Positions 1 to 64,000 of a DNA stretch of 64,000 nt are shown here, piece after piece; the first letter of the stretch is position 1, and every line of letters begins with the position of its first letter. Under the pieces are notes generated by a model. That model searched no databases and was not told the DNA's origin. It saw nothing but the letters and a program-made list of their open reading frames with translations. Origin of the DNA: Octopus sinensis. Lineage: Eukaryota. The position numbers were made by a program, and so were the translations under genes. The DNA lies in contig NW_021832537.1 of NCBI RefSeq assembly GCF_006345805.1, forward strand, positions 1 to 64,000. The letters run 5' to 3'.

Positions 1-699
1 AACATCCAATTTCGTCCAAATTAAAAATATTTTTTGAACAATATTGTTCTAATTTTCTATTGAACTTTCTGTAAATTTTCATCACAGAGTTTCAACACAT
101 TGATTTTTCCACATAAAGCACGGGAAGCAACGCAATATCGATTTTTAAATTCTCAAGCCATCCAGTTGATGCTGTGAAATCCTTGAATATTACAAACTTT
201 CGCCATTTTTAGAGACATGGACTTCAAAAGATATCATTGATTGTAAATCCAAATGATCGTTTTTCAACGAACCATTAAATAGATCTCTGTCGAATGGTTG
301 AGACTTGGGCAAGTAAATTTTCTTTTTTTGGTCATCTTGAACATTAAGTATTCCTTCAGAATTTTTCAAAATTTTGTTTATGCAGCCCAGAGAAACATTG
401 AATAAAGGGATAAATCGCGCTGTGTGTAATGTCTATTTTATGATAAAATCGATTATTCTTTCTTTTGAAAAATGACAGGCGTTTTCGATTTTTCCACCAT
501 GCTAACAACTGTGAACGTGTAGTTTATTCGTTTTAAAGAATTTTAAATATATAGTAAAAATATTAATTTAATATTTTTATGTTCACAAAAATTTGACGTT
601 CACTATTCTTTAATAGTGAACACACAAATATTTAAATAAATGATATTATACATTTTTAAACGTGGTATTCATTTTATAATAAATATATTAATGAGAATT

Positions 700-1140
700 A
701 CTAATATTTGTTATTGTAGATTGCATTTCTTGGTGAAGAGTATGCTCTGGATACTGGAATTCAGCGTCGTGGGTTCGAATCCAGAAGAGGTACTTTGAAG
801 TCGGGTAATCTCGTCGAAGTTCCTTTGCCCGTGAGGTGACGAGTACATCTGGCACGACACAGGATGTCAAAAAGGGATCCTTCCTATCCGGCCTTAGAAA
901 GGCGTTACGTGGTCCACCAAATTCACTTGGAGTTCGACTGGATTTGGAAACGCCGAGGGGGCACCTAATGCTCACCGAAAAAGGACCAATAGCTCTCCTA
1001 CCCCCGGGACATCGTCGTCGCAGGACAAGCACTTTGCATAGGATTGAACCTTCGGAGGGATCTCCGTCGAAGTGCGTTCGGGATCACACGCTAATTAGTT
1101 CGGTTAACTGTGGTCTTGGTGTTAATAAATAAATAAATAA
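700..1140 (+). mobile_element. probable 3' end of a non-LTR retroelement with (AATA)n tail
   Basis: GC-richer patch ending in AATAAATAAATAAATAA. Positions 1003-1130 resemble 2205-2335 (shared GGGACATCGTCGTC, AGGATTGAACCTT, GGATCTCC, GATCAC). No confident protein family. Confidence 0.4.
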
Positions 1141-1151
1141 ATTAAATGGCC

Positions 1152-1431
1152 GAAGCTCTGGGTTCGAATCTCGCTGTCATCATTCCGGCCGAAGGTTCCG
1201 GCATATTACATGCAGCCCGGATGAAGAGTGACGCGTCAACAGTGATACATCACTGCGGAACCGGTGTTACATCGCACAAGCGAGAAACACAGATGGAGCA
1301 GAGACATCGTTCGTTCGGATTCCCTCGTTCGGATGAGCTAGTTACTAAATAACAGTTCTCTTTCTGTGTTGCAATGCGGGCTATAAACATTATGGCTTTC
1401 GTGAAAAGTGCTATAATAATAAATAATTAAT
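1152..1431 (+). mobile_element. SINE-like structured insertion
   Basis: Flanked by the imperfect direct repeat ATTAA(T)ATGGCC (ending 1151 and 1437). Has a B-box-like GGTTCGAATC at 1161, several hairpins and an AT-rich tail. Confidence 0.4.
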
Positions 1432-2204
1432 ATGGCCTGTTCACTATAGAGAGGGTTGACTGTATTTGGCTTATTGTACTGTTTGATTTTGTATTTATTA
1501 GGGTATCTACACTTACATTCTCATTAACCATCACCGATTGAACAGTAGCAGACTTTTCCATATTTTTATCAAACTTAGCCATTTTAAAGGAAGACTTGAC
1601 CTCCCAGTTTCCCCTTTCCTGGAAAACAATTTTAAATAATCAATAAATAGTAAGTGGTTTGGTCCATACGCGGGTAAACCGCTTTTTATGTTATCCATTA
1701 ACATTTTAGAATATTTTTATTTAATGCATTACTTAGAGGTCCATCACAAGTACGAAGATCTGCGGAGCAGAGATATTCTCTTCTGAATTTTGTTTTGTTC
1801 AAGTTTGGCTTAACTTTGTTTAGATTTGTCAAAAAAGGAATGTAGATACTCATACTCGACTAAGTTAAAAACCTTCTTAACATATCTCCACGTAGAAAGT
1901 AGTTTGTGCCATTCTGCTGATGGATACATTTATTAAGGATTGCCTGCTTTTTGCCAGCATGGTACATCCTTTTGGTTTCCAGTTGGTTCTCACAAAATTG
2001 TACGCATCAATAAAGTCGGAAAAAAGACAAATACACACTTTGGACAAGCTTGCATAAGGTTGCCATACACGTAATGGGCACCAGTTCCTTATGCAATTCG
2101 TATAACTTTTCTTTTGGAACATCTGGAGTGTAATCTTTTCGAATTATTCTAACAATTAAGGTAAAATTCTTTAAAATTAATTTATTCTTTAAGTTTTACA
2201 GACC

Positions 2205-2345
2205 CTGGGACATCGTCGTCTCAGGCCGATCTTGCGGGAAGGATTGAACCTTTCAGAAGGATCTCCCTCGTTTGGATCGGCGATCACGGGATTAACTATA
2301 ATTAACTGGCTTGCCCGTTTTGGTCTTTAAATAATAATAATAATA
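2205..2345 (+). repeat. diverged copy of the 1003-1140 retroelement 3' end with (AAT)n tail
   Basis: Colinear shared blocks with 1003-1130, followed by AATAATAATAATAAT. Confidence 0.55.
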
Positions 2346-2366
2346 ATTACACTCACTTATTTTCAG

Positions 2367-2546
2367 GAAACTGCCCTGAAAGTTTCCTTCACCCCCGAAG
2401 ACCTCTTCCCCTGTCCTGGACCGCCTCACTTGTCTCCGCCTATTGGGATTCGGGATCTCTGGGAGCGCCCGATCTTCGCGTCTCGCTACCTGATTGCAGC
2501 CGGCTTCCTACGTGTTAGTGAAGACGGGGGGTAACATAACTAACTA
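2367..2546 (+). mobile_element. short retroposed insert with 12-bp target-site duplication
   Basis: Exact direct repeat ACTTATTTTCAG at 2355-2366 and 2547-2558. The GC-rich interior ends in a (TAAC)n tail. Confidence 0.6.
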
Positions 2547-3259
2547 ACTTATTTTCAGTTAGGCAACTGCTTAATTATCTCGAGATTTTACTTTGAACTT
2601 TTCATACGTCCTTCTTGCTTCCGCAAATCTCGTATTTATTGGGACTAAAACTTCACTGCCCCTGTTTTGTTCAAACATTCGTTTATAACGAGAAACAATT
2701 TTTTGTTGAATCAAAAATCTGCATCTTTATTCTCTTTCTTTAATCTCCGATAAAAGCATCTCGGTTGAGCTTAAAACACTCTTTTGTTTTCTAAGCTTTT
2801 TCCTCGATTTGTGAATTCTGAGTTTTGTTCTAAAAATTTTTTCCATCCCGGATGCAACCAATACTTGTTCCATATTTTTCGTTCATGGAATTCAAGTACC
2901 GCGTTGTATCGTCTACCTTTTTTGCCAGTTGATGTAATTAGCTGGAGTTGTCTTTTACTCTTAGCAAGCTTGGCTTGCACCTGTCGGTCCAGTCACTTCT
3001 CATTCAAATAATGCGCGAGAGATTTTCGTAAATTTGATACCTGGCATAAACTATGTTTATAATATTATTTAGATTTTTAGGAGGCCATAATTTCATAAAC
3101 TTCCAGATCGAGGAATTGATTCTCGATAAGATTTCCTTTTTTGGAAGTTGATACAAAATTCTTTCCGTCGGCTTCAGCAATTCATGGGAAATTAAACTTA
3201 TTGCTATTCTATTTAGGTAAGTAGGTGAAAGAATAGTCGAGAGCTTAAGAGTCAGTTCA

Positions 3260-4420
3260 ATGATGCCACGCTGTGTATTGGACGGCAGTTTCTACGGAGC
3301 ACAGCGTCTGAAATTTGCTAGAAAAGCCAGCTCGTCTCTTTTTATTTGTTTGTTTTCGAGAAATTTTTTTACCAATATCACTGAGAAATTTAGTTGCAAC
3401 CTTGCCGACAATTCAAGAAGTTTCGAAGGGAAATAAGGCAGAAGTCAAAAGTGTCTTTTGATTAATACACAGGTATTTTGTCCTTTTGATTCTTCGGTCT
3501 AAACACTGGCAGAGCTTGGGTTCCTGACGGTCTTGGGTAGCATTGTCACAAAAAACAAGTCGACACAGGTGGGATCCCAAACCAGGGACTTGCCTTCTTT
3601 GAAAGGAAAGATAATCACCCCGTCAGGACGTTTACCGTCGATTGATTCTAAAGTGAAAGGCAAACCTGTCAACTCTAGAGCCCTTTTGACTACGTCGTTA
3701 AGTTGAATGTAGCGAGGGATTCTATCAGCATTCTAGCAGCACTCGATCAGCGTCCGGCAAAGGTAGGGCAGGCAAACGCCCAAGCCTAAGCAGAGTCCAA
3801 TCCGTAAAGATTCATCGTCCAGTAGTAATCCGTACTGGGGATAAGAAGTGGTTTGAGCCAGTCTTCTTATGCGGCTGACATAGGCAGTTTAAAAAGGCCA
3901 GGTAAAGTTGGTCGAACTTTGAGCGAAGCTTGCGTAATGTATCTAAGCAGAAAATTTTGTCCTAGCTATATTGAGCTAGAGGAATCGCAGGGAAATCAAC
4001 GTCAATGGAACACCAAACATGGCAGGTAGAGGAGTATTCCGAAAGCTTGCTGAGTTCGAGAAAAGGAAATAGAAGTGAGCAAACGGAATTCCTGGAAGCC
4101 GAGGTTGAAAGAAATAGCAGAGCAGGCCCAAGTCCACACAAGAGGGAATTCTGATCTTTCCGAAACGTGTAGGTAGCCTGGCACAGGTAAAACCGTCCCC
4201 ACTGAACCTCAAATTGAGATAGTATATTAAGGATTTGTGGACGAGATTGTCGTTTTTTGATAGAGAATTAGAAGTGACGAATAATGGGGAAGGAATAGAA
4301 ATTTAGATCAGTCCGGGAACAAAAAGGAAGTTCTTTAATAGGAAAAACGCCAGATGTAGGCAAAGTCAACTGATCCGGTCAGTAAGCAGCCTAATTAGGT
4401 CCCGCTTAGACGATAGGGGT
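3260..4420 (-). mobile_element. CRE-like non-LTR retrotransposon fragment (RT C-terminus + restriction-like endonuclease), degraded
   Basis: Minus-strand peptides NDVVKRAL..DGKRPDG..FPFKEGKSLVWD and ETSWLF*QISDAVLRRNC match the element at 11146-13658. Multiple stops and frameshifts. Confidence 0.8.
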
Positions 4421-4968
4421 TTGATTACATAAAGGGCGGAAATTGGCGAGTCAAAAATAACTAGATCGGTAATAACTTATCGGCAATTTTTAAGGTTAAA
4501 AAAATGTTGGCCCTAATCATGACTCACAAAAAAGTTTAAACATCAAATGTTGTAAATGACCATCTGAGTTCGTTAACTTAACCAATCCCCTTTTACTCGA
4601 TTGGAATGCTCTTCGAATGTTTTCTCAATAATGACGACTGAATGTCTGTGCAGGTATATGAAGCTATTTGATTATTATCTGGAGTGTTTGAAAATAATAT
4701 AAAACTAACACAAATGGCTTTCTGAGTGGATCGCATTTTCTAAAATAGGAATTTCATGACCAAAGTCTCCTGAAATATCAAAAAACCTCCGTAAGGTATA
4801 TTATCACTATAAAGTAACGAGTAATTCCTTCATTAATGTAAATTAAAGGCCTCTTGCAGCAATTTCCGAAAATCTTAGTGACAATAAAAAAAACTGATTC
4901 CCTTTAAGAATATAAATTGCTATGATTGCTTTATTAATTACATTCTAATCTGTGATTGAGTAAACTAA

Positions 4969-7189
4969 TTAAAAGCAAGAATATAAATCTGCACACAAGT
5001 CCCCATAGGTTAATCGAATATAACGTATATTATGCGAATAAATACGATTCGTCGATACACTCTCTATTTGTAAGGATGTAAAAATACATTTCTCTGATGG
5101 TTCTTTAGAACAAAAAATACGATCATAATCACGATATTTACCTCCCATTTCGAGTGGAAAATAATTCGACACGATGTGGTCTGTAGTGTCGGCATGACAG
5201 TCAATCGAGTCGACGTTGTAAACGGTGTCTAATTAAATAAGTATATTATACTCGAAAGCCGAGATTTTTGTTCCATAGGACAATAATCCAAAGAATTTTC
5301 ACTATAGGAGGACTCAACTGGCTCAACTGGCTGATACATTAAGTCGACACTCCCCATCTGAATTGGGTTGACTTGGAAATAGGGAAGTTGATAAGCTGGG
5401 ACCCAGGCAGTAGACAAATACATAGTCATGCAGCTTCGATTGAACCTGAATGATCTAATTTAATAAAACGACAACCATGGAGTATTTGAGGACATTAAAT
5501 GATATAAATTCCAGAAAGGGAGACATATGGCTTCCTCACAAGTAACTCTTCGACTCTGATCAGTCACCAATATTTGTGAGATTGCATTAATGAAATGAAC
5601 AACGTCAGAAGAGTACGCATTCGTGAACTGTGGGTCTTCACCCTCGGAGGATTTCAACAACTAGACGTCAAAACACACAGGTAACTAGTTTTTGGAGAAT
5701 TTTCATATTTTTGATTGAATATTTACTCGGATTCTTGACCCGAATTCCATGTTTTGAAAAATATTTTTGAGGATCCTTTGCTAAATCACAAAATGCCGTA
5801 CCATAAGATTCCAAGAGTCGTTTGTCTCAAAAAAATTGGCTGCTCTAGTCCCGGATTCAAGCATATAGCGTGTGGGGTAACCAGCTGATTTGCAGATGTA
5901 CCGAATCTGAATGAAAATTTCGCGGAAACCTGTTCATACTGATTAGATCCGGGATAAATTGCCCAGCCCGTGACGAGTTCGGCCATTATGCAACCGAAAG
6001 ACCACATATCAATTTCCTTCCCAAATTGGCACCCAATGATGACTTCGGGGGCTCTGGGGGTGAGAAAGCTAACAAACCTGTAGTATCGAGATTGGATGTA
6101 AGAAGGAAGTTGATTTTCGGAACTTGAAATTGCAGAACCCAAATCGATGACTTTTATCCAATACGGACACTTCTGGTGGTTGACGATCATTATATTTTCT
6201 GGTTTCAGATCCGCATGGATAATTCCGCAGTATGAAAGTGCAACCAGAGCTTTCAGAATCTAAAATACTTGAGAGATTGGGGTACTTGAAACGTTATTGC
6301 TCTAATTCCATCAAGTGGAACGCTTTTGAAGGCATTTTCCTGCATGAAATCGTATAGATTTTGAGAAAGCAGTTCGAATACGATGCAAGTATGACCTCGA
6401 TGTTCGAAGTTGTCCAGGAGTGCTACCAAATGGTTGTTTCCTTTAAACAAGTCGGTTGATTGGAGCAAATTGAGGAATGAAATCTATAAAAATAGTTGTG
6501 GTTAATAATCGAAAGGTGCTTAATTAAGTATTATTATATTTGTGATTAAGGGCTCTCTCATTTATGTTACCTCAGACATTCCTTGCTCTCGATACGATGA
6601 TTTCTTTTTCAGTATTTTTATGGCCACGTATCTACTTTTTTCATGTTGAAATGCAATCGCCACTTGTCCAAACGTCCCTCGACCAGAATATCCCATAATG
6701 GTGTAGCGGAAGTATCCAGAGTTTATTTCCTACTATATTTCCAAGCTATTACTTCAAATTTAGTTAGACGGTAATCGTCAACGCTATTCTGTTTACCAAT
6801 TGATTCAGCTTGGGATAGTTTGAATTCAGTTTGATCAAATATTGGCTATCAATAAGATAAGAATATTCAAACCTCTATCGAATTAGGATTATTTCCAATT
6901 GTCAGAGTCCGGTCTGCGCAATGGGAATTACGTTTCTAAAATAATTGGGAAGATAAGGTTTAAAAATAATTAAGACAATTGTTCCTACTGATTTATGAAC
7001 AGCTCGATAAATATTATCTGAAATTAAAATATGCTTATTAATATCGACTAAGAACACACAAATTACCTTTCTGGAATTATTCACATTCTGATTAATATTT
7101 TTTTTGAATGAAACGATTTGTGAGCACTGTTTCACTCTGAGAAGATCTTTTGACGCATTGCCTTGCAGCTTTGTTTTATAATTTTCCAT
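4969..7189 (-). CDS. HIPK: homeodomain-interacting protein kinase (HIPK/DYRK family), multi-exon
   Basis: Spliced motifs GRGTFGQV, VAIKILKK, HADLKPENIM, IDLGSA, YIQSRYYR|APE (24-nt intron 6054-6077), IDMWSFGC and GWAIYPGSNQYEQ. Both termini are approximate. Confidence 0.85.
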
Positions 7190-8569
7190 AAAGTCAATTT
7201 AATCGAAATCAAGTCCGTTTAATAATAGCTGGATTTATTAATTTAAATACTCAAATATTTTCGTAATTTGACGGTACAAATCATTAAAGTGCGCATGTTT
7301 TCGATTATTATGTCCGCTTATAAATTCAGGAACCAGATTGCTCAAAAATTTTTATTCCTTCCTCTTTATCCATTTCGAACTGTATTGCTTTGTCATTTTA
7401 AAAGAACACAAATCCGATTTCTGAGCAGAATGCAATTTATTTAATCTTTTTGTTTATTATCGATTGCCAGACTTTCTAAATCAGGAAGATGGAAATGATT
7501 TGATTAAATTAATTATATTTTGGGACTAATTGTTTGTTCGCTCAATTCTAATAATTGCATTTGCTATCAACGATTATCTCATTTTGAGTCAAATGTCAGT
7601 CTAAAAGCACTTCACTTAATTGGGAATTAAAACTCCTTTAAATCCTAACTTTTAAAAACCGAAAATAAAATTAATTTAAATTATTTTTGTCGGAACTGTC
7701 GCTTGGTAACTTCAACCAGCTGAATTTTTTAATTGATTCTTGGTATTTCAAGAGACTGGACTTGGCGTCAGGTTAAAAACGTCAAATATCCTTTAATACG
7801 TAATTATAAGTCATTATCAAAACTTTAATCAAGTTCTAAATTTATGCTGACAGCTCAATATTATTTGAAAACAAAAAGCCATAAAATAATGTGAATATTT
7901 TTAGTTTTGTGAGAATAACACATTAAAAATCGAAACATGTAAATTAGATGCAATTAATAAATTGATAGAAAATGTAAATCATGTCTTTGTTTGTAAAATT
8001 CAACCTCAAGCGTAAAAGTAATTAAGGACGGAATCATAGAAAAACGCTGACCATATCATTCGGATGGACAAAGCGAAATCAACAAAAATCTTTAAAAAGA
8101 ATACTTTGAATTACCAAGGAATCAATCATGGCCATTCATATATTACGCATTACCAAATCAATCCTAAAAATGATTTTAAAATGTAATTCTATCTTTTTCA
8201 TTGCTAATACTTGAACCTGGATTAATCTATTTAGAAGAGTAAGCAGGAAGCACTACTGTATTTACTTGTTTATAAGACTGAAATTTTCCCACGAGATTTC
8301 AGTTTAAAATTGCAGGCGTCATATAGGCGAGGCCTACAGTCAAAACATTTTGTTTCACTTAGACTTTACCTGCTTTCCTTCCTTCGTTTCATTAAATAGT
8401 CTGAACAGAATGTTGACAATTTCCCAGATAAAGTTTGACCCGTTTTATAAGCGAATTGTTTTATACATGAAAAAATATGGTCTTTTATATTTTTCAAATT
8501 GAACTGAGATGGCAATGTTGACAGCACATTAATCATATTTTATGATAAATTTGCTCACAGCTACCTTAA

Positions 8570-9100
8570 TTAGTTAATCCCCGGATTTACTATCTTGTAG
8601 GAAACCAGCAGTAAATAAAAAGCGAGGGGTGCAGGCCGGCCGCTCTCACAGAGCCCGTGGTGGGAAGACGATTCAGGAGGCCCAGGACATGAGAAAAGGT
8701 CATCTGGGTGCACGAAGTGATGTGGTCTGTGGAAGAGGAAATAATGACCTGAGCGGATTCTAGATAGCTGTATACGGATTTTCCTGTTTAGCAATGATTC
8801 GGATTTATCGATAAAGGAAAACGCGGAGTCTAGTGGTTTATTTTGTTCGAGTGATCTGATGGCCTGAATAAAGTTTGGACATAGTTGATTCGTTTTTCAG
8901 TGGAAGTATTTTTAAGAGTAGTCTCAATTGATTTGAAAAAGTAGTGATGATATGCCTTTTCTTCGATGACGGGAGTACACGATGTTGAGGTTGTGGGCTT
9001 TCTAGGATCTCATTGAGGAATTGTAATCCACGCATTTCTAAGTGATGCCTGGGGGGAAGTTCGTCGATTTGGGCCATCTCCTCGTGCCTACTGAAGTGGT
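8570..9100 (-). mobile_element. LINE (I/Jockey-like) C-terminal fragment
   Basis: LSRIRSGHYFL..H..SCP..PES..H.LCE resembles the LSRLRTGH...C.C...E...H...C tail of APE-type LINEs. Confidence 0.5.
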
Positions 9101-9502
9101 CTTATGGCAGTTTAAAAATTCTGCGATATGTTAAATCTTTGACACACAAAAGTCGATTTCTTGACAGTTGCGTATTAAAGCATTACCATAAACAAAATCC
9201 TCGAAAAAGCATTATTATTTTCGCAAGCACAGTGTCATGGGTCATGGCAAAGTATGTGCAACACAATAGGTCAGTTATCTAGAATGTTTTCTCCATATCT
9301 GATGATTTAAAGCCGCGTTGCTTAACATGACGATCTTCATCTTTAGTAAATCTGAAAGCTTTGGACCATCTCGGAGGAAGAAGAGGAAAAGGTAGTATAG
9401 CAGGGCCGCCAGAATGTCTCAATTTAGTTAATTTATTTATTATATTTAACAAGTGAGTCGGTGAATAATAACAAGTCATCTTGGTAACGAAAAAAATCCT
9501 GG

Positions 9503-10735
9503 ATGTCAGAGGCGGTAAATAAAGCTTACAATTTAATTAAATCTTCTCGGCCAGAATCCAAAATTGGTGATAAAGACAAAATATTTGATTTTAATGACTC
9601 AAAGTTACAATTTATGTTGATCACTGTTAGATCCACAGGCAGTTCTTTCAGTTTCAAAAGTAGTTCTTCTGAATATGAAGAAGAGTCAGATTCTCCAAAG
9701 GAATGTAATAAATTCAATTCTTAATCTTAGATGGGACAAGATTCCTTAAAAGAGGGAGTCGACTATTAGAGGAGTCCCCAATAATCGGTGGTCTAAAACA
9801 AAATAAAACTATTCACAGATCAAAATCTTGACAAGAAACGCAAGTCTAAAAAACGAATCAAAGAATCAAATATATTGGAGATCGGGGACCGAGGCAAATC
9901 CGAAGACCGCGAAACCATCACAAACATTGAAACCTCAAAACCGTCCCAAGACGGAGGTAAATTAAATATATTTTCTAAATTGAAAGATGGCGTGGAAGAC
10001 GAGTTCATAATGGATTTTGATGAATTGGCATCTTTAGAGGTTGTTGAACAAGACAACGTTTCCTTGTTGTCGAAAACACTCAAAGAAGAATTTGAGAAAT
10101 CAGGAACAGTCAAGGAAATCAGTGAAGTAGAAGAAATAGTCACCATTTCTGTCTTGATAAAATAAATCTAACTTTATAGACAGTCAAAGAGGATGTGGAT
10201 TCATTTCGTGATTTCCAGGATGAGATAATCGAAGAGATTTCCGCTCAACAAGAGGCTTATGAATCGGATTTTCTTGAGACCTGTTCGGAAAACACAATAA
10301 TCGGACTGAATGTGTCAAATAATTCAGAAATGTGTCCCGAACTTCCTCAAACCGAGGCTGCCGACGATACAAAAACAATTTTGAATATTTTGACCAATCC
10401 AACTAAGACAAATGACTCGTCAAACACCTCTCTGTTCAAATTTCAAAAGTAGTTTTATGCTTTCTGACATTACAGGGGAACGCAAACTGACAATGAATTA
10501 GAGAGGGTTTACAATGGTTAGTAGGGACTCCTCAATTTCAGATATCTGCGCTTCTTGTGTGGAAAAAACCTTGGGTTTAGATGGCGTTCTGATTCAGTTT
10601 TTGGTAATCAAGAAATCTGCCGACGTAAACAAGTTGGTTTACAACCAAACAGTAAAATCGATTCGTCCAGATTACAAATACGACTCAGGCAAACTGCATC
10701 GTCAAAAATTTAGAAAGAAACGTCCCAAAATTTGA
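9503..10735 (+). CDS. unassigned acidic, low-complexity protein, multi-exon
   Basis: Successive ORFs join in frame through 25-31-nt GT-AG introns (e.g. gtaataaattcaattcttaatcttag, gtggtctaaaacaaaataaaactattcacag, gttagtagggactcctcaatttcag). The start is uncertain. Confidence 0.55.
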
Positions 10736-10832
10736 AAAATTGCTGTTTTTATTATTTTTTAGAAACTATTTTAATAAAATGTATTTATCCTTCCACCTTT
10801 CGACTCAGGTCCAAAAAAAGTAGAGAAGTTAA

Positions 10833-11090
10833 CTAAATTAGATGAGTCGCCGAGGGGATGGACAGGCAATTTCCACGTAATATCGCGAACGATATCCGCT
10901 GAAAAAGCCAGCTCGTTTCACGACTATCGTGACTCCTCCTCGAGATGATTAAACCAATCTCTGAGAGGAGTTTGAGGGCTTTGGGTCCAATTATCCCACT
11001 GGTCTCGAAAGCCAGAGGAATGAAGCAGCAGGTATCGGTCAAAGAGCCATATTTTGCAGTTTTCCCAATCCATGATTCAAGGAGCCAATC
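10833..11090 (-). mobile_element. CRE-like non-LTR 3' fragment
   Basis: FIPLAFETSGIIGP..ETSWLFQRISFAILRGNC, the same C-terminal motif as the 11146-13658 element. Confidence 0.8.
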
Positions 11091-11145
11091 CATCCATGAT
11101 TTAATATTAAATCTGTAATTCGAATATAAATGATAATTAAACAAA

Positions 11146-13658
11146 GCTTCACGAGTACAGAGGCGTTATCCGGCCTTTTCTGCCTGGCTGGGCTAAACAA
11201 AGCCCCAGCCAACGCATAAAGTCAAAAAATCCGGTCAAAGTAGCAACGCAGACTCAGAAGCCCAAGACATTTTGCGCCTGCGGAACAGGATCAACACTAA
11301 ACTGATGGAGGGAAATGTTGCCAGCGCTGTCCGTGTTTTATCATCTGATGACTCAGTTCTTTCCATTACACCAAGTGTCCTCGCTGAGCTTAATGCAAAA
11401 CATCCGAGTCCCCCCGCGGACCTTCGCTCTACTACTCTAAACTCCGATTACCCCGCAACCTATACCCCCAAAGAAGATGTTCTAGATGCTATTAATTCCA
11501 TCGCAACCGGCAGCTGCGGGGGCATCGACGGACTACGCCCAGGGCATGTGAAAGATCTACTCTCAAGCCACACCTGCGAGGCCGGCGCTCGGCTCCTCGT
11601 CTCCATAACTGCTCTGACAAACATGATCATCCAGGCACAAATCCCCGAGTACGCTCGGGACCTCCTATTTTCTGCAAACATCACCGCATTGAGGAAGAAG
11701 GAAGGCGGGATCCGCCCTATTGCTGTTGGTACATTTTTTCGCCGTCTAGCTTCCAAAGTAGCCTGTAGACAAGTTACCAAGTCTTTGGGTCAGGAACTAC
11801 GCCCGTTTCAGTTGGGCGTCGGTGTCCGCGGCGGCTGTGAAGCTGCTGTCCATGCTGCAAGAAAGTTTATTTCCGCCTCGACCGAAAGGCCGGATAACGC
11901 CTCTGTACTCGTGAAGCTAGACTTGACAAATGCCTCCAACAGTCTTTGTCGGGACTGTATTCTCGAAACTTGCTACCGCCGTGCTCCCTCAATTGCCCGC
12001 TTGGTATCTATGGCTTACTCCAAGCCAAGCCTTCTTATTGCCGATGACCAAATCCTACATTCCAGCAACGATGTTCAACAGGGCGACCCACTTGGCCCGT
12101 TGCTTTTTGCCCTGACGATCGATCCTGTGTTCGGAACATCTCATCTCGTTTCAATGTATGGTACCTGGACGACGCTACTATCGGAGGTCCGGTAGCTTCT
12201 GTCCTTAAAGATTTGGAAAATCTGATCCCCTCCCTTAATTCTCTTGGCCTATCCATCAATCCGCTCAAATCCGAAATTGCCAATATTGGCTTTGCCCCAG
12301 AAGATTTTACCTCTGTATTTAATACGTTCTCGAATGTCCTTCCAAATATCCGCAGGACCTTGATCGAAAATTTGAAAATCTTAGGGTCCCCTATATCTAA
12401 TCTGGGTGTTGAATCATCCCTATATGCTAAAACATCCTCGCTGGTGGCAATTTCTAACAAACTAGCAAAAATCGATTCCCATTCCGGCCTGTTTTTCCTA
12501 CGCAACTGTTTTGCAATTCCAAAGCTTCTATTTATCCTCAGAAGTGCCCCATGTTTCTTTGACCTGAGGGCTCTCGAATCATTTGATTGGAGTCCATTTG
12601 CAATATTACCCTCGATGAGATCGGTTGGCAACAGGCCACACTTCCTATAAGCCATGGCGGTATTGGTATCCGATCATCTGTCGACCTTTCTATCCCGGCG
12701 TACTTATCTTCAGTTAATGCGACCAACGATCTGGTCCAGGAGATTCTCCAATCCGTAACCGAATCATCTATGGACACAGAATCAGTCGCCGCAGAAAGTT
12801 GCTGGCAAGGGATGTCTCTGGAAATCCCGGAGAATACACACGCTCAAGGCCAATGGGACCGGATCCTCTGCGACCACAAGATAAACAGCCTCAAGCCGAA
12901 ACTCAATCAACATCGCTTGGCTTGCTTATTGGCCGCCTCGCAACCATATTCTGGTGCATGGCTTACAGCAATCCCTATGGCGTCAATCGGCACCTTAATG
13001 GACAACGACTGTGTAAGGATTTCCGTCTCTCTCCGCCTCGGACTTCCCATTTGCAAAACACACCAGTGCCGCTGCGGTTTAAGAGTGGACTCATTTGGCC
13101 ATCATCCCCTCTCCTGCTCACGTAGTGCCGGACGTTTCCCACGACACGCCGCCATCAACGACACCGTGAGCCGTGCCCTAACGACGGCGGGGTTTCCTAA
13201 TGAGCTCGAACCAGTCGGGCTCGACAGAGGCGACGGTAAGCGCCCGGATGGCATGACAATCTTCCCGTTTGAAAAAGGGAAATGCCTTATCTGGGACGCC
13301 ACCTGCTCCGACACTTTCTCCGCCAAGAATCTAATTGCCTCCGCTGCGGAACCGGGCTCAGTTGCAAAGCAGGCGGAACTAACAAAACAGAAGAAGTACC
13401 GGGTCCTGGCAAAGAATCACCAATTCACTGCAGTCGCGGTGGAAACCTCTGGAGTCATCGGTCCGCAGACGCTATCGTTTCTCCGCCGCCTTGGATCTAA
13501 GCTCGTGGTTGCCACAAAAGATCCCAACGAGTCGATCAGACTCTTTCAAAGGATCTCATTGGCCATCATGCGCGGGAATTGCCAGTCGATTCGCTGCGCA
13601 TTTTAACTCTTTTCGTTTATTAACAATAAGTTTGTCAATTTAAAAAAAAAAAAAAAAA
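11146..13658 (+). mobile_element. 5'-truncated CRE-like non-LTR retrotransposon (RT + RLE) with poly(A) and TSD
   Basis: RT motifs GIRPIAVG, QQGDPLGPLLF and WYLDD; CCHC zinc finger and DGKRPDG..WDATC endonuclease. Poly(A) at 13642-13658. AATTAAACAAA is duplicated at 11135-11145 and 13657-13667. Two frameshifts (~12135, ~12585). Confidence 0.92.
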
Positions 13659-13703
13659 TTAAACAAAAATTTGAATGGCGTTATATCGGATAAGGCACAT
13701 AAT

Positions 13704-13814
13704 TTGGCGTGGCAATAACTGAGTGGCGGGGTTTGCCATTATTAAGAGGAATTCAAAGAAGAACCAAAAAATGACGTGCAATATGCGGGGTGGCATTATA
13801 AGGGGATGACTTTA
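13704..13814 (-). mobile_element. terminal remnant of a pogo-like transposon at the duplication edge
   Basis: Minus strand reads TA+AAGTCATCCCCTTATAATGCCACCCCGC. A related motif lies beside the pogo DDE fragment at 38581-38620, and there is a second copy at 41430-41540. Confidence 0.55.
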
Positions 13815-14011
13815 TAGAGGGTCGTCACCGCCTCAACCCAAAGGCCGTCACGACCCCAACTTATCTACAGAACTGGTTTATTTGAATTTATAATTTCTAA
13901 TCGAAATTTTCATTTCCTTTAATTTACATTTCCTGAAATATAATTACATTGCAAAAATGATTATAAACTTGGCTACATTTCAAAATTTATTTATTTATTT
14001 CAGAAACAAAA

Positions 14012-16779
14012 TTAATAAATTGTTTTTAGTGTTGGCAAAAAAATAATTTTATTCCATTCCACTCTATAGTTTAAAATCCAAAAAATCCAAAAAAATGCTA
14101 ATGAATATATGTTAATAACTTGATAGTATGCAACATCAAATGTATATTTCATTACGAGGGTTGGGTAAATGTTCAAATTGCAACCTTTTTTTATCATTAA
14201 TGAAACTGATGCCGCACACTAAATTAAAATTATCATAAAAAATACATGAATATGTGAAAGGATCGCTAGAATGCAATAATACTTAAACAGCTTTTCATAA
14301 ACTGTTTCATCTACGTTATCCGATGGCGTTATATTGAATGGTAACAAAACACTTTTAAAAATACAAAATGACGACATTTGAATGAAGTTTAAAAGAGCTA
14401 TTAAAATTATAATAGTAAAAATTTAAACCTGCCAGTGTGTAATAATCTCCACGCAATAGGAAAGCCGAGGCGCTCCAATGTATTTCAGTAAGTGAATGGT
14501 TGTTTCCAATCAAATAATGGAACATCATGTTTAGAAAATACCAAAATGATAAATAAAAAAAGTCGTTGTTTAACTCGTGAAAAGTATTGTGAGTAGTACA
14601 ATCCCGAGGTTTGTTGGTTATATGAGAAAAATAAACATATAGTATCAGAAAGTAAATTATAAATGCCAGCAAATGTAATATATTGTTAGAATATATACAC
14701 AAAATTACTATAATAAAAGCAAAAGATTTGTAGTAGGAACTTTTCTCTTGATTGAATAATTTATTTGGTGTGATATAAGAATAAATAAAAACCAAAGCGG
14801 CCGATAATGTTGAAAAATAAAATAAAAATGAAAAGAAACGTTGTCTTATAAAGCTCAGTTGAAGATATTCTTTAAAATAATACAAGTAAGTGGCAAAAAA
14901 AATAATCATGAAACAAACTGAAGATGAAAAAAGAAATTTTAATAGTTTGTTAGATGTCTCTAACGTTATGATAAAGTAATATCCAATTGATAAAAAAATT
15001 AGCATTGTTGTATATACTATAATTGTTTGATTTGTGTTCAATACGGAAAGTTCCCTTGAGAAAAGATTACCATTAACTGACCACGTGGTAAATCGATAAA
15101 AAGCAGCGAAAAGTGTAGAAAATAATATAGTCGTGAGCGAAAACATTAGGAAATACAAATTATTTAAATTTGTATTAAACAAGACGACTAAGATGAGTGA
15201 AATTATAGCCAAACACATTGAGCTAAAAGCGTTAATTTCGACAAAAAATAGGAAAACAAATATTAAACATCCCCATATAATTGATACAATTAAACCGAGA
15301 TTAATTTTGAATTGCTTAATAACGGAAATAGTGAGCAGTACGAATATGCAAATGCTTGATGGAACAAAAAAAGACGAAGGAAGATAAGATTGGAAATAAA
15401 CTAAAATACCGATTAATAGACATCGAAGCGTAGAAGGGACAAATTTGTTATCGGTAATACAAATTATCGGATAAATAAGATATAATGAATAAATAAAGCA
15501 TTGAATTGCTATTTGAGTATCACAAATTCTCCATTTCTTGTAAATTGATTTCTTGGTTTCATTCATAAAACGATAATATAAATTGGATGCTTCTGAATAA
15601 TTTTTTGATAAATATTGAAATTCTGCTTCTTTTATATACTTTGCTATTATTTCTTTTGCCTGCAGAGACTCATAAAATGTCAAAATTTGTAAAGCATTAT
15701 TTCTGATAATATCAATATTCTAAAATATATGTTGATCGTATAAAGACACTACTTTTCCTGGGTTTGTAAGTTCATTAATTACCGAACCAAGATTCTGAAA
15801 AGGGATTGGAACACCAAGTAAAGCTGCCAATGTTGGAGTAAAACTATCCTGCTCAATTTGATTTAATTCAGTCTACGATTATTTAATACATAATAATCTT
15901 ACTGTTGAATAGTGATTTGCAGAAAGATTTTTTTTACTGTAAACAAATAAAGCAGTTTTTTCTTCTCCTTCCCCATCTCCGTGAGATCCATTAGGAACTG
16001 ATCCATGATCGCCAAATACAAATAAAATTGTCTCATTGTCAATAACGGATTTAATTTTGCTACAAATAAATAGAAAAAGTATTATACCCAATAACTTTAT
16101 TATAAAACTGAAGACGGTCTCTTATCGAAGGATGATTTAGACCTACGAGGTGATAAAGGTGGTCCATTCCAAGGAAATGAGCAACATAGACGTCACCTTC
16201 ATTATTTTCGATCATGGTGGGTAAATTGTCGTCAATGAGATTGTCGATAGTATAAATATCATCAAGATCGTTGTCGTTAGTGTGCGTTTTTACAGAGAAA
16301 TGATTATTATACATATTTACAAGAGATACACCTCCGACATAGACAATTTTTTTGTGATTAATATTTAGTTGGTTGAATATGTTATCTTCTACAAAACCGT
16401 AGTCCATCCAACTATGCCAAAATCCTGTAAAAATTGAATACAAACGATTAATAGTCATCGATGGAAACGGAGCCTCAAATGAATATAGACGTGTATTATA
16501 TGGTTCATTTATTTGCATTTTATATAGATTTGTAAGCTGATTAAGATATGTTGCTTCCCTAGAACTGTTTGTTACTACAGAGTCGAGACGTAGTCCATCA
16601 ATTATTATAATCACTGCTTTTGAAAATTTGCCCTTAAGATCCGATTTTTTGCTTATTCCATACAAGTTCCCTCTTCTTTGAGTATTTACAGTCTGGCAGT
16701 GAATTATATTCAGATAGTTTATATAAATAAAGAATGATAGCAATATCCACCTTATTAGAATATTAATAACACTCTCCAT
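14012..16779 (-). CDS. PIGO: GPI ethanolamine-phosphate transferase (PIG-O/PIG-G family), copy 1
   Basis: IIIDGLRLD, HFLGMDH, FGDHG..G.HG and TPTLAALLGVPIPFQNLG, then a long polytopic TM region. Frames are joined by 27-31-nt introns. PIG-O versus PIG-G is not firmly resolved. Confidence 0.82.
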
Positions 16780-17084
16780 TCGAGTTTAAATGGGCATAGC
16801 GGGAAAATTGTATATTTAAACCGCAGTTCACGAACGAGCTTAAAATTCCCTTAAATTTTCCAATTCTCAGATTTGCCAATTTCTAAGAAAATTTTTTTTA
16901 ATTTATTAGAAATTTTCTGATTTCCGAATTTGTCAATGTTTTTTCAAAGTTTTAAAAAAATGACTAAAAATTTGCATTTGAGATCCTTTTAATTTTGACT
17001 TTACATATTTCCGACAAAAGAACAAGTAAACACATTGTTATTTTTTTTGAAATATTTGCTGTTGAGGTTGTTTCCACAATGGGT

Positions 17085-17700
17085 CCTATCAGTTCTAACA
17101 TCGAGGGGAATTCAGCGGCGTTAAGCACGCGCTTCACAACGTCGTTCAATGAAGCGTGCCTGGGGATCCTGCCGGCACTGAGGCGACAAGAGAGAGGGTG
17201 TAAACCTCTCCTGTGACGAGATCGGTAACGCATTCAGCCAATCGCCCGAATGCGGTTGACAGACACAATTAATGCTTGCCAACTGAAACTGATCGGCGTG
17301 TGACCGGATATCTTCAATTATGTGAGAACAATATATGTTGTCCCAGTGCTTTTGAGCCGACGGAATGTTCGGAACTTTAAGCCCCCGAGGAACCCACACG
17401 TTGACACCAGCCGCATATTCCACCAACTCGCACTGTTCAGAAGAGAGAAAAAGAACAGAGTTGACGAAATTAGTAGAAGCGGACAACGATGATAGGTAAC
17501 ACGGAAGGGATAAGTCACGGCAAGAGGAAATACCGATGCCCCCATAACGGATGGGCAAATTAGCACGCACCATATCATCAGATTTGAGTTTTATGTTTAC
17601 CAGTAGCCCAAGGACTTTGGAAACCAGATTATCCAGGCGAGATAAGTATTCTTGTTCTCGGAAGCACGACGTAGAGCGCATGAGAAAAGTAAGTTTCGGA
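17085..17700 (-). mobile_element. CRE-like non-LTR internal fragment
   Basis: [22 protein letters not shown] and [24 protein letters not shown]. Confidence 0.85.
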
Positions 17701-18193
17701 ATAAAGAGATAGTTCTTGAGTAGAAAAAGCCCCAGGTGTGATTAGAGTTTACAGATACGCGAAATGAGGATTTCTATCTCCTCTTCCTTGTTAGCCAGAG
17801 CCTTCTTAGTGCCCTTTCAACAAGCATTTAGGTAAATTCTAATTAAATCGGTTCTAAGAATAACCCAGTATATCCTTGAGCCATAATGCTGTTCGCGTTC
17901 AAATAAAGAATAAAAATAAACAAATTTCGAGTAACACGGACATAGCAAGTTGGGATTTCTGGAATGATTTTTGTTTTGATTAGTCGCAGGATTGTTGCAC
18001 ACAATCCCATACAACAGGGATTATCGTGTCTTTTAAGTTTTATTTCGCACAAGTCAATTTAAAAGTGACTTTTCAGTCAGCGCCCCTGCTTATAGTTTAA
18101 TTCACCTCCACACATTATGTACGGCGTATCCACAATATTATGTTATTTGCTCAATAGATCGACAGAATGTATTAGACCGACATGTATTAGTAA

Positions 18194-19402
18194 CTATGAA
18201 ACAGTTTTGTTAAGCCTCGGATTGGTCAATTTATTAGCTCTGGACTTGATGTCAGCATTGGCCATGTTCGCACTGTTCTGAGCCAGTTTGCACACGTACG
18301 ACTTGTCCAAAATAAATTTCTAAAGTTGCAAATAATCTCAACTTGGATGAAACTCAACTTTTCGGCGTAGCCCTCCAATTTGGTAACCGCGGAGTCTTCA
18401 GTGAAGGCGGCACAGTTGTCAGCCAGGGAGTTGATGATCATGAAAATTTTACTGACGAGGACTTGACGGTCCCGTTCGATCGAATTTCTTCGAGAAAACT
18501 TTTGGATAAAGTCGTCGTTGACCGCCTTCTGAACGTAGTACTCGTTTTGCATGGCGTTGATTTGGCTGAGAATGGAGATTTTGATGTTCTCGTGCGATTT
18601 CCGCATTTCGTCGAGCATACATTTTTCCCGCTCGAGCTTGGAGTGGGGAAGAGGGCCTACCTTGTTCCCTATTTCCACACTGTGCTCGAACAAGTACTCG
18701 TTCGTGTCCTTGAGGGTGTTGAAGCGCGTTATGATGGAGGCAATGTCCTTCTCCCCCTCCAGGAAGAACTCTACGACTCAGTCGGGTCACCAGCCTGCAG
18801 GCATGATGTCCATCGTCTCGTTTATGAAATCCCTGTACGCCTCGTTCGCCGCAATGTCCTTTTTGAGTGACACTTGTCTGCGTTCTTCCATTTTGTGCAG
18901 GACTTTGACCGCCTCGAATTCTCGTTTTTTGTTTTCCGACAGGACGAGTTCTCTTTTATACTTTTGTATTGCTCGTTGTCTCTTGGATTCGTTTTCGTCG
19001 ATGTATTTCTGGAACCGCTCCCGCTTTTCGACCAACTTTGTGTGTGATCACGCGCCCTCACCTCATTCTTTGATTTGTTGAGTCTTTGTCTCCTCTTCTT
19101 GAACTCCTCCATTTTCTCGTTGAATTCATCCTTCTTTTTCGACAAATTGAGGTCGGCCTCCTCATTCTCGACCTACCAAGACATTCCTCTCCGGCATCAC
19201 CTCTTTTTTCAGCAAAGCAGTGTCAGTGAACGTTTTCAGTGCTTCCTTACTCGCATATTTCTTGGCCTTCTCGATTATTTTGTCTATTTTTATGTTTGTG
19301 CTGTCCCTGACAATTCACATTTCACGTCTACAGCTGGGGCTGAGTCAGGAAAAATTTAGTCGCCTCATTTTCGTCATCCGAATTGGGCAGGGCGGCCGAC
19401 AT
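18194..19402 (-). CDS. CCDC42: DUF4200 coiled-coil ciliary protein (CCDC42/CFAP73-like)
   Basis: Spliced ORF MSAALPNSDDENEATKFFLTQ...LLKKE|VENEEAD..KKDEFNEKME..|LVEKRERFQKYIDENESKRQRA, with 24-28-nt introns. Confidence 0.7.
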
Positions 19403-19613
19403 GACAAATGTATTATTTGGGCATGGCAACACAAATTTATTGTGCTCGACATTGCAAATCAACGCCGCCATTAAACATTATTTGCCGTCTTCTTCTTTCT
19501 GAGATGAGTATTCATTCCTCTCACATCCAACGAGGACGGCCATTAGGACGGGACATGAATTTGTGTTTAACTATAATTTGGGATATTTTATATTAAAGAG
19601 GAATAAATAAAAC

Positions 19614-20675
19614 ATGCAGCCAGTGGACAGTGGCACCCGCAGGAAGGCCTATGAATTCCTCGAAGCCATGTCTCAGAAAGCAGGCCTGCCAAATAATGCC
19701 GGGGAAGCCGAAGAGGCAATATTTCGCAGGAGTAGCAGTCGGTGTCTTTAGATTTGGTGACAATAATAGGGAGACATACGAAATGGAGTTCAATTTCCAG
19801 AAATTCATTCTTTCGAGAGACCTCCGTTCCCTCAAAAACTCCCAAACCACCAAAATAGCCGACAAAATGGGTATTCGTGCATGTCCAGCCTAAAGAGGCG
19901 CAGACGGTCTACTCGACGATCCAGTCCATCTTAGAAGCCCCCATCGAGCGGCTGACCGACATTTCTGTGTGTTGGAGGCGTCTCCGCTCATTCGCGTCGG
20001 CCATCTCCGCCCTCTTCAGAATATTAGTCGCAGTTCTCGTTCTGCTTATCCTTGCAGAATTCCGGGAGCACTGACCACATGTCGAGACTCCAACAACTGC
20101 TGCTGACATTGGAGTCGGTGACTTGTCCCGTCGCCTACGAAGTGTTGTTGAAATGGGAGAACTTTGTTGTCACTCTCATTCGCTCCCACGACTCACAGAT
20201 TATCCACATGCTCCGACAGGAGTGGCCCGATTTGGTCGGTTCTACGCCTCCCCCGAAAGAAGTCGAGGACACTCCCTCACACGATATTCTCAAGGATCTA
20301 CAAAAACTAGCATTCGGAGATTCCACGAAAATGTTTTTCTACGGTTTCCGTGACACGAATTCGGGGACTGGAGAGAAATGTGCTACTCCTCCCGAGGATG
20401 GGGGTAGTAATTCAGCCATGGAAAAGGAGATTCGGTTGTTGTCGTCCAGCTGGGAGTGCAAGCTGATTTCCCTTCCCCCGTCTGGTGCCTACATTCTCAG
20501 ATGCTCTTCGTTGGAAATACTGGCGCCGTCTGTGGATGTCGTCGTCGGGTGTGGGTACCCTTCTGAGCCAGCCTTCTTGGCGGATGTCTCCATACCATCA
20601 TCGTGTCTGGATACGACCACTTGTTCGATCACTCAGTGTCTTTGTAATTACCTCGATTCACTCAAGACTTTGTGA
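19614..20675 (+). CDS. MED15: Mediator subunit 15, miniaturised
   Basis: N-terminal KIX-like TRRKAYEFLEAMSQKAG..EAEEAIFRRSSSRETY. C-terminal EKEIRLL..YILRC..PSVDVVVGCGYPSEP..SITQCL resembles the MED15 C-terminal domain. Introns of 28, 25 and 31 nt restore one frame. Confidence 0.65.
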
Positions 20676-20987
20676 TTGGTCTATTAATGGCTTAGTTGTT
20701 CAATGCGGCATTCTGTCCAGTTGTAATGAGTGGATTACCCTCATTCTTTCAAGTCAATATATAGTGGAAAGGATACTGTTAAAATTCATGATTATTCGAT
20801 GGAAATAAGGAGAATAAATTAGTGGAAGAACAAGGCGGTCTAGTCGAACAATGATAATCTAATTAACTGTTATTGGTGGCAAGTAAATCTATTAATACAG
20901 ACAATTGCACTTGTTAGTCGGAATAGGAATCAGCGTCACCTGTCGTTTATAAGCCAGCATCGTGGAAATGGAAGAGATAAATCGGAA

Positions 20988-21774
20988 ATGTACATTCCTG
21001 ATGTGTGTCGAGGGTGCGGGGAATTCATTCACGAAAAGTACAAAATGCAAGTAAACGACGAGTTCTGGCACGGGGACTGTCTGAAATGCATGGCCTGTTC
21101 GTGTCCCTTGGAGAGCGCAGGGAAATGCTACGTGATCAACCAAAACATATATTGCTGGGAGGACTACTACAGGTGAGGAGTCTCACACATCTAAGAATAA
21201 GTAAATTCGAGACACAGCAGTGCTTAAAGTGCCACCGCAACTTGCAGGCAGGGGACTGGGTTCGCAGAGCGGAAAACAATTTATACCACTTGGCTTGTTT
21301 CTCGTGCGACATGTGTCAGCGGCAGTTGTCGACTGGGGAGGAGTATTACCTTCTCCACAACAAAGTGTTATGCAAGAGTGACTACATTGATGAACAGGAC
21401 TCCCACCACTGCGGTTGACTCACACTCTCTACTTTTAGTTGCCAAAAACCGTCACAAGAGAATCAGGACGACGTTCTCCGACCAGCAAATACAGATGCTC
21501 CAACAATACTTTGAAATCGACCAGAACCCCGACAGCCAAGAACTGGAGAGGATTTCTCAGGAAGTGAAGCTACCCAAAAGAGTTTCACAGGTTTGCAAGT
21601 TTACAATTCCCTCAGGTTTGGTTTCAAAATTCACGAGCCCGGCATAAGAAGACGAAACTGTCCGATCAGTCTGGAATCAAAAAAAGTAGTGTTTTTGGAG
21701 ACTGTTCGTTTTCCTCGTCAGATACATGTCGCAAAGATACATTTTACAGTGACTTGTGTAGTGCACATTTGTAG
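20988..21774 (+). CDS. Awh: LIM-homeobox transcription factor, Arrowhead/Lhx6-8 class
   Basis: Two LIM domains (DWVRRA..YHLACFSCDMCQRQLSTGEE) and the homeodomain KRIRTTFSDQQIQMLQQYFEIDQNPDSQELERI..KRVSQ|VWFQNSRARHKK. Three introns of 23-29 nt. Confidence 0.9.
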
Positions 21775-21947
21775 GCTTTTCGTCGGATGACAATCAGTTC
21801 TAATCAGCTGAATAGTATTAATATATTAACATGTATGAAATGTTGGAGGGAGTTCAGGTGTGAATACCTAGGTCAAGTGTTATATGTCTGCGATTAATTA
21901 GTTTTGTTGTGTTTAAAGTGAAATAATAATGAAACCAAATACAACAT

Positions 21948-24900
21948 TCAGTCACTATCGCAATCGTTGTCAGCATAGCAGGTGAGGTCGACAGTGAGAA
22001 ATCGACTGGACATGCAGGCGTCCACTGTCTGACCATCAACACAACAGAGCACCTGCGGGTATATCCCTATCAACGAGTCGGCACGACTGTAGAACTCTTC
22101 CTTGAGAGAAATGACAATACACTGAAAGTGATCCGCCGACTGTCTGCGAATATAATTGGCAACCTGGGCTAAGTGCAACACCCCACCCTGCCAATATTTG
22201 TGTTGTCCAATGCAGAGTCGATCTCGTCCAACACAAAGAAAGGAGCCGGCTTATAACTGTGCATTGCAAACAGGAGAGCCAAGGCTGCCACAGTCTTCTC
22301 TCCCCCAGACATGTTGTCCATTGCTCGGTAGCGCTTTCCGGGGGCCACGCAGTTGTAGTTTATTCCCTCCAAATATGGCTCCTCCTGATTCTCTGCCCCC
22401 AACACAGCCTGGGCCGTCTGATTGCCCGCCAACTCCTGAGGAAATGACAAATTGTACTCACTTTATACACACTGTCGATGCATTTACTCACGTGTGTGAA
22501 AAAAGACTGAAACCTCTCCAATCGCGCATTCTTGACCCGTTCAAAGTCTTGCCGAGCTTTCTTTGTCCGTCGCCGAGCGTTCTCAAAGTCAGTCACCGTC
22601 TGGGCGAACCGTTCACACAGTCCTTCCAACCTAGAAATGAATGCACAAGACAACCGTTCTCCCCCACGCGAACTGGGATTGGACGACTGGTTCAACGTCT
22701 CCACCAACGCCAGGAACTCCCTTTCCAGATTATCGGCAGTCTTTTTGACTTGACTCAATTCGACAGTCCTGAGATCATCGGGGAGGGAAGAGTAGTCAAT
22801 GACGAGAGTTCCCTCCCTCTCATACATTGCTCGAGCTTCGGGGGTTACGAATGTGTCAGGAAAGTCCTCCCCCGACTGAGGCATCTCTGCAGTCACCGAG
22901 TCGACACTCCCACTGATCACTGGCAGGGAAATCCCCTCCAACTTGCACAGTTTGAGCAGGGAGTGGCGCTCGTATCGCTTATTCTCGAATTTGTTCTCCG
23001 CCGTGGCCACTGTCTTCTGCAACTCGGCCAAATCGTGATAATGTTGGGACATGCTCTCCTTCATTTCGCTCAATTCACTGTTCACACTCTCCATCTCCGT
23101 TGTCGTCCTCTTCCTTATTTCTTTGAGGCTCTCAATCTCTGCAGTGATGTCATCAATGGACTAAGACTGAATGGGACTGACAACTTGAGTCAATTCAGAC
23201 TCTTCAACAGCCAGTAGGCGACACTCCTCCTCATCCTCCACGATGATCTTACCCCATTTGTGTATATTATCTACGCGGTGACTGACCACGCAGACTCGTC
23301 GTGTCTCGGGACCTCTCATAGTCCAGTTGATTGAGTATTCGTGTCCGCTGGTTGTCAAAGTCGAGAGTCCGCGTTGCCCGATCCTTCTGAACGAGCAACT
23401 CGCCCTCCTCGAACTGCCTAAACATTACTCGCACACTCACACACCGAATGTTGGGAATATCACACTCCGCACAGAACGAGGAGAACACGGTGTCCTTTAT
23501 CGAGTTTATGGTGGCCTCCAAATCCGCCAACTTGTCTGCCCTCGTCTGTATTCGCCCCCTCAACTCCTCCATTTCGGGCTATGGAGTGACACCCACACAC
23601 TCACTCTCAGGTTGGACAGTTCTGTGGTCAGTGTGGCAATGTCCTCACTGATCTGCGGTATTTGGCGATTCTCCTGTCATCAGTCACCACACATACCGCG
23701 GTCTGTCTGTCGTTCCGAGTGTACTTCATCCGAGCCTCCAATCCCTGCAGTTGAGCCCGAACAGTGCACAGCTCAAACTCCTTCCGGTTTTCCCGAATTT
23801 GTTCTCTCAACTCTTCAGTCAGCCGTTCCTTGGTCACTTTGAGTTTATTCAAATCCTTGTCCTCCCACCGTCTGGCCTTCACACGCAGGTCACTACAAGT
23901 GGGTCTCCCCGACTACCTGGCACCTCCCGAGATGACCCCCGACGGCTGGAAGAGTGTCCCGTCCAACGAAACGGCCTTGTGGCGGACAGGGAGATCGAAG
24001 GCCACTCGTCTGGCATCCTCGACTGTCTCGCACACGAGGGAGTTGCCACACACAAAGAGGAGTGCCTTCTTGATGGTGGGCGGATTGTACCGAATCACGT
24101 CCACCACCAACTTGACATTGACGGCCACTCGGATATCTCTGCCCTCCTCGACACTCCAATACCTCAATCTCTCGTCGATGGCCACGGCTGTGATTGCCTC
24201 CAGGGGGATGAATGTTTCTGGCTCATATCGTCGTTCTTTTGCGTAGAGAATACACTCGCAGGCGGTCTTTTGGTTGTCGCAGACTATCGCCTCCATGTAA
24301 CTCCCCATCACTTTCGTCACGGCCACCTGGTATCGCCTGTGGGAGGGCTGACACAAGTCCAACAGACGCCCGTACTGCAAACTGGCACAGACATCACCAA
24401 CCACTCCCTTGTTCAGCTTTTTCAAGTTTTGCACCAATTCGGTCTTTTTCAACAACCGGGAGGACTCATTCCTGTCCATCTGAGGAGTCAGACAAGTGAT
24501 TACATTGGCTTCCCCCAACTGCCCCTCCACTGACTCTATTTCGGTGGTGAGGGCATTTATCCTCGTCTTGGCCTTCTCCACGTCCTCCCTCAGGTTGGTC
24601 TCCATTGTGCGGTATTCTTCCAGGAGAACTTGGTTGGTTCTACGATTAGGGAAAAGAGGGACCTCAGGTATTCGTCAAACTTGTCGATTCGACGCCTGGT
24701 CTCCTCCATCTCTTTGTTTTTCTGGTCAATCCTGAATTGAATGTCATTTTCTCGGCAAACGAGTCCGGCAAGTGAGCCCTCGTCCATTTTCTGATCACGA
24801 CTGACCGAATCGACCTGCTGGACTAAGTGGGTGGTCTCCCCCTCCACACGCATGCGTAGTCGACTGTACTCCTCCATCTGGACACACACACTCCCCCTAC

Positions 24901-26154
24901 CTGACTGGCCCCCAACTCACTCTGCTGTGTCCCCACCTCCGATTGTATTGCACTCATCCACTCCTCCCGGGCATGCTCCACTCTCCTCAGGGCGTCCTCC
25001 AAACTGCCAATCTCCCTCAGCCGCCCCTCGTTCTCCTCCTTCGCACTCTCCAAATTACGTCTGGCCGTCACCACTCAAATTACCTCGCCATTTCTAGTTT
25101 TTTGTGGACGTGGACACTCCTTTCCTTCACGCGGATATACACTGGCCTCTTCTTCTGCAGATTCCCCTCCTTTCGTACACACAAGGGACATACCAGTTCA
25201 CGGTAGTTCTGCTCTATTTTGGCCACGTCTCTGCACAATTTGGCGTGCTGCTTCTTTTTGTTTTGGACTGTCTCCTCATAGTCCTTTATGTCCGACTGGA
25301 GGCACTCGGTCTGCTTGGTCAGCCCCCCCAACTCCTCCTCCACACTCACAATCATCCGCTCGTTGGATAACAAATTAAACAAGAACTGCTCCACTTTCTT
25401 AGTCTCCTGGGGTTGGGGAATGAGGACTCACTTTGAGGGTGAGTAGGGATATGTATCGCTCGTTCTCGTCCTTCTCCAGTCGGGCCTCCTTCCGCTCTGC
25501 CGCCACTCCCCTCTTCCTGTGGTAGTTGGCCTGCGTCTCCTCATTGGCCTGCGTCATCTCCTGCTTTGAATTGTCGTACTCCTCCTTCCACTCCCGGGAA
25601 CTGCAACACTCCACTCATCCCCCAACCCACTCATTTCCTCAAATATGTCCGTCCTTTCCCGCGAATTCTTCATGGCTATGCTCTCCACCGTCCCCTGATA
25701 AACCAAAAAGTTTTTGCTCCTCACGAGGATCTTGATTTCCTCCAATGCCTGAGTGTAGGCAGTCCAGGCGACTATCTGCGAATGCCAGAGAGAGCCCACT
25801 TGGTCGTTGATTTGGTATTCCGAACTGTTCCCCACAATAATTCGAGTGAAGACTGTCTCCTGCCCGTCCTCTTGGTAGACCAGCCGCACACATGCCTTCC
25901 CCCCCACGGCCTGTCCTATGTGGGCTCCGTGGATTAGTTCCTTTGTTTGTGGGGGGGCTGTGTACACTCAATCGTCGGACTCGCAGGTGTGAAGTTCTTT
26001 CCCCCAAAACAAAGGAGATTGCATCCATCAGGTTTGACTTTCCCGACCCATTAGGACCCACTATCGCTGTAAAGTTTTTGAAGGGCCCAATCATCTGTTT
26101 TCCGGCAAATGATTTAAAATTCTCTATTTCAAGGTACTTCAAGAGTCCAGGCAT
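21948..26154 (-). CDS. SMC1: cohesin subunit SMC1
   Basis: LEIENFKSF, Walker [20 protein letters not shown], hinge region, signature [13 protein letters not shown], Walker [13 protein letters not shown]. Many ~22-26-nt introns (e.g. 25941-25965). Confidence 0.96.
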
Positions 26155-26303
26155 TGCCACAACAACGGACAATCAGAAAATTATATCGAAATACGCGCCT
26201 TTAGTTTAAAATATTTATTCACTTTTTAATTTACAAATTATTTTTAGTTACAATATTGAGATATATTTGGCATTAACACGAATAATAGTTTGGAGGCCTT
26301 TCA

Positions 26304-26830
26304 ATGAATTATCAACAACTTGCTAGGAATAGGTGTAGATACGACTATAAAGTAATGCCGGAATCAGTCTATAAAATGCCGATAATCATGAAGGAATATT
26401 TTACTATGATCATTACCGCCCTTGCAGTCAACAAACAGAACCTACTTTTTTCAAGAATCTCCAAATCTACTGCCCTGACTGGAAAGAGTGATCCTTGTGG
26501 GGGTTGATATGAGAGAGCAGTAATCACTCGAATACCTAATTTTATAATTTCCGAAACAGGCATAGGCCGTCAACTGTTTATAGCCAAGGAGTAGTCTGAC
26601 ACTGCTCCACTAGCCTGTACTTTTAGTTTTATTGAGGTTGTTCTAGATGAGACAAATGATTAGAAGGGAAGCTGGCTGCATGAAGACAGTCTTTGATTTA
26701 CAGAGCAATACTGGACACATGTCATCGCAGAGGAATGCAGGAACAAATTCTTAGTCGGTTGAAAAAATGTGAGCGATTTAAATATAAGAGCGGCAATGAA
26801 AATGAGTAGAAGGAGACTTGTCAATACTTA
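26304..26830 (+). CDS. possible small unassigned gene
   Basis: Open frames can be joined with 23-24-nt GT-AG introns, but I could not build one stop-free model. Strand is uncertain. Confidence 0.25.
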
Positions 26831-27052
26831 ATTGAATGTTTGGAATTCCTGGAATAGTTCCTGAATGTCACCCAGATGACAGTGAATTAATAAGCAGGAT
26901 GCAAGTATGCATATCCTGATTAAGTGTTAATCAGTTTAGGATAAAACCACGCGAATGAGTGGTGGCCTGTGCTTCCGAGGAGGAAACGGAATTGTAAGTC
27001 GATTAAAATCGGCAATAAATTGGGACGATGGCGCGATCGACACAATTAGAGA

Positions 27053-28561
27053 ATGAGCATGTACACTGCATCCAAGTACAAAAACCTGAAGGCAGGGGAG
27101 GCCATCAATCCATCCTTCGACGATATCAACTTTAAAAAGACTGACTGCACACTCGCTGCCGGGAGTCAGACACTCATTGCCTTCGTAATTGAGACGAGTG
27201 GAGGCTGCTTCATCTATCTGCCCAACAACAAAGTGCTGTCGTCCCACTCACCCTAGACTGGGCGAGTTGCGCGGGGAATCCCCAAAGTCTGTGCACACAA
27301 GAGCGAAATCACCGACATGGCCTTCTACCCCTTCTCGACCAACATTCTGGCCACATGTTCTGCGGATATGACCATCAAGATCTGGGAACTCCCCGAGGAT
27401 GGGCTGAAGAAGGACATGGAGGACTGTCTTGTCGAACTGACAGGACACCAGCGGAAGGTGACAGTGTTGGTGTGGCACCCGACGACGGAGAACATCCTCA
27501 TATCGGGAGGTCTGTCGAGTAGTGGTAATACAAGGCGGTGATCCATTCTGCTATGTGTGGAATGTGTCGACGGGGGAAATGTGTTATCAGGTCGACGTGG
27601 GTGACGCCGTCCAGGGAATGACCTTCAACTACGACGGGTCGAGGGTTGCCCTCATGACTCGAACTAAGAAACTGTCCGCCTTCGACCCCCGAGAGGGCAA
27701 AGTCGAGTCCTCCGTAGTCCATTGTGTGTTCCACGCAGATTGTGGCCCACGACGGGAATCGGGCCTTCACTCCTGTCTTTCTCAGGAACGGAAATATCTT
27801 CACATGCGGAACGAGCAAGAACGGGGACAGGGAGTTTGCAGTGTGGGCCTCGGTAGCTGTGTTTGAGGAGTGTAGAACGACCTGAGCAAACCGCTCAAGA
27901 AAATCAAGTACGACAACAACCGAGGCCAAATGATTCCCCATTATGAACCGGAACACGATATTCTGTTCATTTTCGGAAAAGTTTGCCAATTCGTGCATTG
28001 TCAGGGAGAAACGTTGAGTTGCGCGTTGGAGTTTTACGAAAGCGTGCCCTACTTCACTGTCATCACCAATTTCAACCTGACGACTGGGGGCGGCCTGCGG
28101 GGGTTCAACGCGTTTCCCAAAATAGCCTGCAAGGTCTTGGAGTGTGAAATAATGAGGTTACTCTATTTCTGATGCCCAGAGGAATGCGAGTACACTCCAA
28201 TTCTTGCGAAATTGTCAGTTTCACTGTGCCCAGACTGGTCTTGATTGTCCGCTCAATTGATAGTCGAAAGAATTCCAATCTGACTTGTTCGACAAAATAA
28301 GGGGAATCACTCCTTCCCAGACGGACAAGGAATACTTGGCGGGAAGCAACACCCCGCCGACTATGGTTGTGCCCCACACTGACACACAGATTGACTTGCG
28401 CACTGTCAAAACAGAAGGTCTCGTCAAGTCCAAGACACTCAACATAAATCTGGCTGCCAAAAATTCGAGCCAAGTGATGCTTGTAAACATTGCAGGTGAT
28501 GGATCTTGAGGAAAGACTGGCCAATATCGAAAAACGCCTTTCCGCATTGGAAAAACAGTAA
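27053..28561 (+). CDS. CORO1: coronin
   Basis: SKYKNL N-terminus, WD40 repeats (ATCSADMTIKIW, GHQRKVTVLVWHPT), PHYEPEHDILFIFGK. A C-terminal coiled coil VMDLEERLANIEKRLSALEKQ* appears after removing a 22-nt intron (28474-28495). Confidence 0.93.
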
Positions 28562-28764
28562 TTCTCATTCTTGTCCTAATCGGTTCGGTTTAATAAGACA
28601 TTTCTCACACCATTCTTATTAGTTAATAGGATTAATCATTGAAAGGGGCCATCTTTCTCCACTTCCTTGGTAATAAAGTATTACTTCCGTGTCCCAACCA
28701 AGTTCCCCAAATCTCCTCTTTCCCGACTACTTTTGCTGATTTGCCCTCCACTCAACTATCCAAA

Positions 28765-30168
28765 ATGAACGGAGCTATCTCAAAAGACAACCCCGTTCAT
28801 TTTAGTAGAGTCTGGTTAAAAACGACAATAACAATCAACATACTCTTCTTTGTGACCCCACTTTATAGTCGATAAAAATGGATAGTTTTGATTAATAAAT
28901 ACAAATTTTATTTTGAATGGTTTGAAAAGTTCCATCAAATTGATTGTTGGGAGTTTCACAGTAATTGGTGGTGGACATATCTCCATATATGAATAGTCCG
29001 AACTACACCAGGCAAGTGGGTGTCTCCGACGACAACTGTCCTGACTTTACGACGCTGGAACTGTTTGGTAGAATAATCCAGTGGACTGTTAGAAATATCC
29101 AACGAGAGATCGAATCTCGGAGTCGAGACCTTCGACGACCCAGACCGCAGTCAACTCAACGAGACAGATATCCTAACCAAAGTTCGAATACTGGGAGAAG
29201 AGAACAAAAAGTTAACCCGTGTTGGGGAAGATGCCTCAGAGAAGGTGTGAGTGTGTCCACACTGGCAGATCCGTCACCTGGAACTGCAAAACTCGTCCCT
29301 GCAGCAGTTCGTGGAGGACGCAGTGTGTCAGTCGGAGGACGTGGAGAGGAGGATTGAGGAGTGGGGGAGAAGGGTGGATGATTTAGTGAAGGACAATTGG
29401 ATGTTGACCCAGCAGGTAGTGAGTGGAGTGATGGCAGGTGGAGGACATGACCCGTCGTCCCCGATTGGAGGATGTGGCCAAGTGGGAAGTCGAAATGTTG
29501 AACTACTTCAAACAACTGACGGAGAGGGTGAACTGGTTGGAGACAGACAATGCCTCATTGAGAAGACAGTGCAGGGAGATGGAGGATGAGGCAGATATTA
29601 TGCAACACACCGTACTACTCGTGATGAGTATTAGATTACTCATTTGAACGATGCCTTGGAGGACTACCGAAGTCAGTTGAGTGGGGCATACAACACACGA
29701 CTGGAGGGGGGACATGTCCAACACGAACCCACCGTGTCACTCCAGTCGGAAATGGACGAGTTGGAGAGAGTGCCGTACGAATATTGTGTATATTGAAGGA
29801 TGGGGAAAAGTAGACTTTTACGACAACTAGAGACGGCCAGAATAATCCAGAGGGCTCGGAAATGTCTGTGGGGTATCCCCCAGCCACCCACCGTGCAAGC
29901 ATCAGTCCACCTCAGGTCAGGGGAGACAGTCCCCGACTCCCCCTTTGTGTGCACAACCCCCACCGTGGCAGGAATAGTGCATCGACACACGGCGAGGAAT
30001 GAGGAGGGGGGGTCGTCCAATCACAAGTCAGGGGGCAGTTCGAAGGGCTCGTCCTCTGAGGCCAAACAGGGTCTGACCATAATCAAGCCAATTGATGGTG
30101 AGTTGGGGGAATATTCGCAGGGTCGACCACAATGGAAAAGTGGAGAGCCCTCGCTACTCCTGGAATGA
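28765..30168 (+). CDS. unassigned coiled-coil protein
   Basis: Heptad-rich frame joined by 22-25-nt introns (KVRILGEENKKL..EK|IRHLELQNSSLQQF..LTQQ|VEDM). Both termini are approximate. Confidence 0.55.
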
Positions 30169-30267
30169 GTTCTCTCCTCGGGACAGGCACACCCGGAGTG
30201 GTCGGACGCCTTTTTGGCAACACGCCGCACAAATGAACAGTTTGCTATGTTTATACAACTCAATTTA

Positions 30268-30766
30268 TTAAATGAGATTAAAGAAATCCGTTTTGAGTCC
30301 AAACCTGTAGAGACAGGCACTAGAATAGACAACACGCCCCACCTCAGCCCGACGAGTATTGGCTGGAGACACAGGGAAGCCCGAGCAAAGAGAGGGAGAT
30401 TGTCTGGGAATACAAGACGGGTGGTACGTTTGTGCACGACGAGGACCACGGCCATGATGATGCTGGAAATGCCGAGAGTGAACCCGAGAATGAGAAGGGA
30501 GATGTGCCCCCCACTGATGTCATCTCCCAGTGGAATAGAGTTCACCCTCCAATGAGTTAGAACTGTACAGGATGAATGAGAGGGTGGCCATGACACCCAC
30601 CGTGTAGAAATAGTGAGGAAACTCGGACTGTCCGGGGTATATGCTGGCCACGAATATCAGCAACGTCCACCCAGTAAAGTGCTGCACTGTTGTTACCAAA
30701 TTATACACATATTCCGGCCATGTATGCCACTATCTTGTTCCTCCAGTTGTCTATGAATTCATCCAT
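30268..30766 (-). CDS. TMEM50: TMEM50/Vps68 family membrane protein
   Basis: After removing introns of 25, 22, 24 and 23 nt: RNKIVAYMAGICHFTGW..YP..FPHYFYTVGVMATLSFILVN..LQPILVGLSACLYRFG, matching the TMEM50 pattern. Confidence 0.8.
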
Positions 30767-31143
30767 CCCCACAACAACGATAATTCAAAACAATTAATAT
30801 TTAAGCATTCAAATTGAGAGAATATACAACAGATAGGCAATGAGAACAACGACACGAAGAAAAATGGAGGCTCACAAGAAACTTGGCACTCTTAGAGAGG
30901 ATATAGCAAACAATGGATGGTTACGAGATAAACAAATTGTGCAACACACGCGTAAAACGAGTCATCAAGTGGTATACCTGGGCACCCACAATGCATGAAA
31001 TAGTCTAAAGTTATTTCAAAGCACATTTCAAATACTCCTATTACATGGGAAATAGAAAGTAACAGCTTATTCGGTCACATCTAGACTATACTTGAGAACA
31101 CCTCGCATCAGAATAGGGGTTAATATGTTTGGTTAATAGAATG

Positions 31144-33307
31144 TTAATTCATTTGTAAAATTCTGTTCTTTTGATTCCTTGCTTCCTCCCGAATGCATTC
31201 CGGGAGATCGCATCCGAGTACTTGATGGAGAAAATCGATTGTCTCGTTGATATCATCCAAAAGAAAATCCTTATCCAACCTCATCAATTCATTCCAGTCG
31301 ACATCCAATCCAGCAGTGTCAATTGACCCTAACAATGTCTAATAAGTAGATACCCTCCTTGGGGATTATACCCAGCGGACTCTCCGTGCCCAAATCTTTG
31401 CCATCCAGTCTGTCCAAAATCCAGTCGAGAACTCTCGCATTATCGGAGAATCCAGGCCAGAGGAACTTGTTGTTGCCATCAGTTCTGAACCAGTTGACGT
31501 GAAATATTTTGGGCATCAGGATTGAGAAAGAGTATTACTTGGTTAATGCCATTGTCGAGACTGATCCAGTGGTCGAGGTACCGTCCAAAGTTGTACCCCA
31601 TGAATGGTCTCATTGCCATGGGGTCGTGCATTATGGACTTTCCTACAACCATAAGTCCGCGAGGAGACCCTTGAATTCGGCGGCCGACGTGGTTTCTGAC
31701 TTGAGTTGGCAGCCAATAAAGACCCCGTGAGTCCACCCATTTGCTTCGTAGACAAGAGGGATTCCTGAATATCGGAGTACTCAAACCTTTGGGACGACGA
31801 CCACCAAAGATGATGGCCGAAATGGGGACTCCCTCGGGGTCCTCCCACTGAGGGTGGATGATGGGGCATTGGCAGGCAGGGGCAGTGAATCGGGAGTTTG
31901 GGTGTGCAGCTGGAGTGGTAGCCGTGCTTCGAGACCACTCTTTTCCCTTCCAGTCGATCAGCACGTCATCCTAGGAATGACAGACACAAGAACGTCGTTG
32001 ATGGTGTCTTCGAGCCCGGCCCAGTAAGGACACCCCTCTTTGGTCAGTCCCACGTTGGTGAATATCGAGTTCTCCTGCATAGTGGCCATCGCGTTCCTGT
32101 TCGTCTTCCAATTAGTGCCAGGAGCCACGCCAAAAAACCCATTTTCTGGGTTGATTGCCCTCAACTGGCCAGATTTGTCGAATCTCATCCAGGCAATGTC
32201 GTCGCCTAACATTGGAGGGGAGAGCCGACCTACGCAACGAACCTTCCTTTCGGGGAAAATGGACTCCATCATGGCCATGTTCGTCTTGCCACACGCACTC
32301 GGGAATGCCGCAGCAATGAATTTTTCTTGTCCCGATTTATTGGTGATGCCCAAGACCTAGAAAGTAGACCGGCCGACCAACGAGCATGTGTTCGGCCAGC
32401 CATCCCTCCCGCCGCGCAATATAACTCCCGATTCGCAGAGCAAAACACTTTTTGCCCAAAAGAGAGTTGCCGCCATATCCACTTCCGAATGACATTATTT
32501 TGTTTTCGTGAGGGAAATGAAGAATGAGGACTTTATCAGGATTGCAGGCCCAGGCATACTCGGAGTAGTCTAAATGGAGAAACCCCTCAACTTGCTTCGT
32601 TTGTGCGAGGACTGCCCACCGAGTGGATGCACGTCACGAAATTGTCCAGTCTGACCATGTCCCATATCGTGTTGCTTATTCTCGTCATTTTGTGCATGTT
32701 CAGCACCACGTACCCCGAATCCGTCAACTGAATCCCGATTTTGCTGTACTCGCTCCCCAACGGCCCCATCATGAAGGGGATGACGTACATCAGACGACCT
32801 ATTTCCCTCACACACCTCACCTCGCATGCACCCCGGCCACCTCTTCTCGTTTTCCTCGAGGGCCTGTTCAGGGGACATCCACTGCCCCATCTTTGTCGTG
32901 GCGTCCTCACTCCCGTGCGCCACGCTCTCGAACTTGTCGGGCGTGACGATGAAGGTTTTGGACTCGACACGAGCAACGTCCGCAGGGTCAGTTCTCGCCA
33001 GGTAACTGTCGGGTCATTTTATGGCACTTCACCAGTTGTTCCCCTTCATTTTGGTGATTATTCTCCGCTTCAACAGTCTTTGGGTGATTTCCCGTTCCTC
33101 CCGCAAAGACCCGTCGCAAATATAAATTGCCCTCGGACGGAATTTGGTCACCTACAGATGCCACGAGCAGTCAACATTGTCCATTATCAACTTTTTTACT
33201 GACACGGGCAGTCTTGTAAAGTCTCCCTGTTTGATCGGGATGGTGAACTGCTCGCAATAAACGTAGTGGACTTCCTCAAACTGTGGGCCCTCATTATCTT
33301 CCAACAT
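31144..33307 (-). CDS. PCK: phosphoenolpyruvate carboxykinase (GTP)
   Basis: [77 protein letters not shown] and [14 protein letters not shown]. Confidence 0.96.
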
Positions 33308-34131
33308 TTCAACTGAGCGTGACTTCCTTGTTATAAAGCTATCAGACGATTAAATAAACCACATATATTCAGCTAAGCCTGATTAATCAGTGACCACAGA
33401 GACACCAATGCATTATTGATTGGATTTGTTCTATAATTGGTTAGCCCATCTAACTGGGTGTGACTACGTTTAATTGGAATTTAAAATGTATGACTCTTGC
33501 GAATAAAGAAGATAGACCACATATATTGGCCATCAAAACACCATTCCCGGATTACCCCACATCTTCCATTATTACTCGAGGTAGGAAACATATATAATAA
33601 TACGGCCTTGAATAATCATCCCTCCACTTTGCCTAATCGAGAGCAAGTCATGTTGGCAGTCCTTAGAATGATATCACAGAAGGAAATTCGACTGAACAGA
33701 CTTGTGAGGGACTCCGTTAAAACAGTTTTTGAATAATTTAAAAAGTTTGTCAGGCAGTTTCACCTCTCGGTGGATACTTGTGATTTTCTTCGGGTTTGGG
33801 GAGCAATCATCATGTCCGCATTGTCTTTCTGTATAAAGTTGGAATTGTCAGCAATGAAAAAGGGAGAGGTTAGTAATGTAAGCATCATCAGCATTATTAG
33901 CACTGTCAGCATTATCCGGACTGTCAGGAATGACTCCTAATATTTGGATGAAATTTGGAGTTCTCGCACAAGAAATGGATTTTATCAGAAATGGTTGTTA
34001 ATTCGTTATCAATTATAAATAAACCCAAAATAAATATTAATGTGTACGTGTGATGAGTAATGTCCTCACTATCAACAATCAAAGTGGATTTCAGCAGTGT
34101 TGACAAATAAGTGTGCATATTATAGACCCAA

Positions 34132-36592
34132 ATGAATGCGGACATTGAAAGCATGTGGGCTGCTTTGAGGACATCCTTGCAGTCCATTCTCCTCAACGAG
34201 CTCAATCATCTCAGCTTTGTCGACCTCCACTGCAAAGCCTACCAAATCACTATCCGCGGACACGGGAATTACTTGTACCACAACGTGAAGGAATTGTTTT
34301 ACATGCACATCAAACATCACGTGAGGCATTCCTTTATTCCAGATTATTCCACAACTCAGCGATTTGACTGGATGTGAGCTCCTCTCAGCAATCAAGTCGA
34401 CTTATGATCTCTACACGTCCAGAACGAGCATAGTGGCGGATGTGCTCATGTACATGGTTGGTCCCCCAGACTATTGGAAGGACAAGAGTCTCCAATGTCC
34501 ACACCCCAGTCTGGTAGGAGAGACATGCCTCCTCCCCCCACCTATTCACCGGACGTCCATCAATTGCTACCGAGACTCGATATTGCAGGGGGAGACCCTC
34601 GGATTATGCACGAGGGCACTCCTCCACATTGTCCGACGTTCGAGGACAGACAACACCCCCCTCAGGCACATTCCTCGGAGTATTGTAGTCCCCTCCTTGT
34701 CCAAGTCGTCCACATTTTGAGTCAGATGGGGGACCACCACTCGGACATTCACCAAGACTGCTTCCTCACTCCATTCTTGGCGGAGACACGAGAATATTAC
34801 AGGGTTGGACGAGAGTGTGTTCCACTAGAGAGTAAGGGATGCTGGACTGGCCAGACAATCCACTCTGCACTACTTCTCCACTGTGAGAGAAATGTACGAC
34901 TCCGAACGAGGACTGATGAGTGGCATGGACTGTCCTCGCCTGTCTTGTGAAATGACTTTGATCTTCAACCAGGAATTGATAGAACTGGCATCCCCCGCCT
35001 ACTTGGAGGTAGGACTCCCCACTATGCCTAGTTCCCAATGGACGGGCTGTTCGAGTTGTGCAGTAGTCGCCGTTATGTGGGTAGGCACTTTGCCTCACTG
35101 TAGACTTGGCACATCTCTACTCATTTCTCACTGAGGTCAATTGCGGACGGGAAGTGTTTCATTCCTTCATGTGCAAACGACTCGAACTGCTCCCCCGCAT
35201 TCCCAGTTCTAAGCAGCTGTTGGAGACCTGTGACTCACAAACCTGCACTTTCCACAATTTCAACGACCAGCAGAACATTCGAGTTATCCAAGTATGTGGT
35301 TGGGTTAAAGTGGAGATGGCCATTGACTGGCATGAGGAATATAGACAGATCAAGCATATTGTGGGGAGTTGTAAGTCTTCCCTGGATGCCGTCTTTAGGA
35401 AAATACTCGACTGCGTCCCCAACTTGTACTTCAACCTTGCCTCCTATTTAAACCACATCATCGGGGACAGTGTATTCTCAGTAATAACAGCAGACGCCCT
35501 CTGCACAATATCACGCCCAGTTGGAACATGGTCTGTCCCTCCTTTCGTTTGTCACCAATCTGGACAGTTTCGAGGCAATCTTCCGGCAAATACTGAGCTA
35601 CCGTTATTTGTCCTCCCCGCATTCAGTCAACATTGAGAGAGAGAAGTACGCCGTCGAGCAGTTGACGGTGAGTGGACCCCTCATTCCCAGATGAGTTGTG
35701 GCACCAAATTCACTCACAAAATGAGCAGTTATCTGCAGGACATGGTCAGTTCGCGTGGAGTGAATGATAAATTCAATGACCTGTCGACGTGTGTTTGTGT
35801 GCTGACTGGGAGTGTCTGGAATATCACATCACCCCCAATCAGTCTCCCTCCCCCATTCACCCACTTGTTTGACAATTTCAAAACATTCTACCAATCTTCC
35901 TACCCTGACCGGTGTCTTGCAGTCGTCCCAGACTATTCCACTGTCGAAATAGAAATAAGTCTGGACAGATCGGTCGTCGTCTCCTGCGACTTGGTCCAGG
36001 CACTTGTCCTCCTTTGTTTCAACGACTGCTGTGCTGTCTCTATTCTGGTTGTATGCATTGGGTATACGTCGACAGTCCCTGAGTCAATGTCTTCAGGTCT
36101 CTCAATGCTGTTTGGAGAGTGTTGTGTCGTCCCTGATCTCTTCGGGCTTGTTGAGGAAGACCGAGGCACTCCTTGAATTGAACGAGTCGTTCTATTCAGA
36201 CACAGGCCATGTCAATATTCCCCCAAGTTGTGCCCCACAATAAAATAGGTGTGATGGGCATGGGTGTTCCCGCGGAGACCATCATCACTAATTCGAGGGT
36301 ATCCGCCATCTCGGAGAAAGAAAAGTGATTGCATTGCTTCCTTATTTTCAGAGTGAAGGCACTGATAACGCGTGCTCTCAAGTCTGCAAAGGCAATGAAG
36401 CACACAGAATTGTGGGAAATGGTATATTTGTGATACAAATCCAAGCTCTCATCAAATTGTGACGTGTCCGTGGCGTGTATGAAGGAGTGCATTGAGAATT
36501 TGATTGTTCGCAATTATATACAGAGGGATAAGACTGATCGGTTCCCCATTAGTTCTAATCGTTTCAGAAATAATTACCTATACTTAATATAG
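34132..36592 (+). CDS. CUL3: divergent cullin, closest to CUL3 by motif
   Basis: N-terminus LSFVDLHCKAYQITIRGHGNYLY; cullin domain VCVLTGSVW..F..FY; C-terminal winged helix RVKALITRALKSAKAMKH..MKECIENLIVRNYIQRD..YLY after splicing 24-27-nt introns. Confidence 0.78.
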
Positions 36593-36638
36593 TTCACCTT
36601 TTTAATACTCGATCGAGTGGTTAATATATCCTCCTCTC

Positions 36639-37123
36639 TTAAGCATGTTTTTGACAGTGGCAGTTCTGAATTAAAAACAAAGCAACTCTATCTATAAGAC
36701 AGTTAGAGGGACACCAAATAAAAGTTCGCAACAATCTACGTGAGTCTAGACTTGGGGGGGGAATAACCGTTTCCTTCTGGGCGAGAGCGTCTAATGTTGC
36801 CCTTCTCATAGGCCAGAGAATATTTTCGACTTTTTTTAGGTATTTAGAGAGAATTGTCGTTAGACTGGTATTACTAGAGCTATTTATAGCTCCTAGAATT
36901 GCAATAAACGGGAGATGAAAATTAATTAGGATTCGGTTGTGTGATGAACAAAAGGTGGAATAAATTGGCGAGGAATACCCTTTTGGGAATGTATTCTTAT
37001 TAAAGTTGTGGCACAATTATTTACATGTCTGGAGAAAAACGGTATTAATAAACTTAGATGACTTGCCTCAATTATGCGGCTATCGGCTGAATTTATGTTC
37101 TCTTCTTGATTGTGCTCGACCAT
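36639..37123 (-). CDS. possible small unassigned gene
   Basis: Overlapping ORFs with plausible short GT-AG introns. The model is unresolved. Confidence 0.25.
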
Positions 37124-37394
37124 TATTTTCTCCGGGGTTTTTTACACGACTAATGTAGAATCGAGTTCTTTTTGAATAAATAACTTTCAATGTTTCAATC
37201 TAGTCGCATCCAAGCATTTTTAGGTCATTTTGTATGTATAATGGCAGGGCTGTGCTAGTCTGTCTCAAAAGCAACCGATGCTTAGAAAGTATTATTCTAT
37301 GAAACACCCATTGCGGCTCCCGCAAAAAGAAATTATTGGATTAAAAATTTTTTAATAATTGTTATAAAATTGAATTCCAATTCCTGTTACCGTT

Positions 37395-37750
37395 GTGGAT
37401 ATCTTTTCAAAGTCGAGGATCCATTCTTCCGCCGCGAACCCTTGTTCGGCTGCAAACCACGCCGAAAAGATCAAAATACAAAAATATTCTTCGCTCGCGG
37501 ACGGCTACCGCGTTACGCCAATGGCCCTGGAGACCTCTGGAGCTGCGGGAAAGGAGACTGACTCGTTCCTCAACGAGGTCGGGCAGTCCATTGGGAGGAG
37601 GCTCAAGGACACGAGAGAGGGCCTCTGGTTTCGCCAGCGCATCGGTCTGGCCATTGTTCGCGGCAACGTACACTGCGTCCTTGCCGCAGGGACTTAACGC
37701 TTTTCTTCTATCTCTTTGTTTTGAAAAAAATTAAACAGTAAAAAAAATTC
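37395..37750 (+). mobile_element. CRE-like non-LTR 3' fragment
   Basis: KYSSLADGYRVTPMALETSG..WFRQRIGLAIVRGN, followed by A-rich sequence. Confidence 0.8.
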
Positions 37751-37879
37751 ATCCACTTGGAAAATTGTCTAATGTCTGTTGTGCGTAAACAATATCGTAC
37801 TATAGCACACGAAAATAGGGGATTCAAAAAAGAATAGGAGGAACGTTTTTTATGATTCAAAAGAATGGAAAAGTACATT

Positions 37880-38480
37880 GCTTAATATGTTATGCGACGG
37901 TAAAATCGTTAAAACCTTCTCCGTCAAAGGACATTATAATCTTCACAAATCAATTTATAATATTTATCAAGGCGATTCTATAAAAAAGAGTAGATTTTTT
38001 AAAATCTGAATACGCAAAACGATCATCATCTTTGGATGTGGCGCCACATCCATACTGACGCCGGAATTTTTAAGGAAGTTATTGCAATTTTTGCTAAAGA
38101 ATGTTGTTCTCGAAATACAAAAGATATACTCAAAAAATTAACACTCAGCAATGATCCAGTTGCTAAAAGAATTGAATCTATATCAGATAGTATTCAGCAC
38201 AAGATATTAAGTAAATTTTATCCAATGACTATTTTTAGAGAGGAAAAGTTCGCATACTTTTCATTTGCCATTGAGTGTTCTAAAGATATTACTGACGCAG
38301 AACAATTAATTTTGTCTATAATAGGAGTTTGAAATTTATGAAGAATTTCTTTCCTTATGTTCTTTTCACCATAAAACCAAAGGGATAGATATGTTTTAAG
38401 AAATTTGTCGAGTAATTAAAGATAAAAACTTGAACTCTTCAAGATTCATTTCCGTGGCAACTGACGAAAAAAATGTGATT
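37880..38480 (+). mobile_element. hAT (Buster/Charlie-like) transposase fragment
   Basis: LTLSNDPVAKRIESIS and YFSFAIECSKDITDAEQL resemble the LSNNTVARRI / FSLALDESTDITDTAQL motifs. Confidence 0.7.
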
Positions 38481-38580
38481 TTCAAACGCAAAAGAGGTTC
38501 AGATTTTTAGTATTAGTAAAGGTTTTCCAAAGTGTGTACACTTAAATCTCTCTATATTACCACGAAAAAAACCAAATATT

Positions 38581-39400
38581 TCATGGCAATAAGCGGGGTG
38601 GCATTATAACGCGACCCCGCTAAAAATAATTAAACATAAAACATTTAATATTTATTAAAAAACTCCATAATCGTTGACTGTCTATAACTATTTTTAGACA
38701 ATCCCTTTTAGTAAAGTCTTCTTCATCACTGAAATTGATTCTTCGAAGTGTAGACAGCATTTGGTCTTCTTCATTATGTCAGTATGTTTTAGCATTACTT
38801 TCCACCGAAACATATTCATCGACATTCATCTCATCATTCATATTCAATGTTGAAATCAATTGATTCAATAGATTTTGATCAACAATTTCTTTTCTCGAAT
38901 TCTCTGTGTTATAAGTTTAAACATGACAAATCTTGGTTTGCCTCCAGCAGTTTTTAATTGTTTCTTCTTTTACGCTCTCCCATGATTTTCCAACAAAACG
39001 TATTGCATCATCCAACCCAATATGCGAATTGTTACTTATTTCAAGTTGGTTAATAATATGTTTTAGCTGTGGTTTTCGGTAATGTGTTTTAAAACTATGT
39101 ATTATTCCGGAATCCAATGGTTTTGACTTGTTAGAGGAAAAAAATGCACTTCAACATTCAATAACGTCTGAATAATGTGACATGGATAGTTGTCCATAAT
39201 TAAAAGAATTTTTCTCCCACAGCATTTCATTTGATTATCCAACTCCTTTATCCAATCTTGAAATATCATTGATGTGATCCATGATTTAGTATTAAATCTG
39301 TAATTCGAATATCTTAATAATAAAATGGTATGGTGAGTGTCTGTCTGTCTGTGTGTGCACACCAACTTCAAATTGGCAAAGTACAGATAAATTGTCAAAA
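38581..39400 (-). mobile_element. pogo/Tigger DDE_1 transposase fragment
   Basis: KSWITSMIFQDWIKELD..KILLIMDNYPCH, MDSGIIHSFKTHYR and WESVKEETIKNCW. Confidence 0.85.
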
Positions 39401-39447
39401 TCTTTCCCCCTTATAATTACCCAATAATGGGGAACAAGCTTAAAATC

Positions 39448-39990
39448 ATGAACTCCTCCAAGAATCTTCCACCCTACGATGTCCTCGACTTACATGATGA
39501 GGTCCTTAAAACCTTCCCCCAAAAAAAATTAAAAAAAAATTTTCTGCATTTTGGTTAAAATGAACAACTACGATGTCCTCGACATTCATGATGAGGTCCT
39601 TAAAACCTTCCCCCCAAAAAAAATTAAAAAAAAATTTTCTGCATTTTGGTTAAAATGAACAACTACGATGTCCTCGACTTACATGATGAGGTCCTTAAAA
39701 CCTTCCCCCAAAAAAAATTAAAAAAAAATTTTCTGCATTTTGGTTAAAATGAACAACTACAATGTCCTCGACTTACATGATGAGGACCTTAAAACCTTCC
39801 CCTCAAAAAAAAATTAAAAAAAAATTTTCTGCATTTTGGTTAAAATGAACAACTACGATGTCCTCGACTTACATGATGAGGTCCTTGAAACCTTCCCGCC
39901 AAAAAATCAAGAAATTATTTTCTGCATTTGATTAAAATGAACAACGTTAATGTCCTCGACATTCATGATGAGGTCCATTAAAACCTTCGA
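39448..39990 (+). repeat. ~95-bp tandem repeat, about 5.5-6 units
   Basis: ATGAACAAC recurs at 39560, 39655, 39749, 39845 and 39937 (periods 95, 94, 96, 92). The variation lies mainly in homopolymers. Confidence 0.93.
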
Positions 39991-40974
39991 GGCAAAAATC
40001 TCACGTATTAAGAATATCCTTGATGAAAATGACAGCGAGAATATTAACAATGATGAACTCCCAATTATTCGCGATAAAGAAATTCAATTCATCCTATGAT
40101 TTTCTCTTTAAAATTAAATGCATATATCATTATCGATCATGAATCAAAATTAAAGCTATTATCATATTTGACTTTGACAGAATGTGCAATTACAGATTGC
40201 ACGACCTTGAATAGAGTGTGCAATTAACAGATTTTGAAAAACACTTTGATAGTTGAAACCACATTAGCACAATCATTAACACAATTTACCACCAATTGAC
40301 AGCGCAATCAGAAGAATTTGCGTAAAAATATTAACTATTTAGTTAAGTTTTTCGTAAAGATAGAATTTATTTTCGGTATGCCTCTTTTCCTAAACTTTTT
40401 TAAAAAATAATTTTTTCAATCCGAGGTGCAGCCACGACACTTAATTAGCTGATTTAATTATTCTTAATATTTTTTAAATTTCAGTTAAACTATTTTTTCA
40501 ATAGATAACCGAAGGAGGGAAGACGACCTTAAGAAAAGAAGTTTTTCGTAAAGATAGAATTTATTTTCTGTATCCTCTTTTTTCCTAATATTTTTTATTA
40601 TTCAAAAATAATTTTTTAAATAGATAACCGAAGGAGGAAAAACGAAGCTGAAGAAAAAACGGTCAGCTTAAGGTAATTAAATCTTTTTTGTGTGTCGCTT
40701 TTTTGGCTGCTGCTACTCTGCCTGCCGCATCTCCGCCAGTGGTTTGTCTAATCAAGGTCACTAAGCTAAATCTCCGGACTATAAAGGCTCTTAAGCATTA
40801 TCTTAACTGGCTGTTAAAAAAATTAGACAGGTTGTTGCCGTGGCGGCAGAGATTTTTTTTGTTTATACTTTTTTAACAAATTTTTAAAGTTTTTTTTTGT
40901 TTTTTCATTTCTTTTGTTTTTAAATTATTTATTTTTATTTGTTTTTTTTTATTTTTTTTGTTATTTTCTACAAA

Positions 40975-41430
40975 TTCAACCGGATTGAATTTTTAAACTC
41001 CTTAGATCCCTCTGGAATGCCGAATCATCTTTTAAAGTTAAAGATAGACGTTCCAGTGGTTTTATTACGAAATTTTGCGCCACCTAAATTATGCAACGGA
41101 ACGAGGTTAGTTATCAAAAATTTGATGGCTAACGTAATAGAGGCGACGATATTAACAGGTAAGTATAGAGGTGAGGATGTTTATATTCCACGAATTCCGA
41201 TAATTTCTGATGAATTACCATTTAGATTTAAAAGGCTGCAATTTCCTTTGAGGATGAGTTTTGCAATGACAATAAACAAGGCCCAGGGACAGTCATTAAA
41301 GATAGTTGGGTTATTTTTAGAGAGTGAGTGCTTTTCACATGGACAGCTGTATGTGGGATGCTCGAGGGTAGGCAGAAGAGAAAATTTATTCATATATGCC
41401 AAGGAAGGACGGACGACAAACATCGTTTAT
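40975..41430 (+). mobile_element. Helitron PIF1-like helicase C-terminal fragment
   Basis: EFLNSL..PNHLLKLK..LLRN..LCNGTRL..IPRIP..QFPLRMSFAMTINKAQGQSL..FSHGQLYVGCSRV..TNIVY. Truncated at the duplication junction. Confidence 0.88.
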
Positions 41431-41739
41431 TGGCGTGGCAATAACTGAGTGGCGGGGTTTGGCATTATTAAGAGGAATTCAAAGAAGAACCAAAAATGAC
41501 GTGGCAATATGCGGGGTGGCATTATAAGGGGATGACTTTATAGAGGGGTTTAAGTGTATTAGACATTGTGCAATAGAGGGTCGTCACGACCCTAACCTAT
41601 CTACAGAACTGGTTGATTTGAATTTATAATTTCTAATCGAAATTTTCATTTCCTTTAATTTAGAAATATAATTACATTGCAAAAATGATTATAAACTTGG
41701 CTACATTTCAAAATTTATTTGTTTATTTCAGAAAAATAA

Positions 41740-44506
41740 TTAATAAATTGTTTTTAGTGTTGGCAAAAAAATAATTTTATTCCATTCCACTCTATAGTTT
41801 AAAATCCAAAAAATCCAAAAAAATGCTAATGAAAATATGTTAATAACTTGATAGTATGCAACATCAAATGTATATTTCATTACGAGGGTTGGGTAAATGT
41901 TCAAATTGCAACCTTTTTTTATCATTAATGAAACTGATGCCGCACACTAAATTAAAATTATCATAAAAAATACATGAATATGTGAAAGGATCGCTAGAAT
42001 GCAATAATACTTAAACAGCTTTTCATAAACTGTTTCATCTACGTTATCCGATGGCGTTATATTGAATGGAAGCAAAACACTTTTAAAAATACAAAATGAC
42101 GACATTTGAATGAAGTTTAAAAGAACTATTAAAATTATAATACTACAAATTTAAACCTGCCAGTGTGTAATAATCTCCACGCAATAGGAAAGCCGAGGCG
42201 CTCCAATGTATTTCAGTAAGTGAATGGTTGTTTCCAATCAAATAATGGAACATCAAGTTTAGGAAATACCAAAATGATAAATAAAAAAAGTCGTTGTTTA
42301 ACTCGTGAAAAGTATTGTGAGTAGTACAATCCCGAGGTTTGTTGGTTATATGAGAAAAATAAACATATAGTATCAGAAAGTAAATTATAAATGCCAGCAT
42401 ATGTAATATATTGTTAGAATATATACACAAAATTACTATAATAAAAGCAATAGATTTGTAGTGGGAACTTTTCTCTTGATTGAATAATTTATTTGGTGTG
42501 ATATAAGAATAAATAAAAACCAAAGCGGCCAATAATGTTGAAAAATAAAATAAAAATGAAAAGAAACGTTGTCTGATAAAGCTCAGTTGAAGATATTCTT
42601 TAAAATAATACAAGTAAGTGGTAAAAAAAATAATCATGAAACAAACTGAAGATGAAAAAAAAAATTTTAATAGTTTGCTAGATGTCTCTAACGTTATGAT
42701 AAAGTAATATCCAATTGATAAAAAAATTAGCATTGTTGTATATACTATAATTGTTTGATTTGTGTTCAATACGGAAAGTTCCCTTGAGAAAAGATTACCA
42801 TTAACTGACCACGTGGTAAATCGATAACAAGCAGCGAAAAGTATAGAAAATAATATAGTCGTGAGCAAAAGCATTAGGAAATACAAATTATTTAAATTTG
42901 TATTAAACAAGACGACTAAGATGAGTGAAATTATAGCCAAACACATTGAGCTAAAAGCGTTAATTTCGACAAAAAATAGGAAAAAAAATATTAAACATCC
43001 CCATATAATTGCTACAATTAAACCAAGATTAATTTTGAATTGCTTAATAACGGAAATAGTGAGCAGTACAAATATGCAAATGCTTGATGGAACAAAAAAA
43101 GACGAAGGAAGATAAGATTGGAAATAAACTAAAATACCGATTAATAGACATCGAAGCGTAGAAGGGACAAATTTGTTATCGGTAATACAAATTATCGGAT
43201 AAATAAGATATAATGAATAAATAAAGCATTGAATTGTTATTTGAGTATCACAAATTCTCCATTTCTTGTAAATTGATTTCTTGGTTTCATTCATAAAACG
43301 ATAATATAAATTGGATGCTTCTGAATAATTTTTTGATAAATATTGAAATTCTGCTTCTTTTATATACTTTGATATTATTTCTTTTGCCTGGAGAGACTCA
43401 TAAAATGTCAAAATTTGTAAAGCATTATTTCTGATAATATCAATATTCTAAAATATATGTTGATCGTATAAAGACAATACTTTTCCTGGGTTTGTAAGTT
43501 CATTAATTACCGAACCAAGATTCTGAAAAGGGATTGGAACACCAAGTAAAGCTGCCAATGTTGGAGTAAAACTATCCTGCTCAATTTGATTTAATTCAGT
43601 CTACGATTATTTAATACATAATAATCTTACTGTTGAATAGTGATTTGCAGAAAGATTTTTTTTACTGTAAACAAATAAAGCAGTTTTTTCTTCTCCTTCC
43701 CCATCTCCGTGAGATCCATTAGGAACTGATCCATGATCGCCAAATACAAATAAAATTGTCTCATTGTCAATGACGGATTTAATTTTGCTAAAATAAATAG
43801 AAAAAGTATTATACCCAATAAATTTATTATAAAACTGAAGACGGTCTCTTATCGAAGGATGATTTAGACCTACGAGGTGATAAAGATGGTCCATTCCAAG
43901 GAAATGAGCAACATAGATGTCACCTTCATTATTTTCTACCATGGTTGGTAAATTATCGTCAATGAGATTGTCGATAGTATAAATATCGTCAAGATCGTTG
44001 TCGTTAGTGTGCGTTTTTGCAGAGAAATGATTATTATACATATTTACAAGAGATACACCACCGACATAGACAATTTTTTTGTGATTAATATTTAGTTGGT
44101 TGAATATGTTATCTTCTACAAAACCGTAGTCCATCCAACTATGCCAGAATCCTGTAAAAATTGAATACAAACGATTAATAGTCATCGATGGAAACGGAGC
44201 CTCAAATGAATATAGACGTGTATTATATGGTTCATTTATTTGCATTTTATATAGATTTGTAAGCTGATTAAGATATGTTGCTTCCCTAGAACTGTTTGTT
44301 ACTACAGAGTCGAGACGTAGTCCATCAATTATTATAATCACTGCTTTTGAAAATTTGCCCTTAAGATCCGATTTTTTGCTTATTCCATACAAGTTCCCTC
44401 TTCTTTGAGTATTTACAGTCTGGCAGTGAATTATATTCAGATAGTTTATATAAATAAAGAATGATAGCAATATCCACCTTATTAGTATATTAATAACACT
44501 CTCCAT
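41740..44506 (-). CDS. PIGO: GPI ethanolamine-phosphate transferase (PIG-O/PIG-G family), copy 2
   Basis: Same exon structure as copy 1, no visible inactivating lesion, about 20 amino-acid differences in the ORF track. Confidence 0.82.
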
Positions 44507-44779
44507 TCGAGTTTAAATGGGTATAGCGGGAAAATTGTATATTTAAACCGCAGTTCACGAACGAGCTTGAAATTTTGCGGTTCGAAAATTTCTCATTTCC
44601 ATTCTGAATCTTTAAGAAGATTATTGGATTTCAATTTATTATGATTAAACTTATGCTTTCTGAATATCGGATGCCATAAAAATTACCTGTAAAATTTGTT
44701 TCATAATTCTGCAGGACATAATTAAAATTATTCCGGCTCTGGAGAAAGTCGGCCTTAGTTTAAATTTCTCTAAATGTGA

Positions 44780-45230
44780 AATCTCTAACTTCGGGTGCTC
44801 GCAATCTACCTTCCAAGATGCCGTTTTCTCATTCCGTGATCTTATCCCGGGAGTGCAATCTATTCATATTGACGAACTTTCTATCCTGGGAGCCCCGGTG
44901 GCTGGCAATTCTATTGATATGGCCCTACGCAAAAAGGAGTTCTTTCTCGAGGCAGTTTTTGAACGTATCAAACAGTTGGACTCACACACAGCATTATTCC
45001 TTTTACGAAATTGCTTTCTTATTTGCTACGCTCTTCTCTGTGTTTTGCTTTTCCAGAGAGATTTTCCGCCATTGACCACCTTATCTGTACTTGTACTCAA
45101 AACATATGCAATTCCCCCTTTGACGATAGGGATTGGAGACAGGCAACCCTCCTCGGGAGGTGGAATAGCTTTTTCAGCGGTTCTCGATCGCCGTTATCTT
45201 AGGGAACAGTTTGGTCCTCCTTTCGAATAA
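44780..45230 (+). mobile_element. CRE-like non-LTR internal fragment
   Basis: LSILGAPVAG..LKQLDSHTALFLLRNCF and DRDWRQATL. Confidence 0.75.
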
Positions 45231-46099
45231 TCTTTTATCACTTTTGCTTGAAATAAAAAAAATAAACTATCTTAAATGTACCAATTTCTAAATTTTCCAA
45301 TTCTCAGATTTACCAATTTAAAAAATTTTTTTTAATTTATTAGAAATTTTCTAATTTCGGAATTTGTCACTGTTTTTTCGAAATTTAACAAAAATGACTA
45401 AAATTTGCACTTAAGATCCTTTCAATTTTGACTTTAGTAATTGCATATTTCCGACAAAACAAGTAAACAAACTGTTATTTTTCCTGAAATATTAGCTTTT
45501 GAGGTTTTTTCCACAATGGGTTGCTAAGAAACCGTGGCTTTTTAGCTTTTCATACCTCTGGTTAAAAAGAACAAATTCATTTCTTGAATTCTGAAATATA
45601 CTGCCTCACATCTAGGAGAAATAATTTGTTTCCAAAGCCAACTGCTCGGAGTTTTTACAGCTATATCTTTATGCATTTAAATACTAGGGAATGCAAAAAA
45701 ATGGATTTGATCATCTTCAATGACAAACTCATCTGGACAGTTTTAATTGACTTCTCACAGATACTGTTTTTTCTCAATAGATTATTCAAAAGCTAGAAAT
45801 CCTGAGATTTTTGATTATTGCCATTTGTTTTAATTGATTGAAGAATCCCTGACCTCCAATGACATACTTAAAAAATTCTCCCTAAACATCTTTCAAGATT
45901 TTTTCTATATAAATAAAGTCTTTTTTGTATGCCGGCTATCGTTGATATCAAACATGTTTATTATGTAAGATTGAAAACGTTGCTTTAATTTTCAGATAAT
46001 TTATTCTCTGAACTTTCAAAGCGGTACGTAGATTATTAACCCAAATTGTAATTAATAGTTATTCAGATTCCGTTTCCGTTATTTGTAGTGTTTTATTCC

Positions 46100-46860
46100 A
46101 TCAACCTCAACTTCTTAGGGCCCACGTTTAGTGCACGGATAAGCAGATTCATGTCGTTTAGTGCATGTTATCAACGCGCAGTCTAGATTCAGGGGCTACC
46201 TCTTCAAAAGACATCGATAACCCGTGCCTTGTCTCGGCTTGCATGCTTTCTAAGGTCTTCCGCAGCACCAGTGTCTAGATGTATGCCTTCACCCTGTCCT
46301 CCACGCTAAGCACCGCCAGATGGTTTAAAAAAATTTGACACTATTACGTCCCAGGTCATGACGACAGATACGATCTTTACCTTCACCCGGTGAATCGCTC
46401 CCAGTTCATTTGCCAGCAAGTCGTATTTGTGGAACTTTTCCACTTCGACCTGCTTGAGACAATTCTGTGAAGTGATCCCCACCTCGATAGGAGTAATTGT
46501 GTTGCATGAACAAATATGTCTGGCATGTTATTCGGAATAGCATTATCAGTCGGGAGGTTTGTATCGACTCGGATTTCTACAAATTCATTGGTGATAACGG
46601 ATTGGACTAAATGGGTTTTTAATTTTTTTGACTTTTTAATTCCATATTGGCGACATAGATGTAAATGCAAGCATTTGAACACTTCGTTATAGCGTCTAAG
46701 GTAGGGACCATTAAGCATTCGCCCACATCTGGTAGCAAGGTGATCGACGGTCTTCTTGGATGAGTTGCAGCAGCATTTATTCTTTCCGTTGCTAAAAAAC
46801 AAGTTTCGGGCTTGCAAAAGGCACAGATTTGCTTCAGTCCAGGAAGAATAGAATCGTCTT
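46100..46860 (-). mobile_element. R4/Dong-like (RLE) non-LTR 3' fragment
   Basis: TVDHLATRCGRML..YLRRYNEVFKCLHLHLC, IRVDT..NMPDIFV, VVMTWD and YI*TLVLRKTLES. Confidence 0.82.
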
Positions 46861-46909
46861 CTATTTAGTTCATAACACCAATAATTATAAATTTTTATAT
46901 TTTTAATTG

Positions 46910-48700
46910 TAAAAAATTGTTTCTATAGAAACAGATCATTTTTTTGCAGTAATTAAAAAAATAGAATTGGATTTCCGAATAGCCACGTCATTTGGAAAAA
47001 TGAAATCTTTTAAATTGGTATAATTATGTGTATTTATTTAAATTTTAGATTGACGAAAATAGATTAAATAAAGAGTGTTTTCTTATTAGAAGAGCTTTAA
47101 AAGCTCAAGTTGAACATCATGAAAACGGCAAATCTCAAATTTGCTCAAAATCTACTAATAATCCTGAAAAACCAAATGAAAAAAAGGTTTCGTTTGAGAA
47201 ACATAAACGAAGTATTCGTATTTTAATATTTCTTTTAGATTTGTCACCTCCAGTTCGTGATTGTCAATCGGAAAAATCAATAAAGCTTTTTTCTTTAAAA
47301 CTTTTGGATAAACTGACAAACAAATTGTGTATTTTAATCGAATTTGTCAAAAATACTGATCAAAGTATTTTTTGGGAAATTAACTTATTAACAGTTTCCA
47401 GAAATGCAACAAAATCGTTAGCTTTTAGTGATGTTCAGTCTGAAAACAAACGAACACGTCTGGACAGTTACATAACTCGCTTTCAAATAAAACTTATTAT
47501 TTTATTTCAACAGTTTGAAAATATCGAAATGATACCCGTTTTTTTCTTAAAGTAACATAATAGAACTGTAATGATTTAAATGATTTGATTCTTGTTCTCA
47601 GAGGAACCGTTCGTCTGTTAGATGAACTTATAATTGCTTTACATGGAAATTACATTGGAGGCCCAATTGATCACCGAATTGATAATATTGTTGTTTTATC
47701 CAGAAAAATTTTCATTTACTGTGAAACCGTTCCATTGCTTGCCTATGATATGACTTACAGCATTTCAGTTATTACAAAACTAGAGGTTTCACGATTTAAA
47801 TAGCACGTAAATTCTTAGGAATTACTAAAACTCAGAGATGTTTATTTTTCACGTTGTTTTTATTATTCTGAAATAGTAGAGCAAAAAATGTTTGGAGTTC
47901 ATATTAAGAAAAATATTTCAAATTCAAAAATAAAAATCTGGAAAAACAAAGTAATCACATTCCATTGACTTTAATAATTCAGAAACTAGAAAATCAAAAA
48001 AAAGTTCGAACTATGCAAACAGAAATATCGAGTATTTCAAAGAGCCACATACCAAAACACGATGTAGCCATGTTTTATAAATTTGTACTAATTTGATTTA
48101 TAGAATGGCTAAAGTAGAAACTAAAAAGGTTCTGAAAACATAAATTATTTGATAGATACTTCCAGGAAAAACTAGCCACTTACCAGAGACTAAAATCCAA
48201 AATCCATACAATATTTATAGTGAAAATTCTTTAAAAAAAACAACTAACATTCTTGAAAGATTAGAAAAAATGGAATTAAATTGCAAAAACATTAGAAATA
48301 GATGGGCTCCTGTCAAATGCTTTGCAAAATCACCTTGTGAGCCCAATACATTTGTTCAACCTGTTGAGAAAAAAACAAATTTGAGCTTATCTAAAACTAA
48401 GCTACTGGCACCTAACGCATCCTCTCTGTCATCTATTCTAGAATATAAAGACAAGTTCGATGCATATTTATCCGAGATTAACTACTTTTCAATAAGTGAT
48501 AACGTTTCTCCATGGACTTTAACATCGAGGTATGTTTTATATTTAATATTTTAGAATATGCGATAAAATATGGAATGGATGTATTAATCATATTACCTGT
48601 GAAATAAGCGATATGTTAGACGATGCGATTCTAGATGAAATAGGGGCTGAATTAGGATTTCCAGTTGATAAAGTATATTTCTTCATTAAATTTTTAGTTA
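46910..48700 (+). CDS. AT-rich unassigned multi-exon gene
   Basis: Frames join through short introns (a 21-nt intron at 47218-47238 and a 31-nt intron before ~47050): ETDHFFAVIKKIELDF..|IDENRLNKECFL..|LSPPVRDC. The gene may extend 5' to ~45.6 kb. No family recognised. Confidence 0.4.
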
Positions 48701-50229
48701 TTTGAACCTGCGGAAATTGAGGATGATATAATCGATAGAGATATGTTAGGCATTCCTGGCTTTTATTCAAATATTAATTAATTTTTACTTTTTAAAATGA
48801 TCTTAATTCGAATAAAATCAACATGTACAAAGCTAAAAAAATCGGCAAATTTCAAAATATTTTGAATTTTCAATTAAAAAAATGTTTTTATGAATTGTTT
48901 ATTGATGTCTAAAATTAATATTTTTAACGCTTCCTTTAAATATCTGAATTTTTTGTAAATCGGCATGATCCCATAATTATTGCACTTAGATATCGAATTA
49001 CATTTTATAAAATTAAATTAAAAATGGTCGGCCAAACGACCAAACTCTCATTTTGTAGGTTTTGCCAATTTCCTCAGACTCAGGCTCAGCACACTAAACT
49101 GCACTGTTTCTAATCCTCTACGGAGAAATCGAGCTGAAATTTTAATAATCTAATTTAACACTGTGTCACAGTTAAAAGGCAGAACCCAAAAAATTTTTAA
49201 ATTTTTTAACTTCTTCACTTGGAAGAGTTTATCACAACTTTCCTTTCATTTTTTATTCCTGCGTGAAAATTTCTATTCAGCTGAGTGTCCTCGCGACATG
49301 CCAGCTCCGCAAGTTGATCTTGTGAGGTAATGCCCACTTTGATTAAATTTATTTTTATTTTACTCTTGTCATACACAAAAATGTCAGATTTTTTGAATTG
49401 GACTTTTATTTAACTCACGAATGTCAACTCTAATTTCGACATTTTGGGTCGACTTAATTGACCCAACCAAATGTCATTTTAATATCCTGCTTCGTTTGAT
49501 TCCATACATTTGACACAAGTGAAGATTAAGACATTTATTGACCAAAGGACATTTACAGACATTTATTGACAGTAGTGAAGATGGATACACTTAATCATTT
49601 CATTATGTCTTCGGAAATAATCTAAAAATATTTATTAAGATTAAATCAAAAAAATATTATTATTAAAAATGACAACTCAGGTTCCCGCTTCGGCGCGGTT
49701 CCACCTCTTATCTGTGACACAATATAACATGAAATAAAATTAAAAATTCAAAAAATTTTGGGACAACTCATTAATTTCCTAAATTTGCTATGAATGATTT
49801 TCTAGTTAAACATCATGAGACAAAATGGATTGCTGCAATTGAAGGCCAGCGTCTAAAAATAAAATTTCGATTTTGAAAAATTTCAGCATTTGTATAGGAG
49901 TTAAAGGAAGTTTTATTAGATTAAAAGACGATAACGTTTAGTAATTTAAAGGATTCTTGGTTATTTTTTTCTTTTGTTGGCAATTCACGTTATTTCTCAT
50001 CTTCTATTTCATTTTACAGCATTTAACTTGGTTAGTAGCAGAGGCGTAGTATTCAGCAGATATCCTGGCTCTATTTGAATATTCATGCAATCGAGAGTCC
50101 TTTTCAGTTCAACTGATTGAAGTCCTCGTTGATAGATATTTTATGCATATAATCTGAAAAATAAAGTTGTGTTTTTAATCAAATTAAAAATGAAAAAACC
50201 GAGTTTAGGAAAAGAACAGTAAATAATAA

Positions 50230-52110
50230 TTAAGGATCTTGCGCAATGTGAACTCGGTTTATTAAAGGAATATCACTGGTAGAATCTTCTTTGTGGGCAA
50301 TAATAACTCTAAGCGTATCTGTGAAGCCACTGCCTTTTCTGGCACCTGTCAAAATGACGACAAAATCATTTTCATGTATGAAATTTTTCTGGAAGCCAAC
50401 TCTAATGGCCATTGAAAGTCTATTCTGGACATCTTCACCCCAACAAAGGGCTCTTGGATCAGGATAATAGATTGGAAATATTCCCCGATACAAGTTAGAT
50501 TGTCTGGCTACCTTTCCATTCCTCGTAACCATCAGAATGTTTGCTCGAGGACGGAGAGTGGCAACCAGATGTGCGGACCTTGGAGGGTGACCATTGAAGA
50601 CTACCTCCCAGTAGTAGTCAACACCACAATAACAGATGCCATTGAGGCATTGGCAGCTTCAAGAGCAGAAATAGCAATAGTCTCAGTTGTGTCAGCCCCA
50701 ATGCCTTGCATTATCCTCATATCTGAGTAGAAACGTTGGTAGTAAACAGCAGACTCAGCCTCGAGAGCAATTTGATGCATCATTTGGACTGTTTTAATGG
50801 GGTATTTTCCCTTTGCTGTTTCCCCCGACAGCATCACACAGTCAGCTCCATCCAAAACAGCGTTTGCCACATCTGAGACTTCAGCCCGAGTAGGACGTGG
50901 ATTATAAACCATACTTTCCAGCATCTAAGGGTGTTGACGTAGGAATAACTTGAGTAGCACATATCACAGGCTTCCGTTCCCGATTACATCGTCCAATCAT
51001 CATTTTCTGGGCTATAAATACTTTCTCCGGCAACAATTCTATTCCCAAATCCCCCCTGGCAACCATTATTCCGTCAGATTCGCACAAAATCTCATCAAAA
51101 CTACGCCATCCCAATCCCCCAATACTTGACAATTCCTTCATAGTTTTCGATTTTGGAGATAATCTTGATTTCCTGCCCCTCAGCACCCAAAATATCTCGT
51201 ATTGCTCGAACGTGAGCAGCAGAACGAATAAAGGAGGCAAAAACCATGTCCACGTTCATCTCCACCCCCAGGAGCAAGTCTTCCTTGTCCTTTTCCGACA
51301 CTGCTGGCAAGTCGACGTTCGTTTTGGGCAAATTGACTCCTTTTTGAGAACCCAAAGTCCCACCATTATCGACAACACACAACAGAGAGTCCCCATCTAT
51401 CAGATACGCACAAATAATCCAACCCTTGCTCAGCACGGTGAGACTGACAAGTCCATCGTCAATATAAATATGCTTGTTGGGGGCGACAGTCGTACTAATA
51501 TTGGCATAGTCCACGTAGATCACACTTGGAGAACATTTTGTCCGCCATTTCGGATCTGAGGTGATTTTCACATTCGCTCCGGCCACCAATTGAATTTCAG
51601 TGGCCCCACATGCCTACAAAGTCAATCATAAAAGACCTCATCAATCAACCCAGTTCTTATTTCCGGCCCCTTTGTGTCCAAGGCTATTCCCAAGGATGCA
51701 TTTGGACCAAATTGCCTGGCAGCTTCTCTTAAATTATCGACGGTCTCTCGGTGATACTAAAACTAGTAATTCTCCTACATCACCTTGTGGGTTCCATGAG
51801 AGAAATTCAGGCGTGCCATATTCATTCCTGCTTCGAGCATTCCCACTAATGTATTAATTTCCCTGGAAGCAGGTCCAATTGTGCAAATAATGCCAGTTTT
51901 CCTGATTTGACCTGGTTCAGAATCCACGTCCAATAAACAGCTATGTTGTAATGTAGAGCAGGCACAGCTCGCATCCAATTGTTGATCCTTTATGAAACAT
52001 ACAGTCCCGTCTGTATTCTCCACTTTTTTGCACAATCCGAGTTCTTCCAGACGAGCTATTGAAGCAGAGTTTTTCATTTGGTTATAAGACAAATTTTTTT
52101 CCCCGAACAT
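50230..52110 (-). CDS. PK: pyruvate kinase
   Basis: [45 protein letters not shown]|[34 protein letters not shown]. Confidence 0.97.
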
Positions 52111-52299
52111 AAATGCGAAAGATTAACAATCACGTTAAATATAAAATCAATCTATTTTTAAATTTACACCGTATTGTAAGACGAATTTACTTTTATAAAT
52201 AATTTATATAATTATTTATATAACAAAAGAATTTCTGTAAATTGGGATAAATTAAATAAATTGAGTCCCTTTAAGAAAATGCAAATTTTACGAGGCTGC

Positions 52300-52800
52300 C
52301 GTCAAATCCGAGCCAAGTTTCCTCAGAAAATTGTGATCTTACGAGACGAGAATAGAAAATCTTGGACCAACATGAAATGGCTGAACAAAACGCGGATCAT
52401 TTCGAAACACTATTGGACAGTCGAGCAATACTAACGATTGATTAGTTATACCCATATTGTTTGGTATTAATCTCATTTAGTCTTTATTGATTCTATTTGA
52501 AATAACTACAAATAGTTGCAAGCTCCATGCTGTCCAGACCCTGATGACCTAATGTTTTCAAATAAGGAACACAGAAACTATATCAAGACAGTATTGGTTG
52601 GATCTTGAACAAACTGTTTTGCAGAGGCACCACCTTACTACTAGGAGAATGAATCAAAGTACTTACCCAGAAATCACACAAAACTAAGGGTAATGTTGAA
52701 ATCTTATATTTTTGGTGTTAGACAAGCCCAGTTCAAAAGAGATTAGCCAGCATTGTTTTCAAAAAATGGATAGTTGGCTACACTCATACTTTCCGCAGTA
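52300..52800 (+). mobile_element. possible degraded LINE RT-proximal fragment
   Basis: Frameshifted peptides resembling the KAPGPD..LNKLF..W..SKV region. Weak. Confidence 0.3.
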
Positions 52801-52860
52801 TCATAATTTCTAAAAATCAACTAAGGAGACCAACTATGAAGAAAATTTATTCTACTAAAG

Positions 52861-54845
52861 CAGCGGTTCTCAACCTTTTTTAGACTGGGGACCACTTTTG
52901 CACTATAAAATTTTGTGGGGACCACCTTAAATAAAATAAACATTTTTTGGTATTAGCGCACAATTTTTGGCCTCGTCAGGGCCAGGTTTAGACATGTTCG
53001 AATATTTATTATAAAAATAACATGAACATTATGAAAATAACAGAAAATTTAATAGTAATTTAGTGAGATTTCTGATCTTGTTTGCTCAGAATAATTTTAC
53101 TTATATCAGGCTCTATGTTCGACAAAGCTACTCGCATATCATCTTGTACCCGTAGTCTATTTCTATATTTTGTTTTTAGAAAAGTCAGACACGACATCGC
53201 CATTTCACAGTGATAAGTAGTGGGGAATGCAAGTATTGATTCCAATGCAGTTTTACTCAAAATGGGGAATTCTTTCGCCATCTGACACCTAACAATAAAA
53301 AGTAATTATTAATGAGAATACCACCTTGTGGAGTGGGTCGAGTGTATCCCAAAGGAAGGCTGCCATCCTTGCTGCTGAAAAAGCGCGTGGTACACACCTA
53401 GGGACCATAAAAGGCTATGTGTCGGCTAAGTATGGTCTAGGTGCTACCCAAGTTAATGTGAAGGAGTTGATCAAACTTCAAAAGGAGTCTTTAATTAAAA
53501 AGATCAACTTAAAAGTCCTTCACAAGACTCTCTTTAGCAGCCTGGACAACCCGCACATTGACGTATCGTCGTCATCTACGTGGCTGAAATAGGAATAACT
53601 CTCCCCGATCAGAAGGGTTGTTCTCATATTTGCAGGATAGAAACTTTTTTAATGGTCAACGGAAACAGTGTAACCACTGTAAGGCAATGACCGTTGACCA
53701 TTTAGCCACGAAGTGCGGGAGTATGCTTACCATGATTACACATGGAGGCATAACGAGGTGGTGAGGTCCCTCCATCTTTTGCTCTGCAATAAGTACGGCT
53801 TGAGGCGGTCCAGAAAGTTGCGAACCCATCGTTCAATCGGTGTGTGAGAACTCGCGGGTGTGCATTAAGGTGGATACCCCCATACGCACCTCGATTGTTG
53901 TCCAGCACAACAGACCCGACATTGTGGTCCACGATAAGGTCACCGGGGAGATTGTTATCGTGGAGGTGGGCATCACGTGCCTAGACCGTTTGCAGATAGT
54001 GGAAGTGGAGAAAAGGAGGAAGTATGACCTCCTTGCAAACGAGCTAGGACTGATGCACCAGTGCAAAGTCCATGTCATCCCGTGTGTGATGACATGGGAT
54101 GGACTGGTCACCAATACCACAAGCGGTACTTAAGACAGTTGGATGTAGATAAGTCTCTACAGGCTTATATACAGTCAACTGTTCTTAAGAGGACTCTGGA
54201 GAGTGTCTCGTTTGATGCTCGCCGATCCAGCCCTTTCCTGACGTTTAGTCAGCAAGAGGCGCTGGACTGCACCTTCTCGAAGGTCTACAGTGCCAGAGAA
54301 GAGGAGGAAGAAGGGGAGGAGGTGCGTGGAGTGCCGCCTTCTGCTCACTTCGAAGGCTCTGGACTTAGTTAGTAAAATTACTTAGTTAATTAGTTTCTTT
54401 CTTAATAAATAGTAAGTCTGAAAAAAAAAAATGAGAATACCAAAAATCTAATAATGAAGTACATTTGAAAATAATCTGACCAGACTGATTACATTGAAGT
54501 TCAATCAAGCTCTGCTGAAAATTGAGTTCCTGATATTCTTTAAATGAGGTCAAGAAAGGTTGAACGATCCAGTTTGGAATTGGGTCTTCAACAGGAAAAT
54601 AATCATCAAATTTTGTCTTGAGATTTTCCAGATGTTTGATTATCAGACTTAGAAGAACATTATCCGGTGGGTTGGGGACCACTAAAAATTTTCTGGGGAC
54701 CACGATTGAGAACCGCTTGATTAATTTCAATGTTTTTGATTTATCCTTAATTGTACAATTAGTTTTAACTTTAATATATTTTTATTTTTCGAAAATTCCT
54801 GGGGACCACTAAAAATTTTCTGGGGACCACGGTTGAGAACCGCTG
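52861..54845 (-). mobile_element. internally deleted hAT (Buster-like) transposon
   Basis: TIR CAGCGGTTCTCAACC at 52861 and its complement ending at 54845. The 8-bp TSD is TACTAAAG/TACTAAAC with central TA. C-terminal transposase FDDYFP..WIVQPF..LLDFW|CQMAKEFPILSKTAL..FPTTYHCE..KTKYRNRL. Confidence 0.9.
53324..54430 (+). mobile_element. 5'-truncated R4/Dong-like non-LTR retrotransposon nested in the hAT
   Basis: CNHCKAMTVDHLATKC, HNRPDIVVHDK..VEVGIT..EKRRKYDLL. Poly(A) at 54421-54430. The 13-bp TSD AATGAGAATACCA lies at 53311-53323 and 54430-54442. Confidence 0.92.
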
Positions 54846-55003
54846 TACTAAACGAACATTGTGGAAGGTTTAAATAACGTGGACTTGATTAATTTCTAAC
54901 AGGAACTAAAAACATAACTTCTCTTATTGCTTTTCTAAATAAACAGTTTTTAATTGAATTAATAAAGGAAACCCAAAGGAAATAATTATTAGTGAGAATG
55001 TTT

Positions 55004-56088
55004 CTAACAAGGAAAATCAAGCCCCTTTTGGATATCATCCTTCAGAATTGGAAGTGCAATATCAAACATATCCTGTTGTTGTTGAGTCAACTCAGGCAAA
55101 GGTAAAACTCGTTCTACTCCCGAAAGTCCGAATTCCAGTGGAGACGCGAAATAAGAAGCAGAAGTGATGTCTGATTTGACAAAAGCGCACTCAACAACTC
55201 CCTTTTCGCCGGAAAGCCCTCGAAGAATAGCGTTTACAATCTCAAATCCAGCAGCTGCCATCGATAATGTCGCCGAACCCTAAATAAATTAATTTTATTT
55301 CAGAAATACATTCCCCTTTTTGGCTTCTACAACTACAGTTCCAGCATTTCTTATTTTAGAGCACATATCTTGAATATCCTCAGGAGAATGTTTTTTGTCA
55401 TTAATTGTGGTCCTCAGTAGAGGGACAATTGTGGTCCCCGAATGTCCACCTATGCAAATATCCTTCATTTCTGCCGGGTCAAGACCCTTGAAAATACTCG
55501 AACAAGAAAAACAAGAGAATTTGCTAGAAAAGTTCTAGTTCTGAATAAATCAAGTGTTGTGACGCCAACAAGTTGTTTGGAAACGTCAAACTCAGTATTC
55601 TCGAGAATCTTTGCAGCAAGTGGGACGAGAGTATTAACCTGAAAAAAATAAAATAAAAATAACTGGATTGGTGATAAGAGCTACAATTGCATTGGGACAG
55701 TTTTCTGCAACGGCTTCAATTAAGCCCTTAACAATCTTTGCATTAACGTTGAACAAGTCTGCTCTAGACATATCTTGGAATGTATCACAAAACCACAAAC
55801 TTGGTTTTCTGGGCACACCAGCTGGAATTACCACGACATTTGCGCCCAAAAGAGCATCGGACAGCTTCTCAGGAGGAAAACTTGCAACTTTACACTTTGT
55901 TGAAATATGGGACAAATCTTCAGCAACTCCAGCGGAATCGGCAACGTCGTATAGGTTGAGCTGACTTATAAGATTACATCTTGTTTTAAGAAGTAGACAC
56001 AAAGGTTGGCCTATTCCTCCACAGGCTCCGAGAATAGTAACTTTAAAAGACTATTTCATAATAAAAAACAAGGTCAAACCGTAGTCAT
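55004..56088 (-). CDS. MDH: malate dehydrogenase, MDH2/bacterial-type sequence
   Basis: MTT|SFKVTILGACGGIGQPL, YDV, GVAEDLSH, IPAGVPRKP..MSR, ITNP|VN, GVTTLDLFR, GGHSG and GSATLSMA, with introns of 25-30 nt. Confidence 0.93.
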
Positions 56089-56149
56089 AGCAAACTAATA
56101 ATTATTTATTAATTGATTTATTAAACAAATCCAAATTAGTAAATTCATT

Positions 56150-56720
56150 GAAGTACAAAAAAATATCTTATGAGAATTTTGGTTCCAACTTTCTTCTCTT
56201 AGCTATCGATCCGCCTCCTTCCGCCAGATTCATGGGCCGAAATACAGCGTCTGTATTCTTGACAGGTTCCTCTGGTGTCGTGGTGGTCGTTTTCTTTATT
56301 TATTTGTTCATTGATTGCTTGCTTCGCCGCTGTTTGATGGAGTTTATACTCCGGGCGCATGCTTTCCAATGTTCTCTTGATCACGATTGACTGGATATAA
56401 GCTCGCGTAGATTCCTGGACTTGTAAGGAGTTCTGGTAGTGCTTATAAAATTTGGATGTTATTCCATCCCACGTGAAAACCAGCGGTACGACATTCACCT
56501 TTACATTATGGATTCACCTCAATTCTCTTGATAAAAGGTCGTATTTATGTAATGTCTCAACTTCCACATGCTTCAAAAATTGTTGAGAAGTAATCCCAAC
56601 TTAGATCAGCGTAATGATGTTCCGAACTTTGTCGTAGAATGTCCGGTTTATTATTATTGACTATAGTATCCGTCTTGATCGTCGTGTCCACACGTATTTC
56701 GACTACCTCATTAGAGACAG
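56150..56720 (-). mobile_element. R4/Dong-like non-LTR 3' fragment
   Basis: VEIRVDTTIKTD..NKPDI, VGIT..KYDLL and VVPLVFTWDGITSKF..YIQSIVIKRTLES. Confidence 0.82.
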
Positions 56721-56744
56721 TCGACTGTACGGAGTGGGTAAAAA

Positions 56745-56991
56745 CTAGTGCTTTTTGGAAAACAACTCAAAAATAAAAACTATGTCCATTTCGCATTTTG
56801 CGAAAATTTCTGTAAAGAAAACGTTTGTGAATTTCCTGTCGAATTTGGTACCCAAATAATTAAGGATTTGAAGAAACAATTTCTTGAAGGATTTTCTGAC
56901 CTTGACAAGAGAAGCGATTAAATAAGGTTTTTTGATTAAAATTAAAAAAATCATGTTTAAATCAAAAAAATCATGATTTTTAACAACCCTG
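56745..56991 (-). mobile_element. probable hAT left-end remnant
   Basis: Minus strand begins CAGGGTTGTTAAAAATCATGATTTTTTTGATTTAAACATGATTTTTTT, a hAT-like terminus with subterminal repeats. No partner end was found. Confidence 0.4.
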
Positions 56992-58226
56992 ATGTTAATG
57001 TCAATAAATGACGTACATTATATTAATCAAAAATGTAATAAATGAAGAATTTTTATTATTTGAACACTTTGAACCCGACACAAGAGGGTTAACAATTTTC
57101 AAAACTATTGAACAATATTTGTGGAGACATGAAATACCCCCTTATCAAATTTTGACAATTCGATATTCAGATTTTACATTTTAGATCAATTTTAACAAAT
57201 ATTTTTATATAAGGACTTTTTCTAAAAGACAATTTTATTAATCAGGTTAATGGAATCCCAATTGTACAATTTGCAATGATTTTTTCTGCATTTCTGTAAA
57301 AATTCCGCATTTTCTCACGAGTTAGATTTGTCATAGAATATTCTAACAGATTTTGTAATAATAGTGCTCGAAATTCCATTAGCGTTCCATTTCCTGCTGC
57401 ATGAACATATAGTTGAAAGGGTATTTAGTGCAGTCTCCAATATTTTGACCAAAAAAGAAATAAATTACAAATTGTGAATAAAAGAGATTTGAGATTTAAA
57501 TAGTGAAGATGACATAAAGAAACTAACAAATCCTCATCAGGCACATGTACAAAACTCAGAATATAATACTTGTTCAGTTCAGGGATGTTTATTTTGATAT
57601 GAATATAATATGGGGGATTGATAATATTCAAATGCCGAAATTAAATACACTGTGTTGTTAATTTTTTTTGTTTTATCTGACGAGGTGTGCTGTGCTGAGA
57701 TTCTTACTGAATTGATAGCCAACAAAAAATACTCAAGACATAGCCGGTTGATCAAACACAGACTGACAGTCCCACCAACACCCCGCCAGGAACCGCAGCC
57801 TTAAAATCTACGGAAATCACTTTACACCAACAAGACTATCAATATTTGAACTACTTCCAGTACAGTCGAAACACAAATATCCCCCAATTCTTTAATAATA
57901 TCGTCCGACCAACTAGTACCCAACAATCCGCCCCATTTCTGAGAGCAAAATCAATCTTTTTTTGGAGAATGTCTGTAAGCTTGTTACTGAAGCTATCCTA
58001 CCAGTCACACAAATCATCGAGACTCCACTAGCCTGAAGAACCATCAAGCACAAAATCCAATCGCCCCTGGATGTGTTGTTATAATATTACGCGACCTGTT
58101 CCGCCAATTACTACCTTTTCCTAATAAATTTCCTGCTCTTTGCATATTCCTACTGCGATAGAAAGAGGTTGACCATTGCTGTCTCTTCATAAGACATAGA
58201 GTCGGGAATTCTTATTTTTTACTTTA

Positions 58227-59372
58227 CAAATCTTGCTGAAAATTTTATAACGCAAGAATAGAGTAGATAAAAAGGTTTTAGACGAGCTGTAAAAAGCGCA
58301 TATTATCGAGAAATATTTAAAACTGATCCCCTGAAAAAACGAGCTCGATTGATAGCACACACGTGGAGAACTGAGTATGGATTGTAATAATTACGCAAAT
58401 CTTGTTGAAAATTTTAAAACGCAAGAATAGAGTAGATAAAAAGGTTTTAGACGAGCTGTAAAAAGCGCATATTATTGAAAATATTTCAAACTGATCCCCT
58501 AAAAAAACGAGCTCGATTGATATCACACACGTGGAGAACTGAGTATGGATCTTTATAATTACGCAAATCTTGTCGAAAATTTTAAAACGCAAGAATAGAG
58601 TAGATAAAAAGGTTTTAGACGAGCTGTAAAAAGCGCTTATTATCGAGAAATATTTAAAAATGATCCCCTGAAAAAACGAGCTCGATTGATATAACACACG
58701 TGGAGAACTGAGTAAGGATCTTTATAATTACGCAAATCTTGCTGAAAATTTTAAAACGCAAGAATAGAGTAGATAAAAAGGTTTTAGACGAGCTGTAAAA
58801 AGCGCATATTATCCTAAAATATTTCAAACTGATCCCCTGAAAAAATGAGCTCGATTGTTATCACACACGTGGAGAACTGAGTAGGGATCTTTATAATTAC
58901 GCAAATCTTGCTGAAAATTTTAAAACGCCAGAATAGAGTAGATAAAAAGGTTTTAGACGAGCTGTAAAAAGCGCATATTATCCTAAAATATTTCAAACTG
59001 ATCCCCTGAAAAAATGAGCTCAATTGTTATCACACACGTGGAGAACTGAGTAGGGATCTTTATAATTACGCAAATCTTGCTGAAAATTTTAAAACGCCAG
59101 AATAGAGTAGATAAAAAGGTTTTAGACGAGCTGTAAAAAGCGCATATTATCGAGAAATATTTCAAACTGATCCCCTGAAAAAATGAGCTCGATTGTTATC
59201 ACACACGTAGAGAACTGAGTAGGGATCTTTATAATTACGCAAATCTTGCTGAAAATTTTAAAACGCCAGAATAGAGTTAGATCAAAAGGTTTTGACAGCT
59301 GTAAAAAGCGCATATTATCCAGAAATATTTCAAACTGATCCCCTGAAAAAATGAGCTCAATTGTTTTATCAC
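58227..59372. repeat. 169-bp satellite, left block (~7 units)
   Basis: The G of CACGT recurs at 58363, 58531, 58700, 58869, 59038 and 59207 (period 168-169). Confidence 0.97.
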
Positions 59373-61213
59373 TAGGGCAACCAAAAAATTGCACTTTTTA
59401 ATAAAAAAATTGCAAAAATGATTTTAAAAATTGTAAAAAATTGCAAAAAAATTTTTTTTAATTGTAAACATTACATTATGCAAAAAATTAACGAAATTAT
59501 TTATTGTAATAGGAAATCAAATATTCCTGAACATTTTCAGGTTTAAAGTTCCTCTCTTTACTAAGAATTTTCGTCAAAAGAGATATTGCCCTTTCGATAG
59601 ATGCTGAACTTGCGCTACATTTTCTGAGATGTGAATAAACTTCTGGCGATAGATTCTTATTTGAGAATTCAAGAATACTTAGTATTCCTGATTTCTCAAG
59701 CTTTTTTGATATATAGGATTTTATGTCGCATGGATCTGATGTAAAGTCTAGGGTGTTTAGATCACCATAAGCTGTTGCAATGGAGTAATCAAGCAATTCA
59801 GTATTTGAAATCATTTCAATTAATCCCAAATAATTTGAACTGATTTGGGTTAAGCTTGGAAACAACGTAGGATTATTCACTGATTTTTTGCCTAAAATAA
59901 TTAAAAACTAAAACATTTTGTATTAAAACTCCATCTCCTTCAAATTCAGATACGATTTTAATAATTTCTGGAAGATTCTGGGAGTAATATTTTGCTGCTT
60001 TTAGCCAGCTTCCCCATCTTGTAACCACAACTTCGGGTGGATTTCCGATTCGTGAAAACATCTCCAAACGTCTCTTGTTTTTGACTGTGGCAGCCTTTAT
60101 AGACGAAATCAATTCATCAACATCTGCGAAGTATGCCTTAATCTTTAGAGCACAGTTGTGCAATAAATGTGACACGCAAGTCACGTGGAAAAGATTTTGG
60201 TATATCAATTTCATTGATGCCCCAGCTAAAATTAAATTTATTTATATATACCACTGGTCATATATCTCGCCCCATCTGTAACGAATAATATAAAATTTTC
60301 ACGTTCAATAGAAAATTTCTTTATTACTTTGTCCACCTCAACACAAATTGTTGAAGTAGTAGGCGGATATATAGATTGGTACACGATACTAAATGAAGAT
60401 TTTTTGGAGTGGAGATTTTCCCAATCAAAGTAATTAAAAAACGAGTTCCATTGATTTGGGCTTCATCACAAACAAAAAAAAACACATTCCCCACTATTGA
60501 ATAACTTAAAAAAAACAACAGTAAATGAGTCTGAATGGTATTAATTTTATATTTTGATATTTCTTTAACATTTAACCTGCAAGATGATTCAGATGGCAAA
60601 GGATATGTTTCCTGCTCAAAAAGCCGTATGAGGGAAGGATGTCTGATTTTATAAATTGGTATGTTTGCCTCCAAAACGCTTGTGTTACTTTGATCCCCCA
60701 ATCCTTTCGAGTATCCGTTATCGCCGAAAGAAATGTTTGTGAACTCTGAGATGAATTTGTCCATTCTATAAATTTAAATTCAAAGAAATACTGTGTGCTT
60801 TTAAATGTTTTTTTGAAGAACGGTGCGCATCAAACAAAAATTTTGTGTCACACCGTACAACAGTTGAGCAATTGGAGCAAAATAAATTCCCTTCACTGTC
60901 AATAACAAACTCGGGGAATTTCTTTGCATAAAATGAAATTTTCTGTGACACTGTCCTTTTACCCATTACAACAAACAACTAAAACACGTTTTAATAATCT
61001 TTTACTTATAATTATATTATTTTTTAATAAAAAAATTTTTTTTTTAATTTAAAAAATTGCAAAAAATTGTAAAATGACTACAAAAATTGCAAAAAATTGC
61101 AAATTTAAATCGAATAAAAATATAATTAAAATTAATGTCTATTCATTACTTTATTATTTATCGAATTTTAATTAATTATATTTAATTGCAAAAAATTGCA
61201 ATTGGTTGCCCTA
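59373..61213 (-). mobile_element. hAT-superfamily transposon (DUF659-like transposase) inserted in the satellite
   Basis: 12-bp TIR TAGGGCAACCAA. TTATCAC is duplicated at 59366-59372 and 61214-61220. Subterminal AAAAAATTGC repeats. Transposase: CSNC..H..SKKH zinc finger, VCDE, VTDGARYM, CVSHLLHNC, TRWGSWL, ASSASIER. Confidence 0.9.
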
Positions 61214-64000
61214 TTATCACACACGTGGAGAACTGAGTAGGATCTTTATAATTACGCAAATCTTGCTGAAAATTTTAAAACGCCAGAATAGAGTAGATAA
61301 AAAGGTTTTAGACGAGGTGTAAAAGCGCATATTATCCTAAAATATTTCAAACTGATCCCCTGAAAAAATGAGCTCGATTGTTATCACACGCGTGGAGAAA
61401 TGAGTAGGAATCTTTATAATTACGCAAATCTTGCTGAAAATTTTAAAACGCCAGAATAGAGTAGATAAAAAGGTTTTAGACGAGCTGTAAAAAGCGCATA
61501 TTATCGAGAAATATTTCAAACTGATGCCCTGAAAAAATGAGCTCGATTGTTATCACACGCGTGAAGAACTGAGTAGGGATCTTTATAATTACGCAAATGT
61601 TGCTGAAAATTTTAAAACGCCAGAATAGAGTAGATAAAAAGGTTTTAGACGAGCTGTAAAAAGCGCATATTATCCAGAAATATTTCAAACTGATCCCCTG
61701 AAAAAATGAGCTCAATTGTTATCACACACGTGGAGAACTGAGTAGGATCTTTATAATTACGCAAATGTTGCTGAAAATTTTAAAACGCCAGAATAGAGTA
61801 GATAAAAAGGTTTTAGACGAGCTGTAAAAAGCGCATATTATCGAGAAATATTTCAAACTGATGCCCTGAAAAAATGAGCTCGATTGTTATCACACACGTG
61901 GAGAACTGAGTAGGGATCTTTATAATTACGCAAATCTTGCTGAAAATTTTAAAACGCCAGAATAGAGTAGATAAAAAGGTTTTAGACGAGCTGTAAAAAG
62001 CGCATATTATCGAGAAATATTTCAAACTGATGACCTGAAAAAATGAGCTCGATTGTTATCACACGCGTGAAGAACTGAGTAGGGATCTTTATAATTACGC
62101 AAATGTTGCTGAAAAATTTAAAACGCCAGAATAGAGTAGACAAAAAAGGTTTTAGACGAGCTGTAAAAAGCGCATATTATCAAGAAATATTTCAAACTGA
62201 TCCCCTGAAAAAATGAGCTCGATTGATATCACACACGTGGAGAACTGAGTAGGGATCTTTATAATTACGTAAATCTTGCTGAACAAATTTAAAAGCCAGA
62301 ATAGAGATAGATAAAAAGGTTTTAACGAGCTGTATAACGCATATTATCGAAAATATTTCAAACTGATCCCCTGAAAAAATGAGCTCGATTGTTATCACAC
62401 GCGTGGAGAACTGAGTAGGGATCTTTATAATTACGCAAATCTTGCTGAAAAATTTAAAACGCCAGAATAGAGTAGATAAAAAGGTTTTAGACGAGCTGTA
62501 AAAACGCATATTATCGAGAAATATTTCAAACTGATGACCTGAAAAAATGAGCTCGATTGTTATCACACGCGTGAAGAACTGAGTAGGGATCTTTTAATTA
62601 CGCAAATGTTGCTGAAAATTTAAAACGCCAGAATAGAGTAGACAAAAAAGGTTTTAGACGAGCTGTAAAAAGCGCATATTATCAAGAAATATTCAAACTG
62701 ATCCCCTGAAAATGAGTCTCGATTGTTATACACACGCGGGAGAACTGAGTAGGGATCTTTATAATTACGCAAATCTTGCTGAAAAATTTAAAACGCAAGA
62801 ATAGAGTAGATAAAAAGTTTTAGACGAGGTGTAAAAGCGCATATTATCCTAAAATATTTCAAACTGATCCCCTGAAAAAATGAGCTCGATTGTTATCACA
62901 CGCGTGGAGATGATTAGGAATCTTTATAATTACGCAAATCTTGCTGAAAATTTTAAAACGCCAGAATAGAGTAGATAAAAAGGTTTTAGACGAGCTGAAA
63001 AGCGCATATTATCAAGAAATATTTCAAACTGATCCCCGAAAAAATGAGCTCGATTGATATCACACACGTGGAGAACTGAGTAGGGATCTTATAATTACGC
63101 AAATCTTGCTGAAAAATTAAAACGCCAGAATAGAGTAGATAAAAGGTTGTAGACGAGCTGTAAAAAGCGCATATTATCGAGAAATATTTCAAACTGATGC
63201 CCTGAAAAAATGAGCTCGATTGTTATCACACGCGTGAAGAACTGAGTAGGGATCTTTATAATTACGCAAATGTTGCTGAAAAATTTAAAACGCCAGAATA
63301 GAGTAGATAAAAAGGTTTTAGACGAGCTGTAAAAAGCGCATATTATCAAGAAATATTTCAAACTGATCCCCTGAAAAAATGAGCTCGATTGATATCACAC
63401 ACGTGGAGAACTGAGTAGGGATCTTTATAATTACGTAAATCTTGCTGAAAAATTTAAAACGCCAGAATAGAGTAGATAAAAAGGTTTTAGACGAGCTGTA
63501 TAAAGCGCATATTATCCAGAAATATTTCAAACAGATCCCCTGAAAAAATGAGCTCGATTGATATCACACACGTGGAGAACTGAGTAGGGATCTTTATAAT
63601 TACGCAAATCTTGCTGAAAAATTTAAAACGCCAGAATAGAGTAGATAAAAAGGTTTTAGACGAGCTGTAAAAAGCGCATATTATCGAGAAAATTTCAAAC
63701 TGATCCCCTGAAAAAATGAGCTCGATTGTTATCACACGCGTGGAGAACTGAGTAGGGATCTTTATAATTACGCAAATCTTGCTGAAAAATTTAAAACGCA
63801 AGAATAGAGTAGATAAAAAGGTTTTAGACGAGGTGTAAAAGCGCATATTATCCTAAAATATTTCAAACTGATCCCCAGAAAAAATGAGCTCGATTGTTAT
63901 CACACGCGTGGAGAAATGAGTAGGAATCTTTATAATTACGCAAATCTTGCTGAAAAATTTAAAACGCCAGAATAGAGTAGATAAAAAGGTCTTAGACGAG
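61214..64000. repeat. 169-bp satellite, right block (~16.5 units, runs off window)
   Basis: Same monomer, continuing in register after the hAT insertion. Confidence 0.97.

What the first reader, a model, noticed from the sequence alone, without database searches (positions are those of the whole stretch)
59373..61213. hAT transposase gene interrupted by four host-style ultrashort introns
The four broken ORFs join through GT-AG introns at 60766-60791 (26 nt), 60494-60519 (26), 60226-60251 (26) and 59892-59914 (23). Splicing gives sensible junctions (KAH-KWTNSSQSSQTFL; IQTHLL-GECVFFVCDE; VTDGARYMTS-AGASMKL; LIQN-AKKSVNN). Four introns in a ~1.5-kb transposase, at the host modal size, implies intron gain or shrinkage inside a mobile gene. 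With the unrelated Buster element, it hints at an ongoing process that puts tiny introns into transposons, possibly gating transposase production by splicing. Most remaining frameshifts fall in homopolymers and may be read errors.
Basis: partly seen in the sequence, partly recalled or inferred. Interest (0 to 1): 0.75.

Follow-up and report, generated by a model that had tools for sequence, protein, structure and literature searches.

The report
Dead hAT transposon with four micro-introns
A 1.8-kb hAT "jumping gene" sitting in satellite DNA has its transposase gene split by four 23-26-base introns of the same tiny size as the host animal's own introns and absent from all sampled relatives. This copy is also broken by four frameshifts, so it is a tidy but fairly ordinary case of a mobile gene carrying host-type introns.

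Summary
Window 59373-61213 (minus strand) is one complete hAT-superfamily DNA transposon. It has 12-bp TIRs (TAGGGCAACCAA) and a flanking GTGATAA repeat, and it sits inside a 169-bp satellite array.

Its transposase gene is interrupted by four GT..AG segments of 26, 26, 26 and 23 nt at the stated coordinates. Removing them restores gap-free colinearity with a large family of about 455-aa transposases. Twenty host introns mapped in three host genes of the same window are 22-30 nt (median 25), so "host-style" is correct.

None of 81 related loci examined at DNA level (23-55% identity) has an intron-sized insertion at any of the four positions. One distant relative has a longer intron-like insertion about 6 codons from position 1. 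The introns are therefore specific to this element's lineage.

- The four remaining 1-nt frameshifts are unlikely to be read errors. About 8.6 kb of host coding sequence in the window has at most one anomaly, so this copy is probably dead.
- Nothing shows an ongoing intron-inserting process or splicing-gated expression.
- Intron-bearing hAT genes are long known (Ac, Tol2).

Verdict: a new member of a known kind, of moderate to low interest.

The parts
59373..61213 (-). Complete hAT-superfamily DNA transposon copy, 1,841 bp
   Evidence: Perfect 12-bp TIRs at both ends. It is the only copy in the window. It interrupts a 169-bp satellite array.
61202..61213 (-). 5' terminal inverted repeat, TAGGGCAACCAA
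   Evidence: A 43%-identical relative in L001 has TIRs that start with the same TAGGGC.
59373..59384 (-). 3' terminal inverted repeat, TTGGTTGCCCTA
61214..61220 (-). Flanking direct repeat GTGATAA, upstream copy (probable target-site duplication)
   Evidence: The satellite consensus at this point is GTGTGTGATAACAAT. Seven bp are identical, and the 8th base differs in every register.
59366..59372 (-). Flanking direct repeat GTGATAA, downstream copy
61041..61103 (.). 5' subterminal repeat block (TTGCAATTTTTTGCAA-type motifs), inverted relative to 59395-59450
   Evidence: blastn of the element against the window, 83-86% identity. Inferred to be transposase-binding sites, as in other hATs.
59395..59450 (.). 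3' subterminal repeat block
60792..60966 (-). Exon 1 (ATG at 60966-60964); encodes the N-terminal C-x2-C...H-x5-H zinc finger
   Evidence: hmm 6-62. The family gives weak zf-U1-like hits.
60766..60791 (-). Intron 1: 26 nt, GT..AG, phase 1, 15% GC
   Evidence: It is the only GT..AG option that joins the two frames. If retained, translation stops after 8 codons (KAHSISLNLNL*).
60520..60765 (-). Exon 2; contains frameshift 1 at the T4 run 60673-60676
60494..60519 (-). Intron 2: 26 nt (alternative donor gives 23 nt), GT..AG, phase 2, 19% GC
   Evidence: The unspliced sequence happens to be open in frame because of the T9 frameshift just downstream.
60252..60493 (-). Exon 3; contains frameshift 2 (T9 run 60474-60482) and frameshift 3 (TA repeat 60367-60373). 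Includes the invariant D-E of the first catalytic motif and TDGARYM.
60226..60251 (-). Intron 3: 26 nt (alternative 29 nt), GT..AG, phase 1, 8% GC
   Evidence: The junction RYMTS|AG matches the consensus RYMxSAG with no gap.
59915..60225 (-). Exon 4 (CxxH and TRWGSW motifs), intact
   Evidence: hmm 220-325, 173 bits.
59892..59914 (-). Intron 4: 23 nt (alternative 17 nt), GT..AG, phase 0, 13% GC
   Evidence: The junction LIQN|AK matches the consensus xRAK with no gap.
59497..59891 (-). Exon 5; frameshift 4 at the A6 run 59884-59889, stop TAA at 59499-59497, hAT C-terminal motif SASIERAIS
   Evidence: (hmm 322-457).
58227..64000 (.). 169-bp satellite array (at least 23 monomers) that the element is inserted into; runs to the window end
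   Evidence: Tandem Repeats Finder; sequence.

Best explanation
The locus is one copy of a cut-and-paste hAT-superfamily transposon of the DUF659 type with TAGGGC termini. It inserted into a 169-bp satellite.

Its transposase gene has five exons separated by four spliceosomal micro-introns of 26, 26, 26 and 23 nt with GT-AG ends. These are recognised by the same machinery that removes the host's own 22-30-nt introns. The introns arose in the lineage of this element after it split from all sampled intronless relatives. The most likely route is insertion of new AT-rich sequence, because no coding residues are missing at the junctions.

In a functional master copy, all four introns had to be spliced out to make the roughly 455-aa transposase. 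Retention of intron 1 would stop translation after the zinc finger, and retention of intron 3 or 4 would also truncate the protein (inferred).

The copy in this window has since picked up four 1-nt frameshifts. It can no longer encode transposase, and it could move only if an intact copy elsewhere supplies the enzyme.

Shown: element anatomy, colinearity after intron removal, host intron size, and absence of the introns in relatives. Inferred: actual splicing, gain rather than retention, and death of this copy.
For: - Anatomy: TIRs, flanking repeat and satellite context.
- Family: 35 homologues at 38-45% identity. There are 1,034 cluster representatives at E<1e-30. DUF659 hits 20 of 21 and Dimer_Tnp_hAT hits 6 of 21 weakly. 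The AF2 model of relative P0001 (pLDDT 84.6) matches Hermes transposase at E=1.5e-8 over about 490 columns. Relative L001 has TAGGGC TIRs, an 8-bp TSD and a single 491-aa ORF.
- Introns: GT..AG ends and 23-26 nt. The segments have 8-19% GC against 34.6% in the exons. The junctions are gap-free and the profile tiles contiguously.
- Host introns: PEPCK 24, 27, 22, 22, 25, 24, 23, 22, 26, 25 nt. Pyruvate kinase 27, 23, 27, 25, 25, 26 nt. MDH 27, 25, 26, 30 nt, two of them as AT-rich as the element's introns.
- Published context: introns under 30 bp are known in animals only from myxobolid Myxozoa and Dicyema (PMC13644364).
- Lineage specificity: in 81 related loci read at DNA level, J1 is spanned in 51, J2 in 51, J3 in 62 and J4 in 65. 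Every break has -67 to +1 extra nt, which means frameshifts or deletions and not introns.
- Dead copy: four frameshifts against intact host ORFs.
Against: - There are no RNA data, so splicing is not shown.
- Only one copy is available, so it is unknown whether the introns are fixed in the family or whether an intact copy exists.
- The spliced reading frame still needs four corrections. One of them (T9) lies 12 nt from intron 2, and the unspliced sequence there is open in frame, so intron 2 is the least secure of the four.
- The nearest relative is only 55% identical, so intron-bearing intermediates may be unsampled.
- One distant relative (L069, 23% identity) has a stop-containing GT..AG insertion of about 159 nt roughly 6 codons from the J1 equivalent. 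An old intron near the zinc-finger boundary therefore cannot be excluded for J1.
- The flanking repeat is 7 bp rather than a clean 8 bp.
Confidence: 0.75

Rival explanations
1. The introns are old. The ancestor of this element already had introns at these positions, in some other host and at ordinary length. They merely shrank to about 25 nt under the host's genome-wide pressure, and the intronless relatives lost theirs.
For: Host introns in this lineage are thought to have shrunk as a whole (PMC13644364, PMC6736024). One distant relative, L069, carries a longer intron-like insertion close to J1. The closest sampled relative is only 55% identical.
Against: No relative shows an insertion at J2, J3 or J4 (51, 62 and 65 loci span them), and none shows one at exactly J1 (51 loci). 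These relatives are 23-55% identical and were read at DNA level, so ORF calling did not bias the sample. Many independent losses would be needed.
Confidence: 0.15
2. This copy is actually intact and active. The four residual frameshifts are long-read homopolymer errors.
For: Three of the four sites are homopolymers (T4, T9, A6), and three of the four are apparent 1-nt deletions, which is the usual long-read error type. The element lies in a satellite where polishing reads map poorly. After correction the ORF has no stop codons.
Against: Host AT-rich ORFs of 0.7-1.3 kb stay open across 19-21 homopolymers of 6-10 nt. PEPCK, PK and MDH, about 4.4 kb of coding sequence, need no frameshift correction apart from one odd junction. 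The two copies of a 3.1-kb duplication differ by 65 substitutions but only 5 indels. At the host rate, about 0.16 events are expected in 1.37 kb, against 4 seen. One site is a T4 run and one is not a homopolymer.
Confidence: 0.2
3. The four segments are not introns. They are random insertions in a decaying pseudogene, or DNA-level insertions such as footprints or tiny mobile 'introner'-like units, that happen to have GT and AG at their ends.
For: The copy is decaying: it also carries four other indels. No RNA evidence is available.
Against: All four have GT..AG ends, host-range length and low GC, and they sit exactly where removal restores residue-level colinearity. By chance this is about 1e-7. 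The other indels in the copy are all 1 nt. The segments have no similar copies elsewhere in the window and no terminal repeats or duplicated flanks (sequence).
Confidence: 0.05

Closest known systems
Ac/Ds of maize and Tol2 of medaka: hAT elements whose transposase genes contain introns (four and three respectively; my own knowledge, not checked with the tools)
   Same: Same superfamily and the same layout: TIRs, subterminal repeats, and one transposase gene split by several spliceosomal introns of the size usual for the host.
   Different: Here the introns are 23-26 nt, an order of magnitude shorter. The element belongs to a different, DUF659-type family with a U1-C-like zinc finger, and the other sampled members of that family are intronless. 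Whether intron positions match those of Ac or Tol2 was not compared.
Drosophila P element: transposase production gated by tissue-specific splicing of its third intron, with the unspliced mRNA giving a repressor (my own knowledge)
   Same: It is a DNA transposon whose enzyme can only be made after intron removal. Here retention of intron 1 would yield a zinc-finger-only peptide, formally similar to a truncated repressor.
   Different: The superfamily is different. There is no evidence here for regulated or inefficient splicing, and this copy is broken anyway.
Ultra-short host introns of myxobolid Myxozoa and Dicyema japonicum (PMC13644364; PMC6736024)
   Same: Same size class (published medians 22-27 bp). 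The splice signals are similarly reduced to GT(a/t)...AG, which is what is seen in 20 host introns of this window and in the four element introns.
   Different: Those papers describe host genes. In the text I read, neither reports such introns inside a transposon gene. Which of the two lineages the window comes from was not established.
Hermes transposase (PDB 8edg, 4d1q, 2bw3)
   Same: Best structural match of the family's predicted fold (E 1.5e-8, probability 1.0, about 490 aligned columns).
   Different: Only 11-14% sequence identity, with no hit by sequence profile. The Hermes gene is intronless (my own knowledge).
Introner elements: mobile sequences that create many similar introns, e.g. 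in Micromonas and some fungi (my own knowledge)
   Same: They are a mechanism that inserts new introns into coding sequence.
   Different: The four introns are unlike each other. They have no other copies in 64 kb and no TIRs or TSDs of their own.
CGGBP-type hAT transposases and their domesticated derivatives (PMC8097297)
   Same: N-terminal zinc finger followed by a hAT DNA-binding and catalytic region. The N-terminal pattern looked similar to me from memory.
   Different: Not tested here. This element is a bona fide transposon with TIRs, not a domesticated gene.

Membership tests
hAT superfamily DNA transposon | Short terminal inverted repeats, often starting (C/T)AG | tested here: met
   12-bp perfect TIRs, TAGGGCAACCAA. 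The relative in L001 has TAGGGCGATTTTT.
hAT superfamily DNA transposon | 8-bp target-site duplication | tested here: inconclusive
   A 7-bp identical repeat GTGATAA flanks the element, but no register gives 8 of 8. The relative in L001 has a clean 8-bp TSD, ATGATAAT.
hAT superfamily DNA transposon | RNase-H-like DDE catalytic domain with a large alpha-helical insertion, as in Hermes | tested here: met
   For the 43%-identical relative P0001, Foldseek gives the top 12 hits to Hermes, E down to 1.5e-8. In the window protein the family-invariant D151/E152, D216, E427, C240/H243 and W294 are present. Residue-by-residue equivalence to the Hermes DDE was not checked.
hAT superfamily DNA transposon | C-terminal hAT dimerisation domain (Pfam PF05699) | tested here: inconclusive
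   Only sub-threshold hits, in 6 of 21 homologues (best E 0.0017), and none for the window protein itself. The motif S-x-ER-x-xS is present.
hAT superfamily DNA transposon | DUF659 (PF04937) domain typical of one hAT subgroup | tested here: met
   20 of 21 homologues hit it, best E 1.2e-9. The window protein gives E 3.6e-7 at 30.4 bits, below the 34.7-bit curated cut-off.
Spliceosomal (U2-type) intron | GT at the 5' end and AG at the 3' end | tested here: met
   All four segments.
Spliceosomal (U2-type) intron | Length within the range the host spliceosome handles | tested here: met
   23-26 nt, against 22-30 nt in 20 host introns of PEPCK, PK and MDH.
Spliceosomal (U2-type) intron | Removal restores a continuous reading frame and colinearity with intronless homologues | tested here: met
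   Colinearity is restored at all four junctions. The frame is continuous only after four further 1-nt corrections elsewhere in the gene.
Spliceosomal (U2-type) intron | Absent from mature mRNA | not testable with these tools
   No transcript data for this organism are available. The window's genome is not in the protein or contig collections: best hits are 45-55% identity for the transposase and 72% for PEPCK.
Spliceosomal (U2-type) intron | Branch-point adenosine upstream of the AG | tested here: inconclusive
   A-rich stretches lie 5-13 nt upstream of each AG, as described for host micro-introns (PMC13644364). In 8-19% GC sequence this is uninformative.
Introner-type mobile intron | Many near-identical copies of the intron sequence | tested here: not met
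   No match longer than 14 nt to any of the four segments elsewhere in the 64-kb window, and they are unlike each other. The whole genome was not available.
Buster subgroup of hAT | Sequence similarity to Buster-type transposases | not tested
   The element under study belongs to a DUF659-type family. The separate 'Buster' fragments elsewhere in the window gave only a weak Dimer_Tnp_hAT hit (E 0.034) and no homologues.

The most novel reading that the evidence does not exclude
All four introns were created de novo inside a mobile-element gene while it lived in a micro-intron animal lineage (a myxobolid or dicyemid-like parasite). If so, about 25-nt introns are still being born in a genome otherwise known only for intron shrinkage. 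The copies of this transposon family would then be a datable natural series for how minimal introns arise and what minimal signals suffice. Carrying introns might also be selected in the element, for example to be expressed or to escape surveillance of intronless transcripts such as HUSH in vertebrates, cited in PMC10901741.
Probability: 0.3. Interest if true: 0.6.

Novelty: new member of a known kind. Interest (0 to 1): 0.35.

Why it matters
Intron-bearing DNA transposons are textbook material, and any intron in this host has to be tiny. The basic finding is therefore expected rather than surprising.

Its value is as a clean marker. The element's relatives are uniformly intronless at these sites, so the four introns are lineage-specific events in a gene whose copies can be ordered by age. 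With the whole genome and RNA data, this family could show three things:
- whether micro-introns are still being gained in one of the only two animal lineages known to have introns under 30 nt;
- how little sequence is needed to define them;
- whether retaining them truncates the transposase in a regulated way.

It is also a practical warning for annotation. In such genomes, ORF-based transposon detection will split genes like this one into fragments.

Tried and rejected
- A naive dynamic-programming gene model, allowing any GT..AG of 15-60 nt and maximising ORF length, read through wrong frames in PEPCK and was dropped. I replaced it with three-frame queries against PDB homologues plus an enumerator of frame-compatible GT..AG pairs.
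- The homologue search with a PEPCK exon returned only 100-190-aa fragments. It was useless for exon mapping and for naming the host.
- The last homologue search, with the Buster-like fragments, found nothing at E<=1e-5. Only a candidate 23-nt GT..AG segment was seen.
- A sequence-profile search of the PDB did not find Hermes, only weak U1-C zinc-finger hits. The fold search did find it.
- I suspected that truncated homologue ORFs starting near J1 or J2 were exons of intron-bearing relatives. Their contigs show frameshifts, in-frame stops or internal Met starts instead.
- A search for copies of the intron sequences, and for direct repeats or duplications at intron borders as a clue to mechanism, found nothing.
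- Rfam and tRNA scans of the window were empty.
- Host identity was not settled. The introns point to a myxobolid or a dicyemid (PMC13644364). The window's roughly 39% GC and LINE-rich content resemble the published Dicyema figures of 36.7% GC and 49% repeats (PMC6736024) more than Henneguya at 29% GC. This is only a lead.
Full report
**1. What is at the locus**

Window 59373-61213, read on the minus strand, is a single compact element of 1,841 bp. It starts TAGGGCAACCAA and ends with the exact reverse complement. It has subterminal blocks of TTGCAATTTTTTGCAA-like motifs that are inverted copies of each other. The same 7-bp sequence, GTGATAA, flanks it on both sides.

The element interrupts a 169-bp satellite array that runs from 58227 to the end of the window. 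Joining the flanks reproduces the satellite monomer, apart from two extra A's. No other copy or fragment of the element, and no other TAGGGCAAC terminus, occurs in the 64 kb.

**2. The gene and the four segments**

From the ATG at 60966 to the TAA at 59497 the coding strand is broken into several ORFs. Each starts with GT and ends with AG, and they are 26, 26, 26 and 23 nt long. Their GC content is 8-19%, against 34.6% for the exons.

Removing them and translating gives a protein that aligns along its full length to 35 database proteins of about 455-490 aa at 38-45% identity. At junctions 3 and 4 the alignment is gap-free to the residue: RYMTS|AG against consensus RYMxSAG, and LIQN|AK against xRAK. 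Junction 2 fits within one residue. Junction 1 lies in a variable linker, but it is the only GT..AG pair that joins the zinc-finger frame to the frame containing the conserved QTFL and VTxAF motifs.

A profile HMM of 21 homologues tiles the raw, unspliced frames contiguously: hmm 6-62, 56-90, 86-182, 184-222, 220-325 and 322-457. It aligns the spliced protein as one domain of 556 bits.

Alternative splice choices exist at three junctions (23 nt at J2, 29 nt at J3, 17 nt at J4). By my estimate from the element's base composition, four insertions all carrying GT..AG ends by chance has a probability of about 1e-7.

**3. The host's own introns**

I mapped three conserved host genes of the same window against solved structures and listed every frame-compatible GT..AG pair at each exon break.
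- PEPCK (about 31144-33307, minus strand) has introns of 24, 27, 22, 22, 25, 24, 23, 22, 26 and 25 nt.
- Pyruvate kinase has introns of 27, 23, 27, 25, 25 and 26 nt.
- Malate dehydrogenase has introns of 27, 25, 26 and 30 nt.

That makes 20 introns spanning 22-30 nt, with a median of 25. Most start GTT or GTA, and 13 of 20 end in TAG. Two of the MDH introns are as AT-rich as the element's introns. The element's introns start GTA, GTT, GTA and GTT, all end in TAG, and fall inside this class.

A 2026 paper reports that introns under 30 bp are known in animals only from myxobolid myxozoans (medians 22-27 bp) and Dicyema japonicum, with splice signals reduced to GTa...AG (PMC13644364). The window therefore comes from such an animal. 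I could not tell which one.

**4. What family the element belongs to**

The family is large: 1,034 cluster representatives at E<1e-30 and 8,087 at E<1e-3. Members hit Pfam DUF659 (20 of 21), hit the hAT dimerisation domain weakly (6 of 21), and hit a U1-C-like zinc finger at the N-terminus (2 of 21).

The predicted structure of P0001, a 43%-identical relative, has mean pLDDT 84.6. Its best matches are the Hermes transposase structures (E 1.5e-8, probability 1.0). The element that encodes P0001 has TIRs beginning with the same TAGGGC, a clean 8-bp target-site duplication (ATGATAAT), and a single uninterrupted 491-aa ORF.

The window protein keeps the family-invariant acidic residues D151/E152, D216 and E427, as well as the CxxH and RW motifs. 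I file the element as a hAT-superfamily transposon. The 8-bp TSD criterion is only inconclusively met in this copy, where the repeat is 7 bp.

**5. Whether the introns are ancestral**

Proteins in the database come from ORF calling, which favours intronless genes, so I also looked at DNA.

Eight contigs carrying full or truncated homologues are colinear across all four positions. Their truncations are due to frameshifts, in-frame stops, a LINE insertion or internal Met starts.

A pattern-based scan of metagenome contigs, confirmed by tblastn, then gave 73 more loci at 23-55% identity. Over all 81 loci, position J1 is spanned by a continuous alignment in 51, J2 in 51, J3 in 62 and J4 in 65. The 13 breaks near a junction carry between -67 and +1 extra nucleotides, which means frameshifts or deletions and never an intron-sized insertion. 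The closest relative, L053 at 55% identity, spans J1-J3 without insertion.

The one exception is L069, at 23% identity. It has a stop-containing GT..AG insertion of about 159 nt some six codons upstream of the J1 equivalent. An intron at the zinc-finger boundary may therefore have arisen more than once, or it may be old.

No coding residues are missing at the junctions, so the introns are added sequence and not intronised exon. Gain in this element's lineage is the most economical reading. It cannot be dated, because no relative above 55% identity is available.

**6. State of this copy**

After splicing, four single-base frameshifts remain:
- a T4 run at 60673-60676 that should be T5;
- a T9 run at 60474-60482 that should be T8;
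- a missing base in a TA repeat at 60367-60373;
- an A6 run at 59884-59889 that should be A7.

No alternative splice site removes the need for any of them. The rest of the window argues against that:
- AT-rich host ORFs of 0.7-1.3 kb stay open across 19-21 homopolymers of 6-10 nt.
- The three mapped host genes need no frame correction, apart from one odd PEPCK junction.
- The two copies of a 3.1-kb duplication differ by 65 substitutions but only 5 indels.

At the host rate of at most one anomaly in about 8.6 kb, 0.16 events are expected in 1.37 kb, whereas four are seen. I conclude, at about 75-80% confidence, that this copy is a recently decayed pseudogene. After correction it has no stop codons, which fits recent decay.

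**7. How it most likely works**

In an intact master copy, the primary transcript must lose all four micro-introns to encode the transposase. The transposase would then bind the subterminal repeats and TIRs and cut and paste the element, as other hATs do. This step is inferred from family membership.

Unspliced RNA would be translated only as far as a 66-74-aa zinc-finger peptide, because intron 1 brings a stop after eight codons. Retention of intron 3 or 4 also truncates the protein.

That makes splicing a possible control point, as in the P element. Nothing here shows that it is used. The copy in the window can at best be moved in trans.

**8. Comparison and novelty**

hAT genes with introns are classical: Ac has four and Tol2 has three (my own knowledge). 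Splicing-gated transposase is classical too (the P element). Micro-introns in these host lineages are published (PMC13644364, PMC6736024).

What appears to be unreported, in the papers I could search, is such micro-introns inside a transposon gene, in a family whose other sampled members are intronless. I rate it a new member of a known kind, with interest 0.35.

The most novel reading still open is de novo birth of about 25-nt introns inside a mobile gene in a lineage known only for intron shrinkage. I give it probability of about 0.3, and it would be worth roughly 0.6.

**9. Limits**

- There are no transcripts and no whole genome, and only one copy is available.
- The host was not identified.
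- Intron 2 is the least secure, because the unspliced sequence is open in frame once the neighbouring T9 is taken as assembled.

Noticed in passing
window 31514-31538 (minus strand), inside the host PEPCK gene: One PEPCK exon junction (…DNGINQ | PKIFHVNWF) has no frame-compatible GT..AG pair. The 25-nt piece to be removed is GTAATACTCTTTCTCAATCCTGATG, which starts with GT but ends with TG. It is either a non-canonical acceptor, a base error or polymorphism, or a 1-nt frameshift with no intron.
   Followed up: partly
window 13704-16847 and 41430-44574: A 3.15-kb segmental duplication at 97.4% identity (65 mismatches, 5 indels). It carries an AT-rich gene with long open ORFs, one of which hits the type I phosphodiesterase / nucleotide pyrophosphatase family and looks like a GPI ethanolamine-phosphate transferase. 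The ORFs differ in length between the two copies.
   Followed up: partly
window 58227-59372 and 61214-64000: A 169-bp satellite, at least 23 monomers at 93-95% identity with a 337-bp higher-order signal. It runs off the window end and is the target of the hAT insertion.
   Followed up: partly
window 53060-54730 (minus strand): A C-terminal fragment of another hAT-like (Buster-like by eye) transposase, with only a weak Dimer_Tnp_hAT hit (E 0.034). It is split by a nested insertion of about 1.1 kb (53282-54385) that carries retroelement-like ORFs on the plus strand. Directly after ...LLDFW there is a 23-nt GT..AG segment (54418-54440, GTATTCTCATTTTTTTTTTTCAG) that could be another micro-intron. 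This could not be verified because no homologues were found.
   Followed up: partly
window 37806-38329 (plus strand): ORF pieces in three frames that look like the N-terminal part (zinc finger, then 'LSNDPVAKRI...FSFAIECSKDITDAEQL') of a Buster-type hAT transposase. They give no Pfam hit and are followed by 94-bp-period tandem repeats at 39474-39998.
   Followed up: no
window 40924-41445 (plus strand): An isolated C-terminal Pif1-type helicase ORF (Pif1_2B domain, E 1e-15), as found at the end of Helitron Rep/Hel proteins. There is no upstream helicase or Rep part.
   Followed up: no
window 11272-13606 (plus strand), 17121-17681 (minus strand), 44853-45230 (plus strand): LINE-like reverse-transcriptase ORFs and fragments (RVT_1, E 1e-6). 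They appear to lack micro-introns over about 2.3 kb, as expected for elements that copy through RNA.
   Followed up: no
alignment A2 / relatives of the element (not in the window): The N-terminal zinc finger of this hAT family gives weak but repeated matches to the U1-C / matrin-type zinc finger: PDB U1-C at E 0.004-0.008, and Pfam zf-U1 at E 7e-5 in 2 of 21 members.
   Followed up: no
L069:625-865 (metagenome contig OGCC01001411.1): A distant relative (23% identity) has a stop-containing GT..AG insertion of about 159 nt right after its zinc finger, about 6 codons from the position of intron 1 in the window element. It is the only intron-like interruption seen in the 81 related loci.
   Followed up: partly
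whole window: Strong compositional mosaic. Blocks with conserved host genes (about 22-36 kb: SMC hinge protein, PEPCK and others) are 45-53% GC, while repeat- and transposon-rich blocks are 28-33% GC. Intron GC follows the local GC.
   Followed up: no
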